Of a DNA stretch of 64,000 nucleotides, positions 1 to 64,000 are shown piece after piece; positions within the stretch are counted from its first letter, which is position 1; each line of letters starts with the position of its first letter. The notes under the pieces were generated by a model. That model ran no database searches. It was not told where the DNA came from and worked only from the letters and a program-made list of their open reading frames with translations. The translations under genes and the position numbers were made by a program. The stretch is from an uncultured Pirellulaceae bacterium (lineage in GTDB: Bacteria; Planctomycetota; Planctomycetia; Pirellulales; Pirellulaceae): assembly GCA_964433035.1 (NCBI GenBank), contig CAYSQZ010000003.1, positions 579-64,578 on the forward strand. Reading direction: 5' to 3'.

Positions 1-2064
1 CGGATTGGCGATTGGGTGATTGGAAATCACTGGCTTGTTTCCACCGTTTCGGTTGCACTGTTGATATTCTTCGCGATCGGAGTCACGCAGATTGAGACTT
101 CGGTTCAGCTGCTCAAGCTGTTTGACAAAGACGCCAAGATTTTGCACGACTATCGCTGGCTGGAAGAAAATCTGGGCGAGTTGGTGCCGGCTGATATTGC
201 GCCTTACTTTGATCTCGACCAGCAGAAAGAGCCGTTTCAGCAAGCCGAGCTTGAGCGACTTCAAGCGATCGAGTTGGCCAAGCACCCCGAGGGAACGTCG
301 GTCGAAGAAGCGATGGAGGGCGTCGACATTGTGTTTTCGCCAGAGCATCGAATGGCAAACGATCTGAAATATTCGCTTTTGGAGCGAGTCGAGTTGTCGC
401 GTCGGATCCGACAGAAGCTTGAATACTATTTCGGTCCAGACGGTTTGGGGATCGTCGGATCTGGAATGTCGATGGACGTGTTCACGCCGCTCTATCGAAT
501 TGACTCCCAGGAAAAGTCAACAACGCGAAAGCAATTCAGTTCTGCACTTTACAGCAAATACGCTCAGATGTTGGAGCAGGACTACGTTTCGGTGGTCGGG
601 CATTCGAATCTTGATCGCGAGGAGCGACTTAAGGATCTTGCTGACCCCTCACGAGCCGGTCGAGAGATGTGGCGAATAAGTATTCGCTTGGCAGCGCTTA
701 ATAATGTTGACTATGGGCAATTCGTCAATGACCTTAAAGCTGTTGTCGAACCGGTCATGTCGGCTTACCGTTACCGAACCAAAATTCTTAAATCACTTCA
801 GGCGCAGCTTGGCGAAGAGTCCCTTTCTCAGAGCAAAGTTCTGATTCTTGCCCGCGATCCTGACGCTTACTCCAAAGACGTTCGTGCCGAGGTTGCCAAG
901 GGAGCGACCGTTGCGGAATTGATCGATCAAACGTACCTGTTTTCCGATACGCTACAGGACTTGATGGAGAATCGGGGGATAACGCTTCGTGACAAAGCAA
1001 AGTTTTATCGCTGGATCGATCCGGACAAGGCACGCGAGTTTCCCGATAAATATCAGAATCTATATCAGCCTGAGAAATTCAACGAGTTTGTGAAAGCGTT
1101 TGATTGCGTCGTGCTTGTCGAAGAAGACGAGTTGTTTGATGTGGAAATGATCACCAGAAATGCTAAATCATTTATTGACTGTCGCGATCACGTATTCAAA
1201 GTCGATCAGCGGACCAAGTTGCCGCTACCGGGAATGTTGACCGCCAAAGAGATCAAAGATAACCCGGAATTGGCCGAGGACGTTGATGTCGCGGCGATCT
1301 ACACGGGAATCGTGCCAATCGTCTACAAAGCCCAGCGTTCGCTGTTGCATAGTTTGATCGAGAGTATTGGACTGGCTTTCGTGATGATCTCGTGTGTAAT
1401 GATGTTGCTACTTCGCGACTGGAAATCGCGGTTGGAGATGAAGAACATCGTTAACATTCGTGGCGGGATGATCTCGATGCTGCCTAATGTGTTCCCGGTC
1501 GTAATCGTGTTCGGTTTCTTGGGGCATATGAATCGTGTTTACGGAGGCACGGTTGACGGGTTCCTGGTCGATATTGGTTCGATGATGACCGCCAGTGTTG
1601 CGATGGGTGTTGCGGTTGATGATACAATTCACTTTTTGAATTGGTATCGAACGGCGCTTAACGATGGGCATGACCGGAAGTCGGCGATTAAGTTGGCTTA
1701 CGACCGAGTCGCCACGGCGATGACTCAAACGACGCTGATTGGTGGTCTGGGGCTTGCGGCGTTCGCGCTAAGTACCTTTACGCCGACTCAACGGTTCGGC
1801 GTGTTGATGTTCTTTCTGTTGTTGATGGCCCTGGTTGGTGACTTGATTTTTCTCCCTGCTCTGTTGGCCGGTCCGTTAGGAAAGTACTTTGGTAAGGAGC
1901 AGCCCAAAACGCAAACCACCGCTGAGGATGGTTCGGCGGTTGAGCCGACGTTGCGACTGATTGGAGAATCGACGGATTCCCAAACTGGTCAAAATGACTT
2001 ACCCAAGCCAGAGGTCGTATTGCCAGACAAAGATTGGAATGCTGACGCGCGGCGTGTCGAGTAA
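1..2064 (+). CDS. RND/MMPL-superfamily membrane transporter, C-terminal part (5' end outside window)
   Basis: The frame is open from base 1 (listed ORF 16..2064). It has a large soluble loop followed by a C-terminal TM bundle with the motif GVAVDDTIHFLNWY, typical of RND/MMPL/HpnN-like exporters. Confidence 0.75.
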   Translation, partial: RIGDWVIGNHWLVSTVSVALLIFFAIGVTQIETSVQLLKLFDKDAKILHDYRWLEENLGELVPADIAPYFDLDQQKEPFQQAELERLQAIELAKHPEGTSVEEAMEGVDIVFSPEHRMANDLKYSLLERVELSRRIRQKLEYYFGPDGLGIVGSGMSMDVFTPLYRIDSQEKSTTRKQFSSALYSKYAQMLEQDYVSVVGHSNLDREERLKDLADPSRAGREMWRISIRLAALNNVDYGQFVNDLKAVVEPVMSAYRYRTKILKSLQAQLGEESLSQSKVLILARDPDAYSKDVRAEVAKGATVAELIDQTYLFSDTLQDLMENRGITLRDKAKFYRWIDPDKAREFPDKYQNLYQPEKFNEFVKAFDCVVLVEEDELFDVEMITRNAKSFIDCRDHVFKVDQRTKLPLPGMLTAKEIKDNPELAEDVDVAAIYTGIVPIVYKAQRSLLHSLIESIGLAFVMISCVMMLLLRDWKSRLEMKNIVNIRGGMISMLPNVFPVVIVFGFLGHMNRVYGGTVDGFLVDIGSMMTASVAMGVAVDDTIHFLNWYRTALNDGHDRKSAIKLAYDRVATAMTQTTLIGGLGLAAFALSTFTPTQRFGVLMFFLLLMALVGDLIFLPALLAGPLGKYFGKEQPKTQTTAEDGSAVEPTLRLIGESTDSQTGQNDLPKPEVVLPDKDWNADARRVE

Positions 2065-2239
2065 CTTAGCGGCAACCGACAGCCGATTGCCTGTAGATGC
2101 CTCGCGCAGAGATGCGGAGGCGCAGAGTTATCGTGGGCATAGGCTGAATTCCATGCCATGCCTTCGATTCATTTTTCGGCAACCTTCATCTCTTGCGGCT
2201 CAGCGGCCCTGCTCGCGGCCAAAATGGTTGTCTTTCAAA

Positions 2240-2263
2240 TGAATTGTTATATGAATTGTTATA
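2240..2263. repeat. Perfect 12-bp tandem duplication TGAATTGTTATA x2
   Basis: Read directly. It lies about 190 nt upstream of the 2457 CDS in an AT-rich intergenic stretch. Confidence 0.9.
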
Positions 2264-2456
2264 TAACGCGGTTCAGTTCAGGCGTTCTGGGCTAGTAGCC
2301 AGCCTCGCGGGAAAGGCGGCTTTGCAGAACGCGACTTCAACCTGTATCTAGCGTGGGGATTACAAACGTAGATTTTTTTTCCAATATTTTATGCTTCCAG
2401 GTGAATAGCAGAGACAACAATAAAGACTTCGCTGGAATTTCTGGAACCAAATCACG

Positions 2457-2930
2457 ATGGACAAAGTTCGTTTTGCTTGCCCGCGTTGTCAAACGTTAAT
2501 GCAAACCGGTGCGCAGAAGGTGGGAGGCGACGTTGTCTGTCCGCACTGTTCGCACCAATTTCAGTTGGTCGAACCTGATCGGCCCGCAGCCAGTCCAACC
2601 AGAATAGACTTAGCGGGTAGTTCAAATTCCGGCACTGAACCGGCGGCACACCGACCCGTTGAGAAAATAGCGGTTCCTCCGGCAACAAGTAGTTTCGGTA
2701 CGTCGAGGTTTCCGGTTTCGGGCAATGGCTCTTCAGGGTTTCGACCAGTCGGTTTCCAATGCCCTTACTGCCAGACGACACGTGCCCCGACGGTAAGATC
2801 CGAAATCTCTCAAATCGGTTGGCTCGTGTTTGTTATCCTGCTGGTCACGACCTGTTTCGGGTGTGTAATCGGATTGTTTATTCGCGACAACTATCGCGAG
2901 TGTTCGCAGTGTAAGATTCGTTTGGGCTAA
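2457..2930 (+). CDS. Zinc-ribbon membrane protein with LITAF/SIMPLE-like C-terminal domain
   Basis: N-terminal CPRC..(16 aa)..CPHC zinc ribbon and a low-complexity linker. The C-terminus is CPYC, then a 22-aa hydrophobic segment (IGWLVFVILLVTTCFGCVIGLF), then CSQC. Confidence 0.6.
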   Translation: MDKVRFACPRCQTLMQTGAQKVGGDVVCPHCSHQFQLVEPDRPAASPTRIDLAGSSNSGTEPAAHRPVEKIAVPPATSSFGTSRFPVSGNGSSGFRPVGFQCPYCQTTRAPTVRSEISQIGWLVFVILLVTTCFGCVIGLFIRDNYRECSQCKIRLG

Positions 2931-3082
2931 GCACTGTCTGGCAATTTCATATTGGGCTGAGCGGCTAGTGCAACAAACGGTAATTGATGTTCCATGAGTG
3001 CGAGATCTTGCCAAGCCTTCCTTCTTTTCGCTACTAACAGAAACGTTTTGCCAAAATTGAAGTCACCGATGGGTAACCAAAG

Positions 3083-3140
3083 CCACGAATCACACGAATA
3101 TTAGCGTGATAGAATTCGTGTTTATTCGTGTGATTCGTGG
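3083..3140. repeat. Palindromic CACGAAT/ATTCGTG element, copy 1
   Basis: An 18-bp perfect inverted repeat, CCACGAATCACACGAATA (3083-3100) / TATTCGTGTGATTCGTGG (3123-3140), with a 22-nt spacer. The heptamer ATTCGTG is iterated 3x on the right side. It is homologous to 38454-38521. Confidence 0.85.
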
Positions 3141-3461
3141 CAGAACGATTCGCTTACGTTCTAATCGCCAGGGATTCTAGCCACTGATTTTCACAGATTG
3201 ACACGAATGTTGCGCGGCCAATCCGTGGCTTTTTAAATTCCGACAGATCCGTCCGGTTTGAAGCAGTCTGTATCCAGTTAATACAGTTTCAAAATATTCA
3301 GAGTTGGCTTCCCATGAAACCGGACTTACCGTTTGGTTGCACTAGCTACAGTTAAACAACGCAACGAACCGGTTGCCGCTCACATTTAACAAACAGTGCC
3401 TTGTGGTCCTTCAGCGTGAGCATAGATATCACCGACTCGCAGTACTTACTGGTGCTGCGTT

Positions 3462-4505
3462 CTAATCGTCGTAGTCGATCGTTATCCGCTGCCCTGTTTC
3501 GGCGGAATCATAAGCCGACACAACAATTTTCATTGCTCGGTAAGCGTCCAGCGGGTCAGTTGTTTTTCGAATCAAACTGGTAACCGCGCGGTGGAAGCGG
3601 TCAAGCATCTGCTCGCCGACAGGACGCTCGGACTCCAGCGATTCGGTATGCTGGCCAGCATCATCAAACCAGATCAAGTTCGATGGCAAATCAATAAATG
3701 CCATGCCGTTTTCACAGCAGACTTGCAGCGACGCAGGCCGTTTGAAAGAAAGCGCGTCAGGCCAGCGCTCAGGAATGTAGTGTCCAACGCTTAACTGAGC
3801 CTGAGGAGTACATCCGGCACTGGCACCAGTCCATTGCGGCGAAGTTTGGCTTGGGAACGCGAGGCTGACCATCTGGTAGAACAAATCGATGCCGCTATCG
3901 TGTTGTTCATGAATGGCACTGATAACTGATTCCGGGTCATCGTTGACCAAATATCGACACCAATCGACCAACTCCATCAAGTGCCGCCATGCGAGCGGGC
4001 AATACTCGCCTCGTCGCAACGAATTCGATTGGCCTTCCATAGGCATTCGCTCGTGACAGAACAACAATCGGGGAGGACCAAGCCGGGTGGCCATGAGTTC
4101 TTTGAGGCGAATGGTCGCCGGGGCATGGCGGCGCGGAAGCTCTGCCATGAACGCAACACCCGATTGATCGATCCGCTGTCGTATTTCGAGGGCTTGTCCC
4201 TGAGAGACATCCAAAGCCGCCGAGCTATAAACTGCTTTACCGGCCTCGCACGCAGCTAAGATTGGCAGCGGGCCATACCAGTCGGGAGATAGTGCCAACA
4301 CCGCATCGATATCGTCCCGCTCAACCATAGCCCGAAAGCCGTCCATGGCGATGGCGTTAAATTCTTTGGCAGCCTGGCGGGATTTTTCGGCGACTTCACA
4401 GCAGATCGCCCGGACTTCAAACCGATCGCAGAGCGACAGTAATGCTGGGCGATGCCTGGTAAGCCATTGATCTCCAAGCCCAACTAAACCGACGCGCAAT
4501 TTCAT
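3462..4505 (-). CDS. Gfo/Idh/MocA family oxidoreductase
   Basis: N-terminal Rossmann motif MKLRVGLVGLGDQW. Length is about 347 aa when started at the internal ATG at 4505. The listed ORF extends to 4670, but the extra N-terminus looks non-native. Confidence 0.8.
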   Translation of the reverse strand: MKLRVGLVGLGDQWLTRHRPALLSLCDRFEVRAICCEVAEKSRQAAKEFNAIAMDGFRAMVERDDIDAVLALSPDWYGPLPILAACEAGKAVYSSAALDVSQGQALEIRQRIDQSGVAFMAELPRRHAPATIRLKELMATRLGPPRLLFCHERMPMEGQSNSLRRGEYCPLAWRHLMELVDWCRYLVNDDPESVISAIHEQHDSGIDLFYQMVSLAFPSQTSPQWTGASAGCTPQAQLSVGHYIPERWPDALSFKRPASLQVCCENGMAFIDLPSNLIWFDDAGQHTESLESERPVGEQMLDRFHRAVTSLIRKTTDPLDAYRAMKIVVSAYDSAETGQRITIDYDD

Positions 4506-5048
4506 AAGTAGGCTTGAGCTGGATGGGAAGTAAATTTTCGGACGCATTTTCGGCCTCAAATAAAAGCCAGAGTCTCGGCGCCCAATTGTATCAATTGATC
4601 TTCGAAAACCAAAAAGAATCTCTTGATAGAAATTCATGCGGTTCACATTGTAAGTCTGTCTTCGGAGCAAATCCCCAGTTGCTACAAGGACTTAGAGAAA
4701 CGCTAAAGGGTGTTTTGGGCGTCCAACCTGTCAGTTAAAGTCTCGTTAAGGACGATTTTACTCGCGTTTCTGCAGGGTGTTTGCGGAGCGGGTGAAGAAA
4801 TTGGGATAATCCGATTCCTTTTCCCAGGCACTACAAAAATCAAACGTGAAGTTTAGGCTATTCCGAACATAGGGAAAGGACTACCTCAGCACTGATTTGA
4901 AGGCTCATTTGTAGCTGCGATTCGACATTTGAAATGCATTCTGCTGGCACTGTTGACGATAACAATTCTTACATCGGCAACGAAATTCTCGACACAAATT
5001 TTGAGTATCAGTCTCAAGTTGAAGTCGCTCAAGGATGAAGGAAATCAA

Positions 5049-5489
5049 ATGAGACAGTTCTCGGTTCTGATCGCTCTCGTGGTCGCGGCAATGATGGCTC
5101 CTGCTTTTTCGAATGCGCAAGAGCCGCTGGACTATCGAACGGCATACACAAAAGCTCAGGCAGGCGACAAACCTCTGCTGGTTTTGATCACTGCCACTTG
5201 GTGCCCCCCGTGTCAGCTGATGAAGCAGACGACGATTCCTCAGTTGATGGAGAAGAAATCCTTCAAGGGGTTTCACTACTCAACTGTGGATTTGGACAAA
5301 GAAGAATTGTTGGCCAGAGAGCTAATTGGTGAGCGAGGAGTACCCCAGCTAATCATGTTTGAAAAACAGGATGGCAAGTGGGTCAGGAGATATCTGCGTG
5401 GAGCTCAGTCAGTTGAAACAGTAGAAGCGTTTGTCGCTCAGTCCGGCTTGACGAGGACTGCTTCGGTAGATTCCCAGTCCGGCAAATAG
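5049..5489 (+). CDS. Secreted thioredoxin-family protein
   Basis: Signal peptide MRQFSVLIALVVAAMMAPAFSNA and the WCPPC active site (ATWCPPCQLMK). The start was chosen at the internal ATG at 5049. Confidence 0.8.
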   Translation: MRQFSVLIALVVAAMMAPAFSNAQEPLDYRTAYTKAQAGDKPLLVLITATWCPPCQLMKQTTIPQLMEKKSFKGFHYSTVDLDKEELLARELIGERGVPQLIMFEKQDGKWVRRYLRGAQSVETVEAFVAQSGLTRTASVDSQSGK

Positions 5490-5513
5490 CTTTCGACGAA
5501 CTGTGAAAATTCG

Positions 5514-5548
5514 AACGCACTTACCTTGAAGGTGAGTGCGTTTTTTTT
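5514..5548 (+). terminator. Rho-independent terminator after the thioredoxin gene
   Basis: 10-bp stem CGCACTTACC / GGTGAGTGCG (one G-U), loop TTGAA, followed by T8 (5541-5548). Confidence 0.8.
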
Positions 5549-5646
5549 ATGCGAACTCCCATGCAAAGAGCTTAGGCTTTGGGGTAAATTGTGCATTGCG
5601 GGGCAATTTTTCTTAAACCATGACGTTCCGATAGGCAGAAAATTCT

Positions 5647-6327
5647 TTGAAGATTTCGGTTGTCATTCCAGTTATCAACGAATTCAATCAAATTCGACAA
5701 TCGATCGCTCTCGCGTGGCAAGCTGGTGCTGATGAAGTAGTAGTGGTTGACGGTGGCAGCACCGATCGGACTCGAGAGCTGGCAATCGAAATGAATTGCG
5801 TTTTCGAAGAAAGCATTTCCGGTCGGGCTGTTCAAATGAACCGTGGGGCCGCCGTCGCTGTTGGCGATGTCTTGTTGTTTTTGCATGCGGACAATTCACT
5901 GGCTCCGGGTGCATGTGACCAGATTCGCGAATTGTTTCGGACGACTGAGCACAAATTTGGCGGCTTTCGTCAGGAAATCCAAAGCCAATCTAATGCGTTT
6001 CGATGGATCGAACTAGGAAACGAAACTCGGCTGGTCCGCCAGGGTTTGATTTACGGCGATCAGGCGATGTTTATTAATCGGGATTTGTTCGAGCAATTGG
6101 GGGGCTTTCCTGAGATCGAGCTGATGGAAGATTTTAAATTCTCCATATCGCTCAGAAAATTCGGAAAGCCGGCGTTGCTTGACGGTCCGACGCTGGTTAG
6201 CGCACGACGTTGGGAGCGCAACGGCTGGATTCGACAGACGATTCTCAATTGGAGTTTGTCGTTTGCCTTTCGAATGGGGGCTTCGCCAGGCTGGATTGCC
6301 CGGCAGTATCGCCGCCATGACAAGTAA
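5647..6327 (+). CDS. Family 2 glycosyltransferase
   Basis: N-terminus KISVVIPVINE, DGGSTD and LFLHAD motifs, and about 226 aa, as in small GT2 enzymes. TTG start. Confidence 0.8.
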   Translation: MKISVVIPVINEFNQIRQSIALAWQAGADEVVVVDGGSTDRTRELAIEMNCVFEESISGRAVQMNRGAAVAVGDVLLFLHADNSLAPGACDQIRELFRTTEHKFGGFRQEIQSQSNAFRWIELGNETRLVRQGLIYGDQAMFINRDLFEQLGGFPEIELMEDFKFSISLRKFGKPALLDGPTLVSARRWERNGWIRQTILNWSLSFAFRMGASPGWIARQYRRHDK

Positions 6328-6687
6328 GGCATAAAAAAACTCCCGGCCATGAACATGGCCGAGAGGACGACCCAAGGGGATTTGGCTCGTCAAAGGAGGC
6401 GTAGAGAAGGTTGGAGCCCAGTTGAATTGGGTTCAGGCTGAGCATCACAAACGGGGGGAGAATTACCTTTCTCTACAACACTTTCAACTAATACATGAGA
6501 CGCAATGTTTAAATTGAACTTACCTAAAATTTTGTAAGAGCGTCGTAAGCGATTCTTGCTGCGCGCAGTGCCTTCAATGAAGTCCAACGGTAACTGATTG
6601 TGTGATTCAAGCCACGCTCCAAAGTCGCGCTTATCTGCATTCATCGATACTAATCTCGCGCAAGTTATTTGAAGCTGGAACGTAAGA

Positions 6688-7788
6688 TCAGCGTTTTGAA
6701 AGAACACGACGACGGAACTCTTGAATCACTGGAAGCTTATTCAGCCAGGGAGAAGCGTCTGCTTTGGCGTCATCGGACTCGCAGATTTCACCGGCAAACC
6801 CGGGCGGAATCTGGCTGAACAATTCCAGTTTTCCCGATTCGGTTTCTTCAAAGTGATGGTACTCGTAGCCGGGAATGAATAAATCGTCATCGGCAACAAC
6901 GTCGATTGTTCGAACACAGTAACTTGAAAGTTCGGTCGTGGTAGCTTGGGGTGGCAAGATCCAGGTATGCTTGGGGCCAGCCATAAACACGTACTGGATT
7001 TTTCGATTGCTTGAGAGGATGCGAAATCGTTTTAGCAAGCCGTGATACAGTTTGCTGCGTGAATTTGATTTCTCGATTATCCCCTTGGAAAAATCTGGCT
7101 TGAAGCCCGATGCGAACTTTAACGAAGTCGGATCGTTTCGACGCGCGAAGCGGGCGATAGATTTTCCCCGGTTGATCAGGTTCGATTTATCCAAAGCCGC
7201 CAATCGTCGCGGTGTGGTAAAGTCGTTGTACGGTTGAACTCGATTTGGGGAGGATTTTCTAAGGACCAAATCGAGGGTGAACTCACTTCCGCCAGGGCGT
7301 TTAACTTTTTTTGCCAGCTCGTCCACAACCACCATCATTTCAAAGGGAAGATCCGTGGTCGACTCAATGGAGGTAAGGAATTCCTGCCCATTTTCGAATT
7401 CTTCCCGTACGTCGCCTTTGCCGACCCAGATTCCCTCAGTATCGCGAGAGAAATGCGATGCTGAGCGCCACGCAAGCGAAAGGTCTTTATAAAAGATGCG
7501 GGGAAAGATCTCGGGCTTGCCGCGTCGATTTTTCTGAACAACGTAGGCTACGAAAAATCGAAGCTCGGGGATCTGCTGAACGTTGGAAAGATAGATCCTG
7601 GAATCAAACAGATCGATCCGGTGTCTGGGATGGAGTCCCGAGTCCAGTAGAGAAGCAGGGTTCTTGCGTGCAGTTCCCGCGATTTTGAGTCGAGCGCCTT
7701 GTTGAATCAGTTCTTTAAACTGCCGCAGAGTCTTCTGCGGTGAAAGATCGTGCCGTTTGACGCTGGGAATTATTTGTGTCGGAATCAC
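6688..7788 (-). CDS. Hypothetical protein (366 aa), no recognisable domain
   Basis: A long ORF with protein-like composition that nearly fills its interval. I recognised no motif. Confidence 0.55.
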   Translation of the reverse strand: MIPTQIIPSVKRHDLSPQKTLRQFKELIQQGARLKIAGTARKNPASLLDSGLHPRHRIDLFDSRIYLSNVQQIPELRFFVAYVVQKNRRGKPEIFPRIFYKDLSLAWRSASHFSRDTEGIWVGKGDVREEFENGQEFLTSIESTTDLPFEMMVVVDELAKKVKRPGGSEFTLDLVLRKSSPNRVQPYNDFTTPRRLAALDKSNLINRGKSIARFARRNDPTSLKFASGFKPDFSKGIIEKSNSRSKLYHGLLKRFRILSSNRKIQYVFMAGPKHTWILPPQATTTELSSYCVRTIDVVADDDLFIPGYEYHHFEETESGKLELFSQIPPGFAGEICESDDAKADASPWLNKLPVIQEFRRRVLSKR

Positions 7789-8048
7789 GCAATTAAATTA
7801 ACGTTGGTTGTTGTCTAGTAAGGAACCGAACAAGTCGTCGGAGCTATGAAGATAAGCCATCCCAACCATCGTAGTGCAGATGTTCGTTTTCAGATACGTC
7901 GAGTGTATATCAAACCTATCAATGGGCAGGAGTATTTTCTTGTAAGGCGAGTTTGACTGATGCACTTGGCGAGCTATTCGACTCAGCACCGGGCGGCACC
8001 TGGGTAAAGCTGCGTTATCTGCCGCCTCACGAGATTTAGACTCTTTCG

Positions 8049-8240
8049 AACCCCTAACGGGTTTAATCAGCTGCCCAGGGTTCTTGAAGCCTGGGTAAAG
8101 ATTTATTCAAAACCAAAACCCCAACGGGGTTTGATCACAACGTCCAGAGTATGATCCAATCCCGTTGGGATTGTGTAAGTTATGGGCTCATTGTCCCAAG
8201 GTTCAAGAACCTTGGGCTATTGATCTAACGCCGTTGGCGT
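8049..8240. repeat. Cluster of six short GC-stem hairpins / palindromes
   Basis: Four tri/penta-loop hairpins:
- 8049-8063, AACCC-CTAAC-GGGTT
- 8116-8132, AAACCCC-AAC-GGGGTTT
- 8158-8172, AATCCC-GTT-GGGATT
- 8228-8240, ACGCC-GTT-GGCGT
Two related 22-nt palindromes:
- 8074-8095, CCCAGGGTTCTTGAAGCCTGGG
- 8195-8216, CCCAAGGTTCAAGAACCTTGGG. Confidence 0.75.
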
Positions 8241-8338
8241 ACGAGAACGCCAGCTTTCTGCTGCTCGATTTGTCTAGTTCGGTTTTCAAATCGAATCCCC
8301 GAGAATTCCTTCGAATCTCGCGCGTTGAGAATAGGTTC

Positions 8339-9142
8339 TTAGAAACCCCTGGGTAGCTTACCTGACCAGAGCCCCGCCGCGATCAAACCTGTCACCAAAA
8401 AAAATGCCCCGAACGCACTTTGCGGTGTCCAACTGACAAAAATTCCCAACAGCACACGGTCAAGCGGGACATTGAGCTTGATACCAGTCGACACTGCAAC
8501 GCTGATCGTCACCGCCGAAAGAATCGTGAGAATGACAATCCGGTGATGCCAGTGAATTCCTCTGGGAAGCATCGCGATTGAAATTAGCACTATTGGCCCC
8601 AGGAAATAGATACCCATTAAAACTTCAGGCGTACCATTCCAGCTTGTCAGTGCTGAGATCAACATCGCAGCAACGGTCGTCACGAGCAACAAGCTCTTAA
8701 CCGAGAACTGGAATCCAATGCTATTTTGGCTTGATTCGATGGCTTCAAATTCCTTGACCCAGCGATTGAAATGGTGCCTAAGCATGAGGCCGACGCAGCC
8801 GAAAATCGATCCTAGAGCGATTCCAACCAGCATGTTCAATCCAACCATGTAATAGTCAATGTGGATCGAACCATAGAGCCGACCCTCTCTCCAAATCTCA
8901 AAAGGGAATCCCATGGATTCGACAACGTTTTGGTCGGAACTGATTAAATCGGCTATTCCAGCCGTTCGAAAGAAATAAGACAATGCGTTGGCCGCCGCCA
9001 CGACCATCAAGCCGCCGACAAGCCCTCGCCCAAACCAGTGCGTGGGAGTCGTCCCGATTTTCGAAGTAGTCCTTGGCGAGTTCGCCGTCGCTGGACTGGC
9101 AGCGGTCGATTCAGGTTCTATTGAGATTCCAAGCCTCCACAA
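8339..9142 (-). CDS. Polytopic membrane protein, unknown function
   Basis: Several hydrophobic TM-length segments. It contains the FSVKSLLLVTTVAAML idiom common in planctomycete proteins. The start codon is uncertain. Confidence 0.55.
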   Translation of the reverse strand: MWRLGISIEPESTAASPATANSPRTTSKIGTTPTHWFGRGLVGGLMVVAAANALSYFFRTAGIADLISSDQNVVESMGFPFEIWREGRLYGSIHIDYYMVGLNMLVGIALGSIFGCVGLMLRHHFNRWVKEFEAIESSQNSIGFQFSVKSLLLVTTVAAMLISALTSWNGTPEVLMGIYFLGPIVLISIAMLPRGIHWHHRIVILTILSAVTISVAVSTGIKLNVPLDRVLLGIFVSWTPQSAFGAFFLVTGLIAAGLWSGKLPRGF

Positions 9143-9200
9143 TCATCGTTAATTTGGTCTAGAGGAGTTTTAAAAACAGGTTTTGAGATCACTTGAGACA

Positions 9201-11579
9201 TTACTCAACGGGCCGAATCAAGAATACGTCTTCTCCATGAACGCCATCGGTCGTGAAGACAATAAAGCTCCCATCGCCAAGACCCTCAATGCGGCTTAGC
9301 TCGGCCTTCTTTCGTTCGAGCTTAAACTGAGAGCGCCAAAACTCGGTTTTCTTACCTGTCAAAAGCCCGACCCCTTTGGGTGTTAAGAACCAAACGTCTT
9401 TTGCCTCGCCCGAAGGTCCCGGATAAAGATCGACAACGGTCCGGTCTTTCTTGGGAAGACCTTCGACTCCCCAATCGAAATCGTGGGAAGTGACCAGGCT
9501 GTCGAAAAAAGAACCGGAAAGCGTGCAACCACAGGCAGTTACCGAATTAGTGTCGTTAAACGGATTTTCCTTCAAGGGTCTGCCCGTGGGCGTTCGAATG
9601 CGAGCAAATACGCAAAAGCAATTGCCATCCTCGAGCGGGACCAGTTTTTTGACTTTCATGTTGCTGGCTGAATTTACCAAGACGTTACTCGCATTCGAAG
9701 CGTGGCCCTCGTTTCTCGATGCCTGAATCTTTCTGGCAACTCCACTGCGTGGATGGCTCTTAAGATCCGTCGTGTTGGCATCAGAAGTTACAATTTCACG
9801 AGTATCCAACAAAGAAAAACGTGTAATTGGGTTGTCCGAGTGCAGCGGGACCTTTTCCCAACTACCTTCAGGGTAACGACGGTAAACCGCGTTGTTGCTC
9901 AGCGCCAGATAGTCAGAACCGGCAGCAGCAACATGGGAAACCGACAGCTTCTTTTTATCTTCTGACTCAAGCTCCGGATCAAGTTGACCACGAGAAATCA
10001 GTTTGCCAGACTCACGCAACTCAAGCACCCGGTTCTGATCTTTCAAGCCAATAATGATTCCGTCCACTGGATCGCGGGCAACACAAGCCGCGTAGATCGG
10101 GTTGGACGAGTTGTCTTTGATGAGACTCGTCTCGCCGTCCAAATTATATTGGACCAACCCATCGGTGGTGGCCAGAAAGAGCTTGCCGCCCGTCGAGACG
10201 ATTGCAGAATTGATTTCCAGTGGTTCAAAATTCTTCAACGACTCCGGGATCGGCTGGTTGGCTTCCTTAAGCTCGGAGACCTTTAATTCTTGCTGGCCTT
10301 TGGTACTGGGTAAACCGGATCTCAAATTCAGTTCCGCTGGATTGATTCGTTTTACCTCATAGTCATCGTTGAGACGCAGCCAGGGAGAAGGTTTAGGAAC
10401 CGTTGAAGTGGAGTGTTCAGCATTGGGTTGGGTTTGCGAAGCAGTTTCGGGAGTCGATGTCGCTGGTATTTGGGCGGATGCGGTTTCAGCATTTACGGTT
10501 TTTGGCGTTTCGGTTTTGCTAGCCGAGGAAGCTAAATTCTCCGGGTCGGGTTTCTTCGGAACAAGTTCCTGTTTGGGAAATTTTGTTTCGTCAAAATCCA
10601 ATCTCCAGATCGACATTGAGCTTGGAGGTGCTGCTCGGCCGCAAATGGCAATTCGGTTGTCGTCCAGCGGGACGACTTGGTAGACATCAAACTTGGAAAC
10701 TCGATGTGAAGCGACGGGGTCTTGGTTTCCACGTTGCCAGATCTTAATAAAACCGGCTTTGTCAGAAGTGACATACAAATCTCTCTGCGCCCAGTAGACG
10801 ATGTCTTCTACCTTTTTGGCTTCGGGCAAGTGCCACTGGTCAATTGTTTTGTTTTTGAACACGTCGACGCGCATCGCGTGATTCGCAGTGACGACCAGGA
10901 CTTCTTCATCGTTCGACCCGGCAGTAACTCTGGAAGGTCGACCGGGTAGACTGACAATTTTTTGAAGCTTCTTTGCTTTTCGAGACAGGAAGTATGGCCC
11001 GTCAGCTTGGTCCCCGGCAGAGTAAGTGGTTTCGAATGTGCTGGAGGAACACAACCCACCAACAAAACTCTTGTGAGCCGAAAGGTACTTTTCTAACTTT
11101 TCCGTAAAGCCTAGAGTCACCAACTGCCCGCTTCTTCCTCCTGCAATAAATTCGCCATCGGCCGACTCGGTAGCTCGTTCCGGTCGGAATCGCAAACGGT
11201 AATCGAACTTTACCGATAGATCGCTGGCGTCCATGACAAGCACTTGTTTTAAGTCGCCACAGGAGACCAAATACTTCCCGTCGCTGGAATACATCAGATC
11301 CAAAATCAAACCGACGGGTGCTTCGGTAGTGGCCAGTACGCTGAAGTCCTCGGTGCTATGGAGCGTTACGGACTTGTCGAGCCCACCTGCGGCCAGTACC
11401 TTCCCGTCATTTGAAAGTTCGATCGCGATGATTTTGCCGGGGAGGTTTTTTTCGAGTTTAAATCCTATTGAGCTCTTGGAATCGCCCTGCTCTGTCGGAT
11501 GTTGTTGACAGAGTGCCAAGTTGCAGATCGAACTCAAAGTGACTAAGAAGATTGTCGCCAATACCAAGTTCAATTTCAT
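9201..11579 (-). CDS. Secreted beta-propeller (WD40/PQQ-like repeat) protein with low-complexity linker
   Basis: Signal peptide MKLNLVLATIFLVTLSSICNLALC. There are repeated beta-strand blocks (LSNDGKVLAAGG.., YSSDGKYLVSCG..) and a central Pro/Thr/Ser/Glu-rich linker. Confidence 0.6.
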   Translation of the reverse strand: MKLNLVLATIFLVTLSSICNLALCQQHPTEQGDSKSSIGFKLEKNLPGKIIAIELSNDGKVLAAGGLDKSVTLHSTEDFSVLATTEAPVGLILDLMYSSDGKYLVSCGDLKQVLVMDASDLSVKFDYRLRFRPERATESADGEFIAGGRSGQLVTLGFTEKLEKYLSAHKSFVGGLCSSSTFETTYSAGDQADGPYFLSRKAKKLQKIVSLPGRPSRVTAGSNDEEVLVVTANHAMRVDVFKNKTIDQWHLPEAKKVEDIVYWAQRDLYVTSDKAGFIKIWQRGNQDPVASHRVSKFDVYQVVPLDDNRIAICGRAAPPSSMSIWRLDFDETKFPKQELVPKKPDPENLASSASKTETPKTVNAETASAQIPATSTPETASQTQPNAEHSTSTVPKPSPWLRLNDDYEVKRINPAELNLRSGLPSTKGQQELKVSELKEANQPIPESLKNFEPLEINSAIVSTGGKLFLATTDGLVQYNLDGETSLIKDNSSNPIYAACVARDPVDGIIIGLKDQNRVLELRESGKLISRGQLDPELESEDKKKLSVSHVAAAGSDYLALSNNAVYRRYPEGSWEKVPLHSDNPITRFSLLDTREIVTSDANTTDLKSHPRSGVARKIQASRNEGHASNASNVLVNSASNMKVKKLVPLEDGNCFCVFARIRTPTGRPLKENPFNDTNSVTACGCTLSGSFFDSLVTSHDFDWGVEGLPKKDRTVVDLYPGPSGEAKDVWFLTPKGVGLLTGKKTEFWRSQFKLERKKAELSRIEGLGDGSFIVFTTDGVHGEDVFLIRPVE

Positions 11580-11680
11580 CTTGCTGCCGTTTATCGTTCA
11601 GAGATCAGTGATTTCTTAATTTTAAAGTCTACCATCACGCTGGGCAACGCTTTAAAGGAGCTTCTTAGGAGCGTCTCCCG

Positions 11681-11710
11681 TTGAAACCCTGATGAAACCC
11701 TGATGAAACC
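11681..11710. repeat. 11-bp tandem repeat TGATGAAACCC, about 2.8 copies
   Basis: Read directly in the divergent intergenic region 11580-12127. Confidence 0.8.
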
Positions 11711-12022
11711 TCTTCAACAGGTTCGGTTTTCAAGTTGCCGTTGATCGGCCGCAATTCCGTAGAGGTTATCCAGGTGCCGCAATCTTGGTTGATGCCAGAC
11801 GCTTGCCTTCCTTCATCTCTGCGCCTTAGCGGCTCTACGCGCGGTCTTTCCGGCTGGCCCGCGCGCAGAGTCGCAGTCGCGTGTAGAGGCTACTCGTGAA
11901 CCTTTTGGACATCGCTCCGTCGTTTGAGATCCTGTCCTCCAGAGAGTTTCATGCTGAAGTGAATATTGACCAGAACGGAATCGCAACTCTCGGACGTCGC
12001 CCAAGGTGATTTAGTGAGTAAA

Positions 12023-12044
12023 GGTACACATTGGGTACACATTG
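12023..12044. repeat. Perfect 11-bp tandem duplication GGTACACATTG x2
   Basis: Read directly, about 85 nt upstream of the 12128 start codon. Confidence 0.9.
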
Positions 12045-12127
12045 AATAGATTACTTTGCGGAGCTGCAATCATCGAGTACGATCGTGTTAGTGATTCAAG
12101 TAACTTGTTGCGATCCATCCACCACTC

Positions 12128-13357
12128 ATGGGAAATTCGATGTTCAACTACTCCGGGACTCATTCTTGCAAGTTTTTCGCCAAGCAGGCTTCATTTGTAA
12201 TTCTGACGCTAGTTGCGTTTGTTGGACAACTGAAGGCAGGTGACGTGGAGGTTCTGAGTACCGCTGGCACAAACAACGTGGCAGTTGCCGGTCAGTATGC
12301 TTATGCAGCTGCAGGTTCCCAAGGGGTCGTCATTGTTGACTTGAGCGGACCGGAGATAGCGGGAGTTGTGGCCCCTCCAGGATTTACAGGTACGATCGAT
12401 GATGTATCAATCGATGGTGACTTGCTATTCACTCTTGATGCAGCCGGGTTGGGAGGACTATCAGTGTTCTCGATCGAAAATCCAATGCAACCGACACTTG
12501 TTTCGGGTCCGGTCACCGTTGGTGTTTCTCCGTTTGCGGGTGTGTCCGCAGCCAACGGGAGAGTCGTTGTTTCTGGCGGAACAGGACTTCTTAGTAGTCG
12601 AAGCTATCAAGCAAATGGGACTTTGGGTGGGGCTGTCTCCACAATTGATTTGGGGATTGGCCAACCTGATGTGCTCGTTGCGGAGGACGGAGAGACGGCT
12701 TTTGTGTCGACCGACTTTGCTGGTTTCTTTGACGGACAAACATTTGGGATCACGGTAATCGATATAGCAGGCCCCACTTTGTCGATTCTTGATCGAGTTG
12801 GAATTGCCGGGGCTGGATTTTCGCCAGGAAGTGATGCGCCTGCCAACTTCCCAATTGAATCGGCTCAATCCGGCGACACGCTCTATGTTGCCTCTGGTAA
12901 TGGAGTTTCAGTTTTTGATGTAAGTAACCCAAACGCAGTCCAAACTCTCGCGCTGATCCCGCTAAATACGAATCCTGTCAATATTGATGTCGTAGGCAAT
13001 ATGCTTTACGTGGTCGGCAATTTGCCAGCTCCAACACTGACTACGATTGATGTTTCAGTGTTGAGCTCGCCAAGCTTTCTTACGAGGATTCTTCCGGCCG
13101 GATCCAGACCGCTGGGGGTCGCTGCAACAAGCACCAGTGTTGTGGTTGCAGACGAGAACCTGGGTATCCTGGTTGAAAGCTTGTTGTTGCTGGGCGACGT
13201 CAACCAAGACGGCACTGTGGACTTTTTTGACATCGCTCCATTTATTGAAGTTCTGACTGTCGCAGGTACGCAAGCCGAAGCTGACATCGATCAGAATGGC
13301 GCCGTAAACTTTTTTGATATCGCGCCGTTTATCGAAATTCTCTCGGCTAACCAGTAG
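12128..13357 (+). CDS. Secreted LVIVD-repeat beta-propeller protein with C-terminal dockerin-like module
   Basis: Iterated G(V/L)xVxD(V/L)SxP blocks (GVVIVDLSGP, GLSVFSIENP, GITVIDIAGP, GVSVFDVSNP). The C-terminus is GDVNQDGTVDFFDIAPFIEVL...DIDQNGAVNFFDIAPFIEIL. Confidence 0.7.
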   Translation: MGNSMFNYSGTHSCKFFAKQASFVILTLVAFVGQLKAGDVEVLSTAGTNNVAVAGQYAYAAAGSQGVVIVDLSGPEIAGVVAPPGFTGTIDDVSIDGDLLFTLDAAGLGGLSVFSIENPMQPTLVSGPVTVGVSPFAGVSAANGRVVVSGGTGLLSSRSYQANGTLGGAVSTIDLGIGQPDVLVAEDGETAFVSTDFAGFFDGQTFGITVIDIAGPTLSILDRVGIAGAGFSPGSDAPANFPIESAQSGDTLYVASGNGVSVFDVSNPNAVQTLALIPLNTNPVNIDVVGNMLYVVGNLPAPTLTTIDVSVLSSPSFLTRILPAGSRPLGVAATSTSVVVADENLGILVESLLLLGDVNQDGTVDFFDIAPFIEVLTVAGTQAEADIDQNGAVNFFDIAPFIEILSANQ

Positions 13358-13368
13358 TTCCGACAGAC

Positions 13369-14034
13369 TTATCTTGGGTCGATAACAAACAGTTCGTGCT
13401 GTTTTGTCAGTACAAAGTTACCGCCATGAAGGCAGTGCCGAGTGCATTTTCCGGTAGGGTCGGTAACCCCCATCCTGAGCGTCGGTGTTCTGTTGTGCGA
13501 GAAAAGCCTTTTGCGCGTTCTCAATTGAGTCCACACCGCGAAGCCATTTTTAGAATAGATTTCTTTAAAGCAGCTTTCCAACTTCTTCATGGATTCAATC
13601 AAGCTACTTTTAAATTCTGCTGTTAGTCGTTCCCATAAATTCTCTAGTGTTGAGCCCTTAATGTAGTTTAGATGCACATTGAGATTTGCTTTATGCTGGC
13701 CTGTTAAGACGCCCGGTACTTCAAGGTTTGGTGTTATCTCTTGAACTGCGCCTATGCTTAACCCCGGATTGCGATCCATCACTTCATGTAATTGCTTTAG
13801 TGCAACCGTGTCGTTTTCATAAGACGTTAATTCTTCGTAGAGCTTTATTACAAAGGCATCTTTTACATTCGTATCGTTTGCCTTCTTTAGAAGATAGACT
13901 CCGGCGCTTCTTTTACCTTCTCCTAATTTGTAGATGTCAATATCTTGCGAGCTACCTTCATTGGGAATCCGCTCTCCGCAATCGATAGGTATATCGATCC
14001 CTTTCAGTTCTGCTTGGAAAGCATTGGATATCAT
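13369..14034 (-). CDS. Small protein-kinase-fold-like orphan protein (221 aa)
   Basis: G-loop-like LGEGKRSAGVY, a VAIK-like FVIKLY, a C-terminal CLHGGNFVL..LFVIDP resembling HxDLHxGN / DFG regions but without the catalytic Asp. By eye it is AT-richer than its neighbours. Confidence 0.45.
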   Translation of the reverse strand: MISNAFQAELKGIDIPIDCGERIPNEGSSQDIDIYKLGEGKRSAGVYLLKKANDTNVKDAFVIKLYEELTSYENDTVALKQLHEVMDRNPGLSIGAVQEITPNLEVPGVLTGQHKANLNVHLNYIKGSTLENLWERLTAEFKSSLIESMKKLESCFKEIYSKNGFAVWTQLRTRKRLFSHNRTPTLRMGVTDPTGKCTRHCLHGGNFVLTKQHELFVIDPR

Positions 14035-14248
14035 GTCAAGTGCAGTCAGGTTTTGTTTAAGGACTGTTGAATGAAGAGTGGAAAACGGGATCGGGTCCTT
14101 GCTTCAAATCACCGCGTCTAATTTTATTTCGACCAGCAGCTTGGGCCGGCTTTAGGAAATGCAATTGCGACATTGCTAGCGTCGTCGCCGGACGTTGAAC
14201 TGTCTCGGCAGCCCGGGGCTCAACGACGGATGGTGCGCGCGGCGAGTG

Positions 14249-15841
14249 CTACTTCCAAACGTCGCGGTCCAACATGCGATAGTTGATGGCTTCGGTTAAG
14301 TGATTGAACAGAATCTGATCCGAGGAATCCAGATCCGCAATCGTTCGCGCGAGCCTGAGGACTTTGTCGTGGGCGCGTGCCGAAAGCCCTAGTTCGTTAA
14401 CGCTGACTTTGAGAATGTTGATGCCCTCGGCGTCAAGTTTGCAATACTCGCGAATTTGTCGACTGGTCATTTGTGCGTTGTAATTGATTGAGGTTCCCTG
14501 GAAACGCTCGAGCTGCGCTTTTCTCGCATTGACGACTTGTTCGCGAATCACCTGGCTTGAGGTTCCAAGTTTCTTGGAAGATAGCTCTTTGAAATCTGCG
14601 GCAGGGACTTCAACATGAATATCGATTCGATCAAGTAGCGGACCCGATATCTTGCCCATGTAGCGTTCGATTTGTGGAGACGAGCAGTTGCAGTCTCGAC
14701 GCGGGTCGCTGCGGTAGCCGCAGGGACATGGGTTGAGCGCCGCGACCAGCATGAAATCGCAAGGGAACGTCGTGGACCGCAATGCGCGGGAAATCGTCAC
14801 GATTCGATCTTCCAGCGGTTGCCTGAGAACTTCCAGTGTTCGTCGATTAAATTCGGGAAGCTCATCAAGAAAAAGCACGCCATTATGGGCCATCGAGATT
14901 TCACCCGGCATCGGAATACTGCCACCACCGACCAATCCCGGTTGGCTGATAGTATGGTGCGGCGAGCGAAAGGGCCGGGTTGCCATCAATGGTTGGCCAG
15001 CTTTGAGTCGTCCCGAGGCGCTATATATTCGCGTCGTTTCAATTGATTCGTCTGGCGAAAGTTGTGGCAGCACAGTAGGGATTCGCTTGGCCAGCATCGT
15101 CTTTCCAGATCCCGGCGGGCCAAGCATCAACAGGTTGTGAACTCCAGCGGCCGCGACAGCGATCGCACGCTTGGCCATCTCTTGCCCGCGAACATCTGAA
15201 AAATCAATTTCATATTTCGAGAAGTCATCGAACAGGTCTTCGATCCGTGAGGGGGTTGGAGCGATTTCGAGTTGCCCGGAAAAGAAAGCCGCAGCCTGGG
15301 AGAGTGAATTGACCGCGATGACTTCAAGGTCCTGTACCACGGCGGCCTCGAACGCATTCTCTTGCGGTACCACAATCCCAACGAAACCAGCTCGCTTGGC
15401 CGCGATTGCCATTGAAAGCACGCCCTTTGCCGGTCGCGTATGACCTTCGAGCGCCAGTTCACCAACCACGGCATAATCTTGCAGTCGATCAGACTGAAGC
15501 TGCTTGCTGCCAATCAAGATCCCCAGCGATATTGGTAGGTCAAACGTTGCGGCTTGTTTGGGCAACTCAGCCGGGGCCAAGTTGATAACGATCCGATCAG
15601 CGGGCCGTTGAAATCCAGAATTGACCATTGCTCGTTCGCAGCGATGGGTGCTTTCGCGGACGGCAGCCTCGGGCAGGCCAACAAGTATCGTCTTGGGTAA
15701 TGCACGTGGCGAAACATCAACTTCGACTTCGACCATCTGGGCTTCGATACCCAATAGCGAAAATGTCCGAAGCTTGGCCAAGAGACCTGAGCCATGGCCG
15801 AGTTCTGTTGAGGCGGAGGCGTTTGAATGTTGATCGTTCAT
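14249..15841 (-). CDS. comM: YifB/ComM family Mg-chelatase-like AAA+ ATPase
   Basis: N-terminal Lon-protease-like domain, Walker A LGPPGSGKTMLA, FLDELPEF Walker B, and a ChlI/MCM-like C-terminus. The start was chosen at the ATG at 15841; the ORF extends to 15919. Confidence 0.9.
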   Translation of the reverse strand: MNDQHSNASASTELGHGSGLLAKLRTFSLLGIEAQMVEVEVDVSPRALPKTILVGLPEAAVRESTHRCERAMVNSGFQRPADRIVINLAPAELPKQAATFDLPISLGILIGSKQLQSDRLQDYAVVGELALEGHTRPAKGVLSMAIAAKRAGFVGIVVPQENAFEAAVVQDLEVIAVNSLSQAAAFFSGQLEIAPTPSRIEDLFDDFSKYEIDFSDVRGQEMAKRAIAVAAAGVHNLLMLGPPGSGKTMLAKRIPTVLPQLSPDESIETTRIYSASGRLKAGQPLMATRPFRSPHHTISQPGLVGGGSIPMPGEISMAHNGVLFLDELPEFNRRTLEVLRQPLEDRIVTISRALRSTTFPCDFMLVAALNPCPCGYRSDPRRDCNCSSPQIERYMGKISGPLLDRIDIHVEVPAADFKELSSKKLGTSSQVIREQVVNARKAQLERFQGTSINYNAQMTSRQIREYCKLDAEGINILKVSVNELGLSARAHDKVLRLARTIADLDSSDQILFNHLTEAINYRMLDRDVWK

Positions 15842-16011
15842 TTCAAGACTTTCTTGTGTATGAACGAGGCAACAGATCTGCTGCACTGTTGGTGAAACAG
15901 TGGGCGTAATCTCGTCCATACACGACTAAAGTTAATGTAGAAACGGAAACGTCAAAGTTGTTGATCAAAGTTGAGATGCAGTTGTGATAATCTTTGTGTG
16001 TTTGAATATTT

Positions 16012-17034
16012 TTACTTGTATTTTTTAGCGATCCTTTTAACCGTCTCAGCGAATTCCTTTTTTGCTTTGGCTGGGCCGATCACTTCGGCGTCATCCATCA
16101 AGCTCATCACTCGCGGAAAAATCTCCAGTTTGTTTGACGATGGAACGGACAATTCAATGTCGCCGTTTTTGAGCTGTTTGATTTTTTGATCTGGATGCCA
16201 AGGATCTTCGGCCACGAAATTTGCGGCCTTGGCGGCGATGCGAATCTTGAAGTTCTGCGGCGTACCAACAAAAATTCCCATGCCTTTACCAACAAAGTCA
16301 TCCCAGTTCATGCCTTTGGGCATCTTGAACCAGGCATCTTCAATGGTAGCCTTGCTGAAACGATCCAGCTTCAACGAACGCATTCGTTTTTCTGTGTCTT
16401 CCTGAGTCTCGTTGGGCATCTCACAGGCGCCGCAAATGATGTAAAGACTGCTCTGGAACAGTGCGATCGTGTAAGGCTCGATGCGACGTGTCTTTTTAGG
16501 TTTTCCCGGAGCCTGATATTCGATCTCTACCGTCCGATGTTCAACGATAGCGCGATTTATCGTTTTGATCATGCCATGATGTTTTTCATAGCTTTTGGTG
16601 GGAACACCGAGGACGCGTAATGTTCGCGAGTATTTTTTGTAATGATCAAGCACACCAGCCGGGACGCCCTCCTGAATCTTTTTCCAGAATGACTCGATTC
16701 CCATCCAGAACGGAGTGCCAGCCAGAGGGTGAAGCATTTCACGACCAAGCGACAAAGCGATCAATTCAGTCGCCGAGAAGCTGATTTTTGTTGTGGATTT
16801 GGCACGCGGCCCCAGCTTCCAAACTTTTCCTCGCTGAGAGTCATGAACGTCGACGTCGATTCCAGCAGCCTGGAGGGCTTCGAGATCGCGGCGAAGCGTG
16901 CGGGTGTGCAGCGACGTCAGGCCCAGCTCGTCCATAATGTCAGCCTGAAGCTCGGCCAGAGTTTTACCAAAGCGGACTCGCTCCAAGACCTGAAGGACCT
17001 TGTGTTGGCGGATTAGTTGTTCGTTTCTCGCCAT
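16012..17034 (-). CDS. HTH + WYL domain transcriptional regulator
   Basis: N-terminal winged-HTH (RQHKVLQVLERV...TLAELQADI...RTLRRDLEALQAAGI) and a central WYL-type block (RRIEPYTIALFQSSLYIICGA). It is divergent from the QueC-like gene. Confidence 0.75.
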   Translation of the reverse strand: MARNEQLIRQHKVLQVLERVRFGKTLAELQADIMDELGLTSLHTRTLRRDLEALQAAGIDVDVHDSQRGKVWKLGPRAKSTTKISFSATELIALSLGREMLHPLAGTPFWMGIESFWKKIQEGVPAGVLDHYKKYSRTLRVLGVPTKSYEKHHGMIKTINRAIVEHRTVEIEYQAPGKPKKTRRIEPYTIALFQSSLYIICGACEMPNETQEDTEKRMRSLKLDRFSKATIEDAWFKMPKGMNWDDFVGKGMGIFVGTPQNFKIRIAAKAANFVAEDPWHPDQKIKQLKNGDIELSVPSSNKLEIFPRVMSLMDDAEVIGPAKAKKEFAETVKRIAKKYK

Positions 17035-17401
17035 AATGGTTCGTGTTGGGGATTCCTGATGATCGTCTACTGAAATTTCGAATTGGGTTTCACATTATCT
17101 ACTTTCGTCAACAGCTCGCCAACCACCAGCGCCATTGTTGCATGCAAAAACAGGTCGCATTGCGCCCATTGCTTCGTTCGCCAGATTGTGACGATCCAAT
17201 CAATTGCTTCATGTGCTCGCAAACTTGGCTATTTAAAGAATAAAAACGCGACTCGGAAGAGCTGCCTTACAAACTCGCTAACAAAATGAACCTCCAGGAT
17301 TCATCAGCATTTAATCGGAAAAGAACTTCAAACCGGTCTGAAACTTGATACATTTTACGGCTCAATTGCCACAGAGTTCGTGATCCAGAAAGTGCGGAAG
17401 A

Positions 17402-18202
17402 ATGTCGAAAAAAAGGCGAGCAGTGATTTGTTTGAGTGGCGGAATGGACTCAACTTCGTTGCTCTTGCGTTTGTTGGCTGAGGGGAGAAAAGTCTACGGG
17501 CTAAGCTTTGACTATGGCCAAAAACATCGCATCGAACTTGAGCGGATGAAAGCCAACGTCGATTATCTGCGTGAGAACAATTTGGAAATCGATTCTCAGG
17601 TTCTCGAGATGTCCAAGCTGGGATCGTTGTTTCACTCAGCCCTCACCGATTCGAATTGGAAAGTCCCGACAGGGCATTACGAACAGGAGAACATGAAGCA
17701 AACGGTCGTGCCTAATCGAAATGCGATTTTTTCATCGATCGCGTACGGCTACGCACTTTCGATCGCGGTGCAAGAAGATGCGGAGGTGGATTTTTGTCTC
17801 GGCGTGCACAGTGGCGACCATGCGATATATCCCGATTGTCGCCCCGAGTTTTATGAAGCGATTTTTAATGCGTTTAAGATCGGCAACTGGGATTCGGAGA
17901 AAGTCTTCTTGAATGTGCCGTACATCAACATGGATAAAACCGATATTCTTCACGATGCTAACGAGTCGATTGAAAAGCTTGAACTCGATTTTGATACGAT
18001 TTTCAAAAACACCTGTACTGGCTATCGTCCAGACAAAGAAGGAAAGTCCCACGGTTTAACGGGCGCCGACGTTGAGCGAATTCTGGCGTTCAATGCCTTT
18101 GGTAGGCGGGATCCGATTGAGTACCTTCAGCCATGGGACGAAGTCGTTGGGCAGGCGTTAAAATTGGAAAAGCAGCACAGAGAAGAAGACACGCACGCTT
18201 GA
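17402..18202 (+). CDS. queC: QueC-like PP-loop ATPase (7-cyano-7-deazaguanine synthase family), atypical C-terminus
   Basis: SGGMDS PP-loop, YGQKH, VPNRN and YPDCRPEF motifs. The C-terminal CxxCxxC zinc cluster expected in QueC appears replaced (..NTCTGYRPDKEGKSHGLTGADVERILAFNAFG). Confidence 0.7.
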   Translation: MSKKRRAVICLSGGMDSTSLLLRLLAEGRKVYGLSFDYGQKHRIELERMKANVDYLRENNLEIDSQVLEMSKLGSLFHSALTDSNWKVPTGHYEQENMKQTVVPNRNAIFSSIAYGYALSIAVQEDAEVDFCLGVHSGDHAIYPDCRPEFYEAIFNAFKIGNWDSEKVFLNVPYINMDKTDILHDANESIEKLELDFDTIFKNTCTGYRPDKEGKSHGLTGADVERILAFNAFGRRDPIEYLQPWDEVVGQALKLEKQHREEDTHA

Positions 18203-18626
18203 TTCGAGGTTGGGTATCCAATTTCGGCGAGTCTTTGTTTCGCGCAAACGTTTCCAGACGCATTGGGGGAAAATTCGAGCGCTGGTTCGAAGGATCCCAT
18301 TAGTGGAATACTAAAATCGGTTTGCTTCAGATCGATCGTACATGGTCGACGCTGCATGGAAGGCTTTAAAACCGTTTCCAAGTTGCCTGCCACCGATTAT
18401 CAGCCAAGAGCCAGTCTGGCTTGAGCAGTACCTTCGCATTGCTGTCTATATTCAGGCGCCGGAGAAGTGGTACTTGGTTTATATCTTAACTGAACTAGCG
18501 TTAGTTGCGTTGGGTTTGAGAGCTTGGTTACTAATGAACTCGCCAAGCTCATTTTTTATGCGCTAGTTTGTAAGGTTTTCTCACAAGTGTACGTCACAAC
18601 TGCATCCTTAAGATGATCAGTATGTC

Positions 18627-19886
18627 ATGGAGACAACAATGTTCTCTGAGTTCACGAAGCAATTATTGAATAAGTCAAACGGATTCGATTTCGTGGCGGC
18701 TCATTTTGCTTGCGAAAAAGACAAATTCTCAGAGACAAATCCAAATGGTTTTGTAAATCTTGGCTCAGCTCAAAACTTTTTAGGTAAGACGGCGATCCAG
18801 TCACGGCTGGAAGCTCTCGACTGGAATCTGGCAGACACTCCTTATCGCGATTTTGCTGGGACCGAAAGTTCAAGAACAGCGGTTGCAAACTATTTACAAC
18901 GAATTTCTGGACGCAGCGTTGATCCAAATCACGTTGTCATCGGCAACGGATTGGTGAGTGTGCTCGAAGCGATCGGTATCGCGATTCTAGACGCAGGCGA
19001 CCACGTGCTGGTAACTACTCCAGTTTTCCCCGGCTTGGTAACTGCACTGACATCCCGCACCCAAGCGAGCTTCATCTCCTTGGAGACATCCGCTGATCAG
19101 CAATTCCAACTTTCACCGGCCATTCTCCAAGAAAAGCTCGAATTCGAATTGAAGCAAGGGCATCATGTTAAAGCTGTGTTACTTTGTTCACCAGGCAATC
19201 CAATCGGGCAGGTATTTACAGCCGCAGAAGTCCAACAGTTTGTGAAGATCGCCGAAGATTTCAACGTAGCGATGATTGTCGACGAGATTTACGCCTCCAG
19301 CTGCTTTGACGGCGTTGACTTTATCAGCGCGTTGACTGCCAATTCAGATCACGTCATTACGATCGGCGGGCTCTCCAAAGACTTTGGACTCGCTGGTTAC
19401 ACAACTGCTTGGGCTTGTACCAGCAACCAATACATCCTCAAGGCGTTACAAAAACAGAGTCATTTTTTCCGGCTATCGGCTCCAATCCAGCGAGCGATTG
19501 AAACATTCCTGGAGCCGGAATGGCAAATCCCATTCACACAATCTAATCGCATCAAACTCGGTCAGCATTACGCCGACACGTGTAACGAAATGCACGAGCT
19601 TGGCGTCAAAGTAACCCCTGCTCAAGCAGGCTTGGTCGCTTGGCTCGACCTTCGCTCATATCTGAAAGCTGCCGACGAAGATAGTCAGTTGGCACTGTAC
19701 CGTTATTTGCTCGAACAACATCGTGTTCATTTGAGCCCCGGATCAGGCTTTCATTGTCGAACACCAGGGTTCTTTCGAATCTGTTTTAGCCAGGAAAAAG
19801 TAACGCTTCGCGCGGGACTGCGACGAATTCAGCAAGGACTGCGTCAGCACCATCACAACAGCACTACGAAATTTATGGAGGTTTGA
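18627..19886 (+). CDS. Class I/II PLP-dependent aminotransferase (ACC-synthase-like subgroup)
   Basis: PGNPIG motif, DEIYA, and the PLP-lysine context GGLSKDFGLAGY. Confidence 0.8.
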   Translation: METTMFSEFTKQLLNKSNGFDFVAAHFACEKDKFSETNPNGFVNLGSAQNFLGKTAIQSRLEALDWNLADTPYRDFAGTESSRTAVANYLQRISGRSVDPNHVVIGNGLVSVLEAIGIAILDAGDHVLVTTPVFPGLVTALTSRTQASFISLETSADQQFQLSPAILQEKLEFELKQGHHVKAVLLCSPGNPIGQVFTAAEVQQFVKIAEDFNVAMIVDEIYASSCFDGVDFISALTANSDHVITIGGLSKDFGLAGYTTAWACTSNQYILKALQKQSHFFRLSAPIQRAIETFLEPEWQIPFTQSNRIKLGQHYADTCNEMHELGVKVTPAQAGLVAWLDLRSYLKAADEDSQLALYRYLLEQHRVHLSPGSGFHCRTPGFFRICFSQEKVTLRAGLRRIQQGLRQHHHNSTTKFMEV

Positions 19887-19889
19887 ACG

Positions 19890-20717
19890 ATGATCGTCCG
19901 ACAATTTATGGATCACAAAGAACAGTTACAGGTCTTCGTTGAGCGCACCGTTAATTTGGTCATGCAACGTTTGAGTGAACAAGCGGGGCAGAAAATCGGC
20001 TGCATCTACTCCAATGACATTGTTGAAGAATCTTTAGTCGACTTGCTTTACCCGATGGCAGAACGCTACTCTTTCGATTCGGAGGCAATTGCTCGCGAAT
20101 TCGTTAATGATTATTTGCCTGAAATCTCCATCGCCTGCCGGATTGATGCCGAGCGATATCAGACAGAGGATCCGGCTCTTGAAAACCTCGACGAAGTGTT
20201 TTACGCCAGCAACGGATTCTGGGCCACGGTTGCTTACCGAATCGCCAACGCATTGTTAAAGCTGAACGTGCCAATCATCCCACGTGCGATCTCTGCGGTC
20301 GCTCATTCACGAACGGGGGTCGACATTCATCCAGGTGCGACGATCGAGCCTGGATTGTTTATCGATCATGGAACAGGAATCGCGATTGGCTGCACTGCCG
20401 TGATTCATTCCAATGTCAACTTGTACAATGGCGTTGTGTTAGGAACTCGTAGCAAGCCGCGAAAGAAAACGGATGAAGCGACTGCAACCATCAAGAAACG
20501 ACATCCAACTATCGAAAGCAACGTCAGCCTATACACGAACGCATTCGTTGGTGGCGACGTAATGATCGGGGCAGGAACGACCGTAGGCGCATACGCATTT
20601 GTCTGTCACGACGTTCCGGCCGACTCCGTGGTGTTTGGCAAAACTGGTAGTGACAAACCAGCCGTACCCCAGGAAATCCTCCCTGCCCAGCCTGCAACAA
20701 TCGAATACATGATCTAG
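19890..20717 (+). CDS. Serine O-acetyltransferase-like hexapeptide-repeat acyltransferase
   Basis: DIHPGATIEPGLFIDHGTGIAIG followed by left-handed beta-helix repeats. It starts 3 nt after the aminotransferase stop, so the two are a likely operon. Confidence 0.7.
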   Translation: MIVRQFMDHKEQLQVFVERTVNLVMQRLSEQAGQKIGCIYSNDIVEESLVDLLYPMAERYSFDSEAIAREFVNDYLPEISIACRIDAERYQTEDPALENLDEVFYASNGFWATVAYRIANALLKLNVPIIPRAISAVAHSRTGVDIHPGATIEPGLFIDHGTGIAIGCTAVIHSNVNLYNGVVLGTRSKPRKKTDEATATIKKRHPTIESNVSLYTNAFVGGDVMIGAGTTVGAYAFVCHDVPADSVVFGKTGSDKPAVPQEILPAQPATIEYMI

Positions 20718-20770
20718 CCACCTGAGGCTCCTCGGGTGACAGTAGGTAGTTACACTCACCGAGGGGCCGT

Positions 20771-21670
20771 CTACCCGCGCAGCCAACGCCAAGCGGGTTC
20801 CACGTAGACATGGTTCAAGAACGTGAACGTGTAGCGAACCAGATTCAAAGGCTTTGGGAATCGCCAGAAAAGTTTCGGCATCGGCAAGGCAAAAAGCAAA
20901 AACAATCTGGCGTACATCGCCAGAGATGGCCGCACACTTAGTTGTCCTTCTTGATAGTCCGCCTGCGCATCCAAGATCATGTCGACAGCAGGCATCATTT
21001 CACAACACAAATTAAAAAATCTTTCAAATTTTGCCGTTGTTTTGTCACCCAGAATCATGACCGGTAACTGGCCGGCGAGACTCCACTCGGTGACCAGGTG
21101 ATGAATCATCTCGGTTACCTTCGTCGCCGACCGTTTGGCCTCGGTATGAAAAAAAGTTGCCTCGATTGTGTCAGCAAATTTGTCCTGAATGTCACCGCGG
21201 CGAATGATGTCGCGCAATTTGTTCAGTCGCGTTTCCAATTCGTCAGTCAGTCGCTTGAGCGGAAACCCCGCGATCGATTTCAGCGGAGCATCCGATTTTA
21301 GAAACTCCACTGTTGCCGCAGCATAAGCTTCGCGTTCTGCTTTTTCGTCAATCGTATCCAGCGTTCGATCAACAACATCAATTGCTGCAATGAGGTTGCC
21401 AAGGTCAACATTGAGTTTTTCATCAACCGAAATGCCAAACGGCTCGGTGATCAGATAAAACTCTTCGTTCATCTTGCGATAAACCGCGCGAATACCTGTC
21501 CAATCGACCGCTTGCATAGTGTGTTCAGCGCCGGGAACAGAGGGCATTGTTGGCCTGATGTTTTTGGTAAATTCAACGGAGTTCACGACTCGTCTAGTGG
21601 TCCAACCGATCTGAATTGACCGTATGCAAATCCGGTTTGCTACGTCATTTTCAGATTGAAATCCTTGCAT
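20771..21670 (-). CDS. Hypothetical protein, mostly alpha-helical, possible isoprenoid-synthase-like fold
   Basis: Two acidic motifs (AAIDVVDRTLD and ILDAQADYQEG) at a spacing reminiscent of class-1 isoprenoid synthases. This is weak. Confidence 0.45.
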   Translation of the reverse strand: MQGFQSENDVANRICIRSIQIGWTTRRVVNSVEFTKNIRPTMPSVPGAEHTMQAVDWTGIRAVYRKMNEEFYLITEPFGISVDEKLNVDLGNLIAAIDVVDRTLDTIDEKAEREAYAAATVEFLKSDAPLKSIAGFPLKRLTDELETRLNKLRDIIRRGDIQDKFADTIEATFFHTEAKRSATKVTEMIHHLVTEWSLAGQLPVMILGDKTTAKFERFFNLCCEMMPAVDMILDAQADYQEGQLSVRPSLAMYARLFLLFALPMPKLFWRFPKPLNLVRYTFTFLNHVYVEPAWRWLRG

Positions 21671-21938
21671 GGACTGGTCAATTCAGTTTTGACGGACCAC
21701 TAGTCATGAAGTTAACCGCGATTCATGACGCTGTACAACGGAATTCAATCAATCGGAAAAGATCAATTTTGACTTTTCCAAAATTGCTCATGTCAGCGAA
21801 CTAAAACCAGGGGCTGTCCACGAACATTGATGGCCTCAGAGATGTGAAAGCTCGGAGGGCTTTGAATTTTCAAGCTAACTAAGCAAGAGGAATTACGGCA
21901 ATCTAAGGCCCAAATGGTTCTGAGCAAAGTATTGCCAA

Positions 21939-23300
21939 TTAATTTGCTGGAACTTTAGTCAGTTCATCTTTAAGCACCGTGTCCAAGGCTTTTTCCGCGA
22001 TCGTGATCGTCTCATTGACATTCAAGTTGCCCTTGAGAATGTAAGACGAGTTGACGATGTAGAGGCCATCAACCGAAGACTTCATGGGCGGCAGCAAGTC
22101 ACTGTAACCCAACGTCGGGATTGCCATTACTGTTCGGACTCGCGAGATCTTGAAATCAACGACGTCTTGGCGTGTGAAGTCGGGATACATTCGATCCAGT
22201 GCCGAAAGAAAGCTCTCCTGAATCTCTTCATCGGATTTCTCAAACAACTCGTGCTCTGCGGGAACATACTTGGGAAGGAATACAAGCGACTGACCCTTAA
22301 GCTCGTCTGGGTCAACGATAGTCGTCATCTCAATCACCGCAGTCATCGGCACCCAGTCATCAGTGATGTTGGTGACGTAGTAAGGTGAGATTGGTTTTTT
22401 AAGCAGAACCGAAGCACAAATAATCCCGAGGTATTCAACTTTGTCGAAACGATCGCGTTCATCCTGGCTCAAGTCGGTACAGACACGGCTCAAAATTGAG
22501 TTGGGCGTCGTCATGATGACTTTGTCGAAACGCTCAGCCGGCTTGTTGTCGTAAGAAATCGTAAACCGACCGTCTTCGTCCTTGGTGACTTGGGAGATCG
22601 GAGAATCCGTACGTACATCGACGTCCAATTCGTCGAGAACCGCAGCAAGGCGATCGATAATTTTTGAGTATCCGCCAGTGACGTAACCAAACATTTCTTT
22701 TTTAAGTCCGGTACGACGGGCTTTGTACATTCGACTGATGCAGGCCCAGATAAACGAAGCCGATGTCTTCTTGTAGCTTTCACCGAGTTTGGCTTTTAAC
22801 AGCGGTTGCCAGATTTTTTCAAAGGTGCCCTTGCCAGACCAGCGGGTTAGCCAGTCGGCAACCTTGGTATGCTCAAGTCGCTGCCAGTTTTTGATCTTGG
22901 AAGCGTAGAAAATTGTTGCCCCCAGTCGGAGCTTTTCAATCATCGTCAGCGGGGGGAATTTGAGGAATTCCGCGGTGTCGGACATCGAGTAAAGGGTGTC
23001 GTCGGTGTAGAATCCTGTCTTGGTTTCGATCCATCGCAGGTCGTCGCCCAAGCCGATTTCCTCAACCAGATTCCGCGTTCGCGAATCCGACAGTAGCGTG
23101 ACATGGTAGTGCTTGTCAAAAACAACATCGCCAATGTTCCATACGCCAGCCAAACCACCAAGCGTTGGCGCCGCTTCGATCAACGTGACGTCGTGACCTT
23201 GTTTGGCCATCCGCATCGCAAGAGTCAGGCCAAGCATTCCGCCACCTACGATGGCAAATTTTGTTTTCGATTCAGTTTTGACAATCATGTTGTTGAGCAA
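21939..23300 (-). CDS. FAD/NAD(P)-binding oxidoreductase (amine oxidase / phytoene-desaturase-like family)
   Basis: N-terminal dinucleotide fold FAIVGGGMLGLTLAMRMAKQGHDVTLIEAAPTLGGLA. About 450 aa. Confidence 0.8.
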   Translation of the reverse strand: MLNNMIVKTESKTKFAIVGGGMLGLTLAMRMAKQGHDVTLIEAAPTLGGLAGVWNIGDVVFDKHYHVTLLSDSRTRNLVEEIGLGDDLRWIETKTGFYTDDTLYSMSDTAEFLKFPPLTMIEKLRLGATIFYASKIKNWQRLEHTKVADWLTRWSGKGTFEKIWQPLLKAKLGESYKKTSASFIWACISRMYKARRTGLKKEMFGYVTGGYSKIIDRLAAVLDELDVDVRTDSPISQVTKDEDGRFTISYDNKPAERFDKVIMTTPNSILSRVCTDLSQDERDRFDKVEYLGIICASVLLKKPISPYYVTNITDDWVPMTAVIEMTTIVDPDELKGQSLVFLPKYVPAEHELFEKSDEEIQESFLSALDRMYPDFTRQDVVDFKISRVRTVMAIPTLGYSDLLPPMKSSVDGLYIVNSSYILKGNLNVNETITIAEKALDTVLKDELTKVPAN

Positions 23301-23711
23301 GTTGTAGAGAGGTGTATCTTTTAAAAAGTGCTTTTAGAATCAATATTAATTGGCTAACATTTAAGTTCTTCTCAGGTTGTGGGCTCAAGTACGCTAACGG
23401 TCTAATGGCGGGGCAAAAATAAGGATCACTCGGGTTGTAACGATTGGAATTTGACGACTTGATTAGAACGTTTTGAGCCCTTCGGGTTTTCGAGAGTTCC
23501 CGCTCCGCTCCCTTGCATTGTTTCGCGGAAAGGCTTCGCCAACGTCGGGCCAAATATTGGCAACTGAAATTGGGCGCAACCTTTTGGTGGGTAAAATTAG
23601 CAGCTCAAGTTTAAGCACCTGAAGTTCATATTCCAGTCAAAACGCTCACAAACGAGAATTTAGCCAATAGAGATTCAACTCGATTTCCCCTTAAACGAGC
23701 ATGTTGGAAGA

Positions 23712-24797
23712 ATGAGTGACTATCTGAACCGAATCGAAGAAGAATGGCGCGAGCGTGCTGATGAGCTTGGTCGTTGGGCAATGGAGCGCTTGGTCAATCG
23801 GACTGATATTTGGGGAAGATATTTGGCTCCCAAGTATCGAGGTGAAGATCAGAAGAACAAAGCGATCACTGCCCCATTTAAACAGGAACGTGGCAAGATC
23901 TTTCTTCAGGAATCGTCGCTGGTCAAGCATTTCAAGTCCAGGCCTGGAGGGGGGATTCTTGGACTTCATAGCGCATCAAGTGACGGTACGTCACGATGGT
24001 TTGCGATCGACATCGATTTGCATGATGACGATGATCTGTCGGTGACTAAAGAAAGCAACTACGTCGCCGCGGTGGCATGGCGGAAGCAGTTGGTCGAAAT
24101 GGGATTTGATCCACTGCTGACCGATTCCAATGGAAAAGGCGGTTTCCACTTGATGGTCGTTTTTCAAAGACCGATGGCAACCAAGTCAGTATTCCATTTC
24201 GTTGAGCGGTTGATTTCAAATTATCAGAAGCTGGGTTTGGATCGAGAGCCCGATGTATTCCCTAGCTCGGCAACCAGTCATCAAGGCGGTTGGCTCCGTC
24301 TGCCGGGCCGCCATCATACCAAGGCGCACTTCACTCGGGTTTGGAACGACGAGCCGTGGGCAGAGGACAAAATCTGGCTGGAGGGGCATGAAGCGATCGA
24401 TCGAATTCTCGATCTTGGGTTGGCCAGTGAGTCGAGTCTTGTTGCGCAGTCAATGAACGTCAAGTCGCGGACCATTTGTCTGGATTTTGATGGTGTGATC
24501 CACTCCAATCAACATGGCTGGCAGGGAGAGGCCGTGATTCCCGATCCTCCGATCCACAAAGTCGATCAAGCGATTGCGGAGTTGCGAAAAGACTACCGAG
24601 TGGTTGTGTTTTCGGCGCGGTGTCGAACCGACGAAGGCGTCGAAGCGATTCGGGCTTGGCTGGTCAAACACAATATCGAAGTTGACGAAGTCTGCCGCGA
24701 CAAGCCCCCGGCACATGTCTACGTAGACGATCGCGCGGTTCGATTCTCGGGTGACTGGCCGCAGACGATTGCAGAGATCCATAATTTTCGCAAGTGA
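23712..24797 (+). CDS. Fusion protein: archaeo-eukaryotic primase (prim-pol) domain + HAD-superfamily phosphatase domain
   Basis: AEP motifs: FAIDIDLHDDDD (DxD), GGFHLMVVF (sxH) and WLRLPGRHH. The C-terminal HAD motifs are ICLDFDGVIH (DxDxV), VVFSAR, RDKPPA and YVDDRA. Confidence 0.65.
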   Translation: MSDYLNRIEEEWRERADELGRWAMERLVNRTDIWGRYLAPKYRGEDQKNKAITAPFKQERGKIFLQESSLVKHFKSRPGGGILGLHSASSDGTSRWFAIDIDLHDDDDLSVTKESNYVAAVAWRKQLVEMGFDPLLTDSNGKGGFHLMVVFQRPMATKSVFHFVERLISNYQKLGLDREPDVFPSSATSHQGGWLRLPGRHHTKAHFTRVWNDEPWAEDKIWLEGHEAIDRILDLGLASESSLVAQSMNVKSRTICLDFDGVIHSNQHGWQGEAVIPDPPIHKVDQAIAELRKDYRVVVFSARCRTDEGVEAIRAWLVKHNIEVDEVCRDKPPAHVYVDDRAVRFSGDWPQTIAEIHNFRK

Positions 24798-24842
24798 ACT
24801 CTTGGGCAGCAATTGGATTAGATTTCTCCGGTCGCCGGTATG

Positions 24843-27167
24843 TTAAAGAACTACCAACCGCCAACACCGATGGATTCGCTTGTTTCGAAAATCTTCGGGT
24901 ACGGTTTGTTTGCTGATTTCGCGGCACTCGAACTTTGGTAGTGCGGCCGGATCAAATTTAAAGCGTCGAAAGTTGGTCGAGAAATAGACCACGCCGCCGG
25001 TTCGCATGATTTGATGGACAAGGTCCAGAAGTTCAACATGGCACGATTGAATTTCCCAATCCTGATTCGTCTTTTTACTGTTGGAAAACGTGGGTGGATC
25101 GACGACTGCCAGATCGTACATCCGCATCGGGTTGTCAGCAGCCGATTTTAGAAACTCCAGAATGTCCGACTGAATAAAATTATGTTTGGAGTCACTCAAT
25201 CCGTTGACGTCCATATTCTGCTGCGCCCAATCCAAGTAGTTTTTGGAAAGGTCAACGGTTGTCGTTGAGCTGGCGTGGGCTTTGGCGGCGTACACTGAGA
25301 ACGAGCCGGTGTAAGCGAACAAGTTAAGGAAGTCTTTGTCTTCGGCTTCGTTGAACACCATCTGCCGAGTCTTGCGATGGTCGAGAAAAAGTCCGGTGTC
25401 GACGTAGTCGGTCAAGTTGATCAAAAATTTCAAGCCGCCTTCATTGACGGTGGCAATCTTTCCAGCCCGCGAAACCTTTTCATACTGCCGATTGTTTTGG
25501 TCTTTCTTGCGCCGCTTCAAATAAACGTTGGTCTCTGGAATACCGAGCGTCTGGGCAGCAGTCTCGCACATCAGATCAAGCCATTGGGCATGGCGGGCGA
25601 TGTCTCGCTCGTGAGGCCGCTCATATTCAGTGATGTGCAGGTAGTCTTCGTAACGATCGACAACCAAAGGGATCTCCGGGATGTCACGTTCGTATAGTCG
25701 GAAACAGGTAATGTTCCGCTTGGTCGGCCAGCGACGAAGATGGCGGGCCAATTTAGTCAAACGATTTTTAAACAGCCCCGCTTGCTCACGGTCTTTGTCG
25801 GTCAATCCACCAAACAACGCGGTCGGTTGCGATTCCTCGGCGGAAGTTGAATCAGGAGCAGAGTCAGTATCGTCCGTCGTCTTCGGTGGTGTTGCCGCAG
25901 CGTTTTCTTCTCTTTCTTCATCTACCGCGATACCGCTGAGGTCGGGTTGAGCGTCCTCGATGGGTTTCCAGTCCGATTGGGTTTTGGCAGTAGTGGCCGA
26001 AGATTCCAAAGCGGCGACATCAGAAGTCTCGCCTCCGCGATTTGGTCGTGGTGGCCGAGGCCCAAGGAATTGATAGTAAGTGCACTCCAATCGCCCGTTG
26101 AAAAGTTTCCGTCGCCGCGTCGCCTGTTTTTGAATCAGCCCTTCAAATTTGGGCATATTGGTGATCAGAAACAGAGACCAGGTTGGTAGACGCTGCATGA
26201 TAGCCGGGATGGATTGGTAGAGTCCGATCAACCGTTGTTGCTGGTCAAGTCGTTCTCCGTAGGGCGGATTGGTAACGATGCAGCCATACTTTCGATCGCT
26301 CCGCAATTCGGCAAACGGCTTCTTTTGAAAGTCAATGTATTTGGTCACACCTGCTTGGTCCGCATGGTAGCGGGCTTTGTCGAGTACGTCGGCGTCGCGG
26401 TCCGAGGCAATGATCTCCATCTCAATATCGGTTCGCTTCAGATCATTGGCTTCCTCGGAGGCCGCATTCCAGAGCGATTTGTCAATCGTGAGCCATTGGG
26501 ACGAAGCAAAGTCTCGGGAGATTCCTGGAGCAATATTGCACCCAGCAAGCGCCGCTTCGATGGCGATTGTTCCCGAGCCGCAAAAAGGGTCCACCAGCAG
26601 GCGACCGGGACGCCAAACGCTAAGGTTGACCAGAGCGGCACCAAGCGTTTCCTTGATTGGAGCTTCGGCAACCAATCGTCGGTAGCCGCGTTTGTGAAGA
26701 CTTGGACCTGTGGTGTCGAGTGTTAACGTCGCGACGTCGTTGAGCAGCGCAACTTCGACTTTGTAGGTCGCGCCCGACTCGGGGAGCTCAGCGACTCCGT
26801 GGTGCTTTTGCAGGCTTTCGACTAAAGCTTTTTTCACCGTCCGCTGGACCGCTGGAACACTGGTGAGCTCCGAACGTCGTGATTTTCCCACAACCGGAAA
26901 CGCCGCGTCTGCTGGAATGTACCGGCTCCAGTCGAAGTCTTTGACTGTGTCGAAGAGCGCATCGAAGTCCGGACTTTCAAATTGCTGGATCTGAATTAGA
27001 ACTCGATCGGCGGTTCTAAGCCAGATGTTTGCTCGGCAGACTGCCGTCCAATCGCCTTCGAAATCAATCCGGCCAGGCTGCGAGACTTTCGGTTGATAGC
27101 CAAGTGCGATCAGTTCGCGTTTTACGAGGGCTTCAAGTCCAAACGCACACGCAGCAGTTAGTATCAA
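24843..27167 (-). CDS. rlmKL: Bifunctional 23S rRNA methyltransferase RlmKL (THUMP + two SAM-MTase domains)
   Basis: N-terminal GLEALVKREL/THUMP region, the NPPYGERL motif, and a second C-terminal MTase domain. The inter-domain linker is acidic and low-complexity. Confidence 0.8.
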   Translation of the reverse strand: MILTAACAFGLEALVKRELIALGYQPKVSQPGRIDFEGDWTAVCRANIWLRTADRVLIQIQQFESPDFDALFDTVKDFDWSRYIPADAAFPVVGKSRRSELTSVPAVQRTVKKALVESLQKHHGVAELPESGATYKVEVALLNDVATLTLDTTGPSLHKRGYRRLVAEAPIKETLGAALVNLSVWRPGRLLVDPFCGSGTIAIEAALAGCNIAPGISRDFASSQWLTIDKSLWNAASEEANDLKRTDIEMEIIASDRDADVLDKARYHADQAGVTKYIDFQKKPFAELRSDRKYGCIVTNPPYGERLDQQQRLIGLYQSIPAIMQRLPTWSLFLITNMPKFEGLIQKQATRRRKLFNGRLECTYYQFLGPRPPRPNRGGETSDVAALESSATTAKTQSDWKPIEDAQPDLSGIAVDEEREENAAATPPKTTDDTDSAPDSTSAEESQPTALFGGLTDKDREQAGLFKNRLTKLARHLRRWPTKRNITCFRLYERDIPEIPLVVDRYEDYLHITEYERPHERDIARHAQWLDLMCETAAQTLGIPETNVYLKRRKKDQNNRQYEKVSRAGKIATVNEGGLKFLINLTDYVDTGLFLDHRKTRQMVFNEAEDKDFLNLFAYTGSFSVYAAKAHASSTTTVDLSKNYLDWAQQNMDVNGLSDSKHNFIQSDILEFLKSAADNPMRMYDLAVVDPPTFSNSKKTNQDWEIQSCHVELLDLVHQIMRTGGVVYFSTNFRRFKFDPAALPKFECREISKQTVPEDFRNKRIHRCWRLVVL

Positions 27168-27382
27168 GGCAACACTCAGGTAAATTTTAAAATGACAGAG
27201 TGGGTGTCTCGCGAAGGTACGAGGCCACGAAGGTACAAGTTACGTTGGAACTATTTTTTCGAGTAGCCCAGCCAACGTAGAAAAAGGACAGTTTTCCTGG
27301 TCCTCCGCGTCTCGGCGAGAAACAACTTCCATCATTGAAGCATACGAAGCTCCCTGATCATCCCGAAACAACCGAGCGAGGC

Positions 27383-28552
27383 TCATTTTTGATTGGTTTC
27401 GGATTTTTCTTTGGAGGATTTTGGCTTCGCCTTCTTTTTGGTTTTTGATTCTTTCACTTTTATCGGCAGCTCGGCATTCATGATAGGAGTGTCCCAGCCA
27501 ACCATGTCGAGCGGCTTAACGCCTTCGTAGTAACCCGAATTCATTTGAAATGTCGATGGATTGTAAGGACCAACCATCGCGATGTCGTTGTCGGCTTTAA
27601 TCTCTGCTTCCATGCCCGCTGCCCAGAAGCAAGCGTTGATGAGCATCCGACGAAAGCCATCGTCGCGAATATCTTCCGACGCTCCTGAGGTCGTATTGAA
27701 TACTCGGCCAGTGGCACCGTCCTTACCTGAGTAGGTTCGAACCCAGGAATTTGGACAAGGCTTTTTGTCAGTTACCGGTTCAGAACCTTTTTTCATTGAT
27801 ACCAACGGTTGAGTCATCGCCAAGACAGTACTGCCGGGCATCGGATCGGTCCAATAGCCGCCGCACTCGGCCCACGGGCTTTCAACACCCGTCATGATCG
27901 GATGACTTTTTTGCGACTCAACGATATCCAGCCTCGTACTCATCTTGTGGTTGGTACCATAATGCGAGACCCATGTTTCCCCTAGAACCTGCCGACCGAA
28001 TCCGCCTTTAAAATCAGCGTCAGGAAATCGAAAGTCATATTTTGCGAACTTTGAATCCTTGGGGATTCTAAATGCGTGCGTCGAAGTACGAAGTCCAACA
28101 ACCGGTCCGGCCCGATCAAGGTAGTCGACGATCGGTTGCATTTGGTCGTCAGGAAAGTTCTGAAATCTCAGAAAAACAACAGCTAGGTCGGCATCCTTAA
28201 GCACCTCGGTGCCCGGCATGTAACTGGACCCAGGCAAAATCTCTCCAGTTTCCTTGTCGATTGAGAACAGCACGGTGCATTTGAATCCGTGATGCTTGGC
28301 CAGAATGCGAGCCAACATCGGCAGTGTTTGCTCACCACGATATTCATGGTCCCCTGCCAGAAAGACAATGTGTTTTCCTTTGCCGACGCCCTGAGTGCCC
28401 TCATAGACTAAATGCTCGCTCGAAACGGTTTGCGAATTCGCTGTTGGAGTTGCCGCGAAAAGAAAGCCAATGGCCAAAATCGCAGTGAACACGAAACAGT
28501 GGAGATACTTCATTTGATTTGTCCGGTAGAAAAAAGTGGCTGCAGAGATCAA
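27383..28552 (-). CDS. Secreted ThuA-like (class I glutamine-amidotransferase-fold) protein
   Basis: Signal peptide, HIVFLAGDHEYRGEQTLPMLARIL and LRFQNF...TSTHAF blocks resembling ThuA-domain proteins, and a Lys-rich tail. Confidence 0.5.
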   Translation of the reverse strand: MISAATFFYRTNQMKYLHCFVFTAILAIGFLFAATPTANSQTVSSEHLVYEGTQGVGKGKHIVFLAGDHEYRGEQTLPMLARILAKHHGFKCTVLFSIDKETGEILPGSSYMPGTEVLKDADLAVVFLRFQNFPDDQMQPIVDYLDRAGPVVGLRTSTHAFRIPKDSKFAKYDFRFPDADFKGGFGRQVLGETWVSHYGTNHKMSTRLDIVESQKSHPIMTGVESPWAECGGYWTDPMPGSTVLAMTQPLVSMKKGSEPVTDKKPCPNSWVRTYSGKDGATGRVFNTTSGASEDIRDDGFRRMLINACFWAAGMEAEIKADNDIAMVGPYNPSTFQMNSGYYEGVKPLDMVGWDTPIMNAELPIKVKESKTKKKAKPKSSKEKSETNQK

Positions 28553-28918
28553 CGCTGAAACGTTGGTGAAAGCGAAAGCAGGTCGCCATGTCTCTCAGTA
28601 AGATGATTGAACCCCAAATTTAATTAGATTTCAAATGCGAAACCAAAGAAAAATGGATCGACGCTGGAAGAAGGTGACAAATTGAGCGGAAGATAGTTAA
28701 AAAGTCAAAGTTGTCATTGATCCAAATCTTTCAAATTAGAGGGATCCAGAACCTAAGCCCTAATTTTTAAGAAGGTTGAGGTTTGGGGCTTGAGCGAGGC
28801 AGTCATTCCTCTTTCCAGTCGTAGGGTTGGCCGCGGTTCCGCAGAAGAATGTTCGTCGAATTTTTGTGAACCTGCCGCCTCAGTACCTGTCCTTATCCCC
28901 AACACGGGGCAAGCTTGC

Positions 28919-29036
28919 TCGCCCTTGCAAGTCGCGGGACGTTACGGCGCAGTTCAGATCGGCGCTATACCCAGCGTCACCAACTTTAAAGGTGATTGTT
29001 TACTGTCCGAGTTTTTCCCGCGACTTGCAGGGGCGA
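28919..29036 (+). repeat. 21-bp inverted repeat enclosing 76 nt (candidate structured RNA or DNA palindrome)
   Basis: 28919-28939 pairs with 29016-29036 with 20 Watson-Crick pairs and 1 G-U, verified base by base. The interior contains a TCACC/GGTGA hairpin. It lies in a roughly 700-bp divergent intergenic region. Confidence 0.9.
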
Positions 29037-29108
29037 AGCCAAGTTGCGTAAGCGGCCAACGGCTTGCCTTGGTCAAACCCGAAAACGAAACAAGACAGGA
29101 CTCGATGT

Positions 29109-29182
29109 CGTTCAGTAGCTCAGTTGGTTAGAGCATCAGATTGAAACTCTGACGGTCGCGGATTCGAATTCCGCCAAATTCA
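29109..29182 (+). tRNA. tRNA-Phe(GAA)-like element with canonical D, anticodon, variable and T arms but a non-pairing acceptor stem
   Basis: Canonical parts:
- D stem GCTC/GAGC with loop AGTTGGTTA
- anticodon stem TCAGA/TCTGA with loop TTGAAAC
- variable loop CGGTC
- T stem GCGGA/TCCGC with loop TTCGAAT
The would-be acceptor strands CGTTCAG / CAAATTC give only 2 Watson-Crick pairs and 1 G-U out of 7. Confidence 0.55.
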
Positions 29183-29247
29183 CGATCTCATTTTTCCTGT
29201 CACTTTTTCGTAGTCTTTCGCTCCGCCAAAGATGCGCTCGTGCAAAC

Positions 29248-30756
29248 ATGTCTTTCGAAGTTCAAAGGGAGCTACCAGTGACACAAACCATTTCAAACAA
29301 CCGACTGCTCGAATACCTGGCAACCGCTTGCACCAGCACGGGGCAGGCAACGTTCTACAATTCGCGAGAAGAACAGTCTGGGGCACTGGCTGAACTTCAC
29401 GCTGGCGTATTAAATGTTGACCGTCGCGCGTACACGCTCTCGGCCGCTTTGCCGATCAACGACCGTAACCGACAGGAGATCGTTTACAACTTGATCGCTC
29501 AAGGCGTCGCGACCGAGGATCGAGAGCTGGAAAACCAGGCGATCGAATATGTTATTCGCGAGCTGCCTTTTAGTCGTTGGTTAAAACTTTTGGTACGTTT
29601 GAGTCGTAACAAAGTCAACAACGCTCGCTTGCGGCGCATTTGCCGGGAGTTCTGGAACAAGTACGGTGACGCGTACCACGCGATCAAGTACCGAGCGAAG
29701 TTTCGAACCGTTTTGCGCCATTGCCACATCGGCGAAGGCGAAGATCCGCATCGGGCTGAGGTTCATCGCTGGATCTTTGGGCGCTTGCGAAATCCTGCAG
29801 ACGTTCAGCACAACCCATTGCTTCGTTCGCGATTGACTGCGGCAGACGACCTGGGAGCTTGCTTTGACCTTCCACTGGAAATCGGTCGCGATATTGCAGT
29901 GGCTTGCCACGGAATGAAGCCGAAAGAGTTCACCGAGCAGTTTGCTGGAAAAAGCGAAACCGAATCGGGCGACGCAATCGTTGCTCGTGGTCGCGCGACC
30001 CGTAAGCAATCTTTGATTGCAAATCGTCAAGCCGGTACTGACGTTGACTTTAAGCGGTTCGAATTGATCGAATTGCTTCAGCATGGTTACCGGGTGCGAG
30101 ACGACCAGGAAAGCCCGGAAGCGTTCGCCAAGATCCGTGACGAGTTGTACGCCGCAATCGATTTGCAGGCAAAGCGATTGGCTCGCAACTTGCAACTGCC
30201 TGACAATGTACACGCAATCGTTGACAACAGCGGTAGTGCACGTGGCAGCGACGAGCGAGCTTATCACGCGTTAGCTGTGATCGAAGCGACGTTCCGTGTC
30301 ATCGGAGCTGCGTCCGAAAAGTTGGGTACGTCGTTGACGTGCCACTTTGTTGGTGACGCAGGCGAAGGCAACACGTTGCTCAGTCCAGCCGGAGGTACCG
30401 ACTTGCGGCGACCGCTGGCCCGTGCCTTGGCGGCTCGGCCTGACATGGTAGTCATTCTGTCGGACGGCTACGAGAACGTATCGGCTGGTAGCGTTGCCCA
30501 AATTCTGGCGACCCGCGCGGTGCGGGAAAGCGGGATTGGCGTCGTTCATTTGAACCCGGTCGCTGCGGCTGAAGCTGGCGGTACGCGCCGATTGGCCGAG
30601 AACCTGCCAACCTACGGCTTGGCTGATCCAAAGCAACTGTCGATTTCGTTGTTGCTGGGTGAAGCCACGACCGACACACGTCGATTGTTTGCTTTGTTTG
30701 ATCGAATTGAAATTGCTTTAAAAGGAGACCACGATGAAATTGCACGAATTGTTTAG
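29248..30756 (+). CDS. Divergent TROVE-domain + vWA-domain protein (Ro60/Rsr-like)
   Basis: Three N-terminal blocks resemble Ro60/Rsr sequences:
- RLLEYLATACTSTGQATFYNSREEQ, compared with Ro60/Rsr RFLxLGxEGGTYY
- ARLRRICREFWNKYGDAY
- YHAIKYRAKFRTVLRHCH, compared with AVKYxQRxGWSHRDLLRLxHP
The C-terminal vWA region has the MIDAS motif IVDNSGSA (DxSxS) and VVILSDGYEN. Confidence 0.6.
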   Translation: MSFEVQRELPVTQTISNNRLLEYLATACTSTGQATFYNSREEQSGALAELHAGVLNVDRRAYTLSAALPINDRNRQEIVYNLIAQGVATEDRELENQAIEYVIRELPFSRWLKLLVRLSRNKVNNARLRRICREFWNKYGDAYHAIKYRAKFRTVLRHCHIGEGEDPHRAEVHRWIFGRLRNPADVQHNPLLRSRLTAADDLGACFDLPLEIGRDIAVACHGMKPKEFTEQFAGKSETESGDAIVARGRATRKQSLIANRQAGTDVDFKRFELIELLQHGYRVRDDQESPEAFAKIRDELYAAIDLQAKRLARNLQLPDNVHAIVDNSGSARGSDERAYHALAVIEATFRVIGAASEKLGTSLTCHFVGDAGEGNTLLSPAGGTDLRRPLARALAARPDMVVILSDGYENVSAGSVAQILATRAVRESGIGVVHLNPVAAAEAGGTRRLAENLPTYGLADPKQLSISLLLGEATTDTRRLFALFDRIEIALKGDHDEIARIV

Positions 30757-31705
30757 CGAGCTGATGATTGGTCAGCCGCAAACGGTCGGTAACATGACCG
30801 TGATCCCGTTGAGCAATCGTTCCAATGCAGAGCCTCAGTCGCGTGCCAATGTTGGTTCAAGTCGAGATCTGTTTCTGGAGCGTGACGAGAGCTACAACTC
30901 GCTGGTGTTGGGTACGCATGCCGACTATGTCACGATCGTACCGCAAGGTATGGCCTTGATTACTCGGCAGCGAGCCCAGGACCGTGCGATTCCCAGCACG
31001 CACCTGGTACATACGACTCCAAAGAAAGTCGGCGCGTTTTGTATTCAATCGAGCCAATGTGGTCTGATGAGTAAAGATCGCAGCTCAGAACACAAACTGC
31101 GGATGCTGCCGTTGGCAGTTCGTTACGAAGCGTATTTGCGTCGCAATGAGTCGGCTGAGTCGTTCAGCTCGCTGTGGCAAAAGCTGGGACAATGGAATCA
31201 CCGATCTGGCGTTAACGGTGACTTCCTGGTCAGCTTTTTCCAGCAGTACGCTCGGAACCTCAGCCAATTTGTGGCCCAGTTCGAGCTTACGCCTCAGCAG
31301 CGCGGTGCGATCGTTCTGATCAACGGTCGACTGGCAGGTGTCGAAGTGGCGCCTAACAGCGAATACTTTGCTGGCCTTTTTCAACCGCTAATTCGTGACT
31401 GTTACGGTGCCGAAGCGATGTTGGCGCGTGGCGAAGCGACGCCTAAGGCGAGTGAGCTATTGTCAGACGTGAATTCGCTTGATGATCTGGTCGCCGCTGT
31501 CGACGAGTTGGCTGAGACCGAGAACCGGTTTGCAGCCGATGTTGCGCAGGAAGTTCAGACGTTGGCGATGCAGTCCAGCGATGACCACGCGTTGGCGGGT
31601 TTGAAAGTCGTCAACATGGACGGGGCTTCGCTCGCTGGTCAGGGTGTTTATTCGGATCAGGCTCGGGGCTTGGTCTACGCCTCGTTGATGGCCCGTCCAG
31701 CGTAG
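30734..31705 (+). CDS. Unknown protein translationally coupled to the TROVE/vWA gene (possibly DUF6569/ARPP-1-like)
   Basis: Its ATG overlaps the upstream CDS by 23 nt and is preceded by AAAGGAGA. The N-terminal GNMTVIPL, RAQDRAIP and AFCIQSSQCG blocks resemble my memory of that DUF. This is unverified. Confidence 0.55.
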   Translation: MKLHELFSELMIGQPQTVGNMTVIPLSNRSNAEPQSRANVGSSRDLFLERDESYNSLVLGTHADYVTIVPQGMALITRQRAQDRAIPSTHLVHTTPKKVGAFCIQSSQCGLMSKDRSSEHKLRMLPLAVRYEAYLRRNESAESFSSLWQKLGQWNHRSGVNGDFLVSFFQQYARNLSQFVAQFELTPQQRGAIVLINGRLAGVEVAPNSEYFAGLFQPLIRDCYGAEAMLARGEATPKASELLSDVNSLDDLVAAVDELAETENRFAADVAQEVQTLAMQSSDDHALAGLKVVNMDGASLAGQGVYSDQARGLVYASLMARPA

Positions 31706-31756
31706 CCAGTCATATGGCGTCTTTAGATATCACGTCTTTCAAATTGACCGTTAGTT

Positions 31757-31796
31757 AACACCACGTCTACTGTTCTACAGCGGGCGTGGTGTTTTC
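31757..31796 (+). terminator. Possible intrinsic terminator after the two-gene module
   Basis: 9-bp stem AACACCACG / CGTGGTGTT followed by TTTT. The loop is long (19 nt), so confidence is modest. Confidence 0.4.
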
Positions 31797-31810
31797 CGTT
31801 GAGGGCGTGG

Positions 31811-33862
31811 TCACTTCCGTAATGGGGGAGGTAACTTCTGTAGTGGGCGAGCTAATAAGTCTAACTCATAACCGGTCGACAGGGACTTGCCACCTCGTCC
31901 ACTGCCCAATCCCGTCTTGGTACCCAGGTCTTGAAACTGCTTATCGGATCCCAAGCCCAACCCAGAGCCTGGATTCGAACGTTCGTTGATTCGATCGATT
32001 GCGTTGGTGGCTTGGAGACGGACTCGAGCTTTTTTCGAATTCGCGACTACAGCCTGAAGTGCTTTGATGCTTTTTTGAGTTCCAATCGTACCCAGTAGTT
32101 TGCACGCGGTCAGTTGCGTGTCAACTGAAGTGTGGGATGCGAACGAGACAACATGTGATTCAATTTCAGGCCCAAATTTTGAAAGTGTCAACGCGACTCG
32201 CTGCCGTTGCTCTGTGTTCAAACGTTCGGCCAACAAAGGAATCAGCTTAGGGTTTGAGAGGCCTTCAATGATCTTGTGAGTAGAATCGCGTACATAAAAT
32301 GAAGCGTCGTCAATGCCGTTGAGAATCCACTCGAGGCTGTGCTCTGAATCTTTTTTGGCAAGCGTTTCAATCGCCAGAATTCTTGTTGAAGATTCTTGGG
32401 CGAGAGCAAATTTTTGCACGAGTTCGACAATCGCCGGGTAACGTGTTGAAGGCCAGCTAGACTGAATTTCCGCGATCGCAGTACGAACTTGAGTAGGGTC
32501 GCGAGCGTCCATGGCTTGTTCTGCAAGTCGCCGAAATCGAGGGGGCAGTTCGGCAAGCGAATCTTGGGAAATCAGTTTGTCTGGTTGGACGGAGGTCTCA
32601 ATTAAAGTCGCGCGCGGCGCAAATGACGGTGGCCGGCCAAACACTTGTTCTTCGTTCGGGTTTTCTCCAAAGCTAACGGGGGCATTGGTTGTTGCAGTTT
32701 TCAAGATTTTACCAGGCGCAGAATCAGTTGCCGGAGTGATCAAAGCATTTTTGGAAAGTGACTCGTTGTCGGGATTTACGCCCGGTGATTCCGGGTTCTC
32801 GCCCGCTTGTTCCGCAGAAGGTGTACTTCCAGATTTCATCTCTTTGTTGTTTACAATGTTAGGAATGAACTCATTCTCGGGCGGAAAAAAATCGGACTTG
32901 TCAGTTTGCTCAGGCAATCGTTTTGCGTTTTCATTTGCATCGAATTCAAATGCATTTGGTTTTGGTGGGGCTTCGTACCTGAAACTGCCGGAGCGTAATT
33001 TATTGTTTACCGAAACTGAGCTGGTCTCGGGCATTTTAAAGTCGTTGGGGAACACTGGCGATTCGTAGGAAGTTCGCTTGGCAAGAGATCTTTCGGCTTT
33101 CGATCCAACTTCGCCAAAGGACTTTCGCACTGTCTTGGCTTCGGGTTTTGGAGGCTGCTCTGGAGACTTCCAAATGACTGGGAGTTTTTTGGGGGTCGGG
33201 TGGGCGAGCGAGAATTGGTTTTGCGATTTTAGGGTAGGCTTGAGTCGTGCAACTTCGCCCGACAGACTCGTTGCATCGTCTTTGGATGGAACGACAGGGG
33301 TAACCGAGTCCGGCATCTGGGGCTCAGCCAATGGTGGTTCTTGATCTAAGCCGTTTGAATTCGCAGCATAGCGAAGTGGCGTTTGAAACGGTGGAGCTTT
33401 TTCTTGCCCCAGAGAAACCGAAGGTGGGGAAACTTTTGCTTTGGCAAGCTGCTGACGGTTCTCTATGCTTGGTGAACCTTTAAAGTGATCGCGCTTGGTT
33501 CTCGAGCTGAAATTTGAACCAGTTGATTGCTTTGGCAAGTTTTGTTGTGGCGGCTTTAGACTACCACCATTAAGTAGAGAGATTTCGTGCTTGACGAAAG
33601 CAAGATCATTTTTGGAAAGCCGGGAAAATGGTACTTCGATGACAACTTGATTCGTTTTTTTCAGGGTAACCGAAGTTGGGTTGATTTTCATCAGCTCGGC
33701 TTCGGTCGAGAAGCTACCTGAGTTGTCCGACCAAAATCGCGTCGCAGTCTGTCCCGCGGACGCTGAGTTCAACAGCAACGTTAGCGAGATCGAGAAAACA
33801 GTCACCGACAGCAACTGTGGCCGCAGGTTCGTCGCGAACATTTTACTGAGATCCATCTCCAA
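31811..33862 (-). CDS. Secreted SHD1-domain protein with long low-complexity region and C-terminal HEAT-like repeats
   Basis: RFWSDNSGSFSTEAELMKINPTSVTLKKTNQVVIEVPFSRLSKNDLAFV matches the SLA1-homology-domain-1 pattern. The C-terminal helical repeats are HEAT-like (...LAIETLAKK..., VRLQATNAIDRI). Confidence 0.7.
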   Translation of the reverse strand: MEMDLSKMFATNLRPQLLSVTVFSISLTLLLNSASAGQTATRFWSDNSGSFSTEAELMKINPTSVTLKKTNQVVIEVPFSRLSKNDLAFVKHEISLLNGGSLKPPQQNLPKQSTGSNFSSRTKRDHFKGSPSIENRQQLAKAKVSPPSVSLGQEKAPPFQTPLRYAANSNGLDQEPPLAEPQMPDSVTPVVPSKDDATSLSGEVARLKPTLKSQNQFSLAHPTPKKLPVIWKSPEQPPKPEAKTVRKSFGEVGSKAERSLAKRTSYESPVFPNDFKMPETSSVSVNNKLRSGSFRYEAPPKPNAFEFDANENAKRLPEQTDKSDFFPPENEFIPNIVNNKEMKSGSTPSAEQAGENPESPGVNPDNESLSKNALITPATDSAPGKILKTATTNAPVSFGENPNEEQVFGRPPSFAPRATLIETSVQPDKLISQDSLAELPPRFRRLAEQAMDARDPTQVRTAIAEIQSSWPSTRYPAIVELVQKFALAQESSTRILAIETLAKKDSEHSLEWILNGIDDASFYVRDSTHKIIEGLSNPKLIPLLAERLNTEQRQRVALTLSKFGPEIESHVVSFASHTSVDTQLTACKLLGTIGTQKSIKALQAVVANSKKARVRLQATNAIDRINERSNPGSGLGLGSDKQFQDLGTKTGLGSGRGGKSLSTGYELDLLARPLQKLPPPLRK

Positions 33863-34183
33863 CTCCGTGCTGTCTAAAACTGCTCTTAAATAATCTGAAA
33901 ATGACTGAGAAATCTGCGACTAATTGACCTTGAGCACGCGTTCTCCACAATCGGCCCATTTTTACGTTTGTTTGGCTTTAATTCAATGGAAGTTACTTTG
34001 AATCGGCAGCTCCGTGCTATCTGAGTTAAGCACTATTGGACAATCATCGGTTCGTCCAATGCTGTTTTGTGTCGTAAAAAACATGCCTTTCCATTTTCTC
34101 GAGGCATGTAGATAATTGACTTTAATGACAGCATTTAGCGCCAAATATTGAACTAAGAATTATTATTACCCAGAGCGATCCAA

Positions 34184-35728
34184 GTGATGAGCAACTCTCG
34201 AACAATCAAGATTTTCGACACGACCTTGCGAGACGGGGAACAGTCACCCGGCGCAAGTATGAATCTTCAGGAAAAAATGGAGATTGCTCAGGCGCTGATA
34301 GAGCTAGGGGTCAATGTGATCGAAGCCGGTTTTCCGATCGCTTCACCGGGAGATTTTGAGTCAGTTCGAGAGATCGCAAACAATTTTCGCGGTGCCGAAA
34401 TTTGCGGCTTGGCCAGGTCTAACGAACGCGATATTGATCGGGCGTGGGAAGCATTGAAAGGTTCGGCAGATCCGAGAATCCACGTTTTTCTGGCCACTAG
34501 CGCGATTCACCGCGAGTTCAAACTAAAAATGAGTCTCGATGAGGTCATTTCGCGTGCAGTTGCTGGAGTGGTTCATGCGAAAAGTTACTGTGACAACATT
34601 GAGTTTTCTCCAGAGGATGCTGCTCGGACCGAGCCAGATTTTTTGTGCCGTGTGGTCGAAGCAGTGATCGATGCTGGTGCAACGACGGTCAATATTCCCG
34701 ATACGGTAGGTTACGCAACGCCTGAGCAAATGGGAATTTGCATCAAGAACCTCGTTGATCGTGTCCCCAATATTGATAAGGCCATCATCAGTGTTCACTG
34801 TCACAATGATCTCGGTATGGCGGTGGCCAATAGTTTGGCCGCTGTTCAAAACGGTGCCGGGCAAATCGAATGCACGATCAATGGAATTGGCGAACGGGCT
34901 GGAAATTGTTCGCTCGAAGAAGTCGTAATGGCAGTTCGGACGCGAGCGGATTTTTATGACTTTGACACGAGCATCAATTCCAAGCGACTAGTTCCGACCA
35001 GCAGACTTGTTTCTACAATCACAGGTCTGGAAGTTCAGCGGAACAAAGCGGTCGTGGGTAGGAACGCTTTTGCTCACGAAGCAGGAATTCATCAAGATGG
35101 AATGTTGAAGGAGAGGACGACTTACGAAATCATGCGTCCTGAGGACGTTGGGTTTGCCAGCACGGATCTGGTGCTTGGAAAACATAGTGGACGAGCCGCT
35201 TTGGCAGATCGAGCGAAGCAACTTGGTTTTACTTTGACCGGCGAGCAGCTTCAGAGTGTTTTTGAACAGTTCAAAGAATTGGCCGATCGCAAGAAAGAGA
35301 TTTTCGATGGTGATATCGCTGCTCTGGTGGAGCACGAAATTCTCGGCACGATCGAGGAGGAGTGGTCGCTGGTCTCGTTCGATGTAGAGTTGAAATATCA
35401 ACAGCCGCCGCGCATTACACTGTGCCTGAGCAAAGGCGATGAGCAGCAGACAGTAGAAATTGCCGAAGGCTCCGGTCCGGTCGATGCGGCTTTTCTCGCA
35501 GTCAAAAAGATTACTGGCGTTGAAATGAACTGCAAAGAGTTTCACGTTCGCAGTACGTCGTTGGGCTACGATGCTCCCGGCGAGATCACTTTGGAGACCG
35601 AGCACAACGGACAGATTTTTCGCGGTCGCGCGGTCTCGACCGACTGCGTGGAGGCTTCGATCAAAGCAGTACTCAACGCGACCAATCGAATTCTGGTCGC
35701 CGATCGAGTTGCCAGTAACGCTTCTTGA
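34184..35728 (+). CDS. leuA: 2-isopropylmalate synthase
   Basis: IKIFDTTLRDGEQSPGASM, HCHNDLGMAVANSLAAV, and a C-terminal LeuA allosteric domain. Confidence 0.95.
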   Translation: MMSNSRTIKIFDTTLRDGEQSPGASMNLQEKMEIAQALIELGVNVIEAGFPIASPGDFESVREIANNFRGAEICGLARSNERDIDRAWEALKGSADPRIHVFLATSAIHREFKLKMSLDEVISRAVAGVVHAKSYCDNIEFSPEDAARTEPDFLCRVVEAVIDAGATTVNIPDTVGYATPEQMGICIKNLVDRVPNIDKAIISVHCHNDLGMAVANSLAAVQNGAGQIECTINGIGERAGNCSLEEVVMAVRTRADFYDFDTSINSKRLVPTSRLVSTITGLEVQRNKAVVGRNAFAHEAGIHQDGMLKERTTYEIMRPEDVGFASTDLVLGKHSGRAALADRAKQLGFTLTGEQLQSVFEQFKELADRKKEIFDGDIAALVEHEILGTIEEEWSLVSFDVELKYQQPPRITLCLSKGDEQQTVEIAEGSGPVDAAFLAVKKITGVEMNCKEFHVRSTSLGYDAPGEITLETEHNGQIFRGRAVSTDCVEASIKAVLNATNRILVADRVASNAS

Positions 35729-35821
35729 CTAAGCTCGGTTCTGGATAGATTCCTGTCGCCGTCGAGAGATATTTTTTTGGCCGGATTCGTAAGATTCCGA
35801 GGTTTTCGTCTGGGTGTTTCA

Positions 35822-35869
35822 AACCCAAAAAACGCCACGAAAAATGGCCGCAGGGTTTCCTGCGGCCAT
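35822..35869 (-). terminator. Rho-independent terminator downstream of the polysaccharide-export gene (minus strand)
   Basis: 11-bp perfect stem ATGGCCGCAGG / CCTGCGGCCAT (35844-35869) with a 4-nt loop. On the minus strand it is followed by TTTTCGTGGCGTTTTTTGGG. Confidence 0.7.
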
Positions 35870-35897
35870 TGGTTACTTTAGATCAGATCGGTTTCAA

Positions 35898-37235
35898 TTA
35901 CCTAAACAAGTTTTGGATTCCGAAGGTGAAGAAGACATTGGTCACGAAGTTGATGACTTCTTCTTGAGGTTTGAATCTAAGAATTAACGTGTCTCCGGCT
36001 TTGATCAAAATTCTGCTTCGTCGGTTGTTGATGGTTTCATTGAGATCGACCCGGATTGCGATCTGATTGTCGCCAGCGATCTGACGAAGGACGATTAGCT
36101 CTGTCGGAGGAAGGTTTTGTCCGGCACCACCAAAGAATCCGGTGTTTCGAGTCGCTCCCACTCCTGCGTTACCCGCAACTGATACTGCGGAGAGAACATC
36201 GAGGTCATAGTCACGCGGGATCGGGAATTCGCCGCCACCAAGCAATCCGCCTGTGTAGTACACATCGGTTTCACGAGTATCGACGTAGACGATATCACCG
36301 TCTCGAAGAATAATATCTTCGGCGCGAATGTTGGGTTGTTCGCCCGGCTTGAGACGAAGCGGAATTGACACTGTTGCAGTTTCGTCCGGAATCGAAGGCA
36401 CGATACCATAAGGGAATTCGCTTGCCTTACGAGTACGGTAAAACTCGTCGAGTTGTTGGTCACGTCTAGCGATGTTGACTCGTTCACCTCGGAGGACGCG
36501 AATTTCTGCTTTCGCATTCACACCAGGCAGACCACCGGTTCTTGAAAGTGCGTTTAGCACATCATTCTTATAGGCAGGAAGCTGCAAAACGAAACCTCGA
36601 CTACTTTGATCCGAACGGTCGGTAACTCCAGCCCGGCCACCAACTCCCTGAAACTGGGCGCCACGTTGGGCGCTTGAGTTATCTTGTCGAACAACGAAGA
36701 TACGATAGGTTCGTTCGCGGAGCAAAGTGACGATAATTCGACCACCCGGTTTAAGAAGCGGTGTCGGTCCGCCGCGATAGGCCCGTTGGATCAACTGTTC
36801 GGCTTGTTGAAGCGTTAGACCGCGAACCGGAATTGGCTTGATCGCAGGCAATGACAAAGTTCCATCTTCGCGGATTGGAACCGGGAATCCGATCGCCGGT
36901 GGGAGATCGCTATCACCGGGGGGAACCTGTACTGGCGGTGTTTCTTCAAAGTTACCAAGCACTCCCTCCACGAAAATACCGAGCACGTCGTCAGCGTCGA
37001 GTGTGTAAAATTCGGGCTTTATTTGACGAAGCCGCGCCACATCGATCGGCCTTTTGTCGGCTTGCGGTTCAGCAAGGAACTGAGCCGGAACACGATCGGC
37101 CGGAATGGTGTCGATAGGCGAGAATAGTGCAGTACAGCCGGTAAGTGACATGCACAACGAGATCGTTGCCAGCACAGCCAGTTTGCCGTATCGAGTTCGA
37201 TCGTTCGAGTTTTGTGCGGGGATGTGGTTAGCCAT
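35898..37235 (-). CDS. Polysaccharide biosynthesis/export protein (Wza-like, Poly_export + SLBB domains)
   Basis: Lipoprotein-like N-terminus (LTGCTA), YTLDADDVLGIFVEG block, and repeated SLBB-like DGDIVYV / AGDTLILR segments. Confidence 0.75.
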   Translation of the reverse strand: MANHIPAQNSNDRTRYGKLAVLATISLCMSLTGCTALFSPIDTIPADRVPAQFLAEPQADKRPIDVARLRQIKPEFYTLDADDVLGIFVEGVLGNFEETPPVQVPPGDSDLPPAIGFPVPIREDGTLSLPAIKPIPVRGLTLQQAEQLIQRAYRGGPTPLLKPGGRIIVTLLRERTYRIFVVRQDNSSAQRGAQFQGVGGRAGVTDRSDQSSRGFVLQLPAYKNDVLNALSRTGGLPGVNAKAEIRVLRGERVNIARRDQQLDEFYRTRKASEFPYGIVPSIPDETATVSIPLRLKPGEQPNIRAEDIILRDGDIVYVDTRETDVYYTGGLLGGGEFPIPRDYDLDVLSAVSVAGNAGVGATRNTGFFGGAGQNLPPTELIVLRQIAGDNQIAIRVDLNETINNRRSRILIKAGDTLILRFKPQEEVINFVTNVFFTFGIQNLFR

Positions 37236-37334
37236 CGCTTCGGACTCCCATGAGTGCAGCTTACGCTGCGAAATTGTTAGTATGAGTTTTGTACTGAGTT
37301 CTAATTCTTGGCTGAACGCCAGGCTTGCTTGTTT

Positions 37335-38219
37335 CTAGTTTCGACTTGAGGACCACGGCTTGTGTGAAATTGCGGCCGGCAAAGGTGTGTTGGGTTTCAC
37401 TGCGCCGTAACTCGTCGGTAAAGGTGTGTTGGATTTCACTGCTCCGTAGCTCGTCGGCAAAGGTGTGTTGGATTTCACTGCTCCGTAGCTCGCAGGCACA
37501 ATCTGGGGAAGCTCGGCATGGATTGGCTCAGAAGTCTTCTGGGTCGGCGAGATCGACAAAGCTTCCCTGCTGATGATCGGTGGCAATCGTGTCGGCTGAG
37601 GTGTTGGAATTGATGGAGCTACTGTTGGCTGTTCGATTGGAGGCAAACTCCGTCGGGCAGCTGCTTGTTGGGCAGCTGTTTTTTTGGCAGCCTCATTCCG
37701 GCTGTTGACAATTGGAATGTCTTGTGGAAGAAGGTGCTTGGTCTTTTCCTGTTTAATTGCAGAGTCAACCAATCGTGAGATCATCACATCATGAAAATCA
37801 CCTGCCTTGTCTTGTTTGGCAGCTGCGACTCCGGCTGGGTAGCCTTCGAACCATGAGTTGACACACTGGGCACCATCTACCGATTGAAATTGAGCTCCTC
37901 GGTAATCCGACGGAGGAAGGGCCGGTACAAATCCGTCGCCACCATTGCAAGTATCAATGTAGCCGGCGCAAAATCCGCTTTCAAAATGCTCCGCGTAAGG
38001 TCGTTGGCAGTTGCCGTAGCGAAGGTTGAATGCACGCTTTGCCCATACGAAGTCTCGATAACCGATGGTGATCGCTTCTCCAAATCCCAGACTACTGACC
38101 GAAGAACAGCCTATCGACTGTGCAACCATCAGTAATGCGAGCGAGAGAACCACGAGCTGGTTCAGGTATCTGGCAAACGGCTTTTTGTTTTCGAGTACTT
38201 CGGCTGATTTGTCGGACAT
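37335..38219 (-). CDS. Lipoprotein-like hypothetical protein with C-terminal 13-aa tandem repeats
   Basis: N-terminal TM/lipobox (MVAQSIGCSS). The C-terminus carries SYGAVKSNTPLPT x3. Confidence 0.6.
   Translation of the reverse strand: MSDKSAEVLENKKPFARYLNQLVVLSLALLMVAQSIGCSSVSSLGFGEAITIGYRDFVWAKRAFNLRYGNCQRPYAEHFESGFCAGYIDTCNGGDGFVPALPPSDYRGAQFQSVDGAQCVNSWFEGYPAGVAAAKQDKAGDFHDVMISRLVDSAIKQEKTKHLLPQDIPIVNSRNEAAKKTAAQQAAARRSLPPIEQPTVAPSIPTPQPTRLPPIISREALSISPTQKTSEPIHAELPQIVPASYGAVKSNTPLPTSYGAVKSNTPLPTSYGAVKPNTPLPAAISHKPWSSSRN
37377..37493. repeat. 39-bp tandem repeat x3 (in frame, inside the 37335..38219 CDS)
   Basis: CGGCAAAGGTGTGTTGG(G/A)TTTCACTGC(G/T)CCGTA(A/G)CTCGT is repeated head to tail. 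It encodes SYGAVK(S/P)NTPLPT. Confidence 0.9.
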
Positions 38220-38453
38220 GATTTCCCCCTACTTGGATTCCAACAAGACACGTGTCTCGAAGGATTTTTAGTGTGGACAACGTCCAACACCTCACCCAAG
38301 TAATCGCCCAATAAGCTATGCGGAATTTAACGAAGATTGCACTTATGCCATTTTTTGCGAAAAAAGTAGTCGTGCAGGCGATTCCTGTATCAAGATCTCC
38401 GATGCTTGCAGGTAAGTGCTGGCGCCATCATTTTTTGTACTGATACGTATTTG

Positions 38454-38521
38454 GCCACGAATAACACGAATCTTGGCGAACAGGAGCTTTCAATATTCGT
38501 GTTTATTAGTGAGATTCGTGG
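38454..38521. repeat. Palindromic CACGAAT/ATTCGTG element, copy 2
   Basis: CCACGAATAACACGAAT ... ATTCGTGTTTATTAGTGAGATTCGTGG. It has the same architecture as 3083-3140 and the same flanking GCAG. Confidence 0.8.
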
Positions 38522-38660
38522 CAGCAAGAAGATTACCTCTTCTTTTTGCTTCGCGATCTCGGGTGCCATGCTGGCGCGCAGCAGAACACGCTTAACCTTT
38601 GCGTAACGTGTTGGTGGCTGGCCAAAGATATATTGCTCAAGCGGAGCTAGCGAGTCGCAA

Positions 38661-39434
38661 TCAGGCGACCTTTCCATTTTCCAGTCGGATCACGTGATCT
38701 GCTTTGCCCGCCAACTGATCATCATGCGTGACCATGACGACGGTCAAATTCTCGTGCTTACGGAGCGCGTCAAGCGTATCCATCACCTCGCTGCCATTCT
38801 GAGCATCAAGATTGCCCGTGGGCTCGTCGGCTAAAAGAATCTTTGGATCCGATACGAGCGAGCGAGCGATCGCGGTTCGTTGCATTTCTCCACCGGAAAG
38901 CTGATTTGGTTTGTGCTTTAGTCTGTGGCTCATCCCGACCATCTCCAGCAATTCGGTGGCACGTTTTTTGTAGGCTCGCTTGTTACGAAGGTACCCGAAG
39001 AAACCATCCTGGACCATTTTAGGAACCAGCACGTTCTCAAGAGTCGTCAATTCAGGCAGCAAATGGTAGAACTGAAAAATCATTCCGAATTGAGAATTTC
39101 GCAGGGCTTCTTTTTTTCGCGACGGGAGATTATCAATTCGCGAACCGGCAAAGTGAATCTCACCACTGTCGGGCCCATCCAGGGTACCGAGCAAATGAAG
39201 CAAGGTGCTTTTTCCAGAGCCGCTTTGACCAATGATCGCAGTGAAATCGCCAGCTTGGATTGACAGTGAAACGCCTTTGAGCACCGGAACTTCGTGCTTT
39301 CCTTTATGGAAGCTCTTGTGCAGGTCATTTGCGGACATCACCGTTTGCTCGGCAATTTTCAAATTCGGAGAACCGTCGCTTTGGCGCTTTCCCTGATTGA
39401 ACTTGATGCTTTGTTTTCTTGCGACATCACTCAT
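38661..39434 (-). CDS. ABC transporter ATP-binding protein (LolD/MacB-type)
   Basis: Walker [13 protein letters not shown], signature LSGGEMQR, Walker [12 protein letters not shown]. The ATG at 39434 overlaps the upstream permease stop by 8 nt (ATGAGTGA). Confidence 0.85.
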
Positions 39435-41142
39435 AGCGAAGTGCCTCCACTGGATGTAGTCGTGCGGCGCGAAGTGCTGGGAGAACACTAGCCAGAACTG
39501 CGATCAGGATCGCTCCAAATCCCACTCCCAAAATCATGAGCGGGCTGATGATGGTCGGGATTTCTGAAAAATAGTAAATCGTTGGATCGAAAATTTCCTG
39601 ACCAGTGACCGTGCCGACAAAATCGGCGATTTCATTGATGTAACGCACAAACACAAGCCCGAGAATGATACCGGCCCCTGTTCCGACGCTACCCAACGAG
39701 ACTCCATAACCCAGGAAGATTGACATCACGCCTCGTGAAGGTGCCCCTAGAGCTTTGAGGATGCCAATGTCTTTCGTTTTTTCCACTACGATCATGTAAA
39801 ACGTCGCCAAAATTCCAAATCCAGCAACTGCAATGATCAAGAACAGGAGAATGTTGAGAATTGTCAGCTCCATGCTTACCGCACTTAGCAACGGTCGTTG
39901 AGTGTCCTGCCAGGTTCGAATGTTATAGTTGAAATGTTCGGGCGGAAACTGGGCAATCAGCTTGTCACGGACCTCATCCAGGTCCGCGCCAGGTTTAAGT
40001 TTGATTTGAATTGTTGAAATGGTTCCTTCGTTGGTAAGCGGATCCATCATTCCACGGATTTGCTGCAACTCACTTAGCGGCATAAATGCGAACGAAGAAT
40101 CATACTCGTGCATATTGGAAGAATAGAAATCGACCACGGTGCAGTTCTCACTGACCGGACGAGCATTCATTCCTACCGTCGGGAACATGATCTGAACGTC
40201 GTCGCCGGGACGGACCATGTAGATATCTTTAAGCTCACCCTCGGCGGTTTGCGATTTTATTTGCGAGATCGCGATGCCCAAAATGATCCCTGTGTACTGA
40301 TCTTTCATTGGATCAAAAAGAGTTTCAGGGTCGATCGCAGGGCGATGTTCTGCGCCGGGATCAAACGGCGAAATACGATGAATTTTTGGTTGGCCTGCTT
40401 GAGATCTCACGGCAGCTGAGAACGCTGGGGCCTCGGTCGGATCCGTTGGTGGCGACTGAGCTGAATGGACGGTGTTGAGGTCGGGAGCTTCACTTGGGAG
40501 CGGCGCCAATTGGAATCCCGCTTCTTCAGGTGCCATACTCTCATCTTCCGAGCCCTCCTGGACCGGTTCAAAGTAACTGGCCGCCGTTACGTCGTAAAGA
40601 TTCTTCTGCTCTTCTTCCCACCGGCGAATACGCTCTCGGTTATCAATCTTTCGGCGCCGATAGTCCCAACCGCCCAGATCAAACAATTCTTCATGCCCGC
40701 TGTTTTCGAGCTTGAACGAGAACCTTTGTTTTTTGGTTGCGCTAGTCAAGTACGGTTCGAAATCGGTGACCTTGCCAAACGTTTCATCATCAATTCCCAG
40801 CAGCATGATTTGCTGTGTGCATTGGCGACCGCGAAAATCGAACGATAGCAGGGCCGGATTTCGAACGACACAGGTTACATCCTGCAGGTCATCGCCGACG
40901 ACATGTTTGACGATCTCAAGATGCTTTTGGGGGTAAGTGATTTCGCCCAAAAGTGGAGCCGAAATCTCGACGTCGGAAAGAATTCCATGAAGCCGGTTTT
41001 TCATCTGATCGACGAAGCCAGCCATGACACTATTGACGACGATCAAAGTCGCCACGCCCAAAGTAACGCTGACAATCGAAGCCAGCGCAATAAATCGTGT
41101 CCTCAGATATCGCCACGACAACAACAGTTTATACATCGCCAA
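39427..41142 (-). CDS. ABC transporter permease, LolC/E-FtsX family with enlarged periplasmic domain
   Basis: N-terminal TM (RYLRTRFIALASIVSVTLGVATLIV), a large extracytoplasmic domain with a low-complexity insert, and a C-terminal FtsX-like 3-TM bundle. Confidence 0.8.
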   Translation of the reverse strand: MAMYKLLLSWRYLRTRFIALASIVSVTLGVATLIVVNSVMAGFVDQMKNRLHGILSDVEISAPLLGEITYPQKHLEIVKHVVGDDLQDVTCVVRNPALLSFDFRGRQCTQQIMLLGIDDETFGKVTDFEPYLTSATKKQRFSFKLENSGHEELFDLGGWDYRRRKIDNRERIRRWEEEQKNLYDVTAASYFEPVQEGSEDESMAPEEAGFQLAPLPSEAPDLNTVHSAQSPPTDPTEAPAFSAAVRSQAGQPKIHRISPFDPGAEHRPAIDPETLFDPMKDQYTGIILGIAISQIKSQTAEGELKDIYMVRPGDDVQIMFPTVGMNARPVSENCTVVDFYSSNMHEYDSSFAFMPLSELQQIRGMMDPLTNEGTISTIQIKLKPGADLDEVRDKLIAQFPPEHFNYNIRTWQDTQRPLLSAVSMELTILNILLFLIIAVAGFGILATFYMIVVEKTKDIGILKALGAPSRGVMSIFLGYGVSLGSVGTGAGIILGLVFVRYINEIADFVGTVTGQEIFDPTIYYFSEIPTIISPLMILGVGFGAILIAVLASVLPALRAARLHPVEALRYE

Positions 41143-41234
41143 TCCTTTGGCTTGTTTGGTCGGCAGGCATCGCCCACCGTCGGATCAAGTCTCAAGCTTC
41201 CGTGCTTGGGCTGACATCATACGCGATTTGGCAA

Positions 41235-42821
41235 TTATTGTTCAGCTCGAAGTAGCGGAAAAAGGATGATATCTCGAATTGATTGCGAATTAGTCAGCAA
41301 CATGACCAGCCGATCGATTCCGATCCCCAAACCACCCGCTGGGGGCATGCCATTTCGTAGCGCCCGAACGAAGTCGTGATCCATTTTGGCCATCGAATCT
41401 TCTTCCGAAAGCCCTTCAAGTTGGTTTTGGAAAAGTTGTTCCTGCAAGTCGGGATCGTTGAGTTCGGTGTAAGCGTTAGCCAATTCCATCCCGTTGATGA
41501 ACAGCTCGAAGCGTTCAGCAACCTCGGGATTATCCGCTTTTCTCTTGGTTAACGGGCAGATGCTAGCAGGGTAGTCGGTTACAAACACCGGACCAACCAA
41601 AGCATCTTCGACCTTCTCTTCGAACACTTCATTTTTGATGACGTCTGGGTGCTTGCCTTCAACGGGCAGGCCAAGCGACGCCGCATATTCTTTTACCGCC
41701 TCGCCGTCCGTCGGATCCACGCCGGTGTTTTCGGCAAACAACTCGTCATAGGTCTTTCTGGCAAAGGGCGTAGAAAAGTCAACTTGCGTGTCGCCATATG
41801 GGACCGTTGTACCAGCACCGATGGCTTGCAGTGCGTTTGCTATCACCGCTTCGGTCAGATCCATCATCGAGCGGTAGTCACCGTAAGCCTGATAGACCTC
41901 GATCATCGTGAATTCAGGATTGTGCTTGGGGCTGATTCCTTCGTTTCTATATACTCGGCCAAGTTCAAAAACGCGTTCCATTCCCCCAACCATCAAACGC
42001 TTGAGGTGAAGCTCAAGCGCGATCCGCATATTGAGCGGCATGTCGAGGGCGTTGTGGTGTGTTTCAAAAGGGCGCGCCGCTGCTCCACCAGCGATTGAGT
42101 GAAGCGTTGGCCCTTCGACTTCTACGAAGTCCTGGCTGGTTAACGTCTGGCGAATTGAAGAAACGATTTTGGAGCGATCGAGAAACCGGTCGCGCACGCC
42201 TTCGTTGTAAGCCAGATCAACATAGCGCCTGCGCTGTCGAAGCTCAGCATCGACGAGTCCTTTGTGTTTGGCTGGTGGTTGGTCAAGCGTCTTGCAAAGG
42301 ATGTAAATTTTTTCAGCAAAAATAGACAGCTCACCGGTCTGGGTTCGGCGAAGCATTCCATCGATTCCAATCAGGTCTCCCAAGTCAAGGCATTCGATGA
42401 GCGCCCAGTTTTCGTCACCGACCTGGTTGCGTCCAACGAATAGCTGGATTCTTCCCGTCCAGTCTTCGATGTCGATGAATTGGAGTTTCCCTTTGTCGCG
42501 ATGCAAAAGAATTCGGCCGGCGGCGCGGACTTTCGGCCCTGAGAGAGTGCCTTTGCCCTGCTCTTTGCACCAATCACGGAAACTTGTTTCACCAAGCTCC
42601 GATTCGCTCGGCAACGAAGTTTCTTCGCCCGATTCGCTGACGAACTTAATTTCCGATTCTCGGGCTCGGATGTCGCCAATCATATCTCGGTCGTCAAAAC
42701 GATGACCATAAGGATCATAGCCAAGCTCGATCAATTTCCCGAGCTTGGCGCGTCGGGAATCTTCAGCGCCGGTTGCGTCATTGTCCATGGTTGGTTCTGG
42801 CTTGGTAGTCTCAGTATTCAT
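41235..42821 (-). CDS. lysS: Lysine--tRNA ligase (class II)
   Basis: OB-fold N-domain, class II motifs (RVYRNEGISPKHNPEFTMIE, GGLGIGIDRLVMLL). The start is probably the ATG at 42821; the ORF extends to 42926. Confidence 0.95.
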   Translation of the reverse strand: MNTETTKPEPTMDNDATGAEDSRRAKLGKLIELGYDPYGHRFDDRDMIGDIRARESEIKFVSESGEETSLPSESELGETSFRDWCKEQGKGTLSGPKVRAAGRILLHRDKGKLQFIDIEDWTGRIQLFVGRNQVGDENWALIECLDLGDLIGIDGMLRRTQTGELSIFAEKIYILCKTLDQPPAKHKGLVDAELRQRRRYVDLAYNEGVRDRFLDRSKIVSSIRQTLTSQDFVEVEGPTLHSIAGGAAARPFETHHNALDMPLNMRIALELHLKRLMVGGMERVFELGRVYRNEGISPKHNPEFTMIEVYQAYGDYRSMMDLTEAVIANALQAIGAGTTVPYGDTQVDFSTPFARKTYDELFAENTGVDPTDGEAVKEYAASLGLPVEGKHPDVIKNEVFEEKVEDALVGPVFVTDYPASICPLTKRKADNPEVAERFELFINGMELANAYTELNDPDLQEQLFQNQLEGLSEEDSMAKMDHDFVRALRNGMPPAGGLGIGIDRLVMLLTNSQSIRDIILFPLLRAEQ

Positions 42822-43005
42822 GCGACCCATTCTAAGGAAACGACAAGTTTTGTCGTAGTGGGTTCGGAATATTTGTTTCCAATCAAGCAGAGCCGACAGG
42901 GAGTGGCGAATCTTGCCTTGCATCAACAGCCCGATGTCTAACTGGCGAAAGAGAAGCAGTTACACAGGATGAATCCAAAGTAGTGGACGAGGCTAATTGT
43001 TCCAA

Positions 43006-43119
43006 GATCATTGAAGTTTAGCGATGGTGATTAAAACGCGGAGTTCGCGGAGAGCTTGGGAGCAAGCTTTTTGGTACACAGATTTCAAACGTCCGGCCCG
43101 AGTTCGCGATGCCTCAATC
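43006..43119. repeat. Intergenic direct repeat, copy A (about 115 bp)
   Basis: GATCATTGAAGTTTAGCGATGGTGATTAAAACGCGGAG..TTCGCGGAG...GGTACACAGATTTCAAAC.GTCCGGCCCGAGTTCGCGATGC aligns with 43305-43430. Confidence 0.85.
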
Positions 43120-43240
43120 GCTCTTAGCCTCGCCCACTAACTTTATACGAGTCCTGAGATAGGTACTCAATCGCCGACCAATATTTGCTGCGTCACATGT
43201 TGACCCTTAATCCACCATCCACATCCGATTCTTCTTTACT

Positions 43241-43268
43241 TCTCCGCGCCCTCCGCTGCTCCGCGTTT
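43241..43268. repeat. Inverted partial copy of the CGCGGAG-rich core of the 43006/43305 repeat
   Basis: TCTCCGCGCCCTCCGCTGCTCCGCGTTT is the reverse complement of AAACGCGGAGCAGCGGAGGGCGCGGAGA. Confidence 0.75.
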
Positions 43269-43304
43269 CAAAATTCTTAAGACTGTATCGTTCAAAAATC
43301 GTTT

Positions 43305-43430
43305 GATCATTGAATGTTAGCGATGGTGATTAAAACGCGGAGGCGCGGAGTTCGCGGAGGGCTAGAGGATCAGGCATTTTCAGTACACAGATTCCAAAAA
43401 AGCTCCGGCCCGAGTTCGCGATGCACAATC
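43305..43430. repeat. Intergenic direct repeat, copy B (about 126 bp)
   Basis: Same as copy A, with an extra GCGCGGAG unit and small indels. Confidence 0.85.
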
Positions 43431-43470
43431 ACTACCGAAAAATGTTGACGCGATAGTCTTGAAATTACTT

Positions 43471-44259
43471 TTACTGACCAAACCTCGCCATGACCCGGTT
43501 GGCGATACCAGGAATTAAGCGATCAAGCCAAACGATGAACCGCCCGCCATGCGTCAAAATGATTTCGTGCTTGCCTTTTTTTATCGCCCGGATCGTTTTG
43601 GCGGCAACGACTTCTGGCGGCATCGCACTGTGGGCCTTCCAGTTTTTACCAGTCTTGTCCTCGATTGCACTATCGAAAAACTCACTGTCGGTCGTGCTGG
43701 GACTGACCAGTAACAGGTCAATGTTGTCTTTGGTTAGTTCGGCTCTGATCGAATCACTGAAACCATGAAGCGCGAACTTGCTCGCACAGTATTCGCTTTT
43801 GAGCGGCGCTGCCCGGTGGCCCAGCACGCTGCTGATGTTAACGATGATTGGTTCGCTGCCCTGTTTTATTAAACCAAGAGACTCACGGATCATGTCGGCA
43901 ACCGCGAAGAAATTGACTTCGAAAATTTTGCGCATTCGATTCTCGTTGGCTTCGTCGAACCGGCCCATCGCCCCGATCCCGGCGTTGTTGATCAAAATAT
44001 CAAGGCCGCCAAGCTTGGCCTTGCAGGTTTGCACCAACTGGGCTCTTGTTTGCGGTTGGGTTACGTCACCTGCAACCCAAAAGCATTTTCCGCCAGAGGC
44101 CTCGATCTTGTCTTTTAATTCGATAAGACGTTCTTCACGTCTGGCGCAGATGACGATGTCGACTTGCTCCTGGGCCAATTGAAGAGCCAAGTGCCAACCG
44201 ATACCGCTTGAAGCGCCCGTGATCACCGCACGTTTGTTTTTTAGGCCTCGTTTTGCCAC
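43471..44259 (-). CDS. Short-chain dehydrogenase/reductase (SDR)
   Basis: TGASSGIG cofactor motif, NNAG, and the catalytic S...YxxxK (YCASK). Confidence 0.9.
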   Translation of the reverse strand: MAKRGLKNKRAVITGASSGIGWHLALQLAQEQVDIVICARREERLIELKDKIEASGGKCFWVAGDVTQPQTRAQLVQTCKAKLGGLDILINNAGIGAMGRFDEANENRMRKIFEVNFFAVADMIRESLGLIKQGSEPIIVNISSVLGHRAAPLKSEYCASKFALHGFSDSIRAELTKDNIDLLLVSPSTTDSEFFDSAIEDKTGKNWKAHSAMPPEVVAAKTIRAIKKGKHEIILTHGGRFIVWLDRLIPGIANRVMARFGQ

Positions 44260-44279
44260 TGGTTGCTTCTCTGGGCTGG

Positions 44280-45833
44280 CTAGGGCGTGTCATCCAGTGG
44301 GATTTCCGGCTCGATCGACATCGTATTGTCTACAGGAATCGATGGCGAGGGAGCGTTGCGAGATTCTAACGCGGCGCCGTTGTCTCGGGTTGAATTGTGA
44401 GAGCCAGGTATTAGCGACTCAGTTACGTCGAGCGTTGGTGACGGTGGAAGCGGCGCTTCACTTGTCTGGCTTGTTGCAGCGCTGCCGGAATCGCAGGTGT
44501 CGTCGTGCGATTTACTTTCGTCTTCTTGTTCATCCGAATTGATCCAACCCGCGGGGCTGTGCGGCGTGATGATCGTATCGGTCGGGTCGATTCGGCCAAG
44601 ATACTTTTGCGGAATCCGGCAATGAACTCGGACCATATCCTCGCCATACTGAGTCGAAAGGATCTCACCTTTGGCGGCAATGTAAGCCAACAATTTTCCG
44701 TTGCTAACATGCATCTCGATATCGACGTCTTGAAACGAACGGCTCAGCGCGTCACTGACGACTGAATGGAGTTTCTCAAAACCGAGACGTGTCTTTGCGC
44801 TAACCGGTACCGCATTGGGATATCGGTTCAATACCGAATCGAGATTGGCCAGATTCTTGATCTGGTCCACTTTGTTAAGCACCAACAACGTGTCTTTTTC
44901 TTCGATCCCCAGTTCCTGAAGCACGTCGTAGACGGCTGTAATTTGGTCTGAAACGCTTGGGCTACTCGCGTCGGCAACGTGGATCAATAGATCGGCTTGC
45001 CGAGTTTCTTCGAGCGTTGCTTTGAAACTTGCAATCAAACTATGCGGCAAATCCCTGATGAATCCGACCGTGTCACTGAGTAAAACGGGGCCCCAGTTTG
45101 GTAGCGTCCACCTGCGTGTTCTGGTGTCGAGTGTTGCAAAGAGTTTGTCTTCGGCCAGAACTTTGGCTTTGGTAAGCGAGTTCATTAGTGTGCTTTTGCC
45201 GGCGTTGGTATAACCTACCAGCGAGACTGTCATCGTGCCTTTGCGAGACGCGACCTGGCGTTCCTTTCGTTTCTCGACTTTGGCCAGTTCAGATTTAAGG
45301 TCGTGGATTCTCTTTTCAACCAACCGGCGGTCAGTCTCCAATTGTTTTTCACCCGGACCACGCATGCCCACACCCATTTTCAAACGCGACAAGTGAGTCC
45401 ACATGCGTTTGAGTCGGGGAAGTGAATATTGAAGCTGTGCCAGTTCCACCGCCAACCGCGACTCGTACGTTTGAGCATGGGTCGCGAAAATGTCAAGAAT
45501 CAACTCCGTTCGGTCGAGGACTTTGACTTCCAGAGCGACTTCAAGGTTGCGGTTTTGCGCCGGCGAAAGTTCGTTGTCAAAAATAACGACGTCAGCCGCG
45601 TGGAACTCAACCAGTTGCTTCAGTTCGTCGACTTTTCCTTTGCCCAGATAGGTCGCTGGGTTGGGTTGTTCTCGCCGTTGAACTAAGCCGGTGATGACAT
45701 TGGCACCCGCCGTCTCTGCCAAACCCTGGATCTCGCCCAGCGGATCAAAATCCAATGGGTCGGTCGGCAAGCAAACACGAACGACAATGGCGAACTCTTG
45801 TTCAACTTGTTGTGCGCGTTTACGGTCCTGCAC
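44280..45833 (-). CDS. hflX: GTPase HflX with C-terminal low-complexity extension
   Basis: HflX N-domain (DELSPAQNRNLE, ILDIFATHA), G1 GYTNAGKST, G3 DTVGF and G4 NKVD. Confidence 0.9.
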   Translation of the reverse strand: MQDRKRAQQVEQEFAIVVRVCLPTDPLDFDPLGEIQGLAETAGANVITGLVQRREQPNPATYLGKGKVDELKQLVEFHAADVVIFDNELSPAQNRNLEVALEVKVLDRTELILDIFATHAQTYESRLAVELAQLQYSLPRLKRMWTHLSRLKMGVGMRGPGEKQLETDRRLVEKRIHDLKSELAKVEKRKERQVASRKGTMTVSLVGYTNAGKSTLMNSLTKAKVLAEDKLFATLDTRTRRWTLPNWGPVLLSDTVGFIRDLPHSLIASFKATLEETRQADLLIHVADASSPSVSDQITAVYDVLQELGIEEKDTLLVLNKVDQIKNLANLDSVLNRYPNAVPVSAKTRLGFEKLHSVVSDALSRSFQDVDIEMHVSNGKLLAYIAAKGEILSTQYGEDMVRVHCRIPQKYLGRIDPTDTIITPHSPAGWINSDEQEDESKSHDDTCDSGSAATSQTSEAPLPPSPTLDVTESLIPGSHNSTRDNGAALESRNAPSPSIPVDNTMSIEPEIPLDDTP

Positions 45834-46254
45834 GGTGTCGTCTCACTCCCAGAATTTTTAAGATCGTATTTAAAAGATATTCGAGTTGTATTTTGATTGA
45901 TAAATCAAGGACAGCGTCAGTATCGCTTTGAAGCATCGTTCAAAGTGGCACTCGTTCAATTATAGTCGAATTCGGCAGTAATTAAGAGACGAGTACAATC
46001 CGTTTATAGATGAGTTTCAGCGGCTTAACGAACGTACGCTTCCACGCTTGGAGAGATAAATTGAGCCAAAGGTTCAATGCTTCGAGGAAAATATTAGTCG
46101 TTGGCGACAATAACGAGTCCATGTTGGTCATCATTGGTTTTGCAACTGTCGTAAGAAAATTTTATGCAAAATATTTTTGTGCTAAGTTGCTACCTGTGCT
46201 TAGTCGCTTTTGCTTTTCAGTTCGCTTTTGATTCTGCAATCATCGGAGTATTTG

Positions 46255-47751
46255 ATGAAACGATTTCTTTTGGAAATGTTCTCACTTAAGTTGCTTTTGC
46301 TGCCAATGTTTTTACTTGGGGGCTCAGCTTGTGATGCCAACGATGCAGAACCTGCGTTTGGTAAGCAGCCCAACATCATTCTGGTGATCACGGATGATCA
46401 GGGCTACTACGACCTTTCGTCTCACGGCAATCCACATATTGCGACCCCAAATCTCGATAAGTTGCGGGATGAGAGTTTTCGATTTACTCGATTTCAAGTC
46501 AGTCCGACCTGCGCGCCAACGCGCGCTGCGATCATGTCTGGCCGACCTCCGTTTTACGTTGGCGTAACGCATACGATTTTGGAGCGTGAGCGAATGAAAC
46601 TCGAAGTTCCAACCATGCCTGAGATGCTGCAAGACGCGGGTTATACGACGGGGTTGTTCGGGAAATGGCATTTGGGAGACCAGGATCCTTATCGACCTGA
46701 TCAGCGTGGCTTCGATGAAGTCTTCATGCACGGAGCCGGTGGGATCGGGCAGTCGTATCCTGGTAGCAGCGGCGATGCTCCTGGTAACAAGTACTTTAAT
46801 CCTGCGGTTCTTCACAATAATAAATTTGTAAAAACAAAAGGCTTTTGTACTGACGTGTTTTTTGATCAGGCGATGTCGTGGATGGAATCACAGAAAGGCA
46901 AAAAGCCATTCTTTGCTTACATCTCAACCAACGCTCCTCACGGTCCATTTATCGCGCCTGATTCCTACAAAAAGAAGTTTGTCGAAGCCGGGTTTTCCAA
47001 GAAAACCGTTGGCTTTTATGGAATGGTTGAGAATATCGACGACAATATTGCAAGACTGACAACCAAACTGGACGAGATGGGAATTGCTCAGGACACGTTG
47101 TTGATTTTCATGACCGACAATGGTCCCTCAGCGTCCAATTACAATGGTGAGCACAAAGGTAAAAAGAACACGGTTCACGAAGGTGGGACGAGGGTTCCAA
47201 GCTTCTGGCGATGGCCTGGCGTTCTCAATGCTGGAACCGACGTTGATCGAATTGCCAACCACTATGACTTGCTTCCGACGTTTGCCGCGATTGTCGGCGG
47301 CACTGCTAAAGACGCCGATCAACTGCATGGCCGGTCGTTGGTTCCGTTGCTCAAAGATCCTGGGGTCGATTGGGAAGATCGGTTTCGGGTTTTTCACAAG
47401 GGCCGCTGGCGAGGCGAACCGACTGATGCTCGTGATATTGACTTCGCGGTTAGGAATCAACGCTTTCGGCTCGTTGGTCGCGATCAGTTGTACGATATGG
47501 AAAAGGATCCATCACAAAATCAAAATGTGATCGCTGATCATCCTGAAATCGCTAAGGAGATGAACGAACATTACGACAAGTGGTTTGAGGATGCGCTTCC
47601 CAATATGGTCAACGAAGATGCGGCGCTATCAGGGCACAATACGTTTCATTTGATGTTTTGGAAGCAATATGACATGGAGGTCCCGCCGGTGAAAGAACGC
47701 AAAAATTGGAAGCCGAAGAATCGCCAGAAGAAGCCGGTCCCCGCAAAGTAG
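46255..47751 (+). CDS. Arylsulfatase (formylglycine-dependent sulfatase family)
   Basis: Signal peptide, ITDDQG, CAPTRAAIMSG (CxPxR), GKWHLG. The start was chosen at the ATG at 46255. Confidence 0.9.
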   Translation: MKRFLLEMFSLKLLLLPMFLLGGSACDANDAEPAFGKQPNIILVITDDQGYYDLSSHGNPHIATPNLDKLRDESFRFTRFQVSPTCAPTRAAIMSGRPPFYVGVTHTILERERMKLEVPTMPEMLQDAGYTTGLFGKWHLGDQDPYRPDQRGFDEVFMHGAGGIGQSYPGSSGDAPGNKYFNPAVLHNNKFVKTKGFCTDVFFDQAMSWMESQKGKKPFFAYISTNAPHGPFIAPDSYKKKFVEAGFSKKTVGFYGMVENIDDNIARLTTKLDEMGIAQDTLLIFMTDNGPSASNYNGEHKGKKNTVHEGGTRVPSFWRWPGVLNAGTDVDRIANHYDLLPTFAAIVGGTAKDADQLHGRSLVPLLKDPGVDWEDRFRVFHKGRWRGEPTDARDIDFAVRNQRFRLVGRDQLYDMEKDPSQNQNVIADHPEIAKEMNEHYDKWFEDALPNMVNEDAALSGHNTFHLMFWKQYDMEVPPVKERKNWKPKNRQKKPVPAK

Positions 47752-48185
47752 CGGCTTAAAAGTATTACTTTGTGAAGCTGTTCTTTGGCATCGCTTCAGC
47801 CCAGGGGAGGTACATTTCCTGCCGGTGGCGCGAGCCACCGGAATCGGTTGAGTTTCCGAAAGCCCAAAGGGCGACACAGTTTCTGTGCCTCCCTCCGGGC
47901 TGATTGTTTGTTTGTGTTTGGTCCGGCAGCTCGCACCGCCGGCAGTTCATATGCTGGCCTGAAGTAAGTGCAGTTGAGCGATATCCCGGATACCAAACCC
48001 AGGAATTGGACGTTTTCGATAGCCCGCTCAGCACTCGATAGTGCACTGATTTTCGGGGGAAGTGTGATTTTGGTTACAGATTTGACCGGTAGATTAGTCC
48101 GCGCTAGTTCGAATCGTAAGGTAGAGTTCCTGCCTAGTGAGACGTTTCGAAGTAAAGCACAGGTCTTTTTTTAAGACCGATTCAC

Positions 48186-49364
48186 TTGCGCGATGTATCC
48201 AAAACTCCGACCATTGACAGATCTCGAATGCTTAATTTAAACCTCGAAGTCGTAAATTCGATTTCATCTTTTGCCCAGTATTGCGATCCCTGGAATCAGC
48301 TTTGGGTAAACTCCAACGCCTACGAGCCGATGTCACGCAGTGAGGGAATTCAGCGTTGGCACCAGCAGTTTTCAGTACAGGAAGATTTTTCCGCAGTCAT
48401 GGTTTGGAATGGAGCCGAGCTGGTTGGTGGACTTCCTTTAATTCACTCGCAAAAGTATGGCGTCAGGCTGTTGCAGCAGCCGCGCAACGATTGGTGTAAC
48501 GCAGGCGAGCTAATGGTTCATAGTGGCGTTGACGTTCAACGCGTTGTTGCTGCTATCGTTGAAGGGTTGGCGACGTTTTCCGAATCGGTTCTCTGCTTCG
48601 ACGGAGTACGATTCGAAACCGAGCAGTGGGCTACCTTCATTAAAGAAGTCGAGGCCGTGTCTGGTCAGATGGGGATAATGCGGCGAGAGAAAGTTGGTTT
48701 GATTGAAGTAGGTTCTGATTGGGACGCTTACTTTCAAAGCCTGTCTGGAAATCACCGAAGTAGTGTGCGACGAGCCGAGAAGAAAGCCCGTAAATCAGCT
48801 GAACTGTCATTGATGCGATTGCAGGACTTAAGTGCTGATGACTGTGTAACCTGGATGAATCGGGCGTTCGAGATTGAAAACCGCAGCTGGAAGCGTGACG
48901 CCGGAACCTCAATTCTGGCATCGCAAGGGATGTCGTCATTCTTCCTTGATGAAGCGGAGATTGCCCGGACTTCTGGCATGCTGGAGCTTTGGTTTTTGAT
49001 GATGGACCAGGAGCCGATCGCTTTTGAATATTGTCATCTCGCCAAGCAAGTTTTGCTGTCGTACAAGATCGGTTTTGACGAATCGTTCAAGCGACTTGCA
49101 CCTGGAAAACTCTTGCGGAAATTGCAACTGGAAACCTTGTGTCGCGAGTCGCCCGGTACGGTCTTGGACACCAAGGGAGTTCTCTGCTCTGAGAAAGCGA
49201 AATGGGCAACAAGCACTTACGACATTGGCCGATTGGTAGTTGCGTTGAAGGGGCGCGTTCCCAAATTGCTCCTCAATGCTTATCTACACGCCAAGCCAAT
49301 TGTTCAAAGATTTCGAAACGTTGAAGCGAATTCGCCAAGCTTGGGGGCCGGCGGCGCTAATTGA
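48186..49364 (+). CDS. GNAT-fold acyltransferase, CelD/BioF2-like family (paralog 1)
   Basis: DWDAYFQSLSGNHRSSVRRAEKKARK block and a C-terminal GNAT-like region. It is a paralog of 49645..50883. The start is uncertain. Confidence 0.65.
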   Translation: MRDVSKTPTIDRSRMLNLNLEVVNSISSFAQYCDPWNQLWVNSNAYEPMSRSEGIQRWHQQFSVQEDFSAVMVWNGAELVGGLPLIHSQKYGVRLLQQPRNDWCNAGELMVHSGVDVQRVVAAIVEGLATFSESVLCFDGVRFETEQWATFIKEVEAVSGQMGIMRREKVGLIEVGSDWDAYFQSLSGNHRSSVRRAEKKARKSAELSLMRLQDLSADDCVTWMNRAFEIENRSWKRDAGTSILASQGMSSFFLDEAEIARTSGMLELWFLMMDQEPIAFEYCHLAKQVLLSYKIGFDESFKRLAPGKLLRKLQLETLCRESPGTVLDTKGVLCSEKAKWATSTYDIGRLVVALKGRVPKLLLNAYLHAKPIVQRFRNVEANSPSLGAGGAN

Positions 49365-49391
49365 TGTGCTTCAGCGGATGATTGCTTTTGC

Positions 49392-49628
49392 TTATGCCGG
49401 CAAATTGAAAACGAAGATAAGCCCATACACGATGTTCAAACCAAGGTATTCAAAGTCCAGGTAATCCAGATGTTCGCATTTTGACGATTGCGTGGGCGCT
49501 GCCATGTGTTCTTCCAGCAAAATTTTCTCAAGCGTTAACATTGATGTAAGTTTGCAGAGGGCCAGACGTCTCAATTGTTCGGCAGGCCCATGCTGGCCGA
49601 GTAAAAACGACACTAAACGATTCACCAC
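49392..49628 (-). CDS. Possible acyl-carrier-protein-like small protein (78 aa)
   Basis: It fills the gap between the two GNAT genes on the opposite strand. The segment KLTSMLTLEKILLEEH..LDYLDFEYL loosely resembles the (I/L)DS(M/L)xxxELxxxLEEEF carrier-protein core, with TS in place of DS. Confidence 0.35.
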   Translation of the reverse strand: MVNRLVSFLLGQHGPAEQLRRLALCKLTSMLTLEKILLEEHMAAPTQSSKCEHLDYLDFEYLGLNIVYGLIFVFNLPA

Positions 49629-49644
49629 CAGGTTGCTCTAAATT

Positions 49645-50883
49645 ATGTCCACCACTTACTCTCCTGCCTGTTCTCCCATGTCTGGTGAAACTCAGCAATC
49701 CAATACGGAAATCATGCCAAGCTCCTTGGTGCTTCCAACTCCAACTCAAGCAGACGTTCTGGTTCCAAACGAACAAGACCAGAACTTTTCAATTCGTGTG
49801 GTGCAATCGAATCGCGAGTTTGCAGAGTTAAAATCTGCTTGGGACAACATTAACCAGAACCCACTACAAAGTTTCGATTGGCATTTTGCCTGGTGGAAAC
49901 ACTTTGGCGATGGCTGTCAGCTACAAATCTACTGCTTGGAAAGCAACGGAGAAGTCGTCGGTATCGCTCCGTTTTTTAAAGACCGGTGGTTGAGTCAGAG
50001 TCGATTACGATTCATCGGTTCTGGTAGCGCATGCACTGACTACGCAGATGTCATCGTCGACCCAAGTATTCGCAAGATTTTTATCAATGAAATAGCCAAT
50101 CATTCACAGCAGCTCGCTGGTGTCGACCTGTTAGAACTCGAAGGCGTGGATGATTGTGGACCAGCCGAGGAATTGACTGCCACCTATTCTGATAAGGCTT
50201 GGGTATATCAAAAAACAATCGATGCTTGTTGGTATTTGGCGTTGCCCGATACATGGGATAAATTTTGCAAGGCGGCCAAAAGCTCTTTGCGGCGAAAAAT
50301 CCGAAAAGCAGAAAAGCGCATTTCGAAGGGGGAAGTCGTTATTCGTTCGACTGAAGACGATCTCGATTTTGAAACAGCTTTTGGGATTCTGGTCGAGCTT
50401 CATCAGCTTCGATTTAGATCCAAAGGCGAACCGGGCGTGTTTGCGGATCCGGTGTTTTATTCATTTTTGAAGACGTCTGCCAAGAAATTGTGTGGCCAGC
50501 AAAAAGCTGAGATTTTTGTTGCTTATGCAGATTCGAAACCGATTGGATGCCACTTTTATTTATTTGCCGATTCGGGCCCTCAGTTTTACCAAGGCGGCGT
50601 TTTGACAACTCGAATGGATCTGGAGCCCGGGCATTTGATGTTCACTTACGCGGTCAAAAAAGCAATCGAGCGCGGGTGCCGAGAGTTTGATTTTCTTCGC
50701 GGAAATGAAAGTTACAAGCCATTTTGGGGAGCCGTCGCCAGAGAGTTGTATATGGTCCGACTGGTTTCCAAGAAGCTAAAGCCAACGTTGGCTAATATGG
50801 CATATCGGTTTGCAAGACGAAGCAAGCACGTCATGGTCGGTGCAGCGTCGCAGATGAAGGCTGCGAAATTGTTACGCAGATGA
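49645..50883 (+). CDS. GNAT-fold acyltransferase, CelD/BioF2-like family (paralog 2)
   Basis: TWDKFCKAAKSSLRRKIRKAEKRISK block, FDFLRGNESYK motif. Confidence 0.7.
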   Translation: MSTTYSPACSPMSGETQQSNTEIMPSSLVLPTPTQADVLVPNEQDQNFSIRVVQSNREFAELKSAWDNINQNPLQSFDWHFAWWKHFGDGCQLQIYCLESNGEVVGIAPFFKDRWLSQSRLRFIGSGSACTDYADVIVDPSIRKIFINEIANHSQQLAGVDLLELEGVDDCGPAEELTATYSDKAWVYQKTIDACWYLALPDTWDKFCKAAKSSLRRKIRKAEKRISKGEVVIRSTEDDLDFETAFGILVELHQLRFRSKGEPGVFADPVFYSFLKTSAKKLCGQQKAEIFVAYADSKPIGCHFYLFADSGPQFYQGGVLTTRMDLEPGHLMFTYAVKKAIERGCREFDFLRGNESYKPFWGAVARELYMVRLVSKKLKPTLANMAYRFARRSKHVMVGAASQMKAAKLLRR

Positions 50884-51188
50884 AGTGAGTTCTCGAGCCG
50901 CTCTGTCCAGGCTCGTCAGCATGCTCTCGACCGGCAATCGGCCCGTCGAGGTGAGGCGCCAAACTCACTCGCTCACTGAGCTCTGGGAAAAACTCCGGAT
51001 GCTTTTGATTGAGCGATTCTCCAAATGGATACCCAAGTGGTCGGGGCGATCCGCCTTTTTCGTAGTCTGTGCGTCAAATCTAAGACCAATTCGTACACGG
51101 CCTTGAATTGCCAGCGTAATTAGTTGAATTCTATGCGCGTCTTCTATAAGCTAATCGAGTTAGCGAACTATCAACTAAAGGCAGCGTA

Positions 51189-52598
51189 ATGGCAGGCAAC
51201 AACACCGTGGTGGGTTTGGGAAGTAATACTAATTGGGTCGAGAGTTTTGCAGCAGTGCTTCTTGCACTTGTGTTTGCCACGATAACGTTAGGGCAATCGA
51301 ACATCACTTCTCTTAATTTCGAACTCGTCGGTAGTGGTATGAACCGACCTGTCTTCGCCGCTTCGGCGCCAGGAGATGCGGACAATTTGTTTGTGTTGGA
51401 ACAGCATTTGGGTAGGATCCAGCGAATTGACCTTTCAACTGGAGTTAGATCAGTTTTTGCGACGCTACCCGGTGGGACGGTATCTACTGGAAACGAACAA
51501 GGGTTGTTGGGACTGGCTTTTCACCCGAATTATCAAACTAACGGCAGGTACTACTTGAACTACACCGATGCCGCTGGCGCTACACGTGTGCGTGAGTACA
51601 CGCGCCAAAGTCCGACCCAAGGTAGCGCATTTGCGACGCAGGATATCTTGGCTGTGGGGCAACCATTCTCCAACCATAACGCGGGCTGGATCGGATTTGG
51701 CCCAGACAACTATTTGTACATTGCCACTGGTGACGGTGGCTCGGCCAACGATCCCTTCAACAACTCACAGACGATCACCAACAACTTGTTAGGGAAAATC
51801 CTGCGCGTCGATGTTGATGGTGACGATTTTCCGACCGACGCCAATCGGAACTATTCGATTCCAGCTTCCAACCCGTTTGTAGGTCAGGTAGGTGACGACG
51901 AGATTTTCGTCTACGGATTGAGGAACCCATACCGCTGCAGTTTCGATCGCGACACGGGGGATCTGTGGATCGCCGATGTCGGACAAAACGCTCGAGAGGA
52001 GATTGACGTCATTCCAGCAGGCACTTCAGGGCAGAATTTTGGTTGGAGACTACGCGAGGGAACGCTCGGTCAGTTCGTCGCAGGAGCCATTGATCCGGTT
52101 TACCAATATTCGCGGGGCTTTGGTTTTAACCAGGGATTCTCTGTGACTGGCGGATACGTTTACCGAGGCAGTATTCCCGAACTCGATGGAAGCTATTTCT
52201 TCGCGGACTTTGTCAGTGATGGGATCTGGTCTTTCCAGTTTAACGGCGACGCCCAAGCTGATTTTGACGCCACCAACTTCACCGACTTTGAAGTCTGGAG
52301 CGACCGGATCGAAAACGGCTTGGCTTCTGATATCAATGATGTGTCTTCATTTGGTGAAGATAACAATGGAGATCTATTTGTGGTTAGTCTTAGTGGAAGC
52401 GTCTTTCGGCTTAATTCTGTAACTGTGCCAATTACGCTGGGCGATGTTAATCGAGACGGCGTCGTCGATTTTTTCGACATCAGCCCATTCATTGCGATTC
52501 TTTCCAATGGTGGCTTTCAAGCTGAAGCGGATATTGATCTTGATGAAGACGTCGACTTTTTTGATATCCAACCTTTCATTGACCTACTGAGTCAGTAA
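51189..52598 (+). CDS. PQQ-dependent sugar (glucose/sorbosone) dehydrogenase-like beta-propeller with C-terminal dockerin-like module
   Basis: GLLGLAFHPNY, HNAGWIGFGPDNYLYIATGDGG, GLRNPYRCSFD. The C-terminus is GDVNRDGVVDFFDISPFIAIL...DIDLDEDVDFFDIQPFIDLL. Confidence 0.8.
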   Translation: MAGNNTVVGLGSNTNWVESFAAVLLALVFATITLGQSNITSLNFELVGSGMNRPVFAASAPGDADNLFVLEQHLGRIQRIDLSTGVRSVFATLPGGTVSTGNEQGLLGLAFHPNYQTNGRYYLNYTDAAGATRVREYTRQSPTQGSAFATQDILAVGQPFSNHNAGWIGFGPDNYLYIATGDGGSANDPFNNSQTITNNLLGKILRVDVDGDDFPTDANRNYSIPASNPFVGQVGDDEIFVYGLRNPYRCSFDRDTGDLWIADVGQNAREEIDVIPAGTSGQNFGWRLREGTLGQFVAGAIDPVYQYSRGFGFNQGFSVTGGYVYRGSIPELDGSYFFADFVSDGIWSFQFNGDAQADFDATNFTDFEVWSDRIENGLASDINDVSSFGEDNNGDLFVVSLSGSVFRLNSVTVPITLGDVNRDGVVDFFDISPFIAILSNGGFQAEADIDLDEDVDFFDIQPFIDLLSQ

Positions 52599-52609
52599 AA
52601 AGCGATGGC

Positions 52610-53099
52610 TTGGAGGAAAGCTGGTTAGTTCAGTTTATACACATCCCAAGTTTGTTCGAACTTGATCAGAGTCGTAGAGCGATGGTCTGCAACGTCGTAG
52701 TCCGCGGGTTCGATTGTCTCCCCGCTATCGCCAACAATCGTTTGCGCAGGGTGCGAGATTTATGTCAGTCGCTGACTGCGGGTGTCATTACGCTGGACGT
52801 GGCGCGTGACGCGTTCAAGATGTCGGAGATCGACGGGCTGGGATCGGACCGACAGGATCGCCGCTATCTATCTCGACACTTTGATTCGGGTTTGTCTGGG
52901 CGGGCCCACTGGGATTGGGACCACTGCCGCTACGATGAATTCATTAGCCGACGAAGTCGAAACGTTTTTGCTCAGAAGTGAATTGATCCTCAGAACGCTC
53001 GCGGTCGGGTCGCTTGCGCGAATTTTCTCGCCGGGTTTTTGCATACACCCAAAGCATTTGCTCACACAAGAGTTATCCGTTCTTGCACAGAAGCGCTAG
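52610..53099 (+). pseudogene. ruvB: ruvB remnant: C-terminal third only, with a +1 frameshift near 52870
   Basis: Frame 1 reads PAIANNRLRRVRDLCQSLTAGVITLDVARDAFKMSEIDGLGSDRQDRRYL. The shifted frame reads LDTLIRVCLGGPTGIGTTAATMNSLADEVETFLLRSELILRT. Together they follow the RuvB pattern TPRIANRLLRRVRD...GLDxxDRRYLxxLIxxFxGGPVGLxTLAAA..EDVxEPYLIQxGFLxRTPRGR. No Walker-A part lies upstream. Confidence 0.65.
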
Positions 53100-53294
53100 A
53101 AATTCCTTAAATTCAAGCAGAGCAAACGTTCGTTAAAATCCTGCGATCCCCTGTACTCGAAAGTTTTTGCCGATTTAACATTTTAACGGCTTAGTGAGCA
53201 GTTCTTTCGGAAAACTGTGATTCGTTCTTATACTGCGCTACGCTGTGAGACGATCCAGATAAAACACTTCCAGCTAGTGATGAGGAGCTAACTC

Positions 53295-54164
53295 GTGAGA
53301 ATCCGTGATTTTATACTCGCTGCGTTTGCGGTAGTCGCAATGGCGTCTTGTTCGTTGTATGCCGACATCATAATTTCAAATAATTTCGATGGCGTTGCTG
53401 ACGATGTTGGCCCAGCGTTTCAATTGTTGAGCAACAATGCGACGAGTGGCAGTACGTTCGATGACACCACAGGCGTCGTCAGCGTTGTCGGTGCCCTAAA
53501 CATGAACGGTACCAATTCTACCAACGCCGCAGGCTTCAACAACGATGCACTGGCTCCACTGGCTGCTGACGTCGGATCAATTACAGCTACTTTTGTGATT
53601 TCTTCCGTTGATAACGTGCTTTTCTCTCGAAGCAACGGATTCTTTTTGGGACTGGCCACTGGGGCTGGAGCAACTGATGCGACCGGCGCTGGATTGTTTA
53701 ACAATACTGCTGCCTCAGTAGGTTTACGCTTTAACTCAAACGACCAACCCGACGAGCCTCTCACCATAGCCCAGATTATTACCGAAGGAGCAACCGGCGG
53801 TGACACGTCACTGCAAGATGTTGCCGGGCCAGCAGCTGCAGACGTCGAAGACGGGTTCACCTTCGAAATCACCTTGAACAGTGACGGCACCGTCGATGCG
53901 TCTACCACAGGGTTGACCACGGAAATCGCTCTTACAGGCGGAACTCTTGCCGATCCTTCGTTTGCCGATTTCCTCGCTGGCGGTGTTGGGGTGAACTCCA
54001 CCTTCCAAGGTGGCGATGGTGGGTTCACGATCGACAGCGTGACCGTGCACGCGGCAGTAGCGGTCCCAGAGCCGTCATCTTTGGCTTTGCTTGGTTTGGC
54101 GAGCTTGGGTTTGGTGACTCGTCGCCGTCGTTTTTTTAAACATGCGTGTGGACGCTGCCCATGA
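53295..54164 (+). CDS. PEP-CTERM sorting-domain secreted protein
   Basis: Signal peptide, Gly/Thr/Ala-rich body, and the C-terminal VPEPSSLALLGLASLGLVTRRRR motif. GTG start. Confidence 0.8.
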   Translation: MRIRDFILAAFAVVAMASCSLYADIIISNNFDGVADDVGPAFQLLSNNATSGSTFDDTTGVVSVVGALNMNGTNSTNAAGFNNDALAPLAADVGSITATFVISSVDNVLFSRSNGFFLGLATGAGATDATGAGLFNNTAASVGLRFNSNDQPDEPLTIAQIITEGATGGDTSLQDVAGPAAADVEDGFTFEITLNSDGTVDASTTGLTTEIALTGGTLADPSFADFLAGGVGVNSTFQGGDGGFTIDSVTVHAAVAVPEPSSLALLGLASLGLVTRRRRFFKHACGRCP

Positions 54165-54221
54165 GCTCAATCTTGCTTCATTCGGCCAAGTCAGCGTGCT
54201 AAATAAACTATAGAACCAACC

Positions 54222-55178
54222 TCAATGCTCCTCTTCCGTCTCAGATTCTTTGGCTTCTGGTTTGACGATTTCACCTGGCATCAAGATCGTGTAAACCTTC
54301 GTTCCCACTGGCGGGATGTTTTCAGTGTAAGCTTCGAATAGCAAGCCGTCGTTGGCTTGACTGCTTCTAACATCAACGTCGATCGTGGCAGTGGAAAAGT
54401 TTGAAAGGCATATTAGCTCGCCTGAATCGCCATAGTAGATTTCATCTCCAGTATCAGGGTCTTTCCAAAATTTTGAACCACCAAAGATCCATCGCTGCGT
54501 CATCGCCTTTTGGGTGTTGGTATTTCGGATCCATTGCTTGGCGTCTTGAGATTTGGTTTTTCCAGATTTGCCATCGCGCCACTTAATCGTGGCGTCGATT
54601 GTGGGACCGTAAGCCGGGCGGTATTCCGGATCCCAGGAAGAAGCTTTCCCGGGCGTGCAACCAACCAGTAACAATGCATGGTGAATTTGAGAAGATAAAG
54701 CGCTTGAAGCAATCACCGATTCGTGCTCCTTGGTACCTCGTGGGCAGATGAACATTTCCAGCTGACCATCGTCCAGGCAAACATGGCCCGCAAACATGAC
54801 ATGCTTGGCTTTCTTATCGATCCAAACTTCATGATCTTTACTTAGTCGAATCCAGTTTTCTCCTATCTCGATAGTCGGCTCGGCAGGATCTGTCTTTGCT
54901 TGGTCGGATTTTGCGTCGGAGCCCTCTATGTCATCGCCACCAGCAGGGCTCTCCAGAGTTGGAGCCATGGTGTCGTCAGTCGCGTCAGTGAGGTTTGTCG
55001 TGTCGCTCGATTCCGCGTTGAGCTTCGCTTCATGAGATTCCAAGCCTTCCGCAACGGCCCTTAGATTCTCGGCAGCCTTTTCCCGTCTCGCTGCATCGGA
55101 TTGGTTGCATCCCGACTGAAGCACCAGCAGGGCGAAGATCGACGTCAACGACAGACACATCAAACTCTTAATAGCCAT
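54222..55178 (-). CDS. Lipoprotein with YdjY-like C-terminal domain
   Basis: Lipobox LQSGCN, an acidic linker, and the block LEMFICPRGTKEHESVIASSALSSQIHHALLLVGCTPG resembling YdjY-domain proteins. The family call is from memory. Confidence 0.5.
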   Translation of the reverse strand: MAIKSLMCLSLTSIFALLVLQSGCNQSDAARREKAAENLRAVAEGLESHEAKLNAESSDTTNLTDATDDTMAPTLESPAGGDDIEGSDAKSDQAKTDPAEPTIEIGENWIRLSKDHEVWIDKKAKHVMFAGHVCLDDGQLEMFICPRGTKEHESVIASSALSSQIHHALLLVGCTPGKASSWDPEYRPAYGPTIDATIKWRDGKSGKTKSQDAKQWIRNTNTQKAMTQRWIFGGSKFWKDPDTGDEIYYGDSGELICLSNFSTATIDVDVRSSQANDGLLFEAYTENIPPVGTKVYTILMPGEIVKPEAKESETEEEH

Positions 55179-55332
55179 CTTAAATTCCAGTTAGACGTTT
55201 TGAGACATTAAGCTGTTTCAAAGAAGAGGATATGCCGAGACCAGGCCTTAGGCAATGTCTGTGCTGCTGCCGAAAAGGTGTCCCTGCGGATTTGATGGGC
55301 GATTGTAAACGCTTATCGAAAACTCTACTCTA

Positions 55333-57210
55333 ATGAGCTTGAATAATTTGAGGTTTCACAAGAGCCACCTGGGAAGAATGACGACGAAAACGAAGAAACA
55401 GAAACAGAAAAAATCGCTTCATTGCGATCCGGGCTTTGCTTCGCAGTGGGCCAACAGTGACATCGATCTTTGCAAGTCTCCGCAAAAACTGCTGAAGGTT
55501 TTCCAGAAGAAATCGGAAAGCCAAGCAAGCGATCCGCAGTCGCCGTTAACCTGGTTTGTCAACGAATTGCATGACAGCGAAGCCATTAAGACGATTGACT
55601 TTTGGTATCGGCGGCAAATGAGCCAGGCCGACTTGTGTGAATTGTTTTTAGACGTGCGAGATTTTGTGGAGGAGTTAACCAGGGCAAATGATTCGACCAA
55701 CCAGAATACGAGCCATCCAGATTCCAGTCGCGATGGGCTGGGTGTTGGGACCGCGCTGACGGCCGTTGGGGCTTGCCATTCGCTTCGCACAGTCGCGGGG
55801 TTCGGTCCTTTGATGGAATGGAACGGGATGGTTGCTCAGTTGCTTGATCTTGCCACCGCTGCTGCCGCGGATTTGGATCTTGCGCCTGCGGTCTACCAAG
55901 TGCTTGCGATCGAAGCTCCACTGACGGTCGCATTTCAGTTTCCCGAGATTGAAGATCATCGTCAGTTGGCGATACGGTGTTGTCAAAAATTGACGGACTC
56001 GCTTGAGGATAAGCTCGACCACGATGGTTGGCCGCATGCACGGTATCTGGATGAATTCGGGTTGTTGGCGGCAAGCTGGGTTCGTTGCGGATTGTTGCTC
56101 AAAAAGATGGGAGTCGAATTGGAATCAGATTCGGAATCCCAGCTCGAATGGGTTGTTCGGCAATTGATACGAGTGACTGGCCCAGATGGCAGGCCTCTTT
56201 TTTCTTCCGGTGATGAGCGACCTTGGGGCGATAGTTTGGCGCTGTGCCTGAAGCGATTGTCAGGTGATGACGACGATAAAAAGCTTTTGAAGCTCCGGCG
56301 CCCCAGCACTGCAGTTGAAAGAAAAAAAGCCAAATCAGGTAAATCGAAATCCGACAAAGCAAGTCCAAAGAAGCTTCCGGCAACCAGTTGTCTTTCTGAA
56401 TGGGCCGATTCGGGCGTCTTGCGCAGCCATTGGGGGGCAGGATCCCCATTAGTTGGTCTGGATTATTCGTCTAGCTCGATTCGGATGTCGATCGCTCGGT
56501 CAGTGAACTTGATTTCTGGAAAGGCGATGCCTGAAATCACTATCAATTCGAAATCTGTCAAGGCTGAGTCAGAATTGGAGGTCGTGTGCGAACAAAGCGA
56601 CGCTGACGTCGAGTACGTTGAGTTGGAAACGGATCTTGGTGAGGGGGCTGTTTTCAATCGGCAGATTTTGCTCTCGCGTGATGAAGAGTTTTTGCTGGTG
56701 GCTGATGTCGTGGTGCCGCAGCAGTCGTCGCGAATCGAATATCGCTGTGACTACCGGCTTGCCCCGGGGATCGTGGGCTTGCAAGAAACTGAGAACCGGG
56801 AGATCTATTTGCGGACCGATGAGATTCAAGCCTTGGTGCTGCCGCTTGCTCTACCTGAGTGGAAAGTTGATCGCTGCAATGATCGGCTGGAATTTGATCA
56901 GGATAAGTTAACGTTGACCCAAACGCTCGGAGGTCGCGGGTTGTATGCGCCGTTGTTCTTTGATCTAAATCCGCTTCGCAGCCGTAAGAAGCGGACATGG
57001 CGGCAGCTGACAGTCGGTGAAAATCTCAAAACGGTACCGCGCGATGTTGCGGGTGCTTATCGCGTGCAGTTAGACGAACAACAGTGGTGTTTTTATCGGG
57101 CGATCAGCAATCCTGGGAATCGAACCTTTCTTGGCGAGAACGTTAATGACGAATTCGTTTTTAATCGGTTTAAGAAGAACGGATCAGTGACGCCTTTGAT
57201 CAGAATTTAG
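55333..57210 (+). CDS. Hypothetical protein (625 aa): helical N-half, beta-rich C-half
   Basis: A long ORF with a Lys-rich internal linker. Its overall layout is faintly reminiscent of heparinase II/III-like proteins, but I can name no diagnostic motif. Confidence 0.55.
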   Translation: MSLNNLRFHKSHLGRMTTKTKKQKQKKSLHCDPGFASQWANSDIDLCKSPQKLLKVFQKKSESQASDPQSPLTWFVNELHDSEAIKTIDFWYRRQMSQADLCELFLDVRDFVEELTRANDSTNQNTSHPDSSRDGLGVGTALTAVGACHSLRTVAGFGPLMEWNGMVAQLLDLATAAAADLDLAPAVYQVLAIEAPLTVAFQFPEIEDHRQLAIRCCQKLTDSLEDKLDHDGWPHARYLDEFGLLAASWVRCGLLLKKMGVELESDSESQLEWVVRQLIRVTGPDGRPLFSSGDERPWGDSLALCLKRLSGDDDDKKLLKLRRPSTAVERKKAKSGKSKSDKASPKKLPATSCLSEWADSGVLRSHWGAGSPLVGLDYSSSSIRMSIARSVNLISGKAMPEITINSKSVKAESELEVVCEQSDADVEYVELETDLGEGAVFNRQILLSRDEEFLLVADVVVPQQSSRIEYRCDYRLAPGIVGLQETENREIYLRTDEIQALVLPLALPEWKVDRCNDRLEFDQDKLTLTQTLGGRGLYAPLFFDLNPLRSRKKRTWRQLTVGENLKTVPRDVAGAYRVQLDEQQWCFYRAISNPGNRTFLGENVNDEFVFNRFKKNGSVTPLIRI

Positions 57211-57220
57211 TCGTGGTTTT

Positions 57221-57913
57221 ATGCTTGAGCAATTGAAAACAAATTATGAGGCGATCCAAGGTCGCATTTCCGAGGCCGCTGCCAAGTCGTCCCGCGATGC
57301 GGCGGAGATTACTTTGGTCGGAGTGACGAAATACGTTGACGTTGAGACAACTCGTTGTCTATTCGAAGCCGGCTGTGTCGATCTGGGAGAGAATCGTCCC
57401 CAAGTTGTCTGGGAAAAGACTTCGGCGCTGGCTGAGTTGCCAATCAGTTGGCATATGATCGGTCACTTGCAACGTAACAAAGTCAAACGGACAGTGGCGT
57501 GTTGCGAGCTCATTCATTCGGTCGATAGCGAGCGGTTGTTGACCGCGATTAACGACGCAGCGGCTGCTCATCAGAAGACCGCTCGTGTTTTGCTCGAATT
57601 CAATGTGTCGGGTGAGTCGGCCAAGCACGGTTTTTCAGAGCAGGATATGCCCCATGTGTTGGAATTCGTTGCAGGGCTGGAAAACGTTCAGGTCGAGGGC
57701 TTGATGTGCATGGCGGGTTTGGTTGGCGATCAAGACGATGCTCGCCGAGAGTTTGCGATGCTTCGCTCAATCAAGGAGCAGTTTGAGTCTGATGTTCCGG
57801 ACAATGTAAAATTGAAAGAGCTGTCGATGGGAATGAGCGGCGATTTTGAGATCGCGATTGAGGAGGGTGCGACGTTGGTGAGAGTTGGTTCGTTGTTGTT
57901 CAGCGGGATTTGA
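57221..57913 (+). CDS. yggS: YggS-family pyridoxal-phosphate homeostasis protein
   Basis: LVGVTKY (PLP lysine), GENRPQ, HMIGHLQRNK and SMGMSGDFEIAIEEGAT motifs. 230 aa. Confidence 0.9.
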   Translation: MLEQLKTNYEAIQGRISEAAAKSSRDAAEITLVGVTKYVDVETTRCLFEAGCVDLGENRPQVVWEKTSALAELPISWHMIGHLQRNKVKRTVACCELIHSVDSERLLTAINDAAAAHQKTARVLLEFNVSGESAKHGFSEQDMPHVLEFVAGLENVQVEGLMCMAGLVGDQDDARREFAMLRSIKEQFESDVPDNVKLKELSMGMSGDFEIAIEEGATLVRVGSLLFSGI

Positions 57914-58154
57914 ATCTTCATAGCCCATTGGCGAATATTGATTCCATGTTCATCGGGTGCGAACTGAAGTTAATGGCATGCCGTGGTCTGCAGTGCAGCG
58001 AAGAGGCACAGTTGCAAAGCGGCGAGTTGCCCGCGCCTGACTCAATGGCGACGCTCACTGCAATCTTGGCGGCACGATCGCGGTCTTGGCGTCGACGACG
58101 CCCGTGACCATGATCACGTCGCGCTTTTTTCCTTCCCCCTTCTCGCTCGCCTTT

Positions 58155-60314
58155 CTAGTCCGATATTTTTTCGTCCAAGTGCATCCACTTTTTAAGGATT
58201 GGCGAAATCAAGAGGCAGAAAACTCCGGAAGCCACCGCCATGATCGAAATCAATTTGTAAACATCACCATAGATGTGGACCGTTTCACTTGGAATTGGAA
58301 CGAAATTTCCGCCTCCTTCATTAACGGCCGCAAACTGAGCGATAATAGCTGCTAAGAATTGGGAAAACGCGGTGGCCAGAAACCACGAGCCCATCACCGT
58401 GCTCACCAATCGTTTGGGAGACATGTTGGTTACCATCGACAAACCAACAGGTGACAAACACAGCTCACCGGTTGTTAGCAATAGATACATTAGCAGCAGC
58501 CAGAACGCTTTTACCATTCCATCTGGATCGGACGATTGAGCTCCGAAGTAAAGCATGGCGAAACCAAGTCCCAATTGAATCAAGCCAAATGCAAACTTGA
58601 CAGGGGCGCTGGGTTCCATCCCTCGAGTACCAAGGAAAGTCCAGAGTGCCGTGAAAACCAAGCCAAAAATCATGATGTAAATCGGATTTACCGACTGGAA
58701 TACTGAAGCCGGAATTTCAGTTCCGCCGATCCCAAGTTTGCCGACGTTTTCTTCAGTGAATTGCCACTGGATGACTTTGCTATTGTCAGTTGCTTTGTCA
58801 GATTTTGCGAACTCACGAAGATAAGTCAGTGCTGTCATCGTAAATTTGGGCTGTTCCTTTAGTTCTTTGATCGTTGCAGCCAGCTTTTCCGGATCCATGC
58901 GCTTGGACTCTTCTTTGGAGGCTTCGACTCCACGAATTGCAGTTTCGATTTGTGAGTTGATCTCGTCCGACCCGTTTTCATGCCCCAGAAATTCCTGAGT
59001 CAGCAGCATCAGGTCTTTGTCAGCATCATTGCCAGTGTCAACGAGCAGTTTGAATCTTTGGCCTTGGCCTACGTCGTCGTTGGCAATCAATCGCTCTTCG
59101 TTGACACGATCAACATTCCTGTCGGTAAAGTTGTTGACGCTACTTCCCGATTGCTCAAAAAACGCCCAGAACAATAGCGAGAAAAAGGTAAGAACAAAAA
59201 CAACGAACATTCGTTCTCTGGCGACTTTGTCCATGCGGAATGCTTCTCGCACGAGATAAAATGTCGCACCTAAGCCTGCCAGAATCAAAACAAGCCCGGC
59301 CGGGCGGCTAGCCTCTTTGACGAATTCAGCCAGTCCTTTGACAAGCTTTGACTCCGAGTCCTCCAGTGGTTTCAACGTTGCTTCGGGAATCAATGTGACT
59401 TGCTCATTGATACCTGGAATGACCTGCAATCCAGAGACGAGAACAACAAAGACAGGGATTAGCAGTGCCGTGCCCAGTAGAACTTTAGTGAGGTGTCCCC
59501 AATATTTGTTGTAATCCGGGGCACCGCCAACTTCCTTTGGTAGGCCTCCTCGGGCCAATGCCGTAACCGCTGCCGAGCCTGACAGAACCAAAGCGATCGC
59601 GACGAAAATATTCGAAACAATCGAGAAGGTGTCTCCAGCGTTGTAGAACAACAGTCCGTAGGCACTGGCTAAGGCAGTCGAGAGGATCATCAGTTGGGTC
59701 AAAATAGTTGGAGCGACGAATACCGCCAGTCCGACCAGCATTCCGATTGTCGCCAGTCCGAATCCAAGGTGCCAGCCATAGGTTTCACCGACATAGCCAC
59801 AAAGTAGCGGAGCCATGGCAGCACCGAGGTTGATGCCGATATAAAAAATCGTAAATCCGCCATCTCGTTTTGGGCTTCCTTCTGGATAAAGCGAGCCCAC
59901 GATTGTCGAAATGTTAGGTTTGAAGAATCCGTTACCTGCAATCAGCAGTCCCAACGCAGTGAAGAACATTAAGTCGGTTTCAAACATCATCAGCAGATGG
60001 CCTGCCGCCATCAGCAGTCCACCAATCACCACCGCCGTTCGCGCTCCAAGCAATTTGTCGGCAATCATCCCACCGAAAAAAGGAGTCATGTATACGAGCG
60101 CTGTGTAAGCACCGTAAACTGCCGTGGCATCTTTGTCGCCGTATCCAAGAAACCCTTTGATCATGTAAAGCAAAAGGAGCGCCCGCATACCGTAGTACGA
60201 AAACCGCTCCCACATTTCAGCAAAGAACAGCGTGTAAAGCCCTGTTGGATGCCCGAACAATGTGGGCGAATTTTCCGCGTCAAAGGTCATCGGCTGATTG
60301 TCAGAAGGCGACAT
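58155..60314 (-). CDS. Proton-dependent oligopeptide transporter (POT/PTR2, MFS) with large soluble insertion
   Basis: FFAEMWERFSYYGMRALL (ExxERFxYY), FKPNIS and FEQSGSS motifs. At 719 aa it is longer than my recollection of typical bacterial POT transporters. Confidence 0.9.
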   Translation of the reverse strand: MSPSDNQPMTFDAENSPTLFGHPTGLYTLFFAEMWERFSYYGMRALLLLYMIKGFLGYGDKDATAVYGAYTALVYMTPFFGGMIADKLLGARTAVVIGGLLMAAGHLLMMFETDLMFFTALGLLIAGNGFFKPNISTIVGSLYPEGSPKRDGGFTIFYIGINLGAAMAPLLCGYVGETYGWHLGFGLATIGMLVGLAVFVAPTILTQLMILSTALASAYGLLFYNAGDTFSIVSNIFVAIALVLSGSAAVTALARGGLPKEVGGAPDYNKYWGHLTKVLLGTALLIPVFVVLVSGLQVIPGINEQVTLIPEATLKPLEDSESKLVKGLAEFVKEASRPAGLVLILAGLGATFYLVREAFRMDKVARERMFVVFVLTFFSLLFWAFFEQSGSSVNNFTDRNVDRVNEERLIANDDVGQGQRFKLLVDTGNDADKDLMLLTQEFLGHENGSDEINSQIETAIRGVEASKEESKRMDPEKLAATIKELKEQPKFTMTALTYLREFAKSDKATDNSKVIQWQFTEENVGKLGIGGTEIPASVFQSVNPIYIMIFGLVFTALWTFLGTRGMEPSAPVKFAFGLIQLGLGFAMLYFGAQSSDPDGMVKAFWLLLMYLLLTTGELCLSPVGLSMVTNMSPKRLVSTVMGSWFLATAFSQFLAAIIAQFAAVNEGGGNFVPIPSETVHIYGDVYKLISIMAVASGVFCLLISPILKKWMHLDEKISD

Positions 60315-60690
60315 TCGTAACTCCGCATCGGGCTGATGTTGTTTCGCAAGAGCTGTGTCCCGAATCAGGCTTGCGAGCTTGGTATGCCAAAGGTGCTAAT
60401 TTAATTAAAAAAGCTATTGAGAATCCAGCATAGATGCCAAAAAAATGTCGATAGGATGAAAAGAGCCGGTTTAATTTTTGGCTTTGGGGGTGCAATGCGA
60501 AACTTGGAGAGACAAACGGGTCAACGTAGGCTGTTTGTTTGCCCAGTAGGTTAGTTTTCAGATCGCAACCAAGACGTTAGACTTAACCGGAAGAATACGG
60601 GGAGATCCGTATTGGAAAACGTTTTAGTATTAGATAACTCGTGTGCACCAAGGCAGTCGCTTGAGTACAGTCGCTTCAGGAAAAAAATCT

Positions 60691-61977
60691 ATGTCAAAAG
60701 TGGCCAAATTGCAGGTTGAGGGTCATGATCTCGAGTTCCCAGTTGTTGAGGGAACCGAAAATGAAAAAGCGATCGACATCGGCGTGCTACGAAAGCAAAC
60801 CGGTTTGATCACCATTGACGAGGGATTCGTAAACACCGGATCGACATCCAGTGCGATCACGTTTCTCAATGGCGAGCAAGGCGTGCTGCGATATCGTGGA
60901 TACGCGATCGAAGATCTGGCGAAAAACTGTGACTTTATGGAAGTCGCGTTTCTGTTGGTCTACGGAGAGCTACCGACAAAATCCGAGATTGACGAGTTTC
61001 GTGATTCGATTCGGCATCACACGATGCTCCACGAAGACATGCGGCTGTTCTACAATGGCTTTCCACGTGACGCTCATCCGATGGCGATTTTGTCGAGTGT
61101 TGTCGGTGCGCTGTCAACGTTTTATCAGGATTCGCTTGACCCCAACGATCCAGAGCAGGTCGAGATTTCGATCCATCGTCTGCTGGCCAAGCTTCCTACC
61201 ATTGCGGCTTATAGTCACAACAAATCCAACGGGATTCCATTTTCGTATCCCAAGAACGATCTCGAGTACTGCGAGAACTTTTTGCAGATGATGTTTTCGG
61301 TGCCCAGCGAAGACTACAAAGCCGATCCGCTATTCGTCGAAGCGTTGAACATGCTGCTGATCGTGCATGCGGATCACGAGCAGAATTGTAGTACATCGAC
61401 TGTCAGGGTTGTCGGCTCGGCCAACGCGAATTTGTTCGCATCGATTTCGGCCGGGATTTGTGCTTTGTGGGGACCGCTTCATGGTGGAGCCAACGAAGCC
61501 GTTGTGGCGATGCTGCAGCGGATTCACGAAGATGGTGGCGATGTTGATAAATATGTCGAGATGGCCAAGGACAAGACCAACGGATTCCGGTTGATGGGAT
61601 TTGGTCACCGTGTCTACAAGAACTTTGATCCGCGAGCCAAGATTATCAAGACATACTGTGATCAGCTTTTGGAAAAATTGAATCTCGACGATCCACTGTT
61701 TGAGATCGCTCAAAAATTGGAAAAGGTCGCTTTGGAGGACGAGTATTTCGTCAAGCGAAAACTGTATCCCAACGTTGATTTTTATTCTGGTGTGATCTAT
61801 CGGGCGATGGGAATTCCGGTACAGATGTTTACTGTATTGTTTGCCATTGGTCGTTTGCCCGGCTGGATCGCTCATTGGAAAGAGATGCACGAATCTCCAA
61901 CCAAAAGAATTTGTCGGCCTCGCCAGGTTTATATCGGCCCCAACTCGCGTCAGTTCGTTCCGATCGACAAGAGATAA
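60691..61977 (+). CDS. gltA: Citrate synthase (type II)
   Basis: VHADHEQNCSTSTVR, GPLHGGANE and GFGHRVYKNFDPR motifs. The ATG at 60691 gives about 428 aa. Confidence 0.95.
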   Translation: MSKVAKLQVEGHDLEFPVVEGTENEKAIDIGVLRKQTGLITIDEGFVNTGSTSSAITFLNGEQGVLRYRGYAIEDLAKNCDFMEVAFLLVYGELPTKSEIDEFRDSIRHHTMLHEDMRLFYNGFPRDAHPMAILSSVVGALSTFYQDSLDPNDPEQVEISIHRLLAKLPTIAAYSHNKSNGIPFSYPKNDLEYCENFLQMMFSVPSEDYKADPLFVEALNMLLIVHADHEQNCSTSTVRVVGSANANLFASISAGICALWGPLHGGANEAVVAMLQRIHEDGGDVDKYVEMAKDKTNGFRLMGFGHRVYKNFDPRAKIIKTYCDQLLEKLNLDDPLFEIAQKLEKVALEDEYFVKRKLYPNVDFYSGVIYRAMGIPVQMFTVLFAIGRLPGWIAHWKEMHESPTKRICRPRQVYIGPNSRQFVPIDKR

Positions 61978-62087
61978 GCCGCCGTGGCCGGTTTATTCCT
62001 TGGGTCCAGGGTCAGACAAAGACAATTCATATTGGACTGAGCGACTTGCCGCTCATCAGATGGGTTTCGAAGCGAGATTGTGGCTTG

Positions 62088-62495
62088 ATGAACGATCAAC
62101 AAGCAAAAGGTAACCCTTATTCTGCCCCACTAGCTCAGGAGGATTCTTCCAATGGTGATCGCCAGGATGTGGTCCCACAGACGACGCTGGGGCAAATTGG
62201 AAAACGTGTTTTCCTGGAATGGGAAAAGTTGCGATTGGTCTATATTGGAATTCTCGTGACCTTCACCGTTTTGATTGGCCTGTCACAGTTGGGCCATCCG
62301 GGCTTTTGGCTGGTGGCGGTTTTCGGAGGAGTCGTTGCCAATCTATGCTTCTTTATTGGCCCGATCATTGAGACGTATGTGACCTGGTTGGGGTTTCGCT
62401 CGGTGGCAATTCGCTGGGTAATGTTTGTCGCGGGTACGCTCTTTACGATGGCCTCGGCGGCAGCGACGATCTTTTCACTGCCGAGCTTGAAGTGA
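62088..62495 (+). CDS. Small membrane protein (about 135 aa, 3-4 TM), unknown function
   Basis: The internal ATG at 62088 lies after the gltA stop. Hydrophobic helices follow a short polar N-terminus. Confidence 0.5.
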   Translation: MNDQQAKGNPYSAPLAQEDSSNGDRQDVVPQTTLGQIGKRVFLEWEKLRLVYIGILVTFTVLIGLSQLGHPGFWLVAVFGGVVANLCFFIGPIIETYVTWLGFRSVAIRWVMFVAGTLFTMASAAATIFSLPSLK

Positions 62496-62711
62496 AACCG
62501 AATGTTTGAACTTCAGGTACTATCTCGCCATCCAAGTATCTTGCCACCCAACCAAGCCTGAAAGTTCGCTTCATATTTGCTAGGATGGTTGAAGCCAAGC
62601 CGGCGGGATTTCGGTTTCGATTTATATCAAGCGACTCGATCACAAGCTCATCGACAGCCTTTTCGTTCACATCGAAGTCTCTCACCCTATTTAAGAAACG
62701 AATTCTACATC

Positions 62712-64000
62712 ATGAGCGACATTGAAAAGACGCTCCAAGCGCTTCGAGACGCCGTCAGCTTGGCTCCCGGAAACTTCGGGCTGACTGAGCACTATGTTAA
62801 AACGCTATTGGATCTGACACGATATCAAGAAGCTGAAGACTTTCTGAGTGAAACGATTGCCAATCAGCCAAAATCAAGTCAGTTGCAACTGTTGATGGCG
62901 GAAGTCTTTTATCGAGCCAGTAAAAACAGTCACGCCTTGGCGATCGTGGAAACGCTCAGCGACGCTGATCCGCCATTGGCAGGAGCGATGGTATTGCAAG
63001 CCAAATTGTTATACCGCGCTGGTGATGTTGAGTCGGCAGTTTACAAATACAAAGCCGCGATTGAGATCGATGAGGACTCGGCCGACGGTGAATTTGCCAG
63101 CCTGCTTGGGATCGTTACTGCTGATTCCTGGGGCTCTGCCGAAAGTTCTGATGAAGTCGTTGACGGTCGAATTCGGCAGGCCGTTTCTGAGCCCGATGAT
63201 AATCAAGACCAATACATCGAAAAACCAACGATTAAGTTTGAACAAGTCGGCGGGATGGAGTCGGTCAAAGAGCAGATTCGCGTCAAGATTATCTACCCGA
63301 TCACCCACGCGGAAATGTTTGCCGCGTATGGGAAAAAAGCCGGTGGTGGAATTCTGATGTACGGGCCACCTGGCTGCGGCAAGACTTATATTGCTCGGGC
63401 GACTGCTGGTGAAGTCAAAGCCAACTTTGTTTCGATCGGCATCAATGACGTGCTTGATATGTGGATCGGCAACAGCGAACGCAACCTGCATCAGTTGTTC
63501 CAGCAGGCGCGCAATAACAGGCCTTGTGTGCTGTTTTTTGACGAAGTCGACGCGCTTGGCGCCAGCCGAAGTGATATGCGACAGAGCGCTGGCCGGCATT
63601 TGGTCAATCAGTTCCTGTCTGAAATGGACGGTGCCAAAAGCGACAACGAAGGCGTCTTGATTCTTGGTGCGACCAATGCTCCCTGGCATGTTGACAGTGC
63701 GTTCCGGCGACCGGGACGGTTTGATCAGGTGCTGTTTGTTCCGCCCCCGGACGAAACGGCTCGTGAAGAGATTTTGAAAATCGCGTTAGATGGTAAACCT
63801 GTCGAAAATGTTGACTTAAAAAAAGTTGCAGCGAAAACCAAAGACTTCTCAGGAGCCGATTTGGGAGCCGTGGTCGAGACAGCCGTCGAAAGCAAGCTTC
63901 AGGAAGCGATCAAGTCAGGAATGCCATCGCCGATCACAACCAAAGATCTGTTGAAGACCCTCAAAAAGGTGAAGCCGACGACTTCTGAGTGGTTTGCGAC
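62712..64000 (+). CDS. TPR-repeat + AAA+ ATPase (CDC48/FtsH-type AAA family), 3' end outside window
   Basis: Hand-translated from the ATG at 62712, the frame has no stop to base 64000, and it is not in the supplied ORF track. It has Walker A GPPGCGKT, Walker B VLFFDEVD, the second region of homology (GATNAPWHVDSAFRRPGRFD), and an N-terminal TPR-like helical region. The listed minus ORF 63009..63689 is its antisense shadow. Confidence 0.85.
   Translation, partial: MSDIEKTLQALRDAVSLAPGNFGLTEHYVKTLLDLTRYQEAEDFLSETIANQPKSSQLQLLMAEVFYRASKNSHALAIVETLSDADPPLAGAMVLQAKLLYRAGDVESAVYKYKAAIEIDEDSADGEFASLLGIVTADSWGSAESSDEVVDGRIRQAVSEPDDNQDQYIEKPTIKFEQVGGMESVKEQIRVKIIYPITHAEMFAAYGKKAGGGILMYGPPGCGKTYIARATAGEVKANFVSIGINDVLDMWIGNSERNLHQLFQQARNNRPCVLFFDEVDALGASRSDMRQSAGRHLVNQFLSEMDGAKSDNEGVLILGATNAPWHVDSAFRRPGRFDQVLFVPPPDETAREEILKIALDGKPVENVDLKKVAAKTKDFSGADLGAVVETAVESKLQEAIKSGMPSPITTKDLLKTLKKVKPTTSEWFA

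Follow-up and report, generated by a model that had tools for sequence, protein, structure and literature searches.

A bacterial genome is usually credited with end joining when it encodes Ku and LigD, and is otherwise scored as lacking nonhomologous end joining (NHEJ). In the Ku-LigD systems of M. tuberculosis, P. aeruginosa, and B. subtilis, NHEJ combines polymerization by an AEP (archaeo-eukaryotic primase), cleaning of 3' ends by a phosphoesterase, sealing by an ATP-dependent ligase, and end binding. The same set is predicted for the planctomycete genes described here, for which the LigD polymerase domain (PolDom) is a significant fold match and the low-confidence model of the operon protein K1 matches bacterial Ku structures. 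The parts differ, however. The polymerase belongs to the CAPP/TOTE/mobile-element clade of AEPs and not to the LigD clade, and where LigD has its LigD_N phosphoesterase, there is a phosphatase with a HAD fold. The ligase, which is divergent, is a protein of its own; K1 shows no sequence similarity to Ku that could be detected; K2 comes in addition; and the genes occupy two separate loci in this genome.

Several other described systems resemble this gene set in some of their components. T4 polynucleotide kinase/phosphatase (PNKP), mammalian PNKP, and Clostridium Pnkp1 likewise pair a HAD phosphatase with nucleic-acid repair enzymes. The profile and fold matches to these 3'-phosphatases are weak, and they are paired with a 5'-kinase, whereas the HAD domain described here is paired with a polymerase and is of the smaller, stand-alone type represented by the 2obb/1xpj family. 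In D. radiodurans, the gene for an end-healing enzyme adjoins the gene for the ligase LigB. This Deinococcus pair provides a precedent for an ATP-dependent ligase whose partner is an end-healing HAD enzyme (PMC1997131). The mycobacterial LigC/Prim-PolC excision-repair complex (PMC5663958) is similar in having a stand-alone AEP, a stand-alone ATP-dependent ligase, and a plausible gap-filling role; however, Prim-PolC has no fused phosphatase and comes from a LigD-like clade of AEPs. The closest solved AEP structure is that of CAPP (PMC8211822; PDB entries 7nqd, 7nqe, 7nqf, and 7p9j), at a sequence identity of only 13-16%. Whereas CAPP occurs together with Cas1/Cas2 and other CRISPR components, either fused to them or in association, the HAD fusion described here has no CRISPR context. 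Finally, mobile-element-type AEPs can take part in end joining, for which AgaPP (PMC11724360) and IEE (PMC9943667) provide precedents. No paper describing the gene set as such was found.

The window analyzed here, a 64,000-nucleotide stretch of the genome of an uncultured Pirellulaceae bacterium, contains a plus-strand gene coding for an AEP-HAD fusion, flanked, as originally described, by minus-strand genes on both sides:

21939-23300, minus strand: amine oxidase gene, flank of the AEP-HAD gene (from the annotation)
23301-23711, no strand: intergenic region of 411 bp between the divergent amine oxidase and AEP-HAD genes, upstream of the latter, scanned for RNA, promoter, terminator, and k-mers
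23712-24797, plus strand: AEP-HAD gene, an open reading frame translated into 361 amino acids (aa) plus a stop codon
24417-24458, plus strand: short interdomain linker, residues 236-249, of variable length in the family
24843-27167, minus strand: RlmKL gene, flank of the AEP-HAD gene (from the annotation)

The GC content of the gene is similar to that of the surrounding DNA. An Rfam search of the locus gave no match, a scan for sigma-70 promoters and terminators gave nothing convincing and nothing above chance, and, in a crude comparison, no k-mer was common to the sequences preceding the fusion gene and those preceding the ligase operons discussed below. The AF2 model of the whole protein (pLDDT, 94.1; pTM, 0.89) suggests, on the strength of its pTM, that the two domains have a fixed mutual arrangement. 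In the distant relatives P0123, P0133, and P0145, the linker is far longer and basic; P0133 shares 36-37% identity with the AEP-HAD protein of the window. Conservation was assessed in an alignment of 19 family sequences, with relatives down to 34% identity, in which residues D100, D102, H146, R196, G199, H201, D258, D260, R303, K331, D339, and D340 are invariant. Judging from this alignment, both domains retain their predicted catalytic residues, which are subject to purifying selection.

The N-terminal part of the protein includes the following features:

23712-24416, plus strand: AEP prim-pol domain (residues 1-235), with a helical extension at its N-terminus (residues 2-26), from Pfam, sequence, and Foldseek matches
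24009-24017, plus strand: AEP motif I, D100-I-D102 (IDIDLH), with D100 and D102 invariant in 19 family members
24147-24149, plus strand: AEP motif II histidine H146 (GGFHLMVVF), invariant in the 19 aligned sequences
24252-24254, plus strand: predicted AEP motif III acidic residue D181 (EPDVFP), D or E in 19 of 19 sequences, aligned with the EIFP segment of CAPP
24297-24314, plus strand: RLPGRH block after motif III (R196, G199, and H201), residues invariant

The presence of motifs I, II, and III on an AEP fold places this domain in the AEP superfamily, and the Pfam assignment, the CAPP structure matches, the AF2 model, and the invariant motifs all agree with the N-terminal prim-pol domain that had been proposed from the sequence. 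Motifs I and II hold as initially quoted and are conserved, whereas the WLRLPGRHH segment had been mistaken for motif III: the third catalytic acidic residue would be D181 in EPDVFP. The RLPGRH block presumably has a nucleotide-binding role, as expected from general knowledge of AEPs. The Pfam match to the AEP-TOTE family (PF22548) covers residues 50-192 with an E value of 6.6e-6 and a score of 26.3 bits, 0.7 bit short of the 27-bit cutoff; since precomputed PF22548 matches are present in many orthologues, the protein can be considered to lie at the edge of this family. That the best Pfam match is to a conflict-system family counts against the repair function proposed below. The best sequence match of the AEP domain in PDB is to the CAPP Prim-Pol structures 7nqf/7nqd. 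CAPP Prim-Pol also comes up on top in Foldseek (E value, 6e-9; TM score, 0.76 over 219 residues), with further fold matches to LigD PolDom (E value, 1.5e-4; TM score, 0.45-0.49), S-2L PrimPol, Prim-PolC, and human PrimPol. The nearest folds are thus those of the primer-extending, gap-filling enzymes CAPP, LigD PolDom, and Prim-PolC, which speaks for a repair function. The LigD polymerase profiles (PF21686 and TIGR02778) gave an E value of 0.14 and 12 bits, against cutoffs of 27.4 and 214.7, respectively; the likeness to LigD that was found is at the fold level only. Over residues 8-235, the protein shares 40-48% identity with the N-terminal parts of mobile-element primase-helicases that carry PriCT, D5_N, or DUF3987 domains.

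The C-terminal part contains a phosphatase domain with the following features:

24459-24794, plus strand: cap-less (C0-type) HAD phosphatase domain, residues 250-361, from PHROG, Pfam, HAD-IIIA, and fold matches
24483-24491, plus strand: HAD motif I, D258-F-D260 (LDFDGV), nucleophile and acid/base, invariant
24612-24614, plus strand: HAD motif II, S301 (FSAR), S or T in 19 of 19 sequences, with the neighboring R303 invariant
24702-24704, plus strand: HAD motif III, K331, invariant
24726-24731, plus strand: HAD motif IV, D339-D340 (YVDDR), invariant

Membership of this domain in the HAD superfamily follows from the four motifs and the fold matches. Residues 242-359 match PHROG 23773 (E value, 9e-20) and PHROG 1238 (3e-15), and there are weak matches to HAD_SAK_2, HAD-IIIA, and EcbF/BcbF; the HAD_SAK_2 profile (PF18143) scores 18.1 bits, below its cutoff of 27.5. 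The Foldseek matches of this domain are 2obb and 1xpj, followed by GmhB, Pnkp1, and T4 PNKP. Stand-alone homologues of this domain are 115-125 aa long and 50-60% identical to it. In the model, strand 1 of the ∼112-aa domain is connected to the next helix by nothing more than a 25-residue loop, with no cap module. Together with the conserved residues and the PHROG and fold matches, this bears out the initial description of a C-terminal cap-less HAD domain with four motifs. The weak matches to the polynucleotide-kinase/phosphatase families PHROG 415 and 505, with E values of 2e-4 and 9e-3 for PHROG polynucleotide-kinase families, are in line with a role in repair; conversely, the substrate of the HAD domain could be a nucleotide instead of a DNA end.

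Full-length relatives of the fusion protein number 864, with 59-96% identity among the matches listed; those that carry names all come from Planctomycetota, for the most part from Pirellulaceae. The fusion is rare and patchy, being encoded in 7 of the 401 genomes of the order (an order-level set of genomes at least 90% complete). Its chromosomal position is kept across the genus, among housekeeping neighbors. No integrase, tRNA, helicase, PriCT domain, or repeat boundaries were found at the locus. With synteny conserved and tRNA, integrase, and helicase genes missing, insertion of a mobile element was rejected, and the gene is not an isolated insert of this kind. QueC is encoded directly upstream of the fusion in about 11 loci. 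A functional link was rejected because this is the sole queC of the genome and the other neighbors (Rho, AspRS, and a Ser/Thr kinase) are housekeeping genes. In genome G021, all that remains of the fusion is a HAD fragment interrupted by stop codons, and the search for the ligase was negative, which suggests that the two were lost together.

The ligase in question is encoded elsewhere. Contig C341 of the same genome, away from the fusion contig, carries an intact operon K2-K1-Lig, and genome-wide searches detected a single ATP-dependent ligase, on C341, and no canonical Ku. The preliminary description, which saw in the fusion the logic of LigD without the ligase, was supported as to the logic but not as to the absence. 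It had correctly noted that no ligase or Ku is encoded nearby, which holds for the annotated flanks of the gene (about 13.4-33.9 kb of the window), while in some relatives the ligase is adjacent to the fusion. This ligase (K0) contains a nucleotidyltransferase domain with the KxDG motif (here KIDG) and an OB domain, which identifies it as an ATP-dependent DNA ligase. It scores 40.7 bits against PF01068 (cutoff, 26.2), its orthologues are above the cutoff for both PF01068 and PF04679, and its best PDB sequence match is 4eq5 (E value, 6e-11). It is a divergent, separate protein with a C-terminal extension of ∼100 aa.

This ligase is encoded in 29 of the 32 species genomes found through the fusion, mostly on other contigs, compared to a background of 12 of 401. 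Among the 401 genomes, 7 carry the fusion, 12 carry the ligase, and 6 of the 7 fusion genomes carry both (Fisher P = 1e-9). At the genus level, the ligase is found in 4 of 5 genera with the fusion versus 9 of 179 (P = 1.5e-5). As the genomes are related, these tests overstate independence. The proposed survey of phyletic distribution and neighborhoods thus revealed a rare planctomycete fusion that almost always has a divergent ligase in the same genome. In genome G626, from another family of the phylum, both genes are present and unlinked. The fusion adjoins the ligase operon or is embedded in it in 5 of 32 loci: between the ligase and its MerR-TPR neighbor K3 in L042, L046, and L048, and separated from the ligase by one gene in L044 and L051. 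About half of the genomes with the ligase operon do not encode the fusion, which makes the latter an optional extra. Canonical Ku is encoded in 2 of 32 fusion genomes versus 73 of 401 in the background (P = 0.05); this mild depletion is too weak a trend to accept mutual exclusion of the fusion and canonical Ku. A stand-alone LigD_N-like gene in the same genome was dropped as a further part of the system because 136 of 151 genomes of the order carry such a gene, whether or not the system is present.

In some of the loci, the ligase and the fusion have K3, a MerR-HTH plus TPR protein, as their neighbor. K2, which has a conserved acidic C-terminal tail, DLMDFGMI, had no match in Pfam, PADLOC, the PDB profile search, or ESM Atlas. 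K1 had none in Pfam (including Ku, PF02735), NCBIfam, PADLOC, the PDB profile search, or ESM Atlas, and an hhalign comparison with 33 planctomycete Ku proteins was not significant (probability, 5%; P = 0.008). Pfam searches with K1, K2, K5, and K6 yielded no family at all, and hhalign found no relationship among these four proteins or between K5 or K6 and Ku. Nevertheless, structure searches with the poor K1 model (pLDDT, 57) returned Ku-type proteins exclusively: the top 16 matches in VIA were all Ku or Ku-like β-barrels (Z scores from 6.6 to 4.3), including Ku from M. tuberculosis and B. subtilis, and the top 50 in Foldseek were all Ku (E values from 1.6e-4; TM scores of ∼0.25). In L048, L070, and L071, K1 is fused to the ligase. 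Based on its model, K1 is probably a very divergent, putative Ku-like DNA-end binder.

Given the near-constant presence of the ligase operon with its Ku-like protein, the most likely role of the fusion is to clean ends and fill gaps as part of a repair kit. We consider it fairly likely that the product of this gene is the end-processing subunit in a LigD-like DNA break-repair system, dispersed in the genome, that also includes K2-K1-Lig. In this system, the HAD domain would remove blocking 3'-phosphates at broken DNA ends or gaps, the AEP domain would extend the cleaned 3'-OH and fill gaps, and the dedicated ATP-dependent ligase would seal the nick, so that a trans-encoded polymerase and 3'-phosphatase subunit would serve end joining or gap repair. 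The substrates, the order of the steps, any physical complex, and the choice between double-strand joining and single-strand gap repair are what we infer for this system. A more far-reaching version, plausible if somewhat short of probable, is that Planctomycetes carry a complete NHEJ-type break-repair system unseen by sequence surveys. It would comprise K1 as a Ku homologue without detectable sequence similarity, K2 with its SSB-like acidic tail, the divergent ligase, and the polymerase-phosphatase with HAD as the end cleaner, the latter being, in Pirellulaceae, an optional part that is encoded in trans and has been recruited to the ligase core.

The same partners could instead repair single-strand breaks or short gaps, as a LigC/Prim-PolC-like pair with a PNKP-type 3'-phosphatase and no double-strand joining, which appears unlikely. 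A 3'-phosphatase is needed after β,δ-elimination by bifunctional glycosylases, which counts for gap repair. However, no glycosylase or AP endonuclease is a conserved neighbor in the planctomycete loci. To our knowledge, LigC has no Ku-like partner and no K2. The likeness of K1 to Ku is weak, but both structure searches gave Ku-type proteins only, which, together with the fusion of K1 to the ligase, points to end binding. Prim-PolC structures are among the AEP fold matches, and the LigC/Prim-PolC pattern of a stand-alone AEP with a stand-alone ATP-dependent ligase (PMC5663958) fits gap repair as well.

It is quite improbable that the fusion is an anti-phage or anti-plasmid effector of the TOTE kind, with the AEP making or extending nucleic acid against invaders and K3 acting as the sensor. 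TOTE systems combine TPR, OB, TBP, and effector proteins (PMC12458937), and K3 is indeed a neighbor of both ligase and fusion at certain loci; however, no TBP or cold-shock/OB family was detected in the Pfam search of K1, K2, K5, and K6, and the fusion is accompanied by a ligase and a Ku-like protein, with no nuclease or other toxic effector seen. AEP-TOTE is the best Pfam match, but its score is under the family cutoff. The distribution is rare and patchy and the nearest solved structure is CRISPR-associated, yet within the genus the locus keeps its place among housekeeping genes. In PADLOC, there is a weak match to the AEP part of DRT, but K1, K2, and Lig match none of its families and no known defense family was found at the locus; the conflict-system role suggested earlier has gained little support. 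Still less probable is a domesticated replication primase of a mobile element, with HAD acting on free nucleotides as a nucleotidase or pool sanitizer and the ligase link reflecting shared ancestry of accessory genes: despite the likeness of the AEP to primase-helicases and the existence of stand-alone and phage HAD homologues, labeled nucleotidases by some sources, it has to contend with the missing helicase, PriCT domain, integrase, and repeat boundaries, with ligase co-occurrence across several genera and families on unlinked contigs, and with three loci in which the fusion is embedded in the ligase cluster, which is hard to explain by chance.

If the LigD-like repair reading is true, this would be a third independent build of the "clean, fill, seal" kit, with a mobile-element-type AEP and a HAD phosphatase joined in one protein. 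The split arrangement offers a natural test, as genomes with the ligase only and those with the ligase plus the fusion can show what the fusion adds. The polymerase-phosphatase and the compact ligase may also be of use as enzymes. Should the gene set be a working repair system, inference of end joining from Ku and LigD would fail for a considerable group of bacteria of marine and soil habitats.

The AEP-HAD fusion is encoded by an open frame of 361 codons with a GC content like that of its surroundings. It is flanked by two housekeeping genes on the minus strand and preceded by a block of three further genes:

14249-15919, minus strand, ComM/YifB-type Mg-chelatase-like ATPase (upstream block)
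16012-17034, minus strand, WYL-WCX regulator (upstream block)
17402-18202, plus strand, QueC (upstream block)
21939-23300, minus strand, flavin amine oxidase (housekeeping neighbor)
23712-24797, plus strand, AEP-HAD fusion
24843-27167, minus strand, 23S rRNA methyltransferase RlmKL (housekeeping neighbor)

No tRNA genes are found within the window. The position of the fusion is kept within the genus, beside RlmKL and mostly after the amine oxidase. In G001, a genome of the same genus without the fusion, this slot is occupied by a family-2 glycosyltransferase-like gene (L027, contig C26, positions 2985 to 3866), flanked by RlmKL and the amine oxidase and sharing their strand. The ATPase/WYL-WCX/QueC block (14249-18202) is conserved upstream of the fusion in many relatives, and clustering of the neighbors over 32 related loci placed QueC directly upstream of it in ∼11 of them. 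QueC is the sole queC of the genome, so this link is probably plain synteny. Elsewhere in the window, an overlapping gene pair (29248-31705) codes for proteins of 502 and 323 aa. The first weakly matches vWA (CoxE-like), and the second matches ARPP-1/ARPP-2; these families are known from conflict systems.

The AEP domain matches the Pfam AEP-TOTE profile (residues 50 to 192; E value of 6.6e-6, 0.7 bit under the cut-off) and, faintly, the DNA_primase_S and LigD_Prim-Pol profiles. The HAD domain (residues 242 to 359) is recognized by PHROG 23773 (9e-20), PHROG 1238 (3e-15), and two “polynucleotide kinase” PHROGs (2e-4 and 9e-3), with weak matches to HAD_SAK_2, HAD-IIIA, and EcbF/BcbF. The closest PDB sequences are the CRISPR-associated Prim-Pol (CAPP; 7nqd and 7nqf) and the small HAD-like protein 1xpj. 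The AlphaFold2 model, built from a 92-sequence alignment, is confident (pLDDT of 94.1, pTM of 0.89). In Foldseek comparisons with the PDB, the top match of its AEP part is the CAPP Prim-Pol (E value of 6e-9, TM score of 0.76 on the target), followed by LigD polymerase domains, S-2L PrimPol, Prim-PolC, and human PrimPol, while the C-terminal part matches 2obb, 1xpj, GmhB, Pnkp1, T4 PNKP, and a deoxyribonucleotidase-like protein.

In an alignment of 19 family members with identity down to 34%, the AEP residues Asp100, Asp102, His146, Arg196, Gly199, and His201 and the HAD residues Asp258, Asp260, Arg303, Lys331, Asp339, and Asp340 are invariant; residue 181 is Asp or Glu and residue 301 Ser or Thr in all 19 sequences. 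The preliminary description had mistaken WLRLPGRHH for AEP motif III; this conserved block is located after the third acidic residue, Asp181 in EPDVFP, which aligns with the EIFP segment of CAPP. Given that the catalytic residues of both domains are retained, both active sites look functional.

The two halves have different relatives. Residues 8 to 235 show 40 to 48% identity to the N termini of many proteins of 220 to 1,200 aa that run on into PriCT_1, PriCT_2, D5_N, or DUF3987 helicase modules; such homologs are replication primases of mobile elements. Residues 245 to 361 share 50 to 60% identity with stand-alone proteins of 115 to 125 aa from Planctomycetes, Sporomusa, and other bacteria. 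The stand-alone 115-aa HADs of Sporomusa and other Negativicutes (P0419, P0424, P0439, and others) are 50 to 55% identical to the planctomycete HAD domain. Identity unusually high for phyla so distant suggests that the mini-HAD may have spread horizontally.

Full-length relatives of the fusion number 864, with 59 to 96% identity among the 120 matches listed. Those named to a taxon all belong to Planctomycetota, chiefly Pirellulaceae, including Mariniblastus and Aureliella; distant members (P0123, P0133, P0137, P0145, and P0195; 34 to 45% identity) have a longer, basic linker. The distribution is rare and patchy: within the same genus, 7 of 24 genomes encode the fusion, and among 401 genomes of the order with at least 90% completeness, 7 do. 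All that is left in G021 (88% complete) is a HAD remnant containing stop codons, right after QueC (L008, contig C282, positions 1510 to 1810), the AEP half being gone; neither the ligase nor K1 was found in this genome.

In 5 of 32 fusion loci, the neighbors are an ATP-dependent DNA ligase (Lig; ∼500 to 650 aa) and a 240-aa protein of no described family. The genome under study has the same pair of ligase and K1 on the 4.3-kb contig C341, with a third conserved gene, K2, in front:

C341 1022-1708, K2
C341 1795-2742, K1
C341 2745-4241, Lig

This contig (positions 1 to 4303, locus L078) carries the complete operon. Compared with their counterparts in L044, its Lig shows 60% and its K1 65% identity; K2 shares 65% identity with its ortholog in L076. 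Over 16 ligase loci, K2-K1-Lig makes up the core, and the gene after it is often K3, which codes for a protein with MerR-HTH and TPR parts. In three loci (L048:5854-7821, L070:7658-9703, and L071:7571-9616), K1 is fused to the N terminus of the ligase, giving products of 655 to 681 aa. In L042, L046, and L048, Lig and K3 are separated by the AEP-HAD gene; in L044 and L051, its distance from Lig is one gene. A second form of the cluster (L072, L074, L042, L046, and L048) has K5 (∼260 to 280 aa, divergent from K1) and K6 (∼200 aa) instead of K2.

The ligase is encoded in 12 of the 401 genomes of the order, including 6 of the 7 with the fusion (Fisher P = 1.1e-9). Counted by genus, the ligase is found in 9 of 179 genera, and these include 4 of the 5 with the fusion (P = 1.5e-5). 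Because related genomes are not independent, these P values exaggerate the association. The pattern recurs over several genera and families, on separate contigs. Among species genomes reached via the fusion, 29 of 32 encode the ligase, mostly on other contigs. The exceptions are G426 (80% complete; same contig as G007), G455, where the fusion is cut short by its 2.6-kb contig, and G457, with the most divergent fusion copy (45% identity). G626, which belongs to a different family of the phylum, also has both genes, unlinked. The dependence runs one way only, the fusion being absent from about half of the genomes with the ligase.

K1 and K2 fall into no described family and had no match in Pfam, PADLOC, PDB sequences, or Atlas clusters. 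With the poor K1 model (pLDDT of 57), the top 16 matches of an exhaustive VIA-align search were only Ku or Ku-like beta-barrels, including SPOC domains (Z scores of 6.6 for Ku80 and 6.1 for both the Mycobacterium tuberculosis and Bacillus subtilis Ku), and the top 50 Foldseek matches were all Ku chains (E values from 1.6e-4, TM score only ∼0.25). Profile-profile comparison with planctomycete Ku was not significant (probability of 5%, P = 0.008; two controls, P = 0.24 and 0.56), so K1 is referred to here as probably Ku-like rather than as Ku. More than 3,000 relatives of K1 are found in metagenomes. The C terminus of K2 is a conserved acidic tail, DLMDFGMI, reminiscent of the SSB tail. A search of the genome under study for canonical Ku found none; it is encoded in 73 of the 401 genomes of the order versus 2 of the 32 fusion genomes, a weak depletion. 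Flanked by Dus and a cyclophilin, this genome also encodes a stand-alone 134-aa protein resembling LigD_N, a 3'-phosphoesterase (contig C279:4061-4465; L119:1432-1836). Small genes like this one occur in 136 of 151 genomes of the order, irrespective of Ku, LigD, or the K2-K1-Lig/fusion system.

Full-text literature searches gave no description of an AEP-HAD fusion or of its combination with the K2-K1-Lig gene set. Related precedents are CAPP (PMC8211822), LigC/Prim-PolC (PMC5663958), AgaPP (PMC11724360), and a Deinococcus ligase/end-healing study (PMC1997131). Judging from the inferred functions of the parts, the most economical reading, and on balance a probable one, is that the fusion and K2-K1-Lig form a dispersed counterpart to the Ku-LigD end-joining system. 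The present data fit equally a less likely variant in which the same parts act on single-strand gaps, in the style of LigC/Prim-PolC. Still less likely is a TOTE-like role in conflict, to which the TPR protein K3 and the AEP-TOTE similarity of the fusion point; no known defense family was matched. In the end-joining reading, DNA ends would be held by K1 and possibly also by K2, the HAD domain would take off 3'-phosphates, and fill-in by the AEP domain and then sealing by the ligase would follow.

What the first reader, a model, noticed from the sequence alone, without database searches (positions are those of the whole stretch)
28919..31796. Candidate Y-RNA-like ribonucleoprotein module: structured RNA(s), divergent TROVE/vWA (Ro60-like) protein and a coupled unknown partner
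All components lie on the plus strand of a roughly 700-bp gene-free leader and its operon. In order they are:
- a 21-bp long-range helix at 28919-29036;
- a tRNA-like element at 29109-29182 that cannot form an acceptor stem;
- a 502-aa protein whose N-terminus carries TROVE-like blocks and whose C-terminus is a vWA domain with an intact DxSxS MIDAS motif;
- a 323-aa protein whose start overlaps the TROVE gene by 23 nt, behind a strong AAGGAG;
- a terminator-like hairpin.

From my memory of the Ro60/Rsr literature, bacterial Ro60 orthologues (Rsr) bind Y RNAs encoded next to rsr, and one class (YrlA) carries a tRNA-mimicking domain. This locus differs from that paradigm in three ways. The protein is short and strongly diverged. 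The RNA keeps a complete anticodon arm but loses the acceptor. The partner is not the RtcB/RtcA set that I recall accompanying rsr in enterobacteria. It could therefore be an undescribed variant of an RNA surveillance or conflict module.
Basis: partly seen in the sequence, partly recalled or inferred. Interest (0 to 1): 0.85.

Follow-up and report, generated by a model that had tools for sequence, protein, structure and literature searches.

The report
Ro60-like protein with scaffolded tRNA-mimic RNAs
A very diverged relative of the Ro60 RNA-quality-control protein, always paired with a little-known enzyme-like protein (ARPP), sits behind two structured RNAs built on one conserved scaffold, one of them a tRNA look-alike with no acceptor stem; the same three-part module recurs in large phages, so it looks like an undescribed cousin of the Ro60/Y-RNA particle.

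Summary

- **Gene A (29248-30756):** no Pfam TROVE hit. Its confident AlphaFold model matches Ro60 alone in the PDB at E<=0.001. A family profile aligns to Ro60 at 91.5% probability, and the MIDAS motif is intact.
- **Gene B (30734-31705):** not an unknown protein. It is an ARPP-1 domain protein (E=2e-26) with the family's conserved Cys and Gln. It follows gene A in nearly every locus examined. I found no description of this pairing.
- **The two RNAs:** the 21-bp helix and the tRNA-like element are two copies of one scaffold: closing helix P1, junction RRR-AC(U/G), bulged helix P2, YNCAG, then a variable insert.
- **Scaffold statistics:** modules occur 1-6 per locus. They are about 8-fold enriched upstream of gene A on its strand, and P1 covaries.
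- **Inserts:** they range from full tRNAs with CCA, through tRNA mimics with short or no acceptor stems, to unrelated hairpins.
- **The window's tRNA mimic:** nearly invariant among close relatives except for its anticodon loop.
- **Differences from canonical Y RNA/YrlA:** different motif, opposite topology, and no Rfam match.

Verdict: a new variant of the Ro60/Y-RNA kind, mostly phage-borne. Function is inferred.

The parts
28864..28873 (+). Conserved leader box TTGTGAACCT about 40 nt upstream of module A. It may be a promoter or the 5' end of the RNA; this was not tested.
   Evidence: Conserved among window, L059 and L063 while the neighbouring leader sequence diverges. The sigma-70 consensus scan found no plus-strand promoter.
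28912..29046 (+). RNA module A. Long closing helix P1 (perfect core 28919-28939 / 29016-29036), junction GGGA-CG, bulged helix P2 (CGG[C]GCAGU / ACUGU-CCG), UUCAG, and a non-tRNA insert of two hairpins.
   Evidence: Inverted repeat. Fold. Compensatory changes in L059 and L063. Detected as a strict scaffold module at 28932-29023.
29094..29201 (+). RNA module B. P1 is GACAGGA / UCCUGUC, the junction is CUC, P2 is GA.GUCGU / ACGAU.UC, followed by UCAG. The insert is an acceptor-less tRNA mimic with its core at 29115-29175 and anticodon loop UUGAAAC. A U-run lies at 29204-29208.
   Evidence: Rfam tRNA 51.9 bits, model positions 7-64. No ARAGORN call. P1 covariation across 25 modules. Against L059 the module differs at 2 of 101 positions outside the anticodon loop and at 4 of 7 within it.
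29248..30756 (+). Gene A: a diverged Ro60-like protein with an all-alpha TROVE-like N-terminal part and a vWA domain with a complete MIDAS motif. The likelier start is GTG 29278.
   Evidence: AlphaFold pLDDT 89.3. Foldseek: Ro60 entries 9nep and 2i91 are the only PDB hits at E<=0.001, TM 0.45-0.47. A phage TROVE protein is among the top BFVD hits. hhalign to Ro60: 91.5%, E=8.5e-7. Invariant D326, S328, S330, D406.
30734..31705 (+). Gene B: an ARPP-domain protein, translationally coupled to gene A (23-nt overlap, AAAGGAG).
   Evidence: Pfam ARPP-1 E=2e-26 and ARPP-2 E=7e-16. Invariant C103, Q108 and G110 in the motif A-x-C-I-Q-x-S-Q-G-G. Directly downstream of gene A in other loci.
31757..31796 (+). 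Terminator-like hairpin followed by UUUU, ending the two-gene operon.
   Evidence: Fold of 31700-31830, z = -3.3. The next gene is on the opposite strand.

Best explanation
The locus encodes a Ro60/Y-RNA-like ribonucleoprotein system of a previously uncatalogued lineage. It has three parts.

- Gene A is a remote homologue of Ro60: a helical-repeat ring plus a vWA/MIDAS domain.
- The two upstream RNAs are built on one conserved scaffold. The 5' and 3' ends pair into P1 and a bulged P2 around the motif RRR-AC(U/G).
- Gene B (ARPP) is a predicted Cys/Gln enzyme that travels with gene A and is translationally coupled to it.

By analogy with Y RNAs, the scaffold would be the docking site for the Ro60-like protein. 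Each scaffold presents a variable module. In the window one module is a pair of hairpins and the other is an L-shaped tRNA mimic attached through its acceptor end. ARPP would act on the RNA that the particle captures or presents, or on a ribose-linked adduct on it.

The module lives mostly in tRNA arrays of large phages, and its inserts range from real tRNAs to tRNA mimics. The likeliest arena is therefore surveillance, protection or repair of tRNAs during phage-host conflict. The Planctomycete copy would be a laterally acquired two-RNA version.

Shown: homology of gene A to Ro60; ARPP identity and linkage; the RNA scaffold, its covariation and its linkage to gene A.

Inferred: that the protein binds the scaffold, that the RNAs are stable, and the biochemical activity.
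For: Protein:
- The AlphaFold model is confident (pLDDT 89.3, pTM 0.86).
- The only PDB matches at E<=0.001 are two Ro60 structures, aligned over about 550 columns.
- A phage 'TROVE domain-containing protein' and several roughly 500-aa viral vWA proteins lead the viral library.
- An 82-sequence family profile against a Ro60 profile gives 91.5% probability, E=8.5e-7, over 335 columns. The alignment covers the KYKQRNGWSHKDLLRLSH block and the MIDAS motif.
- DxSxS...T...D is complete.

Linkage to ARPP:
- An ARPP homologue starts within 400 nt downstream of gene A in 31 of 40 fetched loci. Five of the other nine have no ORF of 60 aa or more there, mostly because the contig ends too soon.
- It is also adjacent in all six distinct contigs found by exact-protein look-up.
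- A 462-kb phage genome has a 345-aa ORF in the same position; I did not test it for ARPP.

RNA:
- Rfam tRNA hits, some of them partial (lacking the acceptor positions), lie upstream on the same strand in many loci whose proteins are 24-46% identical.
- Strict scaffold modules occur at 1.59 per kb in the 1.5 kb upstream of gene A. The rate is 0.19 per kb elsewhere on that strand and 0.17 per kb on the other strand.
- The outer four pairs of P1 are 87% paired, against 35-47% when the partner is slid.
- RNAalifold on a plain MAFFT alignment predicts P1, with 6-13 sequences changed on both sides at four of its five pairs.
- P1 is 95% paired. Over the whole four-helix structure the covariation score is 0.634, against 0.184 in shuffles (0 of 500 reach it).
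- P2 leader:trailer duplexes are more stable with their own partner than with swapped partners (p=2.6e-9).
- tRNAs that carry the scaffold motif cluster next to gene A (Fisher p=5.6e-4).
- In the window, both modules are the conserved islands of an otherwise diverged leader.

Literature:
- Y RNAs are modular, with a terminal stem that holds the Ro60 site plus an effector module that is tRNA-like in YrlA (PMC4201824; bioRxiv 10.1101/312249).
Against: - No experiment or expression data are available. Binding of the protein to these RNAs is an analogy.
- Pfam TROVE does not match. Sequence searches of the PDB find no Ro60.
- The fold match is moderate (TM 0.45-0.47, rmsd about 10 A).
- The canonical Ro60-binding motifs (GGUCCGA, GNCGAAN0-1G) are absent. 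No Rfam family other than tRNA matches, even at E<=10.
- Some inserts are complete tRNAs with CCA. These could simply be processed into working tRNAs.
- The ends of the modules in alignment A6 were chosen using P1 complementarity. This inflates the counts; the swap, slide and enrichment controls are the less biased tests.
- ARPP's chemistry is unknown.
Confidence: 0.6

Rival explanations
1. Cis-acting leader. The two structured RNAs are not free Y-like RNAs. They are part of the operon's 5' untranslated region, acting as an attenuator or autoregulatory operator that is bound by the gene A protein or senses a tRNA-related signal, and so controls read-through into genes A and B.
For: - Both modules lie in the 695-nt leader on the coding strand.
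- Module B's closing helix is followed by ACUUUUU, 46-76 nt before the start codon. L063 and L064 have the same U-run.
- No independent plus-strand promoter or terminator was detected between the modules and gene A.
Against: - Phage loci carry up to six tandem modules. In LR756500 the modules lie about 1.4-3 kb upstream, with plus-strand ORFs of 160 and 268 aa in between.
- Modules also occur downstream of the gene pair in L021, and a plain tRNA sits between genes A and B in L066.
- Several inserts are complete tRNAs with CCA, which implies processing into separate RNAs.
Confidence: 0.15
2. tRNA expression or processing cassettes. The scaffold (a leader:trailer duplex) is a processing stalk, like those that flank rRNAs, from which phage tRNAs or tRNA fragments are released. 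The Ro60-like/ARPP pair acts in trans on the released or damaged tRNAs, in repair or modification removal, without forming a stable particle with the scaffold.
For: - The G of the conserved YNCA|G is position +1 of the embedded tRNA wherever the tRNA is complete, as expected for an RNase P site. Several of these tRNAs carry an encoded ACCA end.
- The modules sit in tRNA arrays.
- M. smegmatis YrlA is itself cleaved by RNase P.
Against: - Many modules hold inserts that cannot become tRNAs: a T arm only, unrelated hairpins, or the window's acceptor-less mimic.
- Ordinary array tRNAs lack the scaffold: 44 of 69 plus-strand tRNAs.
- The junction sequence is conserved across loci whose proteins are 24-46% identical, whereas a plain processing duplex would need only base pairing.
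Confidence: 0.17
3. Relic. The tRNA-like element is a decaying tRNA pseudogene or an integration-site remnant carried along with a horizontally acquired vWA gene pair. It has no function, and the vWA protein is a chaperone-type vWA unrelated to RNA.
For: - The gene pair sits between unrelated neighbours in the window and in L059, as expected after lateral transfer.
- Pfam sees only weak vWA matches.
- vWA proteins are described as peptide-binding co-chaperones in ARG systems (PMC9503650).
Against: - Module B differs from L059 at 2 of 101 positions outside the anticodon loop, while the proteins are only 76% identical.
- The flanking helices covary.
- The element recurs upstream of distant homologues.
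- Integration remnants normally keep the 3' part of a tRNA, not positions 7-64 (this rests on my own knowledge of tRNA-gene integration sites).
- The N-terminal 310 residues match the Ro60 ring, not a chaperone module.
Confidence: 0.03

Closest known systems
Bacterial Ro60 (Rsr) with YrlA/YrlB Y RNAs (Salmonella rsr-yrlBA-rtcBA; Deinococcus Rsr/Yrn1/PNPase 'RYPER'; mycobacteriophage Ro60 plus YrlA)
   Same: - A Ro60-fold protein (helical ring plus vWA/MIDAS) is encoded on the same strand as, and next to, small structured RNAs.
- The RNAs are modular: a terminal stem formed by the 5' and 3' ends carries a conserved bulged helix, and the rest is a variable module.
- Usually there are two or more RNAs per locus, one of them a tRNA mimic with intact D/T elbow nucleotides.
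- The system occurs in phages as well as bacteria and is linked to tRNA damage and repair biology.
   Different: - The protein is too diverged for the Pfam TROVE model.
- The partner is ARPP, not RtcB/RtcA or PNPase.
- The scaffold motif is RRR-AC(U/G) with YNCAG, not GNCGAAN0-1G or GGUCCGA.
- The tRNA mimic is joined to the scaffold through its acceptor end and keeps a full anticodon arm. YrlA is joined through the anticodon stem, has a closed acceptor stem-loop and lacks an anticodon loop.
- The inserts grade into complete tRNAs.
- Up to six modules occur in tandem.
- No Rfam family other than tRNA matched.
ARPP-containing conflict systems (Iyer, Burroughs, Anantharaman, Aravind 2022, PMC9503650)
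   Same: Gene B is a clear ARPP-1/ARPP-2 member and has the family's conserved Cys and Gln. It occurs in a tight two-gene neighbourhood in mobile or phage contexts.
   Different: The described partners are ARG, rhodanese-phosphatase and other phosphatases, HIRAN, WYL and an aminosugar deacetylase. The paper mentions no TROVE/Ro60 protein or tRNA-like RNA. The pairing with a Ro60-like protein and scaffolded RNAs is a further context.
Phage tRNA arrays
   Same: Most loci place the module inside same-strand tRNA clusters of large phages.
   Different: Only 25 of 69 plus-strand tRNAs carry the scaffold motif, and these cluster next to gene A. Many modules contain no decodable tRNA at all.

Membership tests
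Ro60 / TROVE protein (Pfam PF05731 + PF25045) | Match to the Pfam TROVE model | tested here: not met
   The window protein has no TROVE hit at E<=1, only VWA_CoxE at E=1e-3, below the curated cut-off. Six distant homologues also have none. Genuine Ro60 proteins carry PF05731 + PF25045.
Ro60 / TROVE protein (Pfam PF05731 + PF25045) | Ro60 fold: helical-repeat ring followed by a vWA domain | tested here: met
   Model pLDDT 89.3: helices over residues 11-312, then an alpha/beta domain. Foldseek against the PDB ranks Ro60 entries 9nep_A and 2i91_A first and second (E 3e-4 and 4e-4, probability 1.0, about 550 aligned columns, TM 0.45-0.47); the next hit is at 4e-2. BFVD returns a phage TROVE protein among the top five. 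The TM-score is moderate. I did not check ring closure directly.
Ro60 / TROVE protein (Pfam PF05731 + PF25045) | Sequence-profile homology to Ro60 | tested here: met
   hhalign of A3 (82 sequences) against A4 (16 vertebrate Ro60): probability 91.5%, E=8.5e-7, 335 columns spanning the second half of TROVE and the vWA domain. The Ro60 profile was vertebrate-only.
Ro60 / TROVE protein (Pfam PF05731 + PF25045) | MIDAS motif DxSxS...T...D in the vWA domain | tested here: met
   D326, S328, S330 and D406 are invariant, and G382-T383 lies in GGTD. Motif definition from PMC11277228.
Ro60 / TROVE protein (Pfam PF05731 + PF25045) | Binds Y RNA on its outer surface and RNA 3' ends in its central cavity | not testable with these tools
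   Needs RIP/CLIP or a solved structure.
Y RNA / YrlA | Encoded within a few kb of the Ro60 gene, on the same strand | tested here: met
   The window modules lie 47-336 nt upstream of gene A on the plus strand. Enrichment is 1.59 against 0.19 per kb across loci.
Y RNA / YrlA | Terminal stem formed by the 5' and 3' ends, containing a conserved (bulged) helix | tested here: met
   P1 and the bulged P2 are present in both window modules. P1 covaries. P2 pairing is partner-specific.
Y RNA / YrlA | Canonical Ro60-binding sequence (GGUCCGA in metazoa; GNCGAAN0-1G in bacteria) | tested here: not met
   The conserved elements are RRR-AC(U/G) and YNCAG. Neither window module contains GNCGAA. Motif definition from PMC4201824.
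Y RNA / YrlA | YrlA topology: permuted tRNA mimic with a closed acceptor stem-loop and no anticodon loop | tested here: not met
   Module B has the normal order D arm, anticodon arm, T arm, with a 7-nt anticodon loop and no acceptor stem. YrlA definition.
Y RNA / YrlA | Match to an Rfam Y-RNA covariance model | tested here: not met
   cmscan of 28500-29400 against all 4227 families at E<=10 returned tRNA and three chance-level hits. I did not verify which bacterial Y-RNA models Rfam 15 holds.
Functional tRNA (tRNA-Phe) | 7-bp acceptor stem with a discriminator/CCA end | tested here: not met
   Two Watson-Crick pairs and one G-U of seven possible. Rfam aligns positions 7-64 only. ARAGORN makes no call.
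Functional tRNA (tRNA-Phe) | Anticodon conserved among orthologous copies | tested here: not met
   The loop is UUGAAAC in the window, UCCUUAC in L059 (C at position 33) and CUCAUAA in L063, while the rest is nearly invariant.
Functional tRNA (tRNA-Phe) | D, anticodon and T arms with elbow nucleotides | tested here: met
   51.9 bits to RF00005. The three arms are 97-99% paired across 25 modules.
ARPP (PF20208 / PF22549) | Pfam match above the curated cut-off, and the conserved Cys/Gln | tested here: met
   93.5 bits against a cut-off of 27. C103, Q108 and G110 are invariant in 20 partners. Description in PMC9503650.
ARPP (PF20208 / PF22549) | One of the described neighbourhoods (ARG, phosphatase, HIRAN, WYL, deacetylase) | tested here: not met
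   The only co-directional neighbour is gene A. The paper does not mention TROVE or Ro60.
rsr-rtcBA RNA-repair operon | RtcB ligase / RtcA cyclase in the same operon | tested here: not met
   The operon has two genes, ends in a hairpin, and is flanked by opposite-strand genes. Related loci show no RtcB/RtcA Pfam families next to the pair.
Known anti-phage defence systems (PADLOC) | Match to a PADLOC model | tested here: not met
   No hit for either protein at E<=1.

The most novel reading that the evidence does not exclude
This would be a previously unrecognised phage-borne counter-defence particle. A Ro60-like ring docks on arrays of scaffolded tRNAs and tRNA mimics. These serve as decoys, sensors or protected spares against host enzymes that cleave or ADP-ribosylate tRNA anticodon loops. 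The coupled ARPP enzyme removes the ribose-linked lesion or processes the damaged end. On this reading, the rapidly changing anticodon loop on an otherwise frozen mimic is the footprint of that arms race, and the Planctomycete copy is a domesticated version.
Probability: 0.2. Interest if true: 0.9.

Novelty: new variant of a known kind. Interest (0 to 1): 0.8.

Why it matters
- **Reach of the Ro60/Y-RNA partnership.** It is one of the few RNP designs shared by animals, bacteria and phages, and its bacterial function is only partly understood. This lineage of about 659 clusters at 50% identity is invisible to the Pfam TROVE model, so surveys that start from TROVE annotation have missed it.
- **A second route to tRNA mimicry.** Here the tRNA module is attached through its acceptor end and keeps an exposed, fast-changing anticodon loop. 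Natural intermediates run from true tRNAs to pure mimics.
- **A first RNA-linked context for ARPP.** ARPP is a predicted enzyme of unknown chemistry that has so far been tied only to ADP-ribose systems.
- **A testable handle on phage tRNA arrays.** It offers an experimental question about why large phages carry tRNA arrays and how they defend them.
- **A compact system for experiments.** The window's version has two RNAs and two genes.

Tried and rejected
- **Pfam, PADLOC and PDB sequence searches on gene A**. They gave nothing beyond weak vWA matches. Homology appeared only with structure comparison and profile-profile comparison.
- **Integration-site or tRNA-pseudogene idea.** Rejected because of the conservation pattern and recurrence.
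- **'All tRNAs in these phage arrays have such flanks.'** Rejected: 44 of 69 plus-strand tRNAs lack the motif.
- **First rigid, ungapped search for P1 and P2**, and a loosened motif (162 hits). These were too noisy: 13 minus-strand hits and many false positives. I replaced them with the strict criteria and controls.
- **Sequence-only nhmmer with module A**. It finds module A only in the closest relatives. Its kinship with the other modules shows in the scaffold, not in the insert.
- **MAFFT alignment A6.** It does not keep P2 in register because of bulges and variable acceptor length. P2 was therefore tested by duplex energies rather than by column counts.
- **Papers not held in the library.** Burroughs & Aravind 2016 (NAR) and Sim et al. 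2020 (Annu Rev Microbiol) were unavailable, so I could not check whether the 2016 survey lists this lineage.
- **A memory corrected.** I recalled that the Ro60 H187S mutant loses binding of misfolded RNA. The review says it loses Y-RNA binding. The alignment of the family's conserved His to H187 is within two residues and is not decisive.
- **Covariance models.** I did not build one; no search of public collections with an RNA model was possible.

Full report
**What is in the window**

Between a minus-strand gene that ends at 28552 and the ORF that starts at 29248 lies a 695-nt stretch. It contains no ORF beyond two mechanical ones of 113 and 74 aa, which overlap the RNA modules.

It holds a 21-nt inverted repeat, 28919-28939 / 29016-29036, that is 95% complementary. 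The leader as a whole folds far better than shuffled copies (z = -5.0).

At 29115-29175 Rfam's tRNA model scores 51.9 bits but aligns only positions 7-64. This is the only Rfam hit in the whole 64 kb, and ARAGORN calls no tRNA. Read directly, the strands that would form the acceptor stem give two Watson-Crick pairs and one G-U out of seven. The D, anticodon (GAA) and T arms and the elbow nucleotides are all intact.

Two overlapping plus-strand ORFs follow: 502 aa at 29248-30756 and 323 aa at 30734-31705. Then comes a 16-bp hairpin with a U-run at 31757-31796.

- Homologues start near residue 11-17, so the in-frame GTG at 29278 behind AAGGGAG is the likelier start.
- The second protein is not unknown (see below).

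**Gene A is a remote Ro60 homologue**

Standard searches see almost nothing:
- Pfam gives only a sub-threshold VWA_CoxE match and no TROVE.
- PADLOC gives nothing.
- PDB sequence and profile searches give nothing relevant.

The protein belongs to a family with 48 clusters in the word-indexed search, none carrying a Pfam domain. An exhaustive profile search finds 659 representatives at 50% identity.

An AlphaFold model built on 38 homologues is confident (pLDDT 89.3, pTM 0.86). It is all-helical to about residue 312 and then forms an alpha/beta domain.

Structure and profile comparisons both point to Ro60:
- Foldseek against the PDB returns two Ro60 structures as the only matches at E<=0.001. 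They align over the whole length (TM 0.45-0.47), and the next hit is a hundred-fold weaker.
- In the viral library the top hits are roughly 500-aa phage and giant-virus proteins, among them a 'TROVE domain-containing protein'.
- An 82-sequence family profile aligns to a Ro60 profile with 91.5% probability (E=8.5e-7) over 335 columns. The alignment runs from the KYKQRNGWSHKDLLRLSH block of the TROVE ring through the vWA domain.

The MIDAS motif DxSxS...T...D is complete and conserved (definition).

I therefore file gene A as a diverged Ro60-like protein. It fails the Pfam membership test but passes the fold and profile tests.

**Gene B is an ARPP protein and a fixed partner**

It matches Pfam ARPP-1 at E=2e-26. 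It keeps the invariant Cys and Gln (A-x-C-I-Q-x-S-Q-G-G) that the describers of the family took as a sign of enzymatic activity.

An ARPP homologue starts within 400 nt downstream of gene A in 31 of 40 fetched loci. Five of the other nine have no ORF of 60 aa or more there, mostly because the contig ends too soon. L013 has the homologue a little further on. It is also adjacent in all six distinct contigs recovered by exact-protein look-up.

The 2022 paper lists ARG, phosphatases, HIRAN, WYL and a deacetylase as ARPP's partners. It does not mention TROVE, Ro60 or tRNA-like RNAs. I found no other paper on ARPP.

**Where the module lives**

- Close relatives (43-76% identity) come from Pirellulales-type contigs. 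Their flanking genes differ from those in the window, so the module has moved.
- The larger, more distant part of the family (24-33% identity) sits on phage-like contigs inside same-strand tRNA arrays.
- These include two IMG/VR viral contigs and a 462-kb 'huge phage' genome, LR756500.1.

**The RNAs are two copies of one scaffold**

Aligning the window's leader with its two closest relatives shows two conserved islands in otherwise diverged sequence: the long helix, and the tRNA-like element with about 20 nt on each side.

Across roughly 25 loci the tRNA or tRNA-like core is preceded by a purine triplet plus AC(U/G), then 8-13 nt, then YNCAG. Many loci repeat this 5' signature several times in tandem, with different cores.

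Folding individual copies gives one recurring architecture:
- a closing helix P1, variable in sequence but ending in RRR/YYY;
- a short unpaired junction;
- a helix P2 of 8-10 bp with single-nucleotide bulges, formed between leader and trailer;
- YNCAG;
- the insert;
- the 3' strands of P2 and P1, separated by about 5-7 nt.

Both window elements fit:
- **Module A (28912-29046):** an extended P1, P2 of CGG[C]GCAGU / ACUGU-CCG, and a two-hairpin insert.
- **Module B (29094-29201):** P1 of GACAGGA / UCCUGUC, P2 of GA.GUCGU / ACGAU.UC, and the acceptor-less tRNA mimic as insert.

**Is the scaffold more than chance?**

- Strict motif-plus-P1 hits occur at 1.59 per kb in the 1.5 kb upstream of gene A on its strand. 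The rate is 0.19 per kb elsewhere on that strand and 0.17 per kb on the other strand.
- The four outer P1 pairs were not required to pair individually; the filter asked for the three innermost pairs and at least six of seven overall. They are 87% paired, against 35-47% when the partner is slid by 1-3 nt, and each position shows all six standard pair types.
- P1 strands pair better with their own downstream region than with those of other loci (p=1e-5).
- P2 leader:trailer duplexes are about 2 kcal/mol more stable with their own partner than with swapped partners (p=2.6e-9).
- On a plain MAFFT alignment of 25 tRNA-type modules, RNAalifold predicts P1 together with the D, anticodon and T arms, but no acceptor stem.
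- The pair count gives P1 95% paired, with changes on both sides at four of five pairs. The covariation score for the whole four-helix structure is 0.634, against 0.184 in shuffles and at most 0.13 when slid.
- Caveat: I set the 3' ends of those 25 sequences by looking for P1 complementarity, so lean towards P1. The enrichment, slide and swap tests are the less biased ones.
- Only 25 of 69 plus-strand tRNAs in these loci carry the motif, and those cluster next to gene A (p=5.6e-4). It is therefore not a general feature of phage array tRNAs.

**A graded series of inserts**

- Complete tRNAs with a 7-bp acceptor stem and an encoded ACCA end: L020, L028, L029, L065.
- tRNA-like cores with a 4-5-bp acceptor stem and no CCA: L039, L041, L051, L032, L036, L037.
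- Cores with no acceptor stem: the window, L059, L063, L064.
- An anticodon arm plus T arm, or a T arm alone: L020, L021, L035, L039.
- Unrelated hairpins: window module A, L019, L022, L028.

Where the tRNA is complete, the G of YNCA|G is tRNA position +1.

Anticodons differ from locus to locus. Within the window's own clade the mimic differs from L059 at 4 of 7 anticodon-loop positions but at only 2 of 101 elsewhere (p=9e-5). L059 has C at the normally invariant U33. This argues against a decoding role. It suggests that the loop is either unconstrained or under diversifying selection.

**How it most likely works**

Y RNAs are defined as modular RNAs. Their terminal stem, made from the 5' and 3' ends, carries the conserved Ro60-binding helix, and their other end binds an effector. 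In YrlA that end is a tRNA mimic. These RNAs are encoded beside the Ro60 gene on the same strand, often two per locus.

The present RNAs share each of those features in form. They accompany a Ro60 homologue across wide divergence. The only element common to all modules is the scaffold.

I therefore think the Ro60-like protein docks on the scaffold and the insert is what is presented or sensed. ARPP would be the catalytic partner.

The canonical Rsr operon responds to damaged tRNAs (PMC7790460 abstract). Jumbo phages are already known to carry TROVE proteins as part of RNA-repair sets. Surveillance, protection or repair of tRNAs in phage-host conflict is therefore the most plausible setting.

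All of this beyond homology, linkage and RNA structure is inference. I put it at about 0.6.

**Rivals**

- A cis-acting leader or attenuator is suggested by the position of the modules and by the U-run after module B. It fits poorly with arrays of up to six modules, with modules about 1.4-3 kb upstream or downstream of the gene pair, and with inserts that are complete tRNAs (0.15).
- A processing-cassette reading, in which the stalk releases tRNAs and the proteins act in trans, fits the complete-tRNA modules. It does not fit the many inserts that cannot become tRNAs, nor the conserved junction (0.17).
- A relic or pseudogene reading is contradicted by the conservation pattern (0.03).

**Comparison with what is known, and novelty**

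The closest known system is bacterial and phage Rsr with YrlA/YrlB. The differences are substantive:
- The protein lineage is not recognised by the TROVE model.
- The obligate partner is ARPP, not RtcB/RtcA or PNPase.
- The scaffold motif is different, and neither GNCGAAN0-1G nor GGUCCGA is present.
- The topology is opposite: the mimic is joined through its acceptor end and keeps an anticodon arm, whereas YrlA is joined through the anticodon stem and has a closed acceptor stem.
- The modules come in tandem arrays that grade into real tRNAs.
- No Rfam family beyond tRNA matches.

Searches of the held literature found no description of this combination. The 2016 survey of RNA-repair systems and the 2020 Ro60 review were not available, so I cannot exclude an earlier mention.

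I rate it a new variant of a known kind, with high interest.

Noticed in passing
L004 1415-1853 and 7578-7796 (same contig as L047): A GOLLD RNA (165 bits) and a group I intron flank the Ro60-like/ARPP pair inside a tRNA array, on a 204-kb contig binned as Bacteroidales that looks like a large phage.
   Followed up: no
L040 36-183, minus strand: Three CRISPR-DR4 repeats lie next to the array of scaffold modules on a phage-like contig.
   Followed up: no
L028 2598-2672 (same sequence in L058), L040 438-510, L051 700-774, L029 5029-5106, L002 3688-3763: ARAGORN reports tRNAs with 6-nt or 8-nt anticodon loops ('tc', 'ga', 'at', 'ctgg', 'ccaa'). Those in L028/L058, L040 and L051 lie inside scaffold modules directly upstream of gene A.
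   Followed up: partly
window 29264-29280: AAGGGAG followed by an in-frame GTG at 29278. Homologues align from here, so gene A is probably about 492 aa rather than 502 aa.
   Followed up: partly
window 28864-28873: The box TTGTGAACCT is conserved in the window, L059 and L063, about 40 nt upstream of module A. It may be a promoter or the 5' end of the transcript. The sigma-70 consensus scan did not find it.
   Followed up: no
L066 3988-4061; L021 6330-6913: The layout varies. In L066 a tRNA lies between gene A and the ARPP gene. In L021 three scaffold modules, each with a T-arm-like hairpin in its insert (two of them little more than that), lie downstream of the pair.
   Followed up: partly
L068 (LR756500.1 100410-108864, reverse strand): A 462-kb uncultured 'huge phage' genome has a gene A homologue (3417-4982) followed by a 345-aa ORF (4991-6028) that I did not test for ARPP. 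Scaffold modules lie at 399-531, 546-636 and 1848-1970. The record carries no annotation.
   Followed up: partly
window 24843-27167 (-), 27383-28552 (-), 31811-33862 (-), 34184-35728 (+): From a quick reading of the translations, the flanking ORFs look like ordinary chromosomal genes: a large RNA-methyltransferase-like protein, a secreted protein, a repeat protein and a 2-isopropylmalate-synthase-like protein. If so, the module is a two-gene island rather than part of a prophage. I did not check their identities with any tool.
   Followed up: no

What the first reader, a model, noticed from the sequence alone, without database searches (positions are those of the whole stretch)
29080..29220. 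tRNA-Phe(GAA) body without an acceptor stem, embedded in a longer imperfect helix
Positions 29116-29174 form a textbook D arm, anticodon arm (loop TTGAAAC, anticodon GAA), 5-nt variable loop and T arm (TTCGAAT). The seven nucleotides either side (CGTTCAG / CAAATTC) give only G115-C175, T112-A178 and a G110-T180 wobble. No CCA is encoded.

Outer sequences can pair instead:
- GAT(GT)CGT 29104-29111 with ACGATC 29182-29187
- GACAGGA 29094-29100 with TCCTGTC 29195-29201
- CGAAA(C)AA 29086-29093 with TTTTTCG 29204-29210
- CGAAA 29080-29084 with TTTCG 29216-29220

That gives about 25 bp with bulges and internal loops. A long bulged terminal helix carrying a tRNA-shaped module is the architecture of Y-RNA-type tRNA mimics. 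The alternative is a decayed tRNA.
Basis: seen in the sequence. Interest (0 to 1): 0.75.

Follow-up and report, generated by a model that had tools for sequence, protein, structure and literature searches.

The report
Framed tRNA mimic beside Ro60-like gene
An acceptor-less tRNA look-alike, held in a conserved two-helix "frame", sits just upstream of a distant Ro60-like protein gene and an ARPP enzyme gene. It belongs to an apparently undescribed RNA family of huge phages and planctomycetes in which the anticodon is almost freely variable, which points to a Y-RNA-like tRNA-mimic particle involved in conflicts over tRNA.

Summary
Window 29116-29174 is a textbook D/anticodon/variable/T body (Rfam tRNA 51.9 bits, model positions 7-64 only). 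ARAGORN calls no tRNA, and the acceptor position has 3/7 pairs with no CCA.

It is not a decayed tRNA. A covariance model of the whole element (two outer helices plus body) matches 29091-29208 end to end and finds about 45 full-length relatives. In 39 distinct sequences, 94% of cells pair and all 15 outer-helix pairs covary. Shared motifs are GGAC after helix 1 and (T)ACAG before U8.

The elements lie, singly or in tandem, upstream of a conserved gene pair. The first gene encodes an alpha-solenoid + vWA protein that is remotely Ro60-like (hhalign 93% to Ro60; Foldseek hit to a phage TROVE protein; no Pfam TROVE hit). The second encodes an ARPP-domain protein.

Some sibling elements are circularly permuted tRNAs with a closed acceptor stem and give sub-threshold YrlA hits. 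Anticodons are hypervariable (24 kinds in 35 loops). Window GAA corresponds to CTT and CAT in the closest orthologs, whose bodies are 98% and 84% identical to the window's.

Best reading: a new Y-RNA-like tRNA-mimic ribonucleoprotein. Function is inferred, not shown.

The parts
29091..29208 (+). Complete framed tRNA mimic (type A: non-permuted, frame at the acceptor position)
   Evidence: Full-length hit (model positions 1-133) of covariance model R2: 51.6 bits, E about 7e-10 over 0.5 Mb and 9e-13 locally with filters off. Conservation in orthologs L065 and L069 starts and ends at exactly these borders.
29094..29100 (+). Helix 1, 5' strand (GACAGGA). The family motif GGAC lies at 29098-29101.
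   Evidence: Pairs with 29195-29201. Identical in L065 and L069. Family helix 1 has 8/8 pairs with changes on both sides. G[GA]AC is present in 35/40 family members.
29195..29201 (+). Helix 1, 3' strand (TCCTGTC), preceded by the conserved T-rich/TCC context
29104..29111 (+). Helix 2, 5' strand (GATGTCGT)
   Evidence: Pairs with 29182-29188. In L069 the 3' strand reads ACGGTT (A->G and C->T), which keeps pairing through U.G and G.U wobbles valid only on the + strand RNA. Family helix 2 has 7/7 pairs with changes on both sides and 95% of cells paired.
29182..29188 (+). Helix 2, 3' strand (ACGATCT)
29112..29115 (+). TCAG linker directly before U8; the family motif is (T)ACAG
   Evidence: ACAG or TCAG is present before the body in 38/40 members. 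In the window it replaces acceptor positions 4-7.
29116..29174 (+). tRNA-like body: U8-A9, D arm, anticodon arm, 5-nt variable loop, T arm
   Evidence: Rfam tRNA 51.9 bits, model positions 7-64. The D arm is nearly invariant in the family (0.43 bits mean entropy) and the T arm is at 0.73 bits.
29141..29147 (+). Anticodon loop TTGAAAC (anticodon GAA at 29143-29145): the hypervariable site
   Evidence: Orthologs carry TCCTTAC (CTT) and CTCATAA (CAT) in the same body, which is 98% (L065) and 84% (L069) identical to the window's. There are 24 distinct anticodons in 35 seven-nt loops, while U33 is kept in 29/35 and R37 in 34/35.
29175..29181 (+). 3' linker CAAATTC (acceptor 3'-strand position, unpaired); no CCA
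   Evidence: 3/7 pairs with CGTTCAG. Sequence read.
29204..29208 (+). T-run following helix 1
   Evidence: A T-rich tail follows helix 1 in most members and is part of the model. The simple terminator scan does not call it.
28912..29045 (+). Second, upstream structured RNA element, possibly a reduced member of the same class (frame-like GCGGGAC / GTTCAG / TTTCCCGC plus two hairpins)
   Evidence: RNAfold -70.6 kcal/mol, z = -7.0. Conserved in L065 and L069 with compensatory and + strand-only wobble changes. Model R2 aligns only the helix 1 / GGAC / UUUCC part, and not significantly (2.1 bits).
29248..30756 (+). Gene for the remote Ro60-like protein (alpha-solenoid + vWA with a DxSxS MIDAS motif). 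The real start is probably GTG 29278, behind AAAGGGAG.
   Evidence: AF2 model with pLDDT 88 and pTM 0.84. D326/S328/S330 are invariant. hhalign of deep profile A9 against a Ro60 profile gives 93.4% probability, E 2.5e-7, over Ro60 residues 303-530. Foldseek against BFVD gives full-length hits including a TROVE-domain phage protein. The family has 657 representative clusters.
30734..31705 (+). Gene for the ARPP-domain protein; it overlaps the end of the previous gene by 23 nt
   Evidence: Pfam ARPP-1, 93.5 bits (cut-off 27), E 2e-26. It lies directly downstream of the vWA gene in essentially every locus with enough sequence. Motifs AQD, AFCxQSSQxG and RDCYG are invariant.

Best explanation
The element at 29091-29208 is a functional non-coding RNA of an apparently undescribed class that I call framed tRNA mimics.

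A tRNA-shaped body (D arm, anticodon arm, variable loop, T arm) has no acceptor stem or CCA end. It is closed instead by a conserved bipartite stem, read 5' to 3' as follows: helix 1 ending in GGAC, an internal loop, helix 2, and a (T)ACAG linker running straight into U8. On the 3' side a linker leads back through helix 2' and helix 1' to a T-rich tail.

The RNA is encoded, together with a second structured RNA upstream, in front of a two-gene operon. The first gene encodes a remote Ro60-like alpha-solenoid + vWA protein. The second encodes an ARPP-domain enzyme.

The following steps are inferred, by analogy with Ro60-Y RNA particles:
- The RNA is cut out of the operon transcript.
- The invariant frame is the handle bound by the Ro60-like protein.
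- The L-shaped body is displayed to factors that recognise tRNA. It cannot be aminoacylated because it has no free acceptor end.
- The anticodon loop keeps tRNA geometry (7 nt, U33, R37), but its three anticodon bases change almost freely, so it is the specificity determinant.

The most likely role is a decoy, bait or adaptor for enzymes that act on tRNA anticodon loops (anticodon nucleases or modifying toxins), with ARPP as the catalytic partner. This would be used by huge phages, whose copies sit in tRNA-gene arrays, and by planctomycete chromosomes.

What is shown: the RNA structure and its conservation, the genomic association, and the remote Ro60 likeness. What is inferred: protein binding, processing, and the decoy/bait function.
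For: 1. RNA family. Model R2 (its structure was verified pair by pair) finds about 45 full-length matches. These include the window, its orthologs L065 and L069, and a 462-kb phage. Ordinary tRNAs match only the body, model positions 30-93.

2. Covariation. On 39 distinct sequences, 94.3% of cells pair against 65.8% in shuffles. The covariation score is 0.711 against 0.184 (0/500 shuffles reach it) and 0.08-0.13 for slid registers. All 15 pairs of helices 1 and 2 change on both sides.

3. Alignment-free control. Each element's own 5' and 3' frame halves hybridise at a mean of -18.8 kcal/mol, against -9.4 for unrelated cross pairs (p = 1.2e-20). For the window, 0 of 36 unrelated partners are as good as its own.

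4. Association, protein to RNA. 29 of 50 loci with at least 600 nt of upstream sequence have a full-length element within 1.5 kb upstream on the same strand, usually 40-450 nt from the start codon.

5. Association, RNA to protein. The RNA signature alone gave 6 hits in 2.9 million viral contigs. Five are followed by vWA + ARPP. The sixth is a chance match inside an ORF.

6. Selection pattern. Between the window and L065, 4/7 anticodon-loop positions differ but only 2/111 elsewhere, while the adjacent CDS is 72% identical (Fisher p = 6.6e-5). Entropy is about 1.87 bits at positions 34-36, with U33 kept in 29/35 and R37 in 34/35.

7. Blocked acceptor as a design principle. Sibling elements in the same frame are circularly permuted tRNAs whose 7-bp acceptor is closed by a loop (7/7 pairs in 11/11). 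ARAGORN, 11 of them tRNAs after in-silico un-permutation.

8. Link to Ro60 / Y RNA. hhalign gives 93.4% probability to Ro60. Foldseek gives probability 1.00 and TM 0.4-0.5 to viral TROVE, vWFA and DUF2828 proteins. YrlA RF02553 hits sibling elements at 32.8 and 42.4 bits, E 4.5e-5 (in a 1-kb search) and 4.4e-6 (in a 56-kb search; 1.9e-8 in a 241-nt window). The gene order, RNAs upstream of the Ro60-type gene, matches the order reported for Thermus phage phiLo Yrl1/Yrl2-Ro60 (PMC12135203) and for YrlA (PMC4201824).

9. ARPP keeps the invariant Cys and Gln motifs expected of an enzyme (PMC9503650).
Against: - No experiment shows that the RNA is expressed, processed or bound by the protein.
- 21 of 50 loci have no detectable framed element, even with filters off. 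Either the RNA is not obligatory or the model misses divergent copies.
- The Ro60 relationship is remote. Pfam TROVE hits none of the 54 proteins scanned. The shallow family profile A1 gave nothing. The significant hhalign match covers only the last TROVE helices plus the vWA domain. A Foldseek search of the PDB did not list Ro60.
- The frame lacks the GNCGAAN0-1G / CGAA motif of known bacterial Y RNAs.
- The alignment used for covariation was fitted to the model.
- The anticodon swap among close orthologs rests on three loci.
- Nothing directly links the system to anticodon nucleases. Neither protein hits PADLOC or PHROGs.
Confidence: 0.55

Rival explanations
1. The framed elements are unusual tRNA precursors. 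The frame is a leader-trailer duplex that is excised. Permuted copies would be ligated and their acceptor loop opened, as with the permuted tRNA genes of Cyanidioschyzon. This would give functional tRNAs that supplement the phage tRNA arrays, with vWA and ARPP as processing factors.
For: Some distal type A copies have 6-7 acceptor pairs inside the frame and are called tRNAs by ARAGORN and Rfam. Un-permuted type B copies are complete cloverleafs. The elements lie among genuine tRNA arrays on the same strand. The anticodon loops are canonical.
Against: The window element and its orthologs have only 3-4 chance-level pairs out of 7 at the acceptor position and no CCA, so no chargeable tRNA can result. 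The copy proximal to the gene typically has a 0-4 bp stub. The frame is not a bulge-helix-bulge motif. No splicing endonuclease or ligase gene is conserved next to the pair. Closely related genomes carry different anticodons at the same locus, which is odd for a needed tRNA.
Confidence: 0.12
2. The element is a cis-acting part of the operon's 5' leader. It could be a tRNA-like processing signal (an RNase P or RNase E entry site), an attenuator (helix 1 plus T-run), or an autoregulatory operator bound by the encoded protein, with no function in trans.
For: The element ends 40 nt (window) or about 15 nt (L069) before the start codon and RBS. That leaves no room for a separate promoter, so it is co-transcribed with the genes. 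A T-run follows the closing helix. tRNA-like operators are an established mechanism, for example the thrS leader (my own knowledge).
Against: There are tandem arrays of 2-5 elements with different bodies and anticodons. Some copies lie downstream of ARPP (L018 at 8007-8139, L035 at 6618-6765). An operator or attenuator has no evident need for a full tRNA elbow or a hypervariable anticodon. The simple terminator scan finds nothing.
Confidence: 0.15
3. A decayed tRNA-Phe pseudogene, an integration-site remnant, or an assembly or strain-specific lesion.
For: The acceptor stem is missing and ARAGORN does not call a tRNA. No intact tRNA-Phe is available in the window for comparison.
Against: The body is 98% identical to an ortholog whose flanking CDS is 72% identical. 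The same acceptor-less state is seen in independent metagenome assemblies (L065-L069). The outer helices covary across 39 sequences. att remnants duplicate a tRNA's 3' end rather than a complete D/anticodon/T body (my own knowledge).
Confidence: 0.02

Closest known systems
YrlA-type bacterial Y RNAs with Ro60/Rsr (Rfam RF02553; Chen et al. 2014, PMC4201824)
   Same: A tRNA-like module (T arm, D arm, elbow) with no free acceptor end, carried on a long terminal stem. It is encoded on the same strand next to an alpha-solenoid + vWA protein gene, sometimes in several copies. Permuted sibling elements share the T / closed-acceptor / D order and hit the YrlA model at E 1e-5 to 1e-8.
   Different: The window element is not permuted and keeps a full anticodon arm. 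In YrlA the Ro60 stem replaces the anticodon arm. All hits are below the gathering score (at most 42 bits against 69), and there is no hit on the window element. There is no GNCGAAN0-1G motif; the family has its own GGAC and TACAG motifs. The partner protein is not recognised by Pfam TROVE. An ARPP gene is an obligate neighbour, rather than RtcB/RtcA.
Deinococcus radiodurans Yrn1 (as described in PMC4201824)
   Same: According to that paper, Yrn1 is modelled with the Ro60-binding stem at the acceptor position and a closed anticodon-like arm. That is the topology of the window element.
   Different: Yrn1 has only partial D-loop features, a 6-nt 'anticodon' loop and no variable arm. The window element has a complete, Rfam-scoring tRNA body.
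Thermus phage phiLo Ro60 with Yrl1/Yrl2 (PMC12135203)
   Same: It is phage-encoded. Two structured RNAs lie directly upstream of the Ro60-type gene, and the RNA has a stem-bulge-stem closing architecture.
   Different: phiLo Ro60 is a recognisable Ro60. Its Yrl RNAs carry the CGAA motif and are not described as tRNA-like. No ARPP partner is described.
Canonical tRNA genes and phage tRNA arrays
   Same: [quoted passage not shown] Relatives sit in tRNA arrays of viral contigs up to 350-462 kb.
   Different: There is no 7-bp acceptor stem, no discriminator/CCA context, and no ARAGORN call. The body is enclosed by two covarying outer helices that ordinary tRNAs lack.
Circularly permuted tRNA genes (e.g. 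Cyanidioschyzon merolae; my own knowledge)
   Same: Type B siblings encode the tRNA 3' part before the 5' part, with the acceptor ends joined by a short loop.
   Different: Here the outer ends form a long conserved frame rather than a BHB splice motif. The window element itself is not permuted. Maturation to tRNA is not shown and is impossible for the window copy.

Membership tests
Canonical tRNA | Cloverleaf D, anticodon and T arms with conserved loop nucleotides | tested here: met
   Rfam RF00005, 51.9 bits, model positions 7-64. U8, A14, G18G19, a G15:C48-compatible pair and the TTCGAAT T loop are read from the sequence.
Canonical tRNA | 7-bp acceptor stem formed by the 5' and 3' ends; detected by a tRNA gene finder | tested here: not met
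   3/7 pairs. ARAGORN finds 0 genes in the window. The Rfam alignment stops at positions 7 and 64. Orthologs show the same (4/7 in L065, 3/7 in L069).
Canonical tRNA | Aminoacylation and use in translation; being the genome's tRNA-Phe(GAA) | not testable with these tools
   Only 64 kb of the genome is available and it holds no other tRNA. Indirect evidence against: the orthologous position carries CTT or CAT anticodons.
Y RNA (Rfam YrlA RF02553 / Y_RNA) | Reaches the curated Rfam score for a Y RNA family | tested here: not met
   No Y RNA hit on window 28500-29700 even at E <= 10. Sibling permuted elements reach 32.8 and 42.4 bits against a gathering score of 69.
Y RNA (Rfam YrlA RF02553 / Y_RNA) | GNCGAAN0-1G (CGAA) motif near the 5' end in the Ro60-binding stem | tested here: not met
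   Absent from 29091-29208. Present in 4/40 family members at scattered positions.
Y RNA (Rfam YrlA RF02553 / Y_RNA) | Long stem formed by the 5' and 3' ends, closing a tRNA-like or other effector module | tested here: met
   Helices 1 and 2 covary (15/15 pairs with changes on both sides) and enclose the tRNA body.
Y RNA (Rfam YrlA RF02553 / Y_RNA) | Encoded near, and on the same strand as, a Ro60/TROVE gene | tested here: inconclusive
   Position and strand are met: 40 nt upstream, + strand. The partner is only remotely Ro60-like and fails Pfam TROVE.
Y RNA (Rfam YrlA RF02553 / Y_RNA) | Physically bound by the Ro60 protein | not testable with these tools
   Needs RIP, EMSA or a structure.
Ro60 / TROVE-vWA proteins | Pfam TROVE (PF05731) and vWA_Ro60 (PF25045) domains | tested here: not met
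   No TROVE or vWA_Ro60 hit in the window protein, in the 44 close family members, or in 10 distant ones. Only sub-threshold VWA_CoxE and VWA_2 hits appear. Genuine Ro60s carry both domains.
Ro60 / TROVE-vWA proteins | Helical-repeat N-terminal region followed by a vWA domain with a MIDAS DxSxS motif | tested here: met
   The AF2 model (pLDDT 88) has helices at 11-312 and an alpha/beta domain at 320-460. D326, S328, S330, D406 and G407 are invariant.
Ro60 / TROVE-vWA proteins | Detectable homology or fold similarity to Ro60 | tested here: inconclusive
   Positive: hhalign of A9 against a Ro60 profile gives 93.4%, E 2.5e-7, over Ro60 303-530. Foldseek against BFVD gives full-length hits at probability 1.00, including a TROVE-domain phage protein (TM 0.47). 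Negative: the shallower profile gave under 1%. Profile searches against PDB sequences found nothing. Foldseek against the PDB gave no Ro60 in the top 50.
ARPP domain proteins (PF20208 / PF22549) | Pfam ARPP-1/ARPP-2 above the cut-off, with the conserved Cys and Gln | tested here: met
   93.5 bits against a cut-off of 27. C103, Q105, Q108 and C223 are invariant in 10 orthologs. The family description is in PMC9503650.

The most novel reading that the evidence does not exclude
Huge phages and planctomycetes share a previously unrecognised tRNA-centred conflict system. A Ro60-like scaffold displays a panel of acceptor-blocked tRNA mimics, both non-permuted and circularly permuted, all held in one conserved frame. 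Their freely evolving anticodon loops would act as decoys or baits for anticodon nucleases or tRNA-modifying toxins. The ARPP enzyme would process the captured or damaged RNA. The anticodon would then be a programmable specificity element.
Probability: 0.3. Interest if true: 0.9.

Novelty: new variant of a known kind. Interest (0 to 1): 0.8.

Why it matters
If this is right, it extends the Ro60-Y RNA principle to a divergent protein family that domain databases do not recognise, and to a new RNA architecture absent from Rfam 15.

It shows that tRNA mimicry with a blocked acceptor end has been built in two topologies (permuted and non-permuted) on one common protein-binding frame.

It gives the orphan ARPP domain an RNA context.

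It ties the unexplained tRNA arrays of huge phages to a dedicated ribonucleoprotein.

The hypervariable but geometrically canonical anticodon loop yields a directly testable hypothesis: that the mimics are decoys or baits in the arms race around anticodon nucleases.

Practically, the covariance model separates these elements from true tRNAs, which gene finders otherwise miss or mis-annotate as odd tRNAs such as tRNA-Asp(atc) or tRNA-???.

Tried and rejected
1. Model R1 was built with a structure string shifted by one column. This was my error. R1 was never used. R2 was built only after every pair was checked.

2. Early Ro60 tests were negative: phmmer and profile searches against PDB sequences, Pfam on 54 proteins, hhalign of the shallow profile A1 against human Ro60 and a vertebrate profile, and Foldseek against the PDB. 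Only the deeper profile A9 and the viral structure library gave a signal. The Ro60 profile is vertebrate-only because the homolog search listed only the top 120 hits.

3. PHROGs, PADLOC and NCBIfam give nothing for either protein.

4. The idea that the upstream element 28912-29045 is a formal member of the same RNA family was not supported by the model (2.1 bits). It is kept only as a lead.

5. The GNCGAAN0-1G motif search was negative.

6. The 21 loci without a framed element stayed negative with filters off.

7. One of the six viral pattern hits (L080) was a chance match inside an ORF.

8. The simple promoter and terminator scan was uninformative.

9. My first acceptor-pair count from ARAGORN coordinates was wrong because of variable 3' ends. 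It was redone with flexible trimming.

10. Seven literature searches found no prior description of this module. That does not prove there is none.
Full report
**1. The observation**

Window 29115-29175 (+) scores 51.9 bits against Rfam tRNA (gathering score 29). The alignment covers only model positions 7-64, that is the D arm, anticodon arm, variable loop and T arm, with no acceptor. ARAGORN reports no tRNA in the whole 64-kb window. The anticodon loop is TTGAAAC (GAA, 29143-45). The seven nucleotides on either side (CGTTCAG / CAAATTC) give 3/7 pairs, which is the chance level, and no CCA follows. The case therefore has to rest on comparison with related sequences.

**2. Genomic setting**

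The element lies 40 nt upstream of a 502-aa ORF (29248-30756). The likely true start is GTG 29278, behind AAAGGGAG. That ORF is overlapped at its end by a 323-aa ORF (30734-31705). The second protein is a clear ARPP-domain protein (Pfam ARPP-1, 93.5 bits). ARPP is a predicted conflict-system enzyme with a conserved Cys and Gln (PMC9503650), and those residues are invariant here. The first protein has no Pfam family, only sub-threshold vWA hits. It belongs to a family of about 650 clusters at 50% identity.

**3. Orthologs rule out a lesion or pseudogene**

The closest loci are L065-L068 (protein 76% identical) and L069 (71%). They carry the same element with the same unpaired acceptor position. 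Conservation begins sharply at CAAGACAGGA (29091) and ends at the T-run (29208).

The helices GACAGGA/TCCTGTC and GAT(GT)CGT/ACGATC are kept. In L069 two substitutions on the 3' strand preserve pairing as U.G and G.U, which is possible only for the + strand RNA.

The anticodon loop is replaced while the body is kept: GAA in the window, CTT in L065, CAT in L069. Between the window and L065, 4/7 loop positions differ against 2/111 elsewhere, and the neighbouring CDS is only 72% identical (p = 6.6e-5).

**4. A family-wide architecture**

I fetched 76 further loci through the protein. ARAGORN, nhmmer and tblastn mapping shows three things:
- vWA + ARPP is a fixed, co-oriented gene pair.
- tRNA genes are highly enriched around the pair: 117 distinct ARAGORN calls in about 0.5 Mb, and in the 64 loci where strand was tabulated all but one lie on the gene strand.
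- 104 of the 117 have normal acceptors (6-7 of 7 pairs). The ones with poor acceptors are mostly the copy nearest the gene.

Printing those proximal copies with their flanks revealed a common design. Read 5' to 3', it is:
- helix 1, ending in GGAC
- an internal loop
- helix 2
- a (T)ACAG linker
- an acceptor stub of 0-4 bp
- the tRNA body
- a 3' linker
- helix 2'
- (T)TCC and helix 1'
- a T-rich tail

**5. Covariance model and covariation**

I built a covariance model from six cleanly aligned members after verifying every pair. An earlier model, R1, had a mis-registered structure and was discarded.

The model finds about 45 full-length matches, including window 29091-29208 (51.6 bits) and a 462-kb uncultured phage. 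Ordinary tRNAs match only the body.

| Measure (39 distinct sequences) | Observed | Control |
|---|---|---|
| Cells forming a standard pair | 94.3% | 65.8% (shuffled) |
| Covariation score | 0.711 | 0.184 shuffled (0/500 reach it); 0.08-0.13 slid registers |
| Helix 1 and 2 pairs with changes on both sides | 15 of 15 | - |

Because that alignment is fitted to the model, I added an alignment-free control. Each element's own frame halves hybridise at -18.8 kcal/mol on average, against -9.4 for unrelated cross pairs (p = 1.2e-20). Nothing unrelated beats the window's own partner.

**6. Strength of the association**

From protein to RNA: 29 of 50 loci with enough upstream sequence have a full-length element within 1.5 kb upstream. 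The rest stay negative even with filters off.

From RNA to protein: the RNA signature alone (GGAC-N11-TACAG...TAGCTCA...GGTTC) hits six of 2.9 million viral contigs. Five are followed by vWA + ARPP. The sixth is a chance match inside an ORF. Those contigs are IMG/VR viral genomes of up to 350 kb.

In the window's clade the module sits among housekeeping genes (RlmKL-like, ThuA, LeuA). Its flanks differ between orthologs, as expected for a self-contained unit.

**7. What varies and what does not**

| Region | Variation |
|---|---|
| D arm | 0.43 bits mean entropy |
| T arm | 0.73 bits mean entropy |
| Anticodon positions 34-36 | about 1.87 bits each |
| Distinct anticodons | 24 among 35 seven-nt loops |
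| U33 | kept in 29/35 |
| R37 | kept in 34/35 |

Stems covary. The loop must therefore look like a tRNA anticodon loop, but its identity is free or diversifying.

**8. Permuted siblings**

Lower-scoring elements of 155-161 nt in the same arrays have the same frame, but the body order is T arm, a closed 7-bp acceptor hairpin (7/7 pairs in 11/11), UA + D arm, then the anticodon arm. These are circularly permuted tRNAs with the frame at the variable-arm position. After in-silico un-permutation, ARAGORN, 11 of them tRNAs.

This is the T / acceptor-loop / D order described for YrlA (PMC4201824). Rfam's YrlA model hits such elements at 32.8 and 42.4 bits. These hits are significant but below the gathering score of 69. 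In the alignment, the family's helix 2 + AUACAG lies opposite YrlA's terminal helix and AUGC loop.

Both designs share one property: there is no free acceptor end.

**9. The protein**

The AF2 model (pLDDT 88) has a helical-repeat region followed by a vWA domain with an invariant DxSxS motif.

Negative tests for Ro60 kinship were Pfam TROVE, the PDB sequence profile searches, Foldseek against the PDB, and the shallow-profile hhalign.

Two tests were positive. A deeper 45-sequence profile matches a Ro60 profile at 93.4% probability (E 2.5e-7) over Ro60 residues 303-530. Foldseek against viral models gives full-length matches at probability 1.00 to a crAss-like phage 'TROVE domain-containing protein', to DUF2828 proteins and to vWFA proteins.

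I therefore call it remotely Ro60-like, not a demonstrated Ro60.

**10. Interpretation**

The best-supported reading is a Y-RNA-like ribonucleoprotein. The invariant frame is the handle for the Ro60-like protein. The acceptor-blocked tRNA body is displayed to tRNA-recognising factors. The anticodon is the variable specificity element. ARPP is the enzyme. Binding, processing and the decoy/bait role are inferences.

Rivals:
- Framed or permuted tRNA precursors. This is impossible for the window copy, which lacks an acceptor.
- A purely cis-acting leader. This is hard to square with tandem arrays and with copies downstream of ARPP.
- A decayed tRNA. This is contradicted by conservation and covariation.

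**11. Novelty**

Rfam 15 has no family for this element. PHROGs and PADLOC do not know the proteins. Seven full-text searches found no description. The ARPP paper lists other gene contexts but not this one. The jumbo-phage survey mentions only canonical ROT/TROVE with a tRNA-like partner. I rate it a new variant of a known kind (Ro60/Y-RNA-type tRNA mimicry), with high interest.

Noticed in passing
window 28912-29045 (+): A second, very stable structured element (-70.6 kcal/mol, z = -7.0). A helix of about 28 bp closes two hairpins. It is conserved in L065 and L069 with compensatory and + strand-only wobble changes. It carries frame-like motifs (GCGGGAC, GTTCAG, TTTCCCGC) and an anticodon-arm-like hairpin: CACCA-ACTTTAA-AGGTG in the window and CACCA-ATGAAGA-TGGTG in L065. 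It may be a reduced member of the same RNA class, but the model does not score it (2.1 bits).
   Followed up: partly
L027 2881-3038, 3066-3224, 3264-3419; L030 2919-3074; L040 2689-2843; L043 3284-3444; L034 2659-2819; L029 2341-2498; L020 1200-1338, 1367-1512; L062 2529-2675: Circularly permuted tRNA-like elements (T arm, closed 7-bp acceptor hairpin, D arm, anticodon arm) in the same GGAC/TACAG frame. ARAGORN recognises 8/11 as tRNAs after un-permutation, including one with a stop-reading anticodon (tta).
   Followed up: yes
L040 3083-3198: An array member aligns to Rfam YrlA over the full model (42.4 bits, below the gathering score of 69). This is the best direct sequence link to known Y RNAs.
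   Followed up: partly
window 28866-28873 and the aligned positions in L065 and L069: A conserved GTGAACCT block about 45 nt upstream of the first structured element. It is preceded by TTGAC(A/T)G in L065 and L069 but not in the window. It may be a promoter for the RNA-RNA-vWA-ARPP unit. The sigma-70 scan finds nothing here.
   Followed up: no
window 23712-24797 (+): A 361-aa ORF with weak hits to the AEP primase domain of the 'TOTE conflict system' and to a HAD/PNK-phosphatase-like domain (PHROG 23773 at 9e-20; polynucleotide-kinase PHROGs). It lies 4.4 kb upstream and is separated from the module by two opposite-strand genes (RlmKL-like, ThuA). A link to the module is unknown.
   Followed up: no
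window 29248-29280: The annotated ATG at 29248 has no Shine-Dalgarno sequence. An in-frame GTG at 29278 follows AAAGGGAG and would give 492 aa, the length of the closest ortholog (P0002).
   Followed up: partly
window 28790-29131 (+): A 113-aa ORF overlaps both structured RNA elements. It is almost certainly spurious.
   Followed up: no
L072 4488-4562; L075 6742-6815 and 7031-7104; L039 2295-3233; L060/L061: tRNA peculiarities around the gene pair: a tRNA-Asp between the vWA and ARPP genes; two tca-anticodon (opal-suppressor-like, called 'SeC') tRNAs; a run of nine class II tRNAs; arrays of 14-21 tRNAs. Many ARAGORN calls have A34 anticodons (atc, acg, aac, agt, aca) or 2-nt 'anticodons'. Most of these are framed mimics.
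   Followed up: partly
L002 5765-5888: A second framed element (44.9 bits). Its T arm is replaced by a 7-bp hairpin with a 5-nt loop and its anticodon loop has 8 nt. So the frame is constant while the body can degenerate.
   Followed up: partly
L029 3644-5773, L034 2885-5167, L020, L027, L030, L040, L043: In one viral clade the vWA-family protein is 706-760 aa, with N- and C-terminal extensions of unknown nature (no Pfam hits).
   Followed up: no
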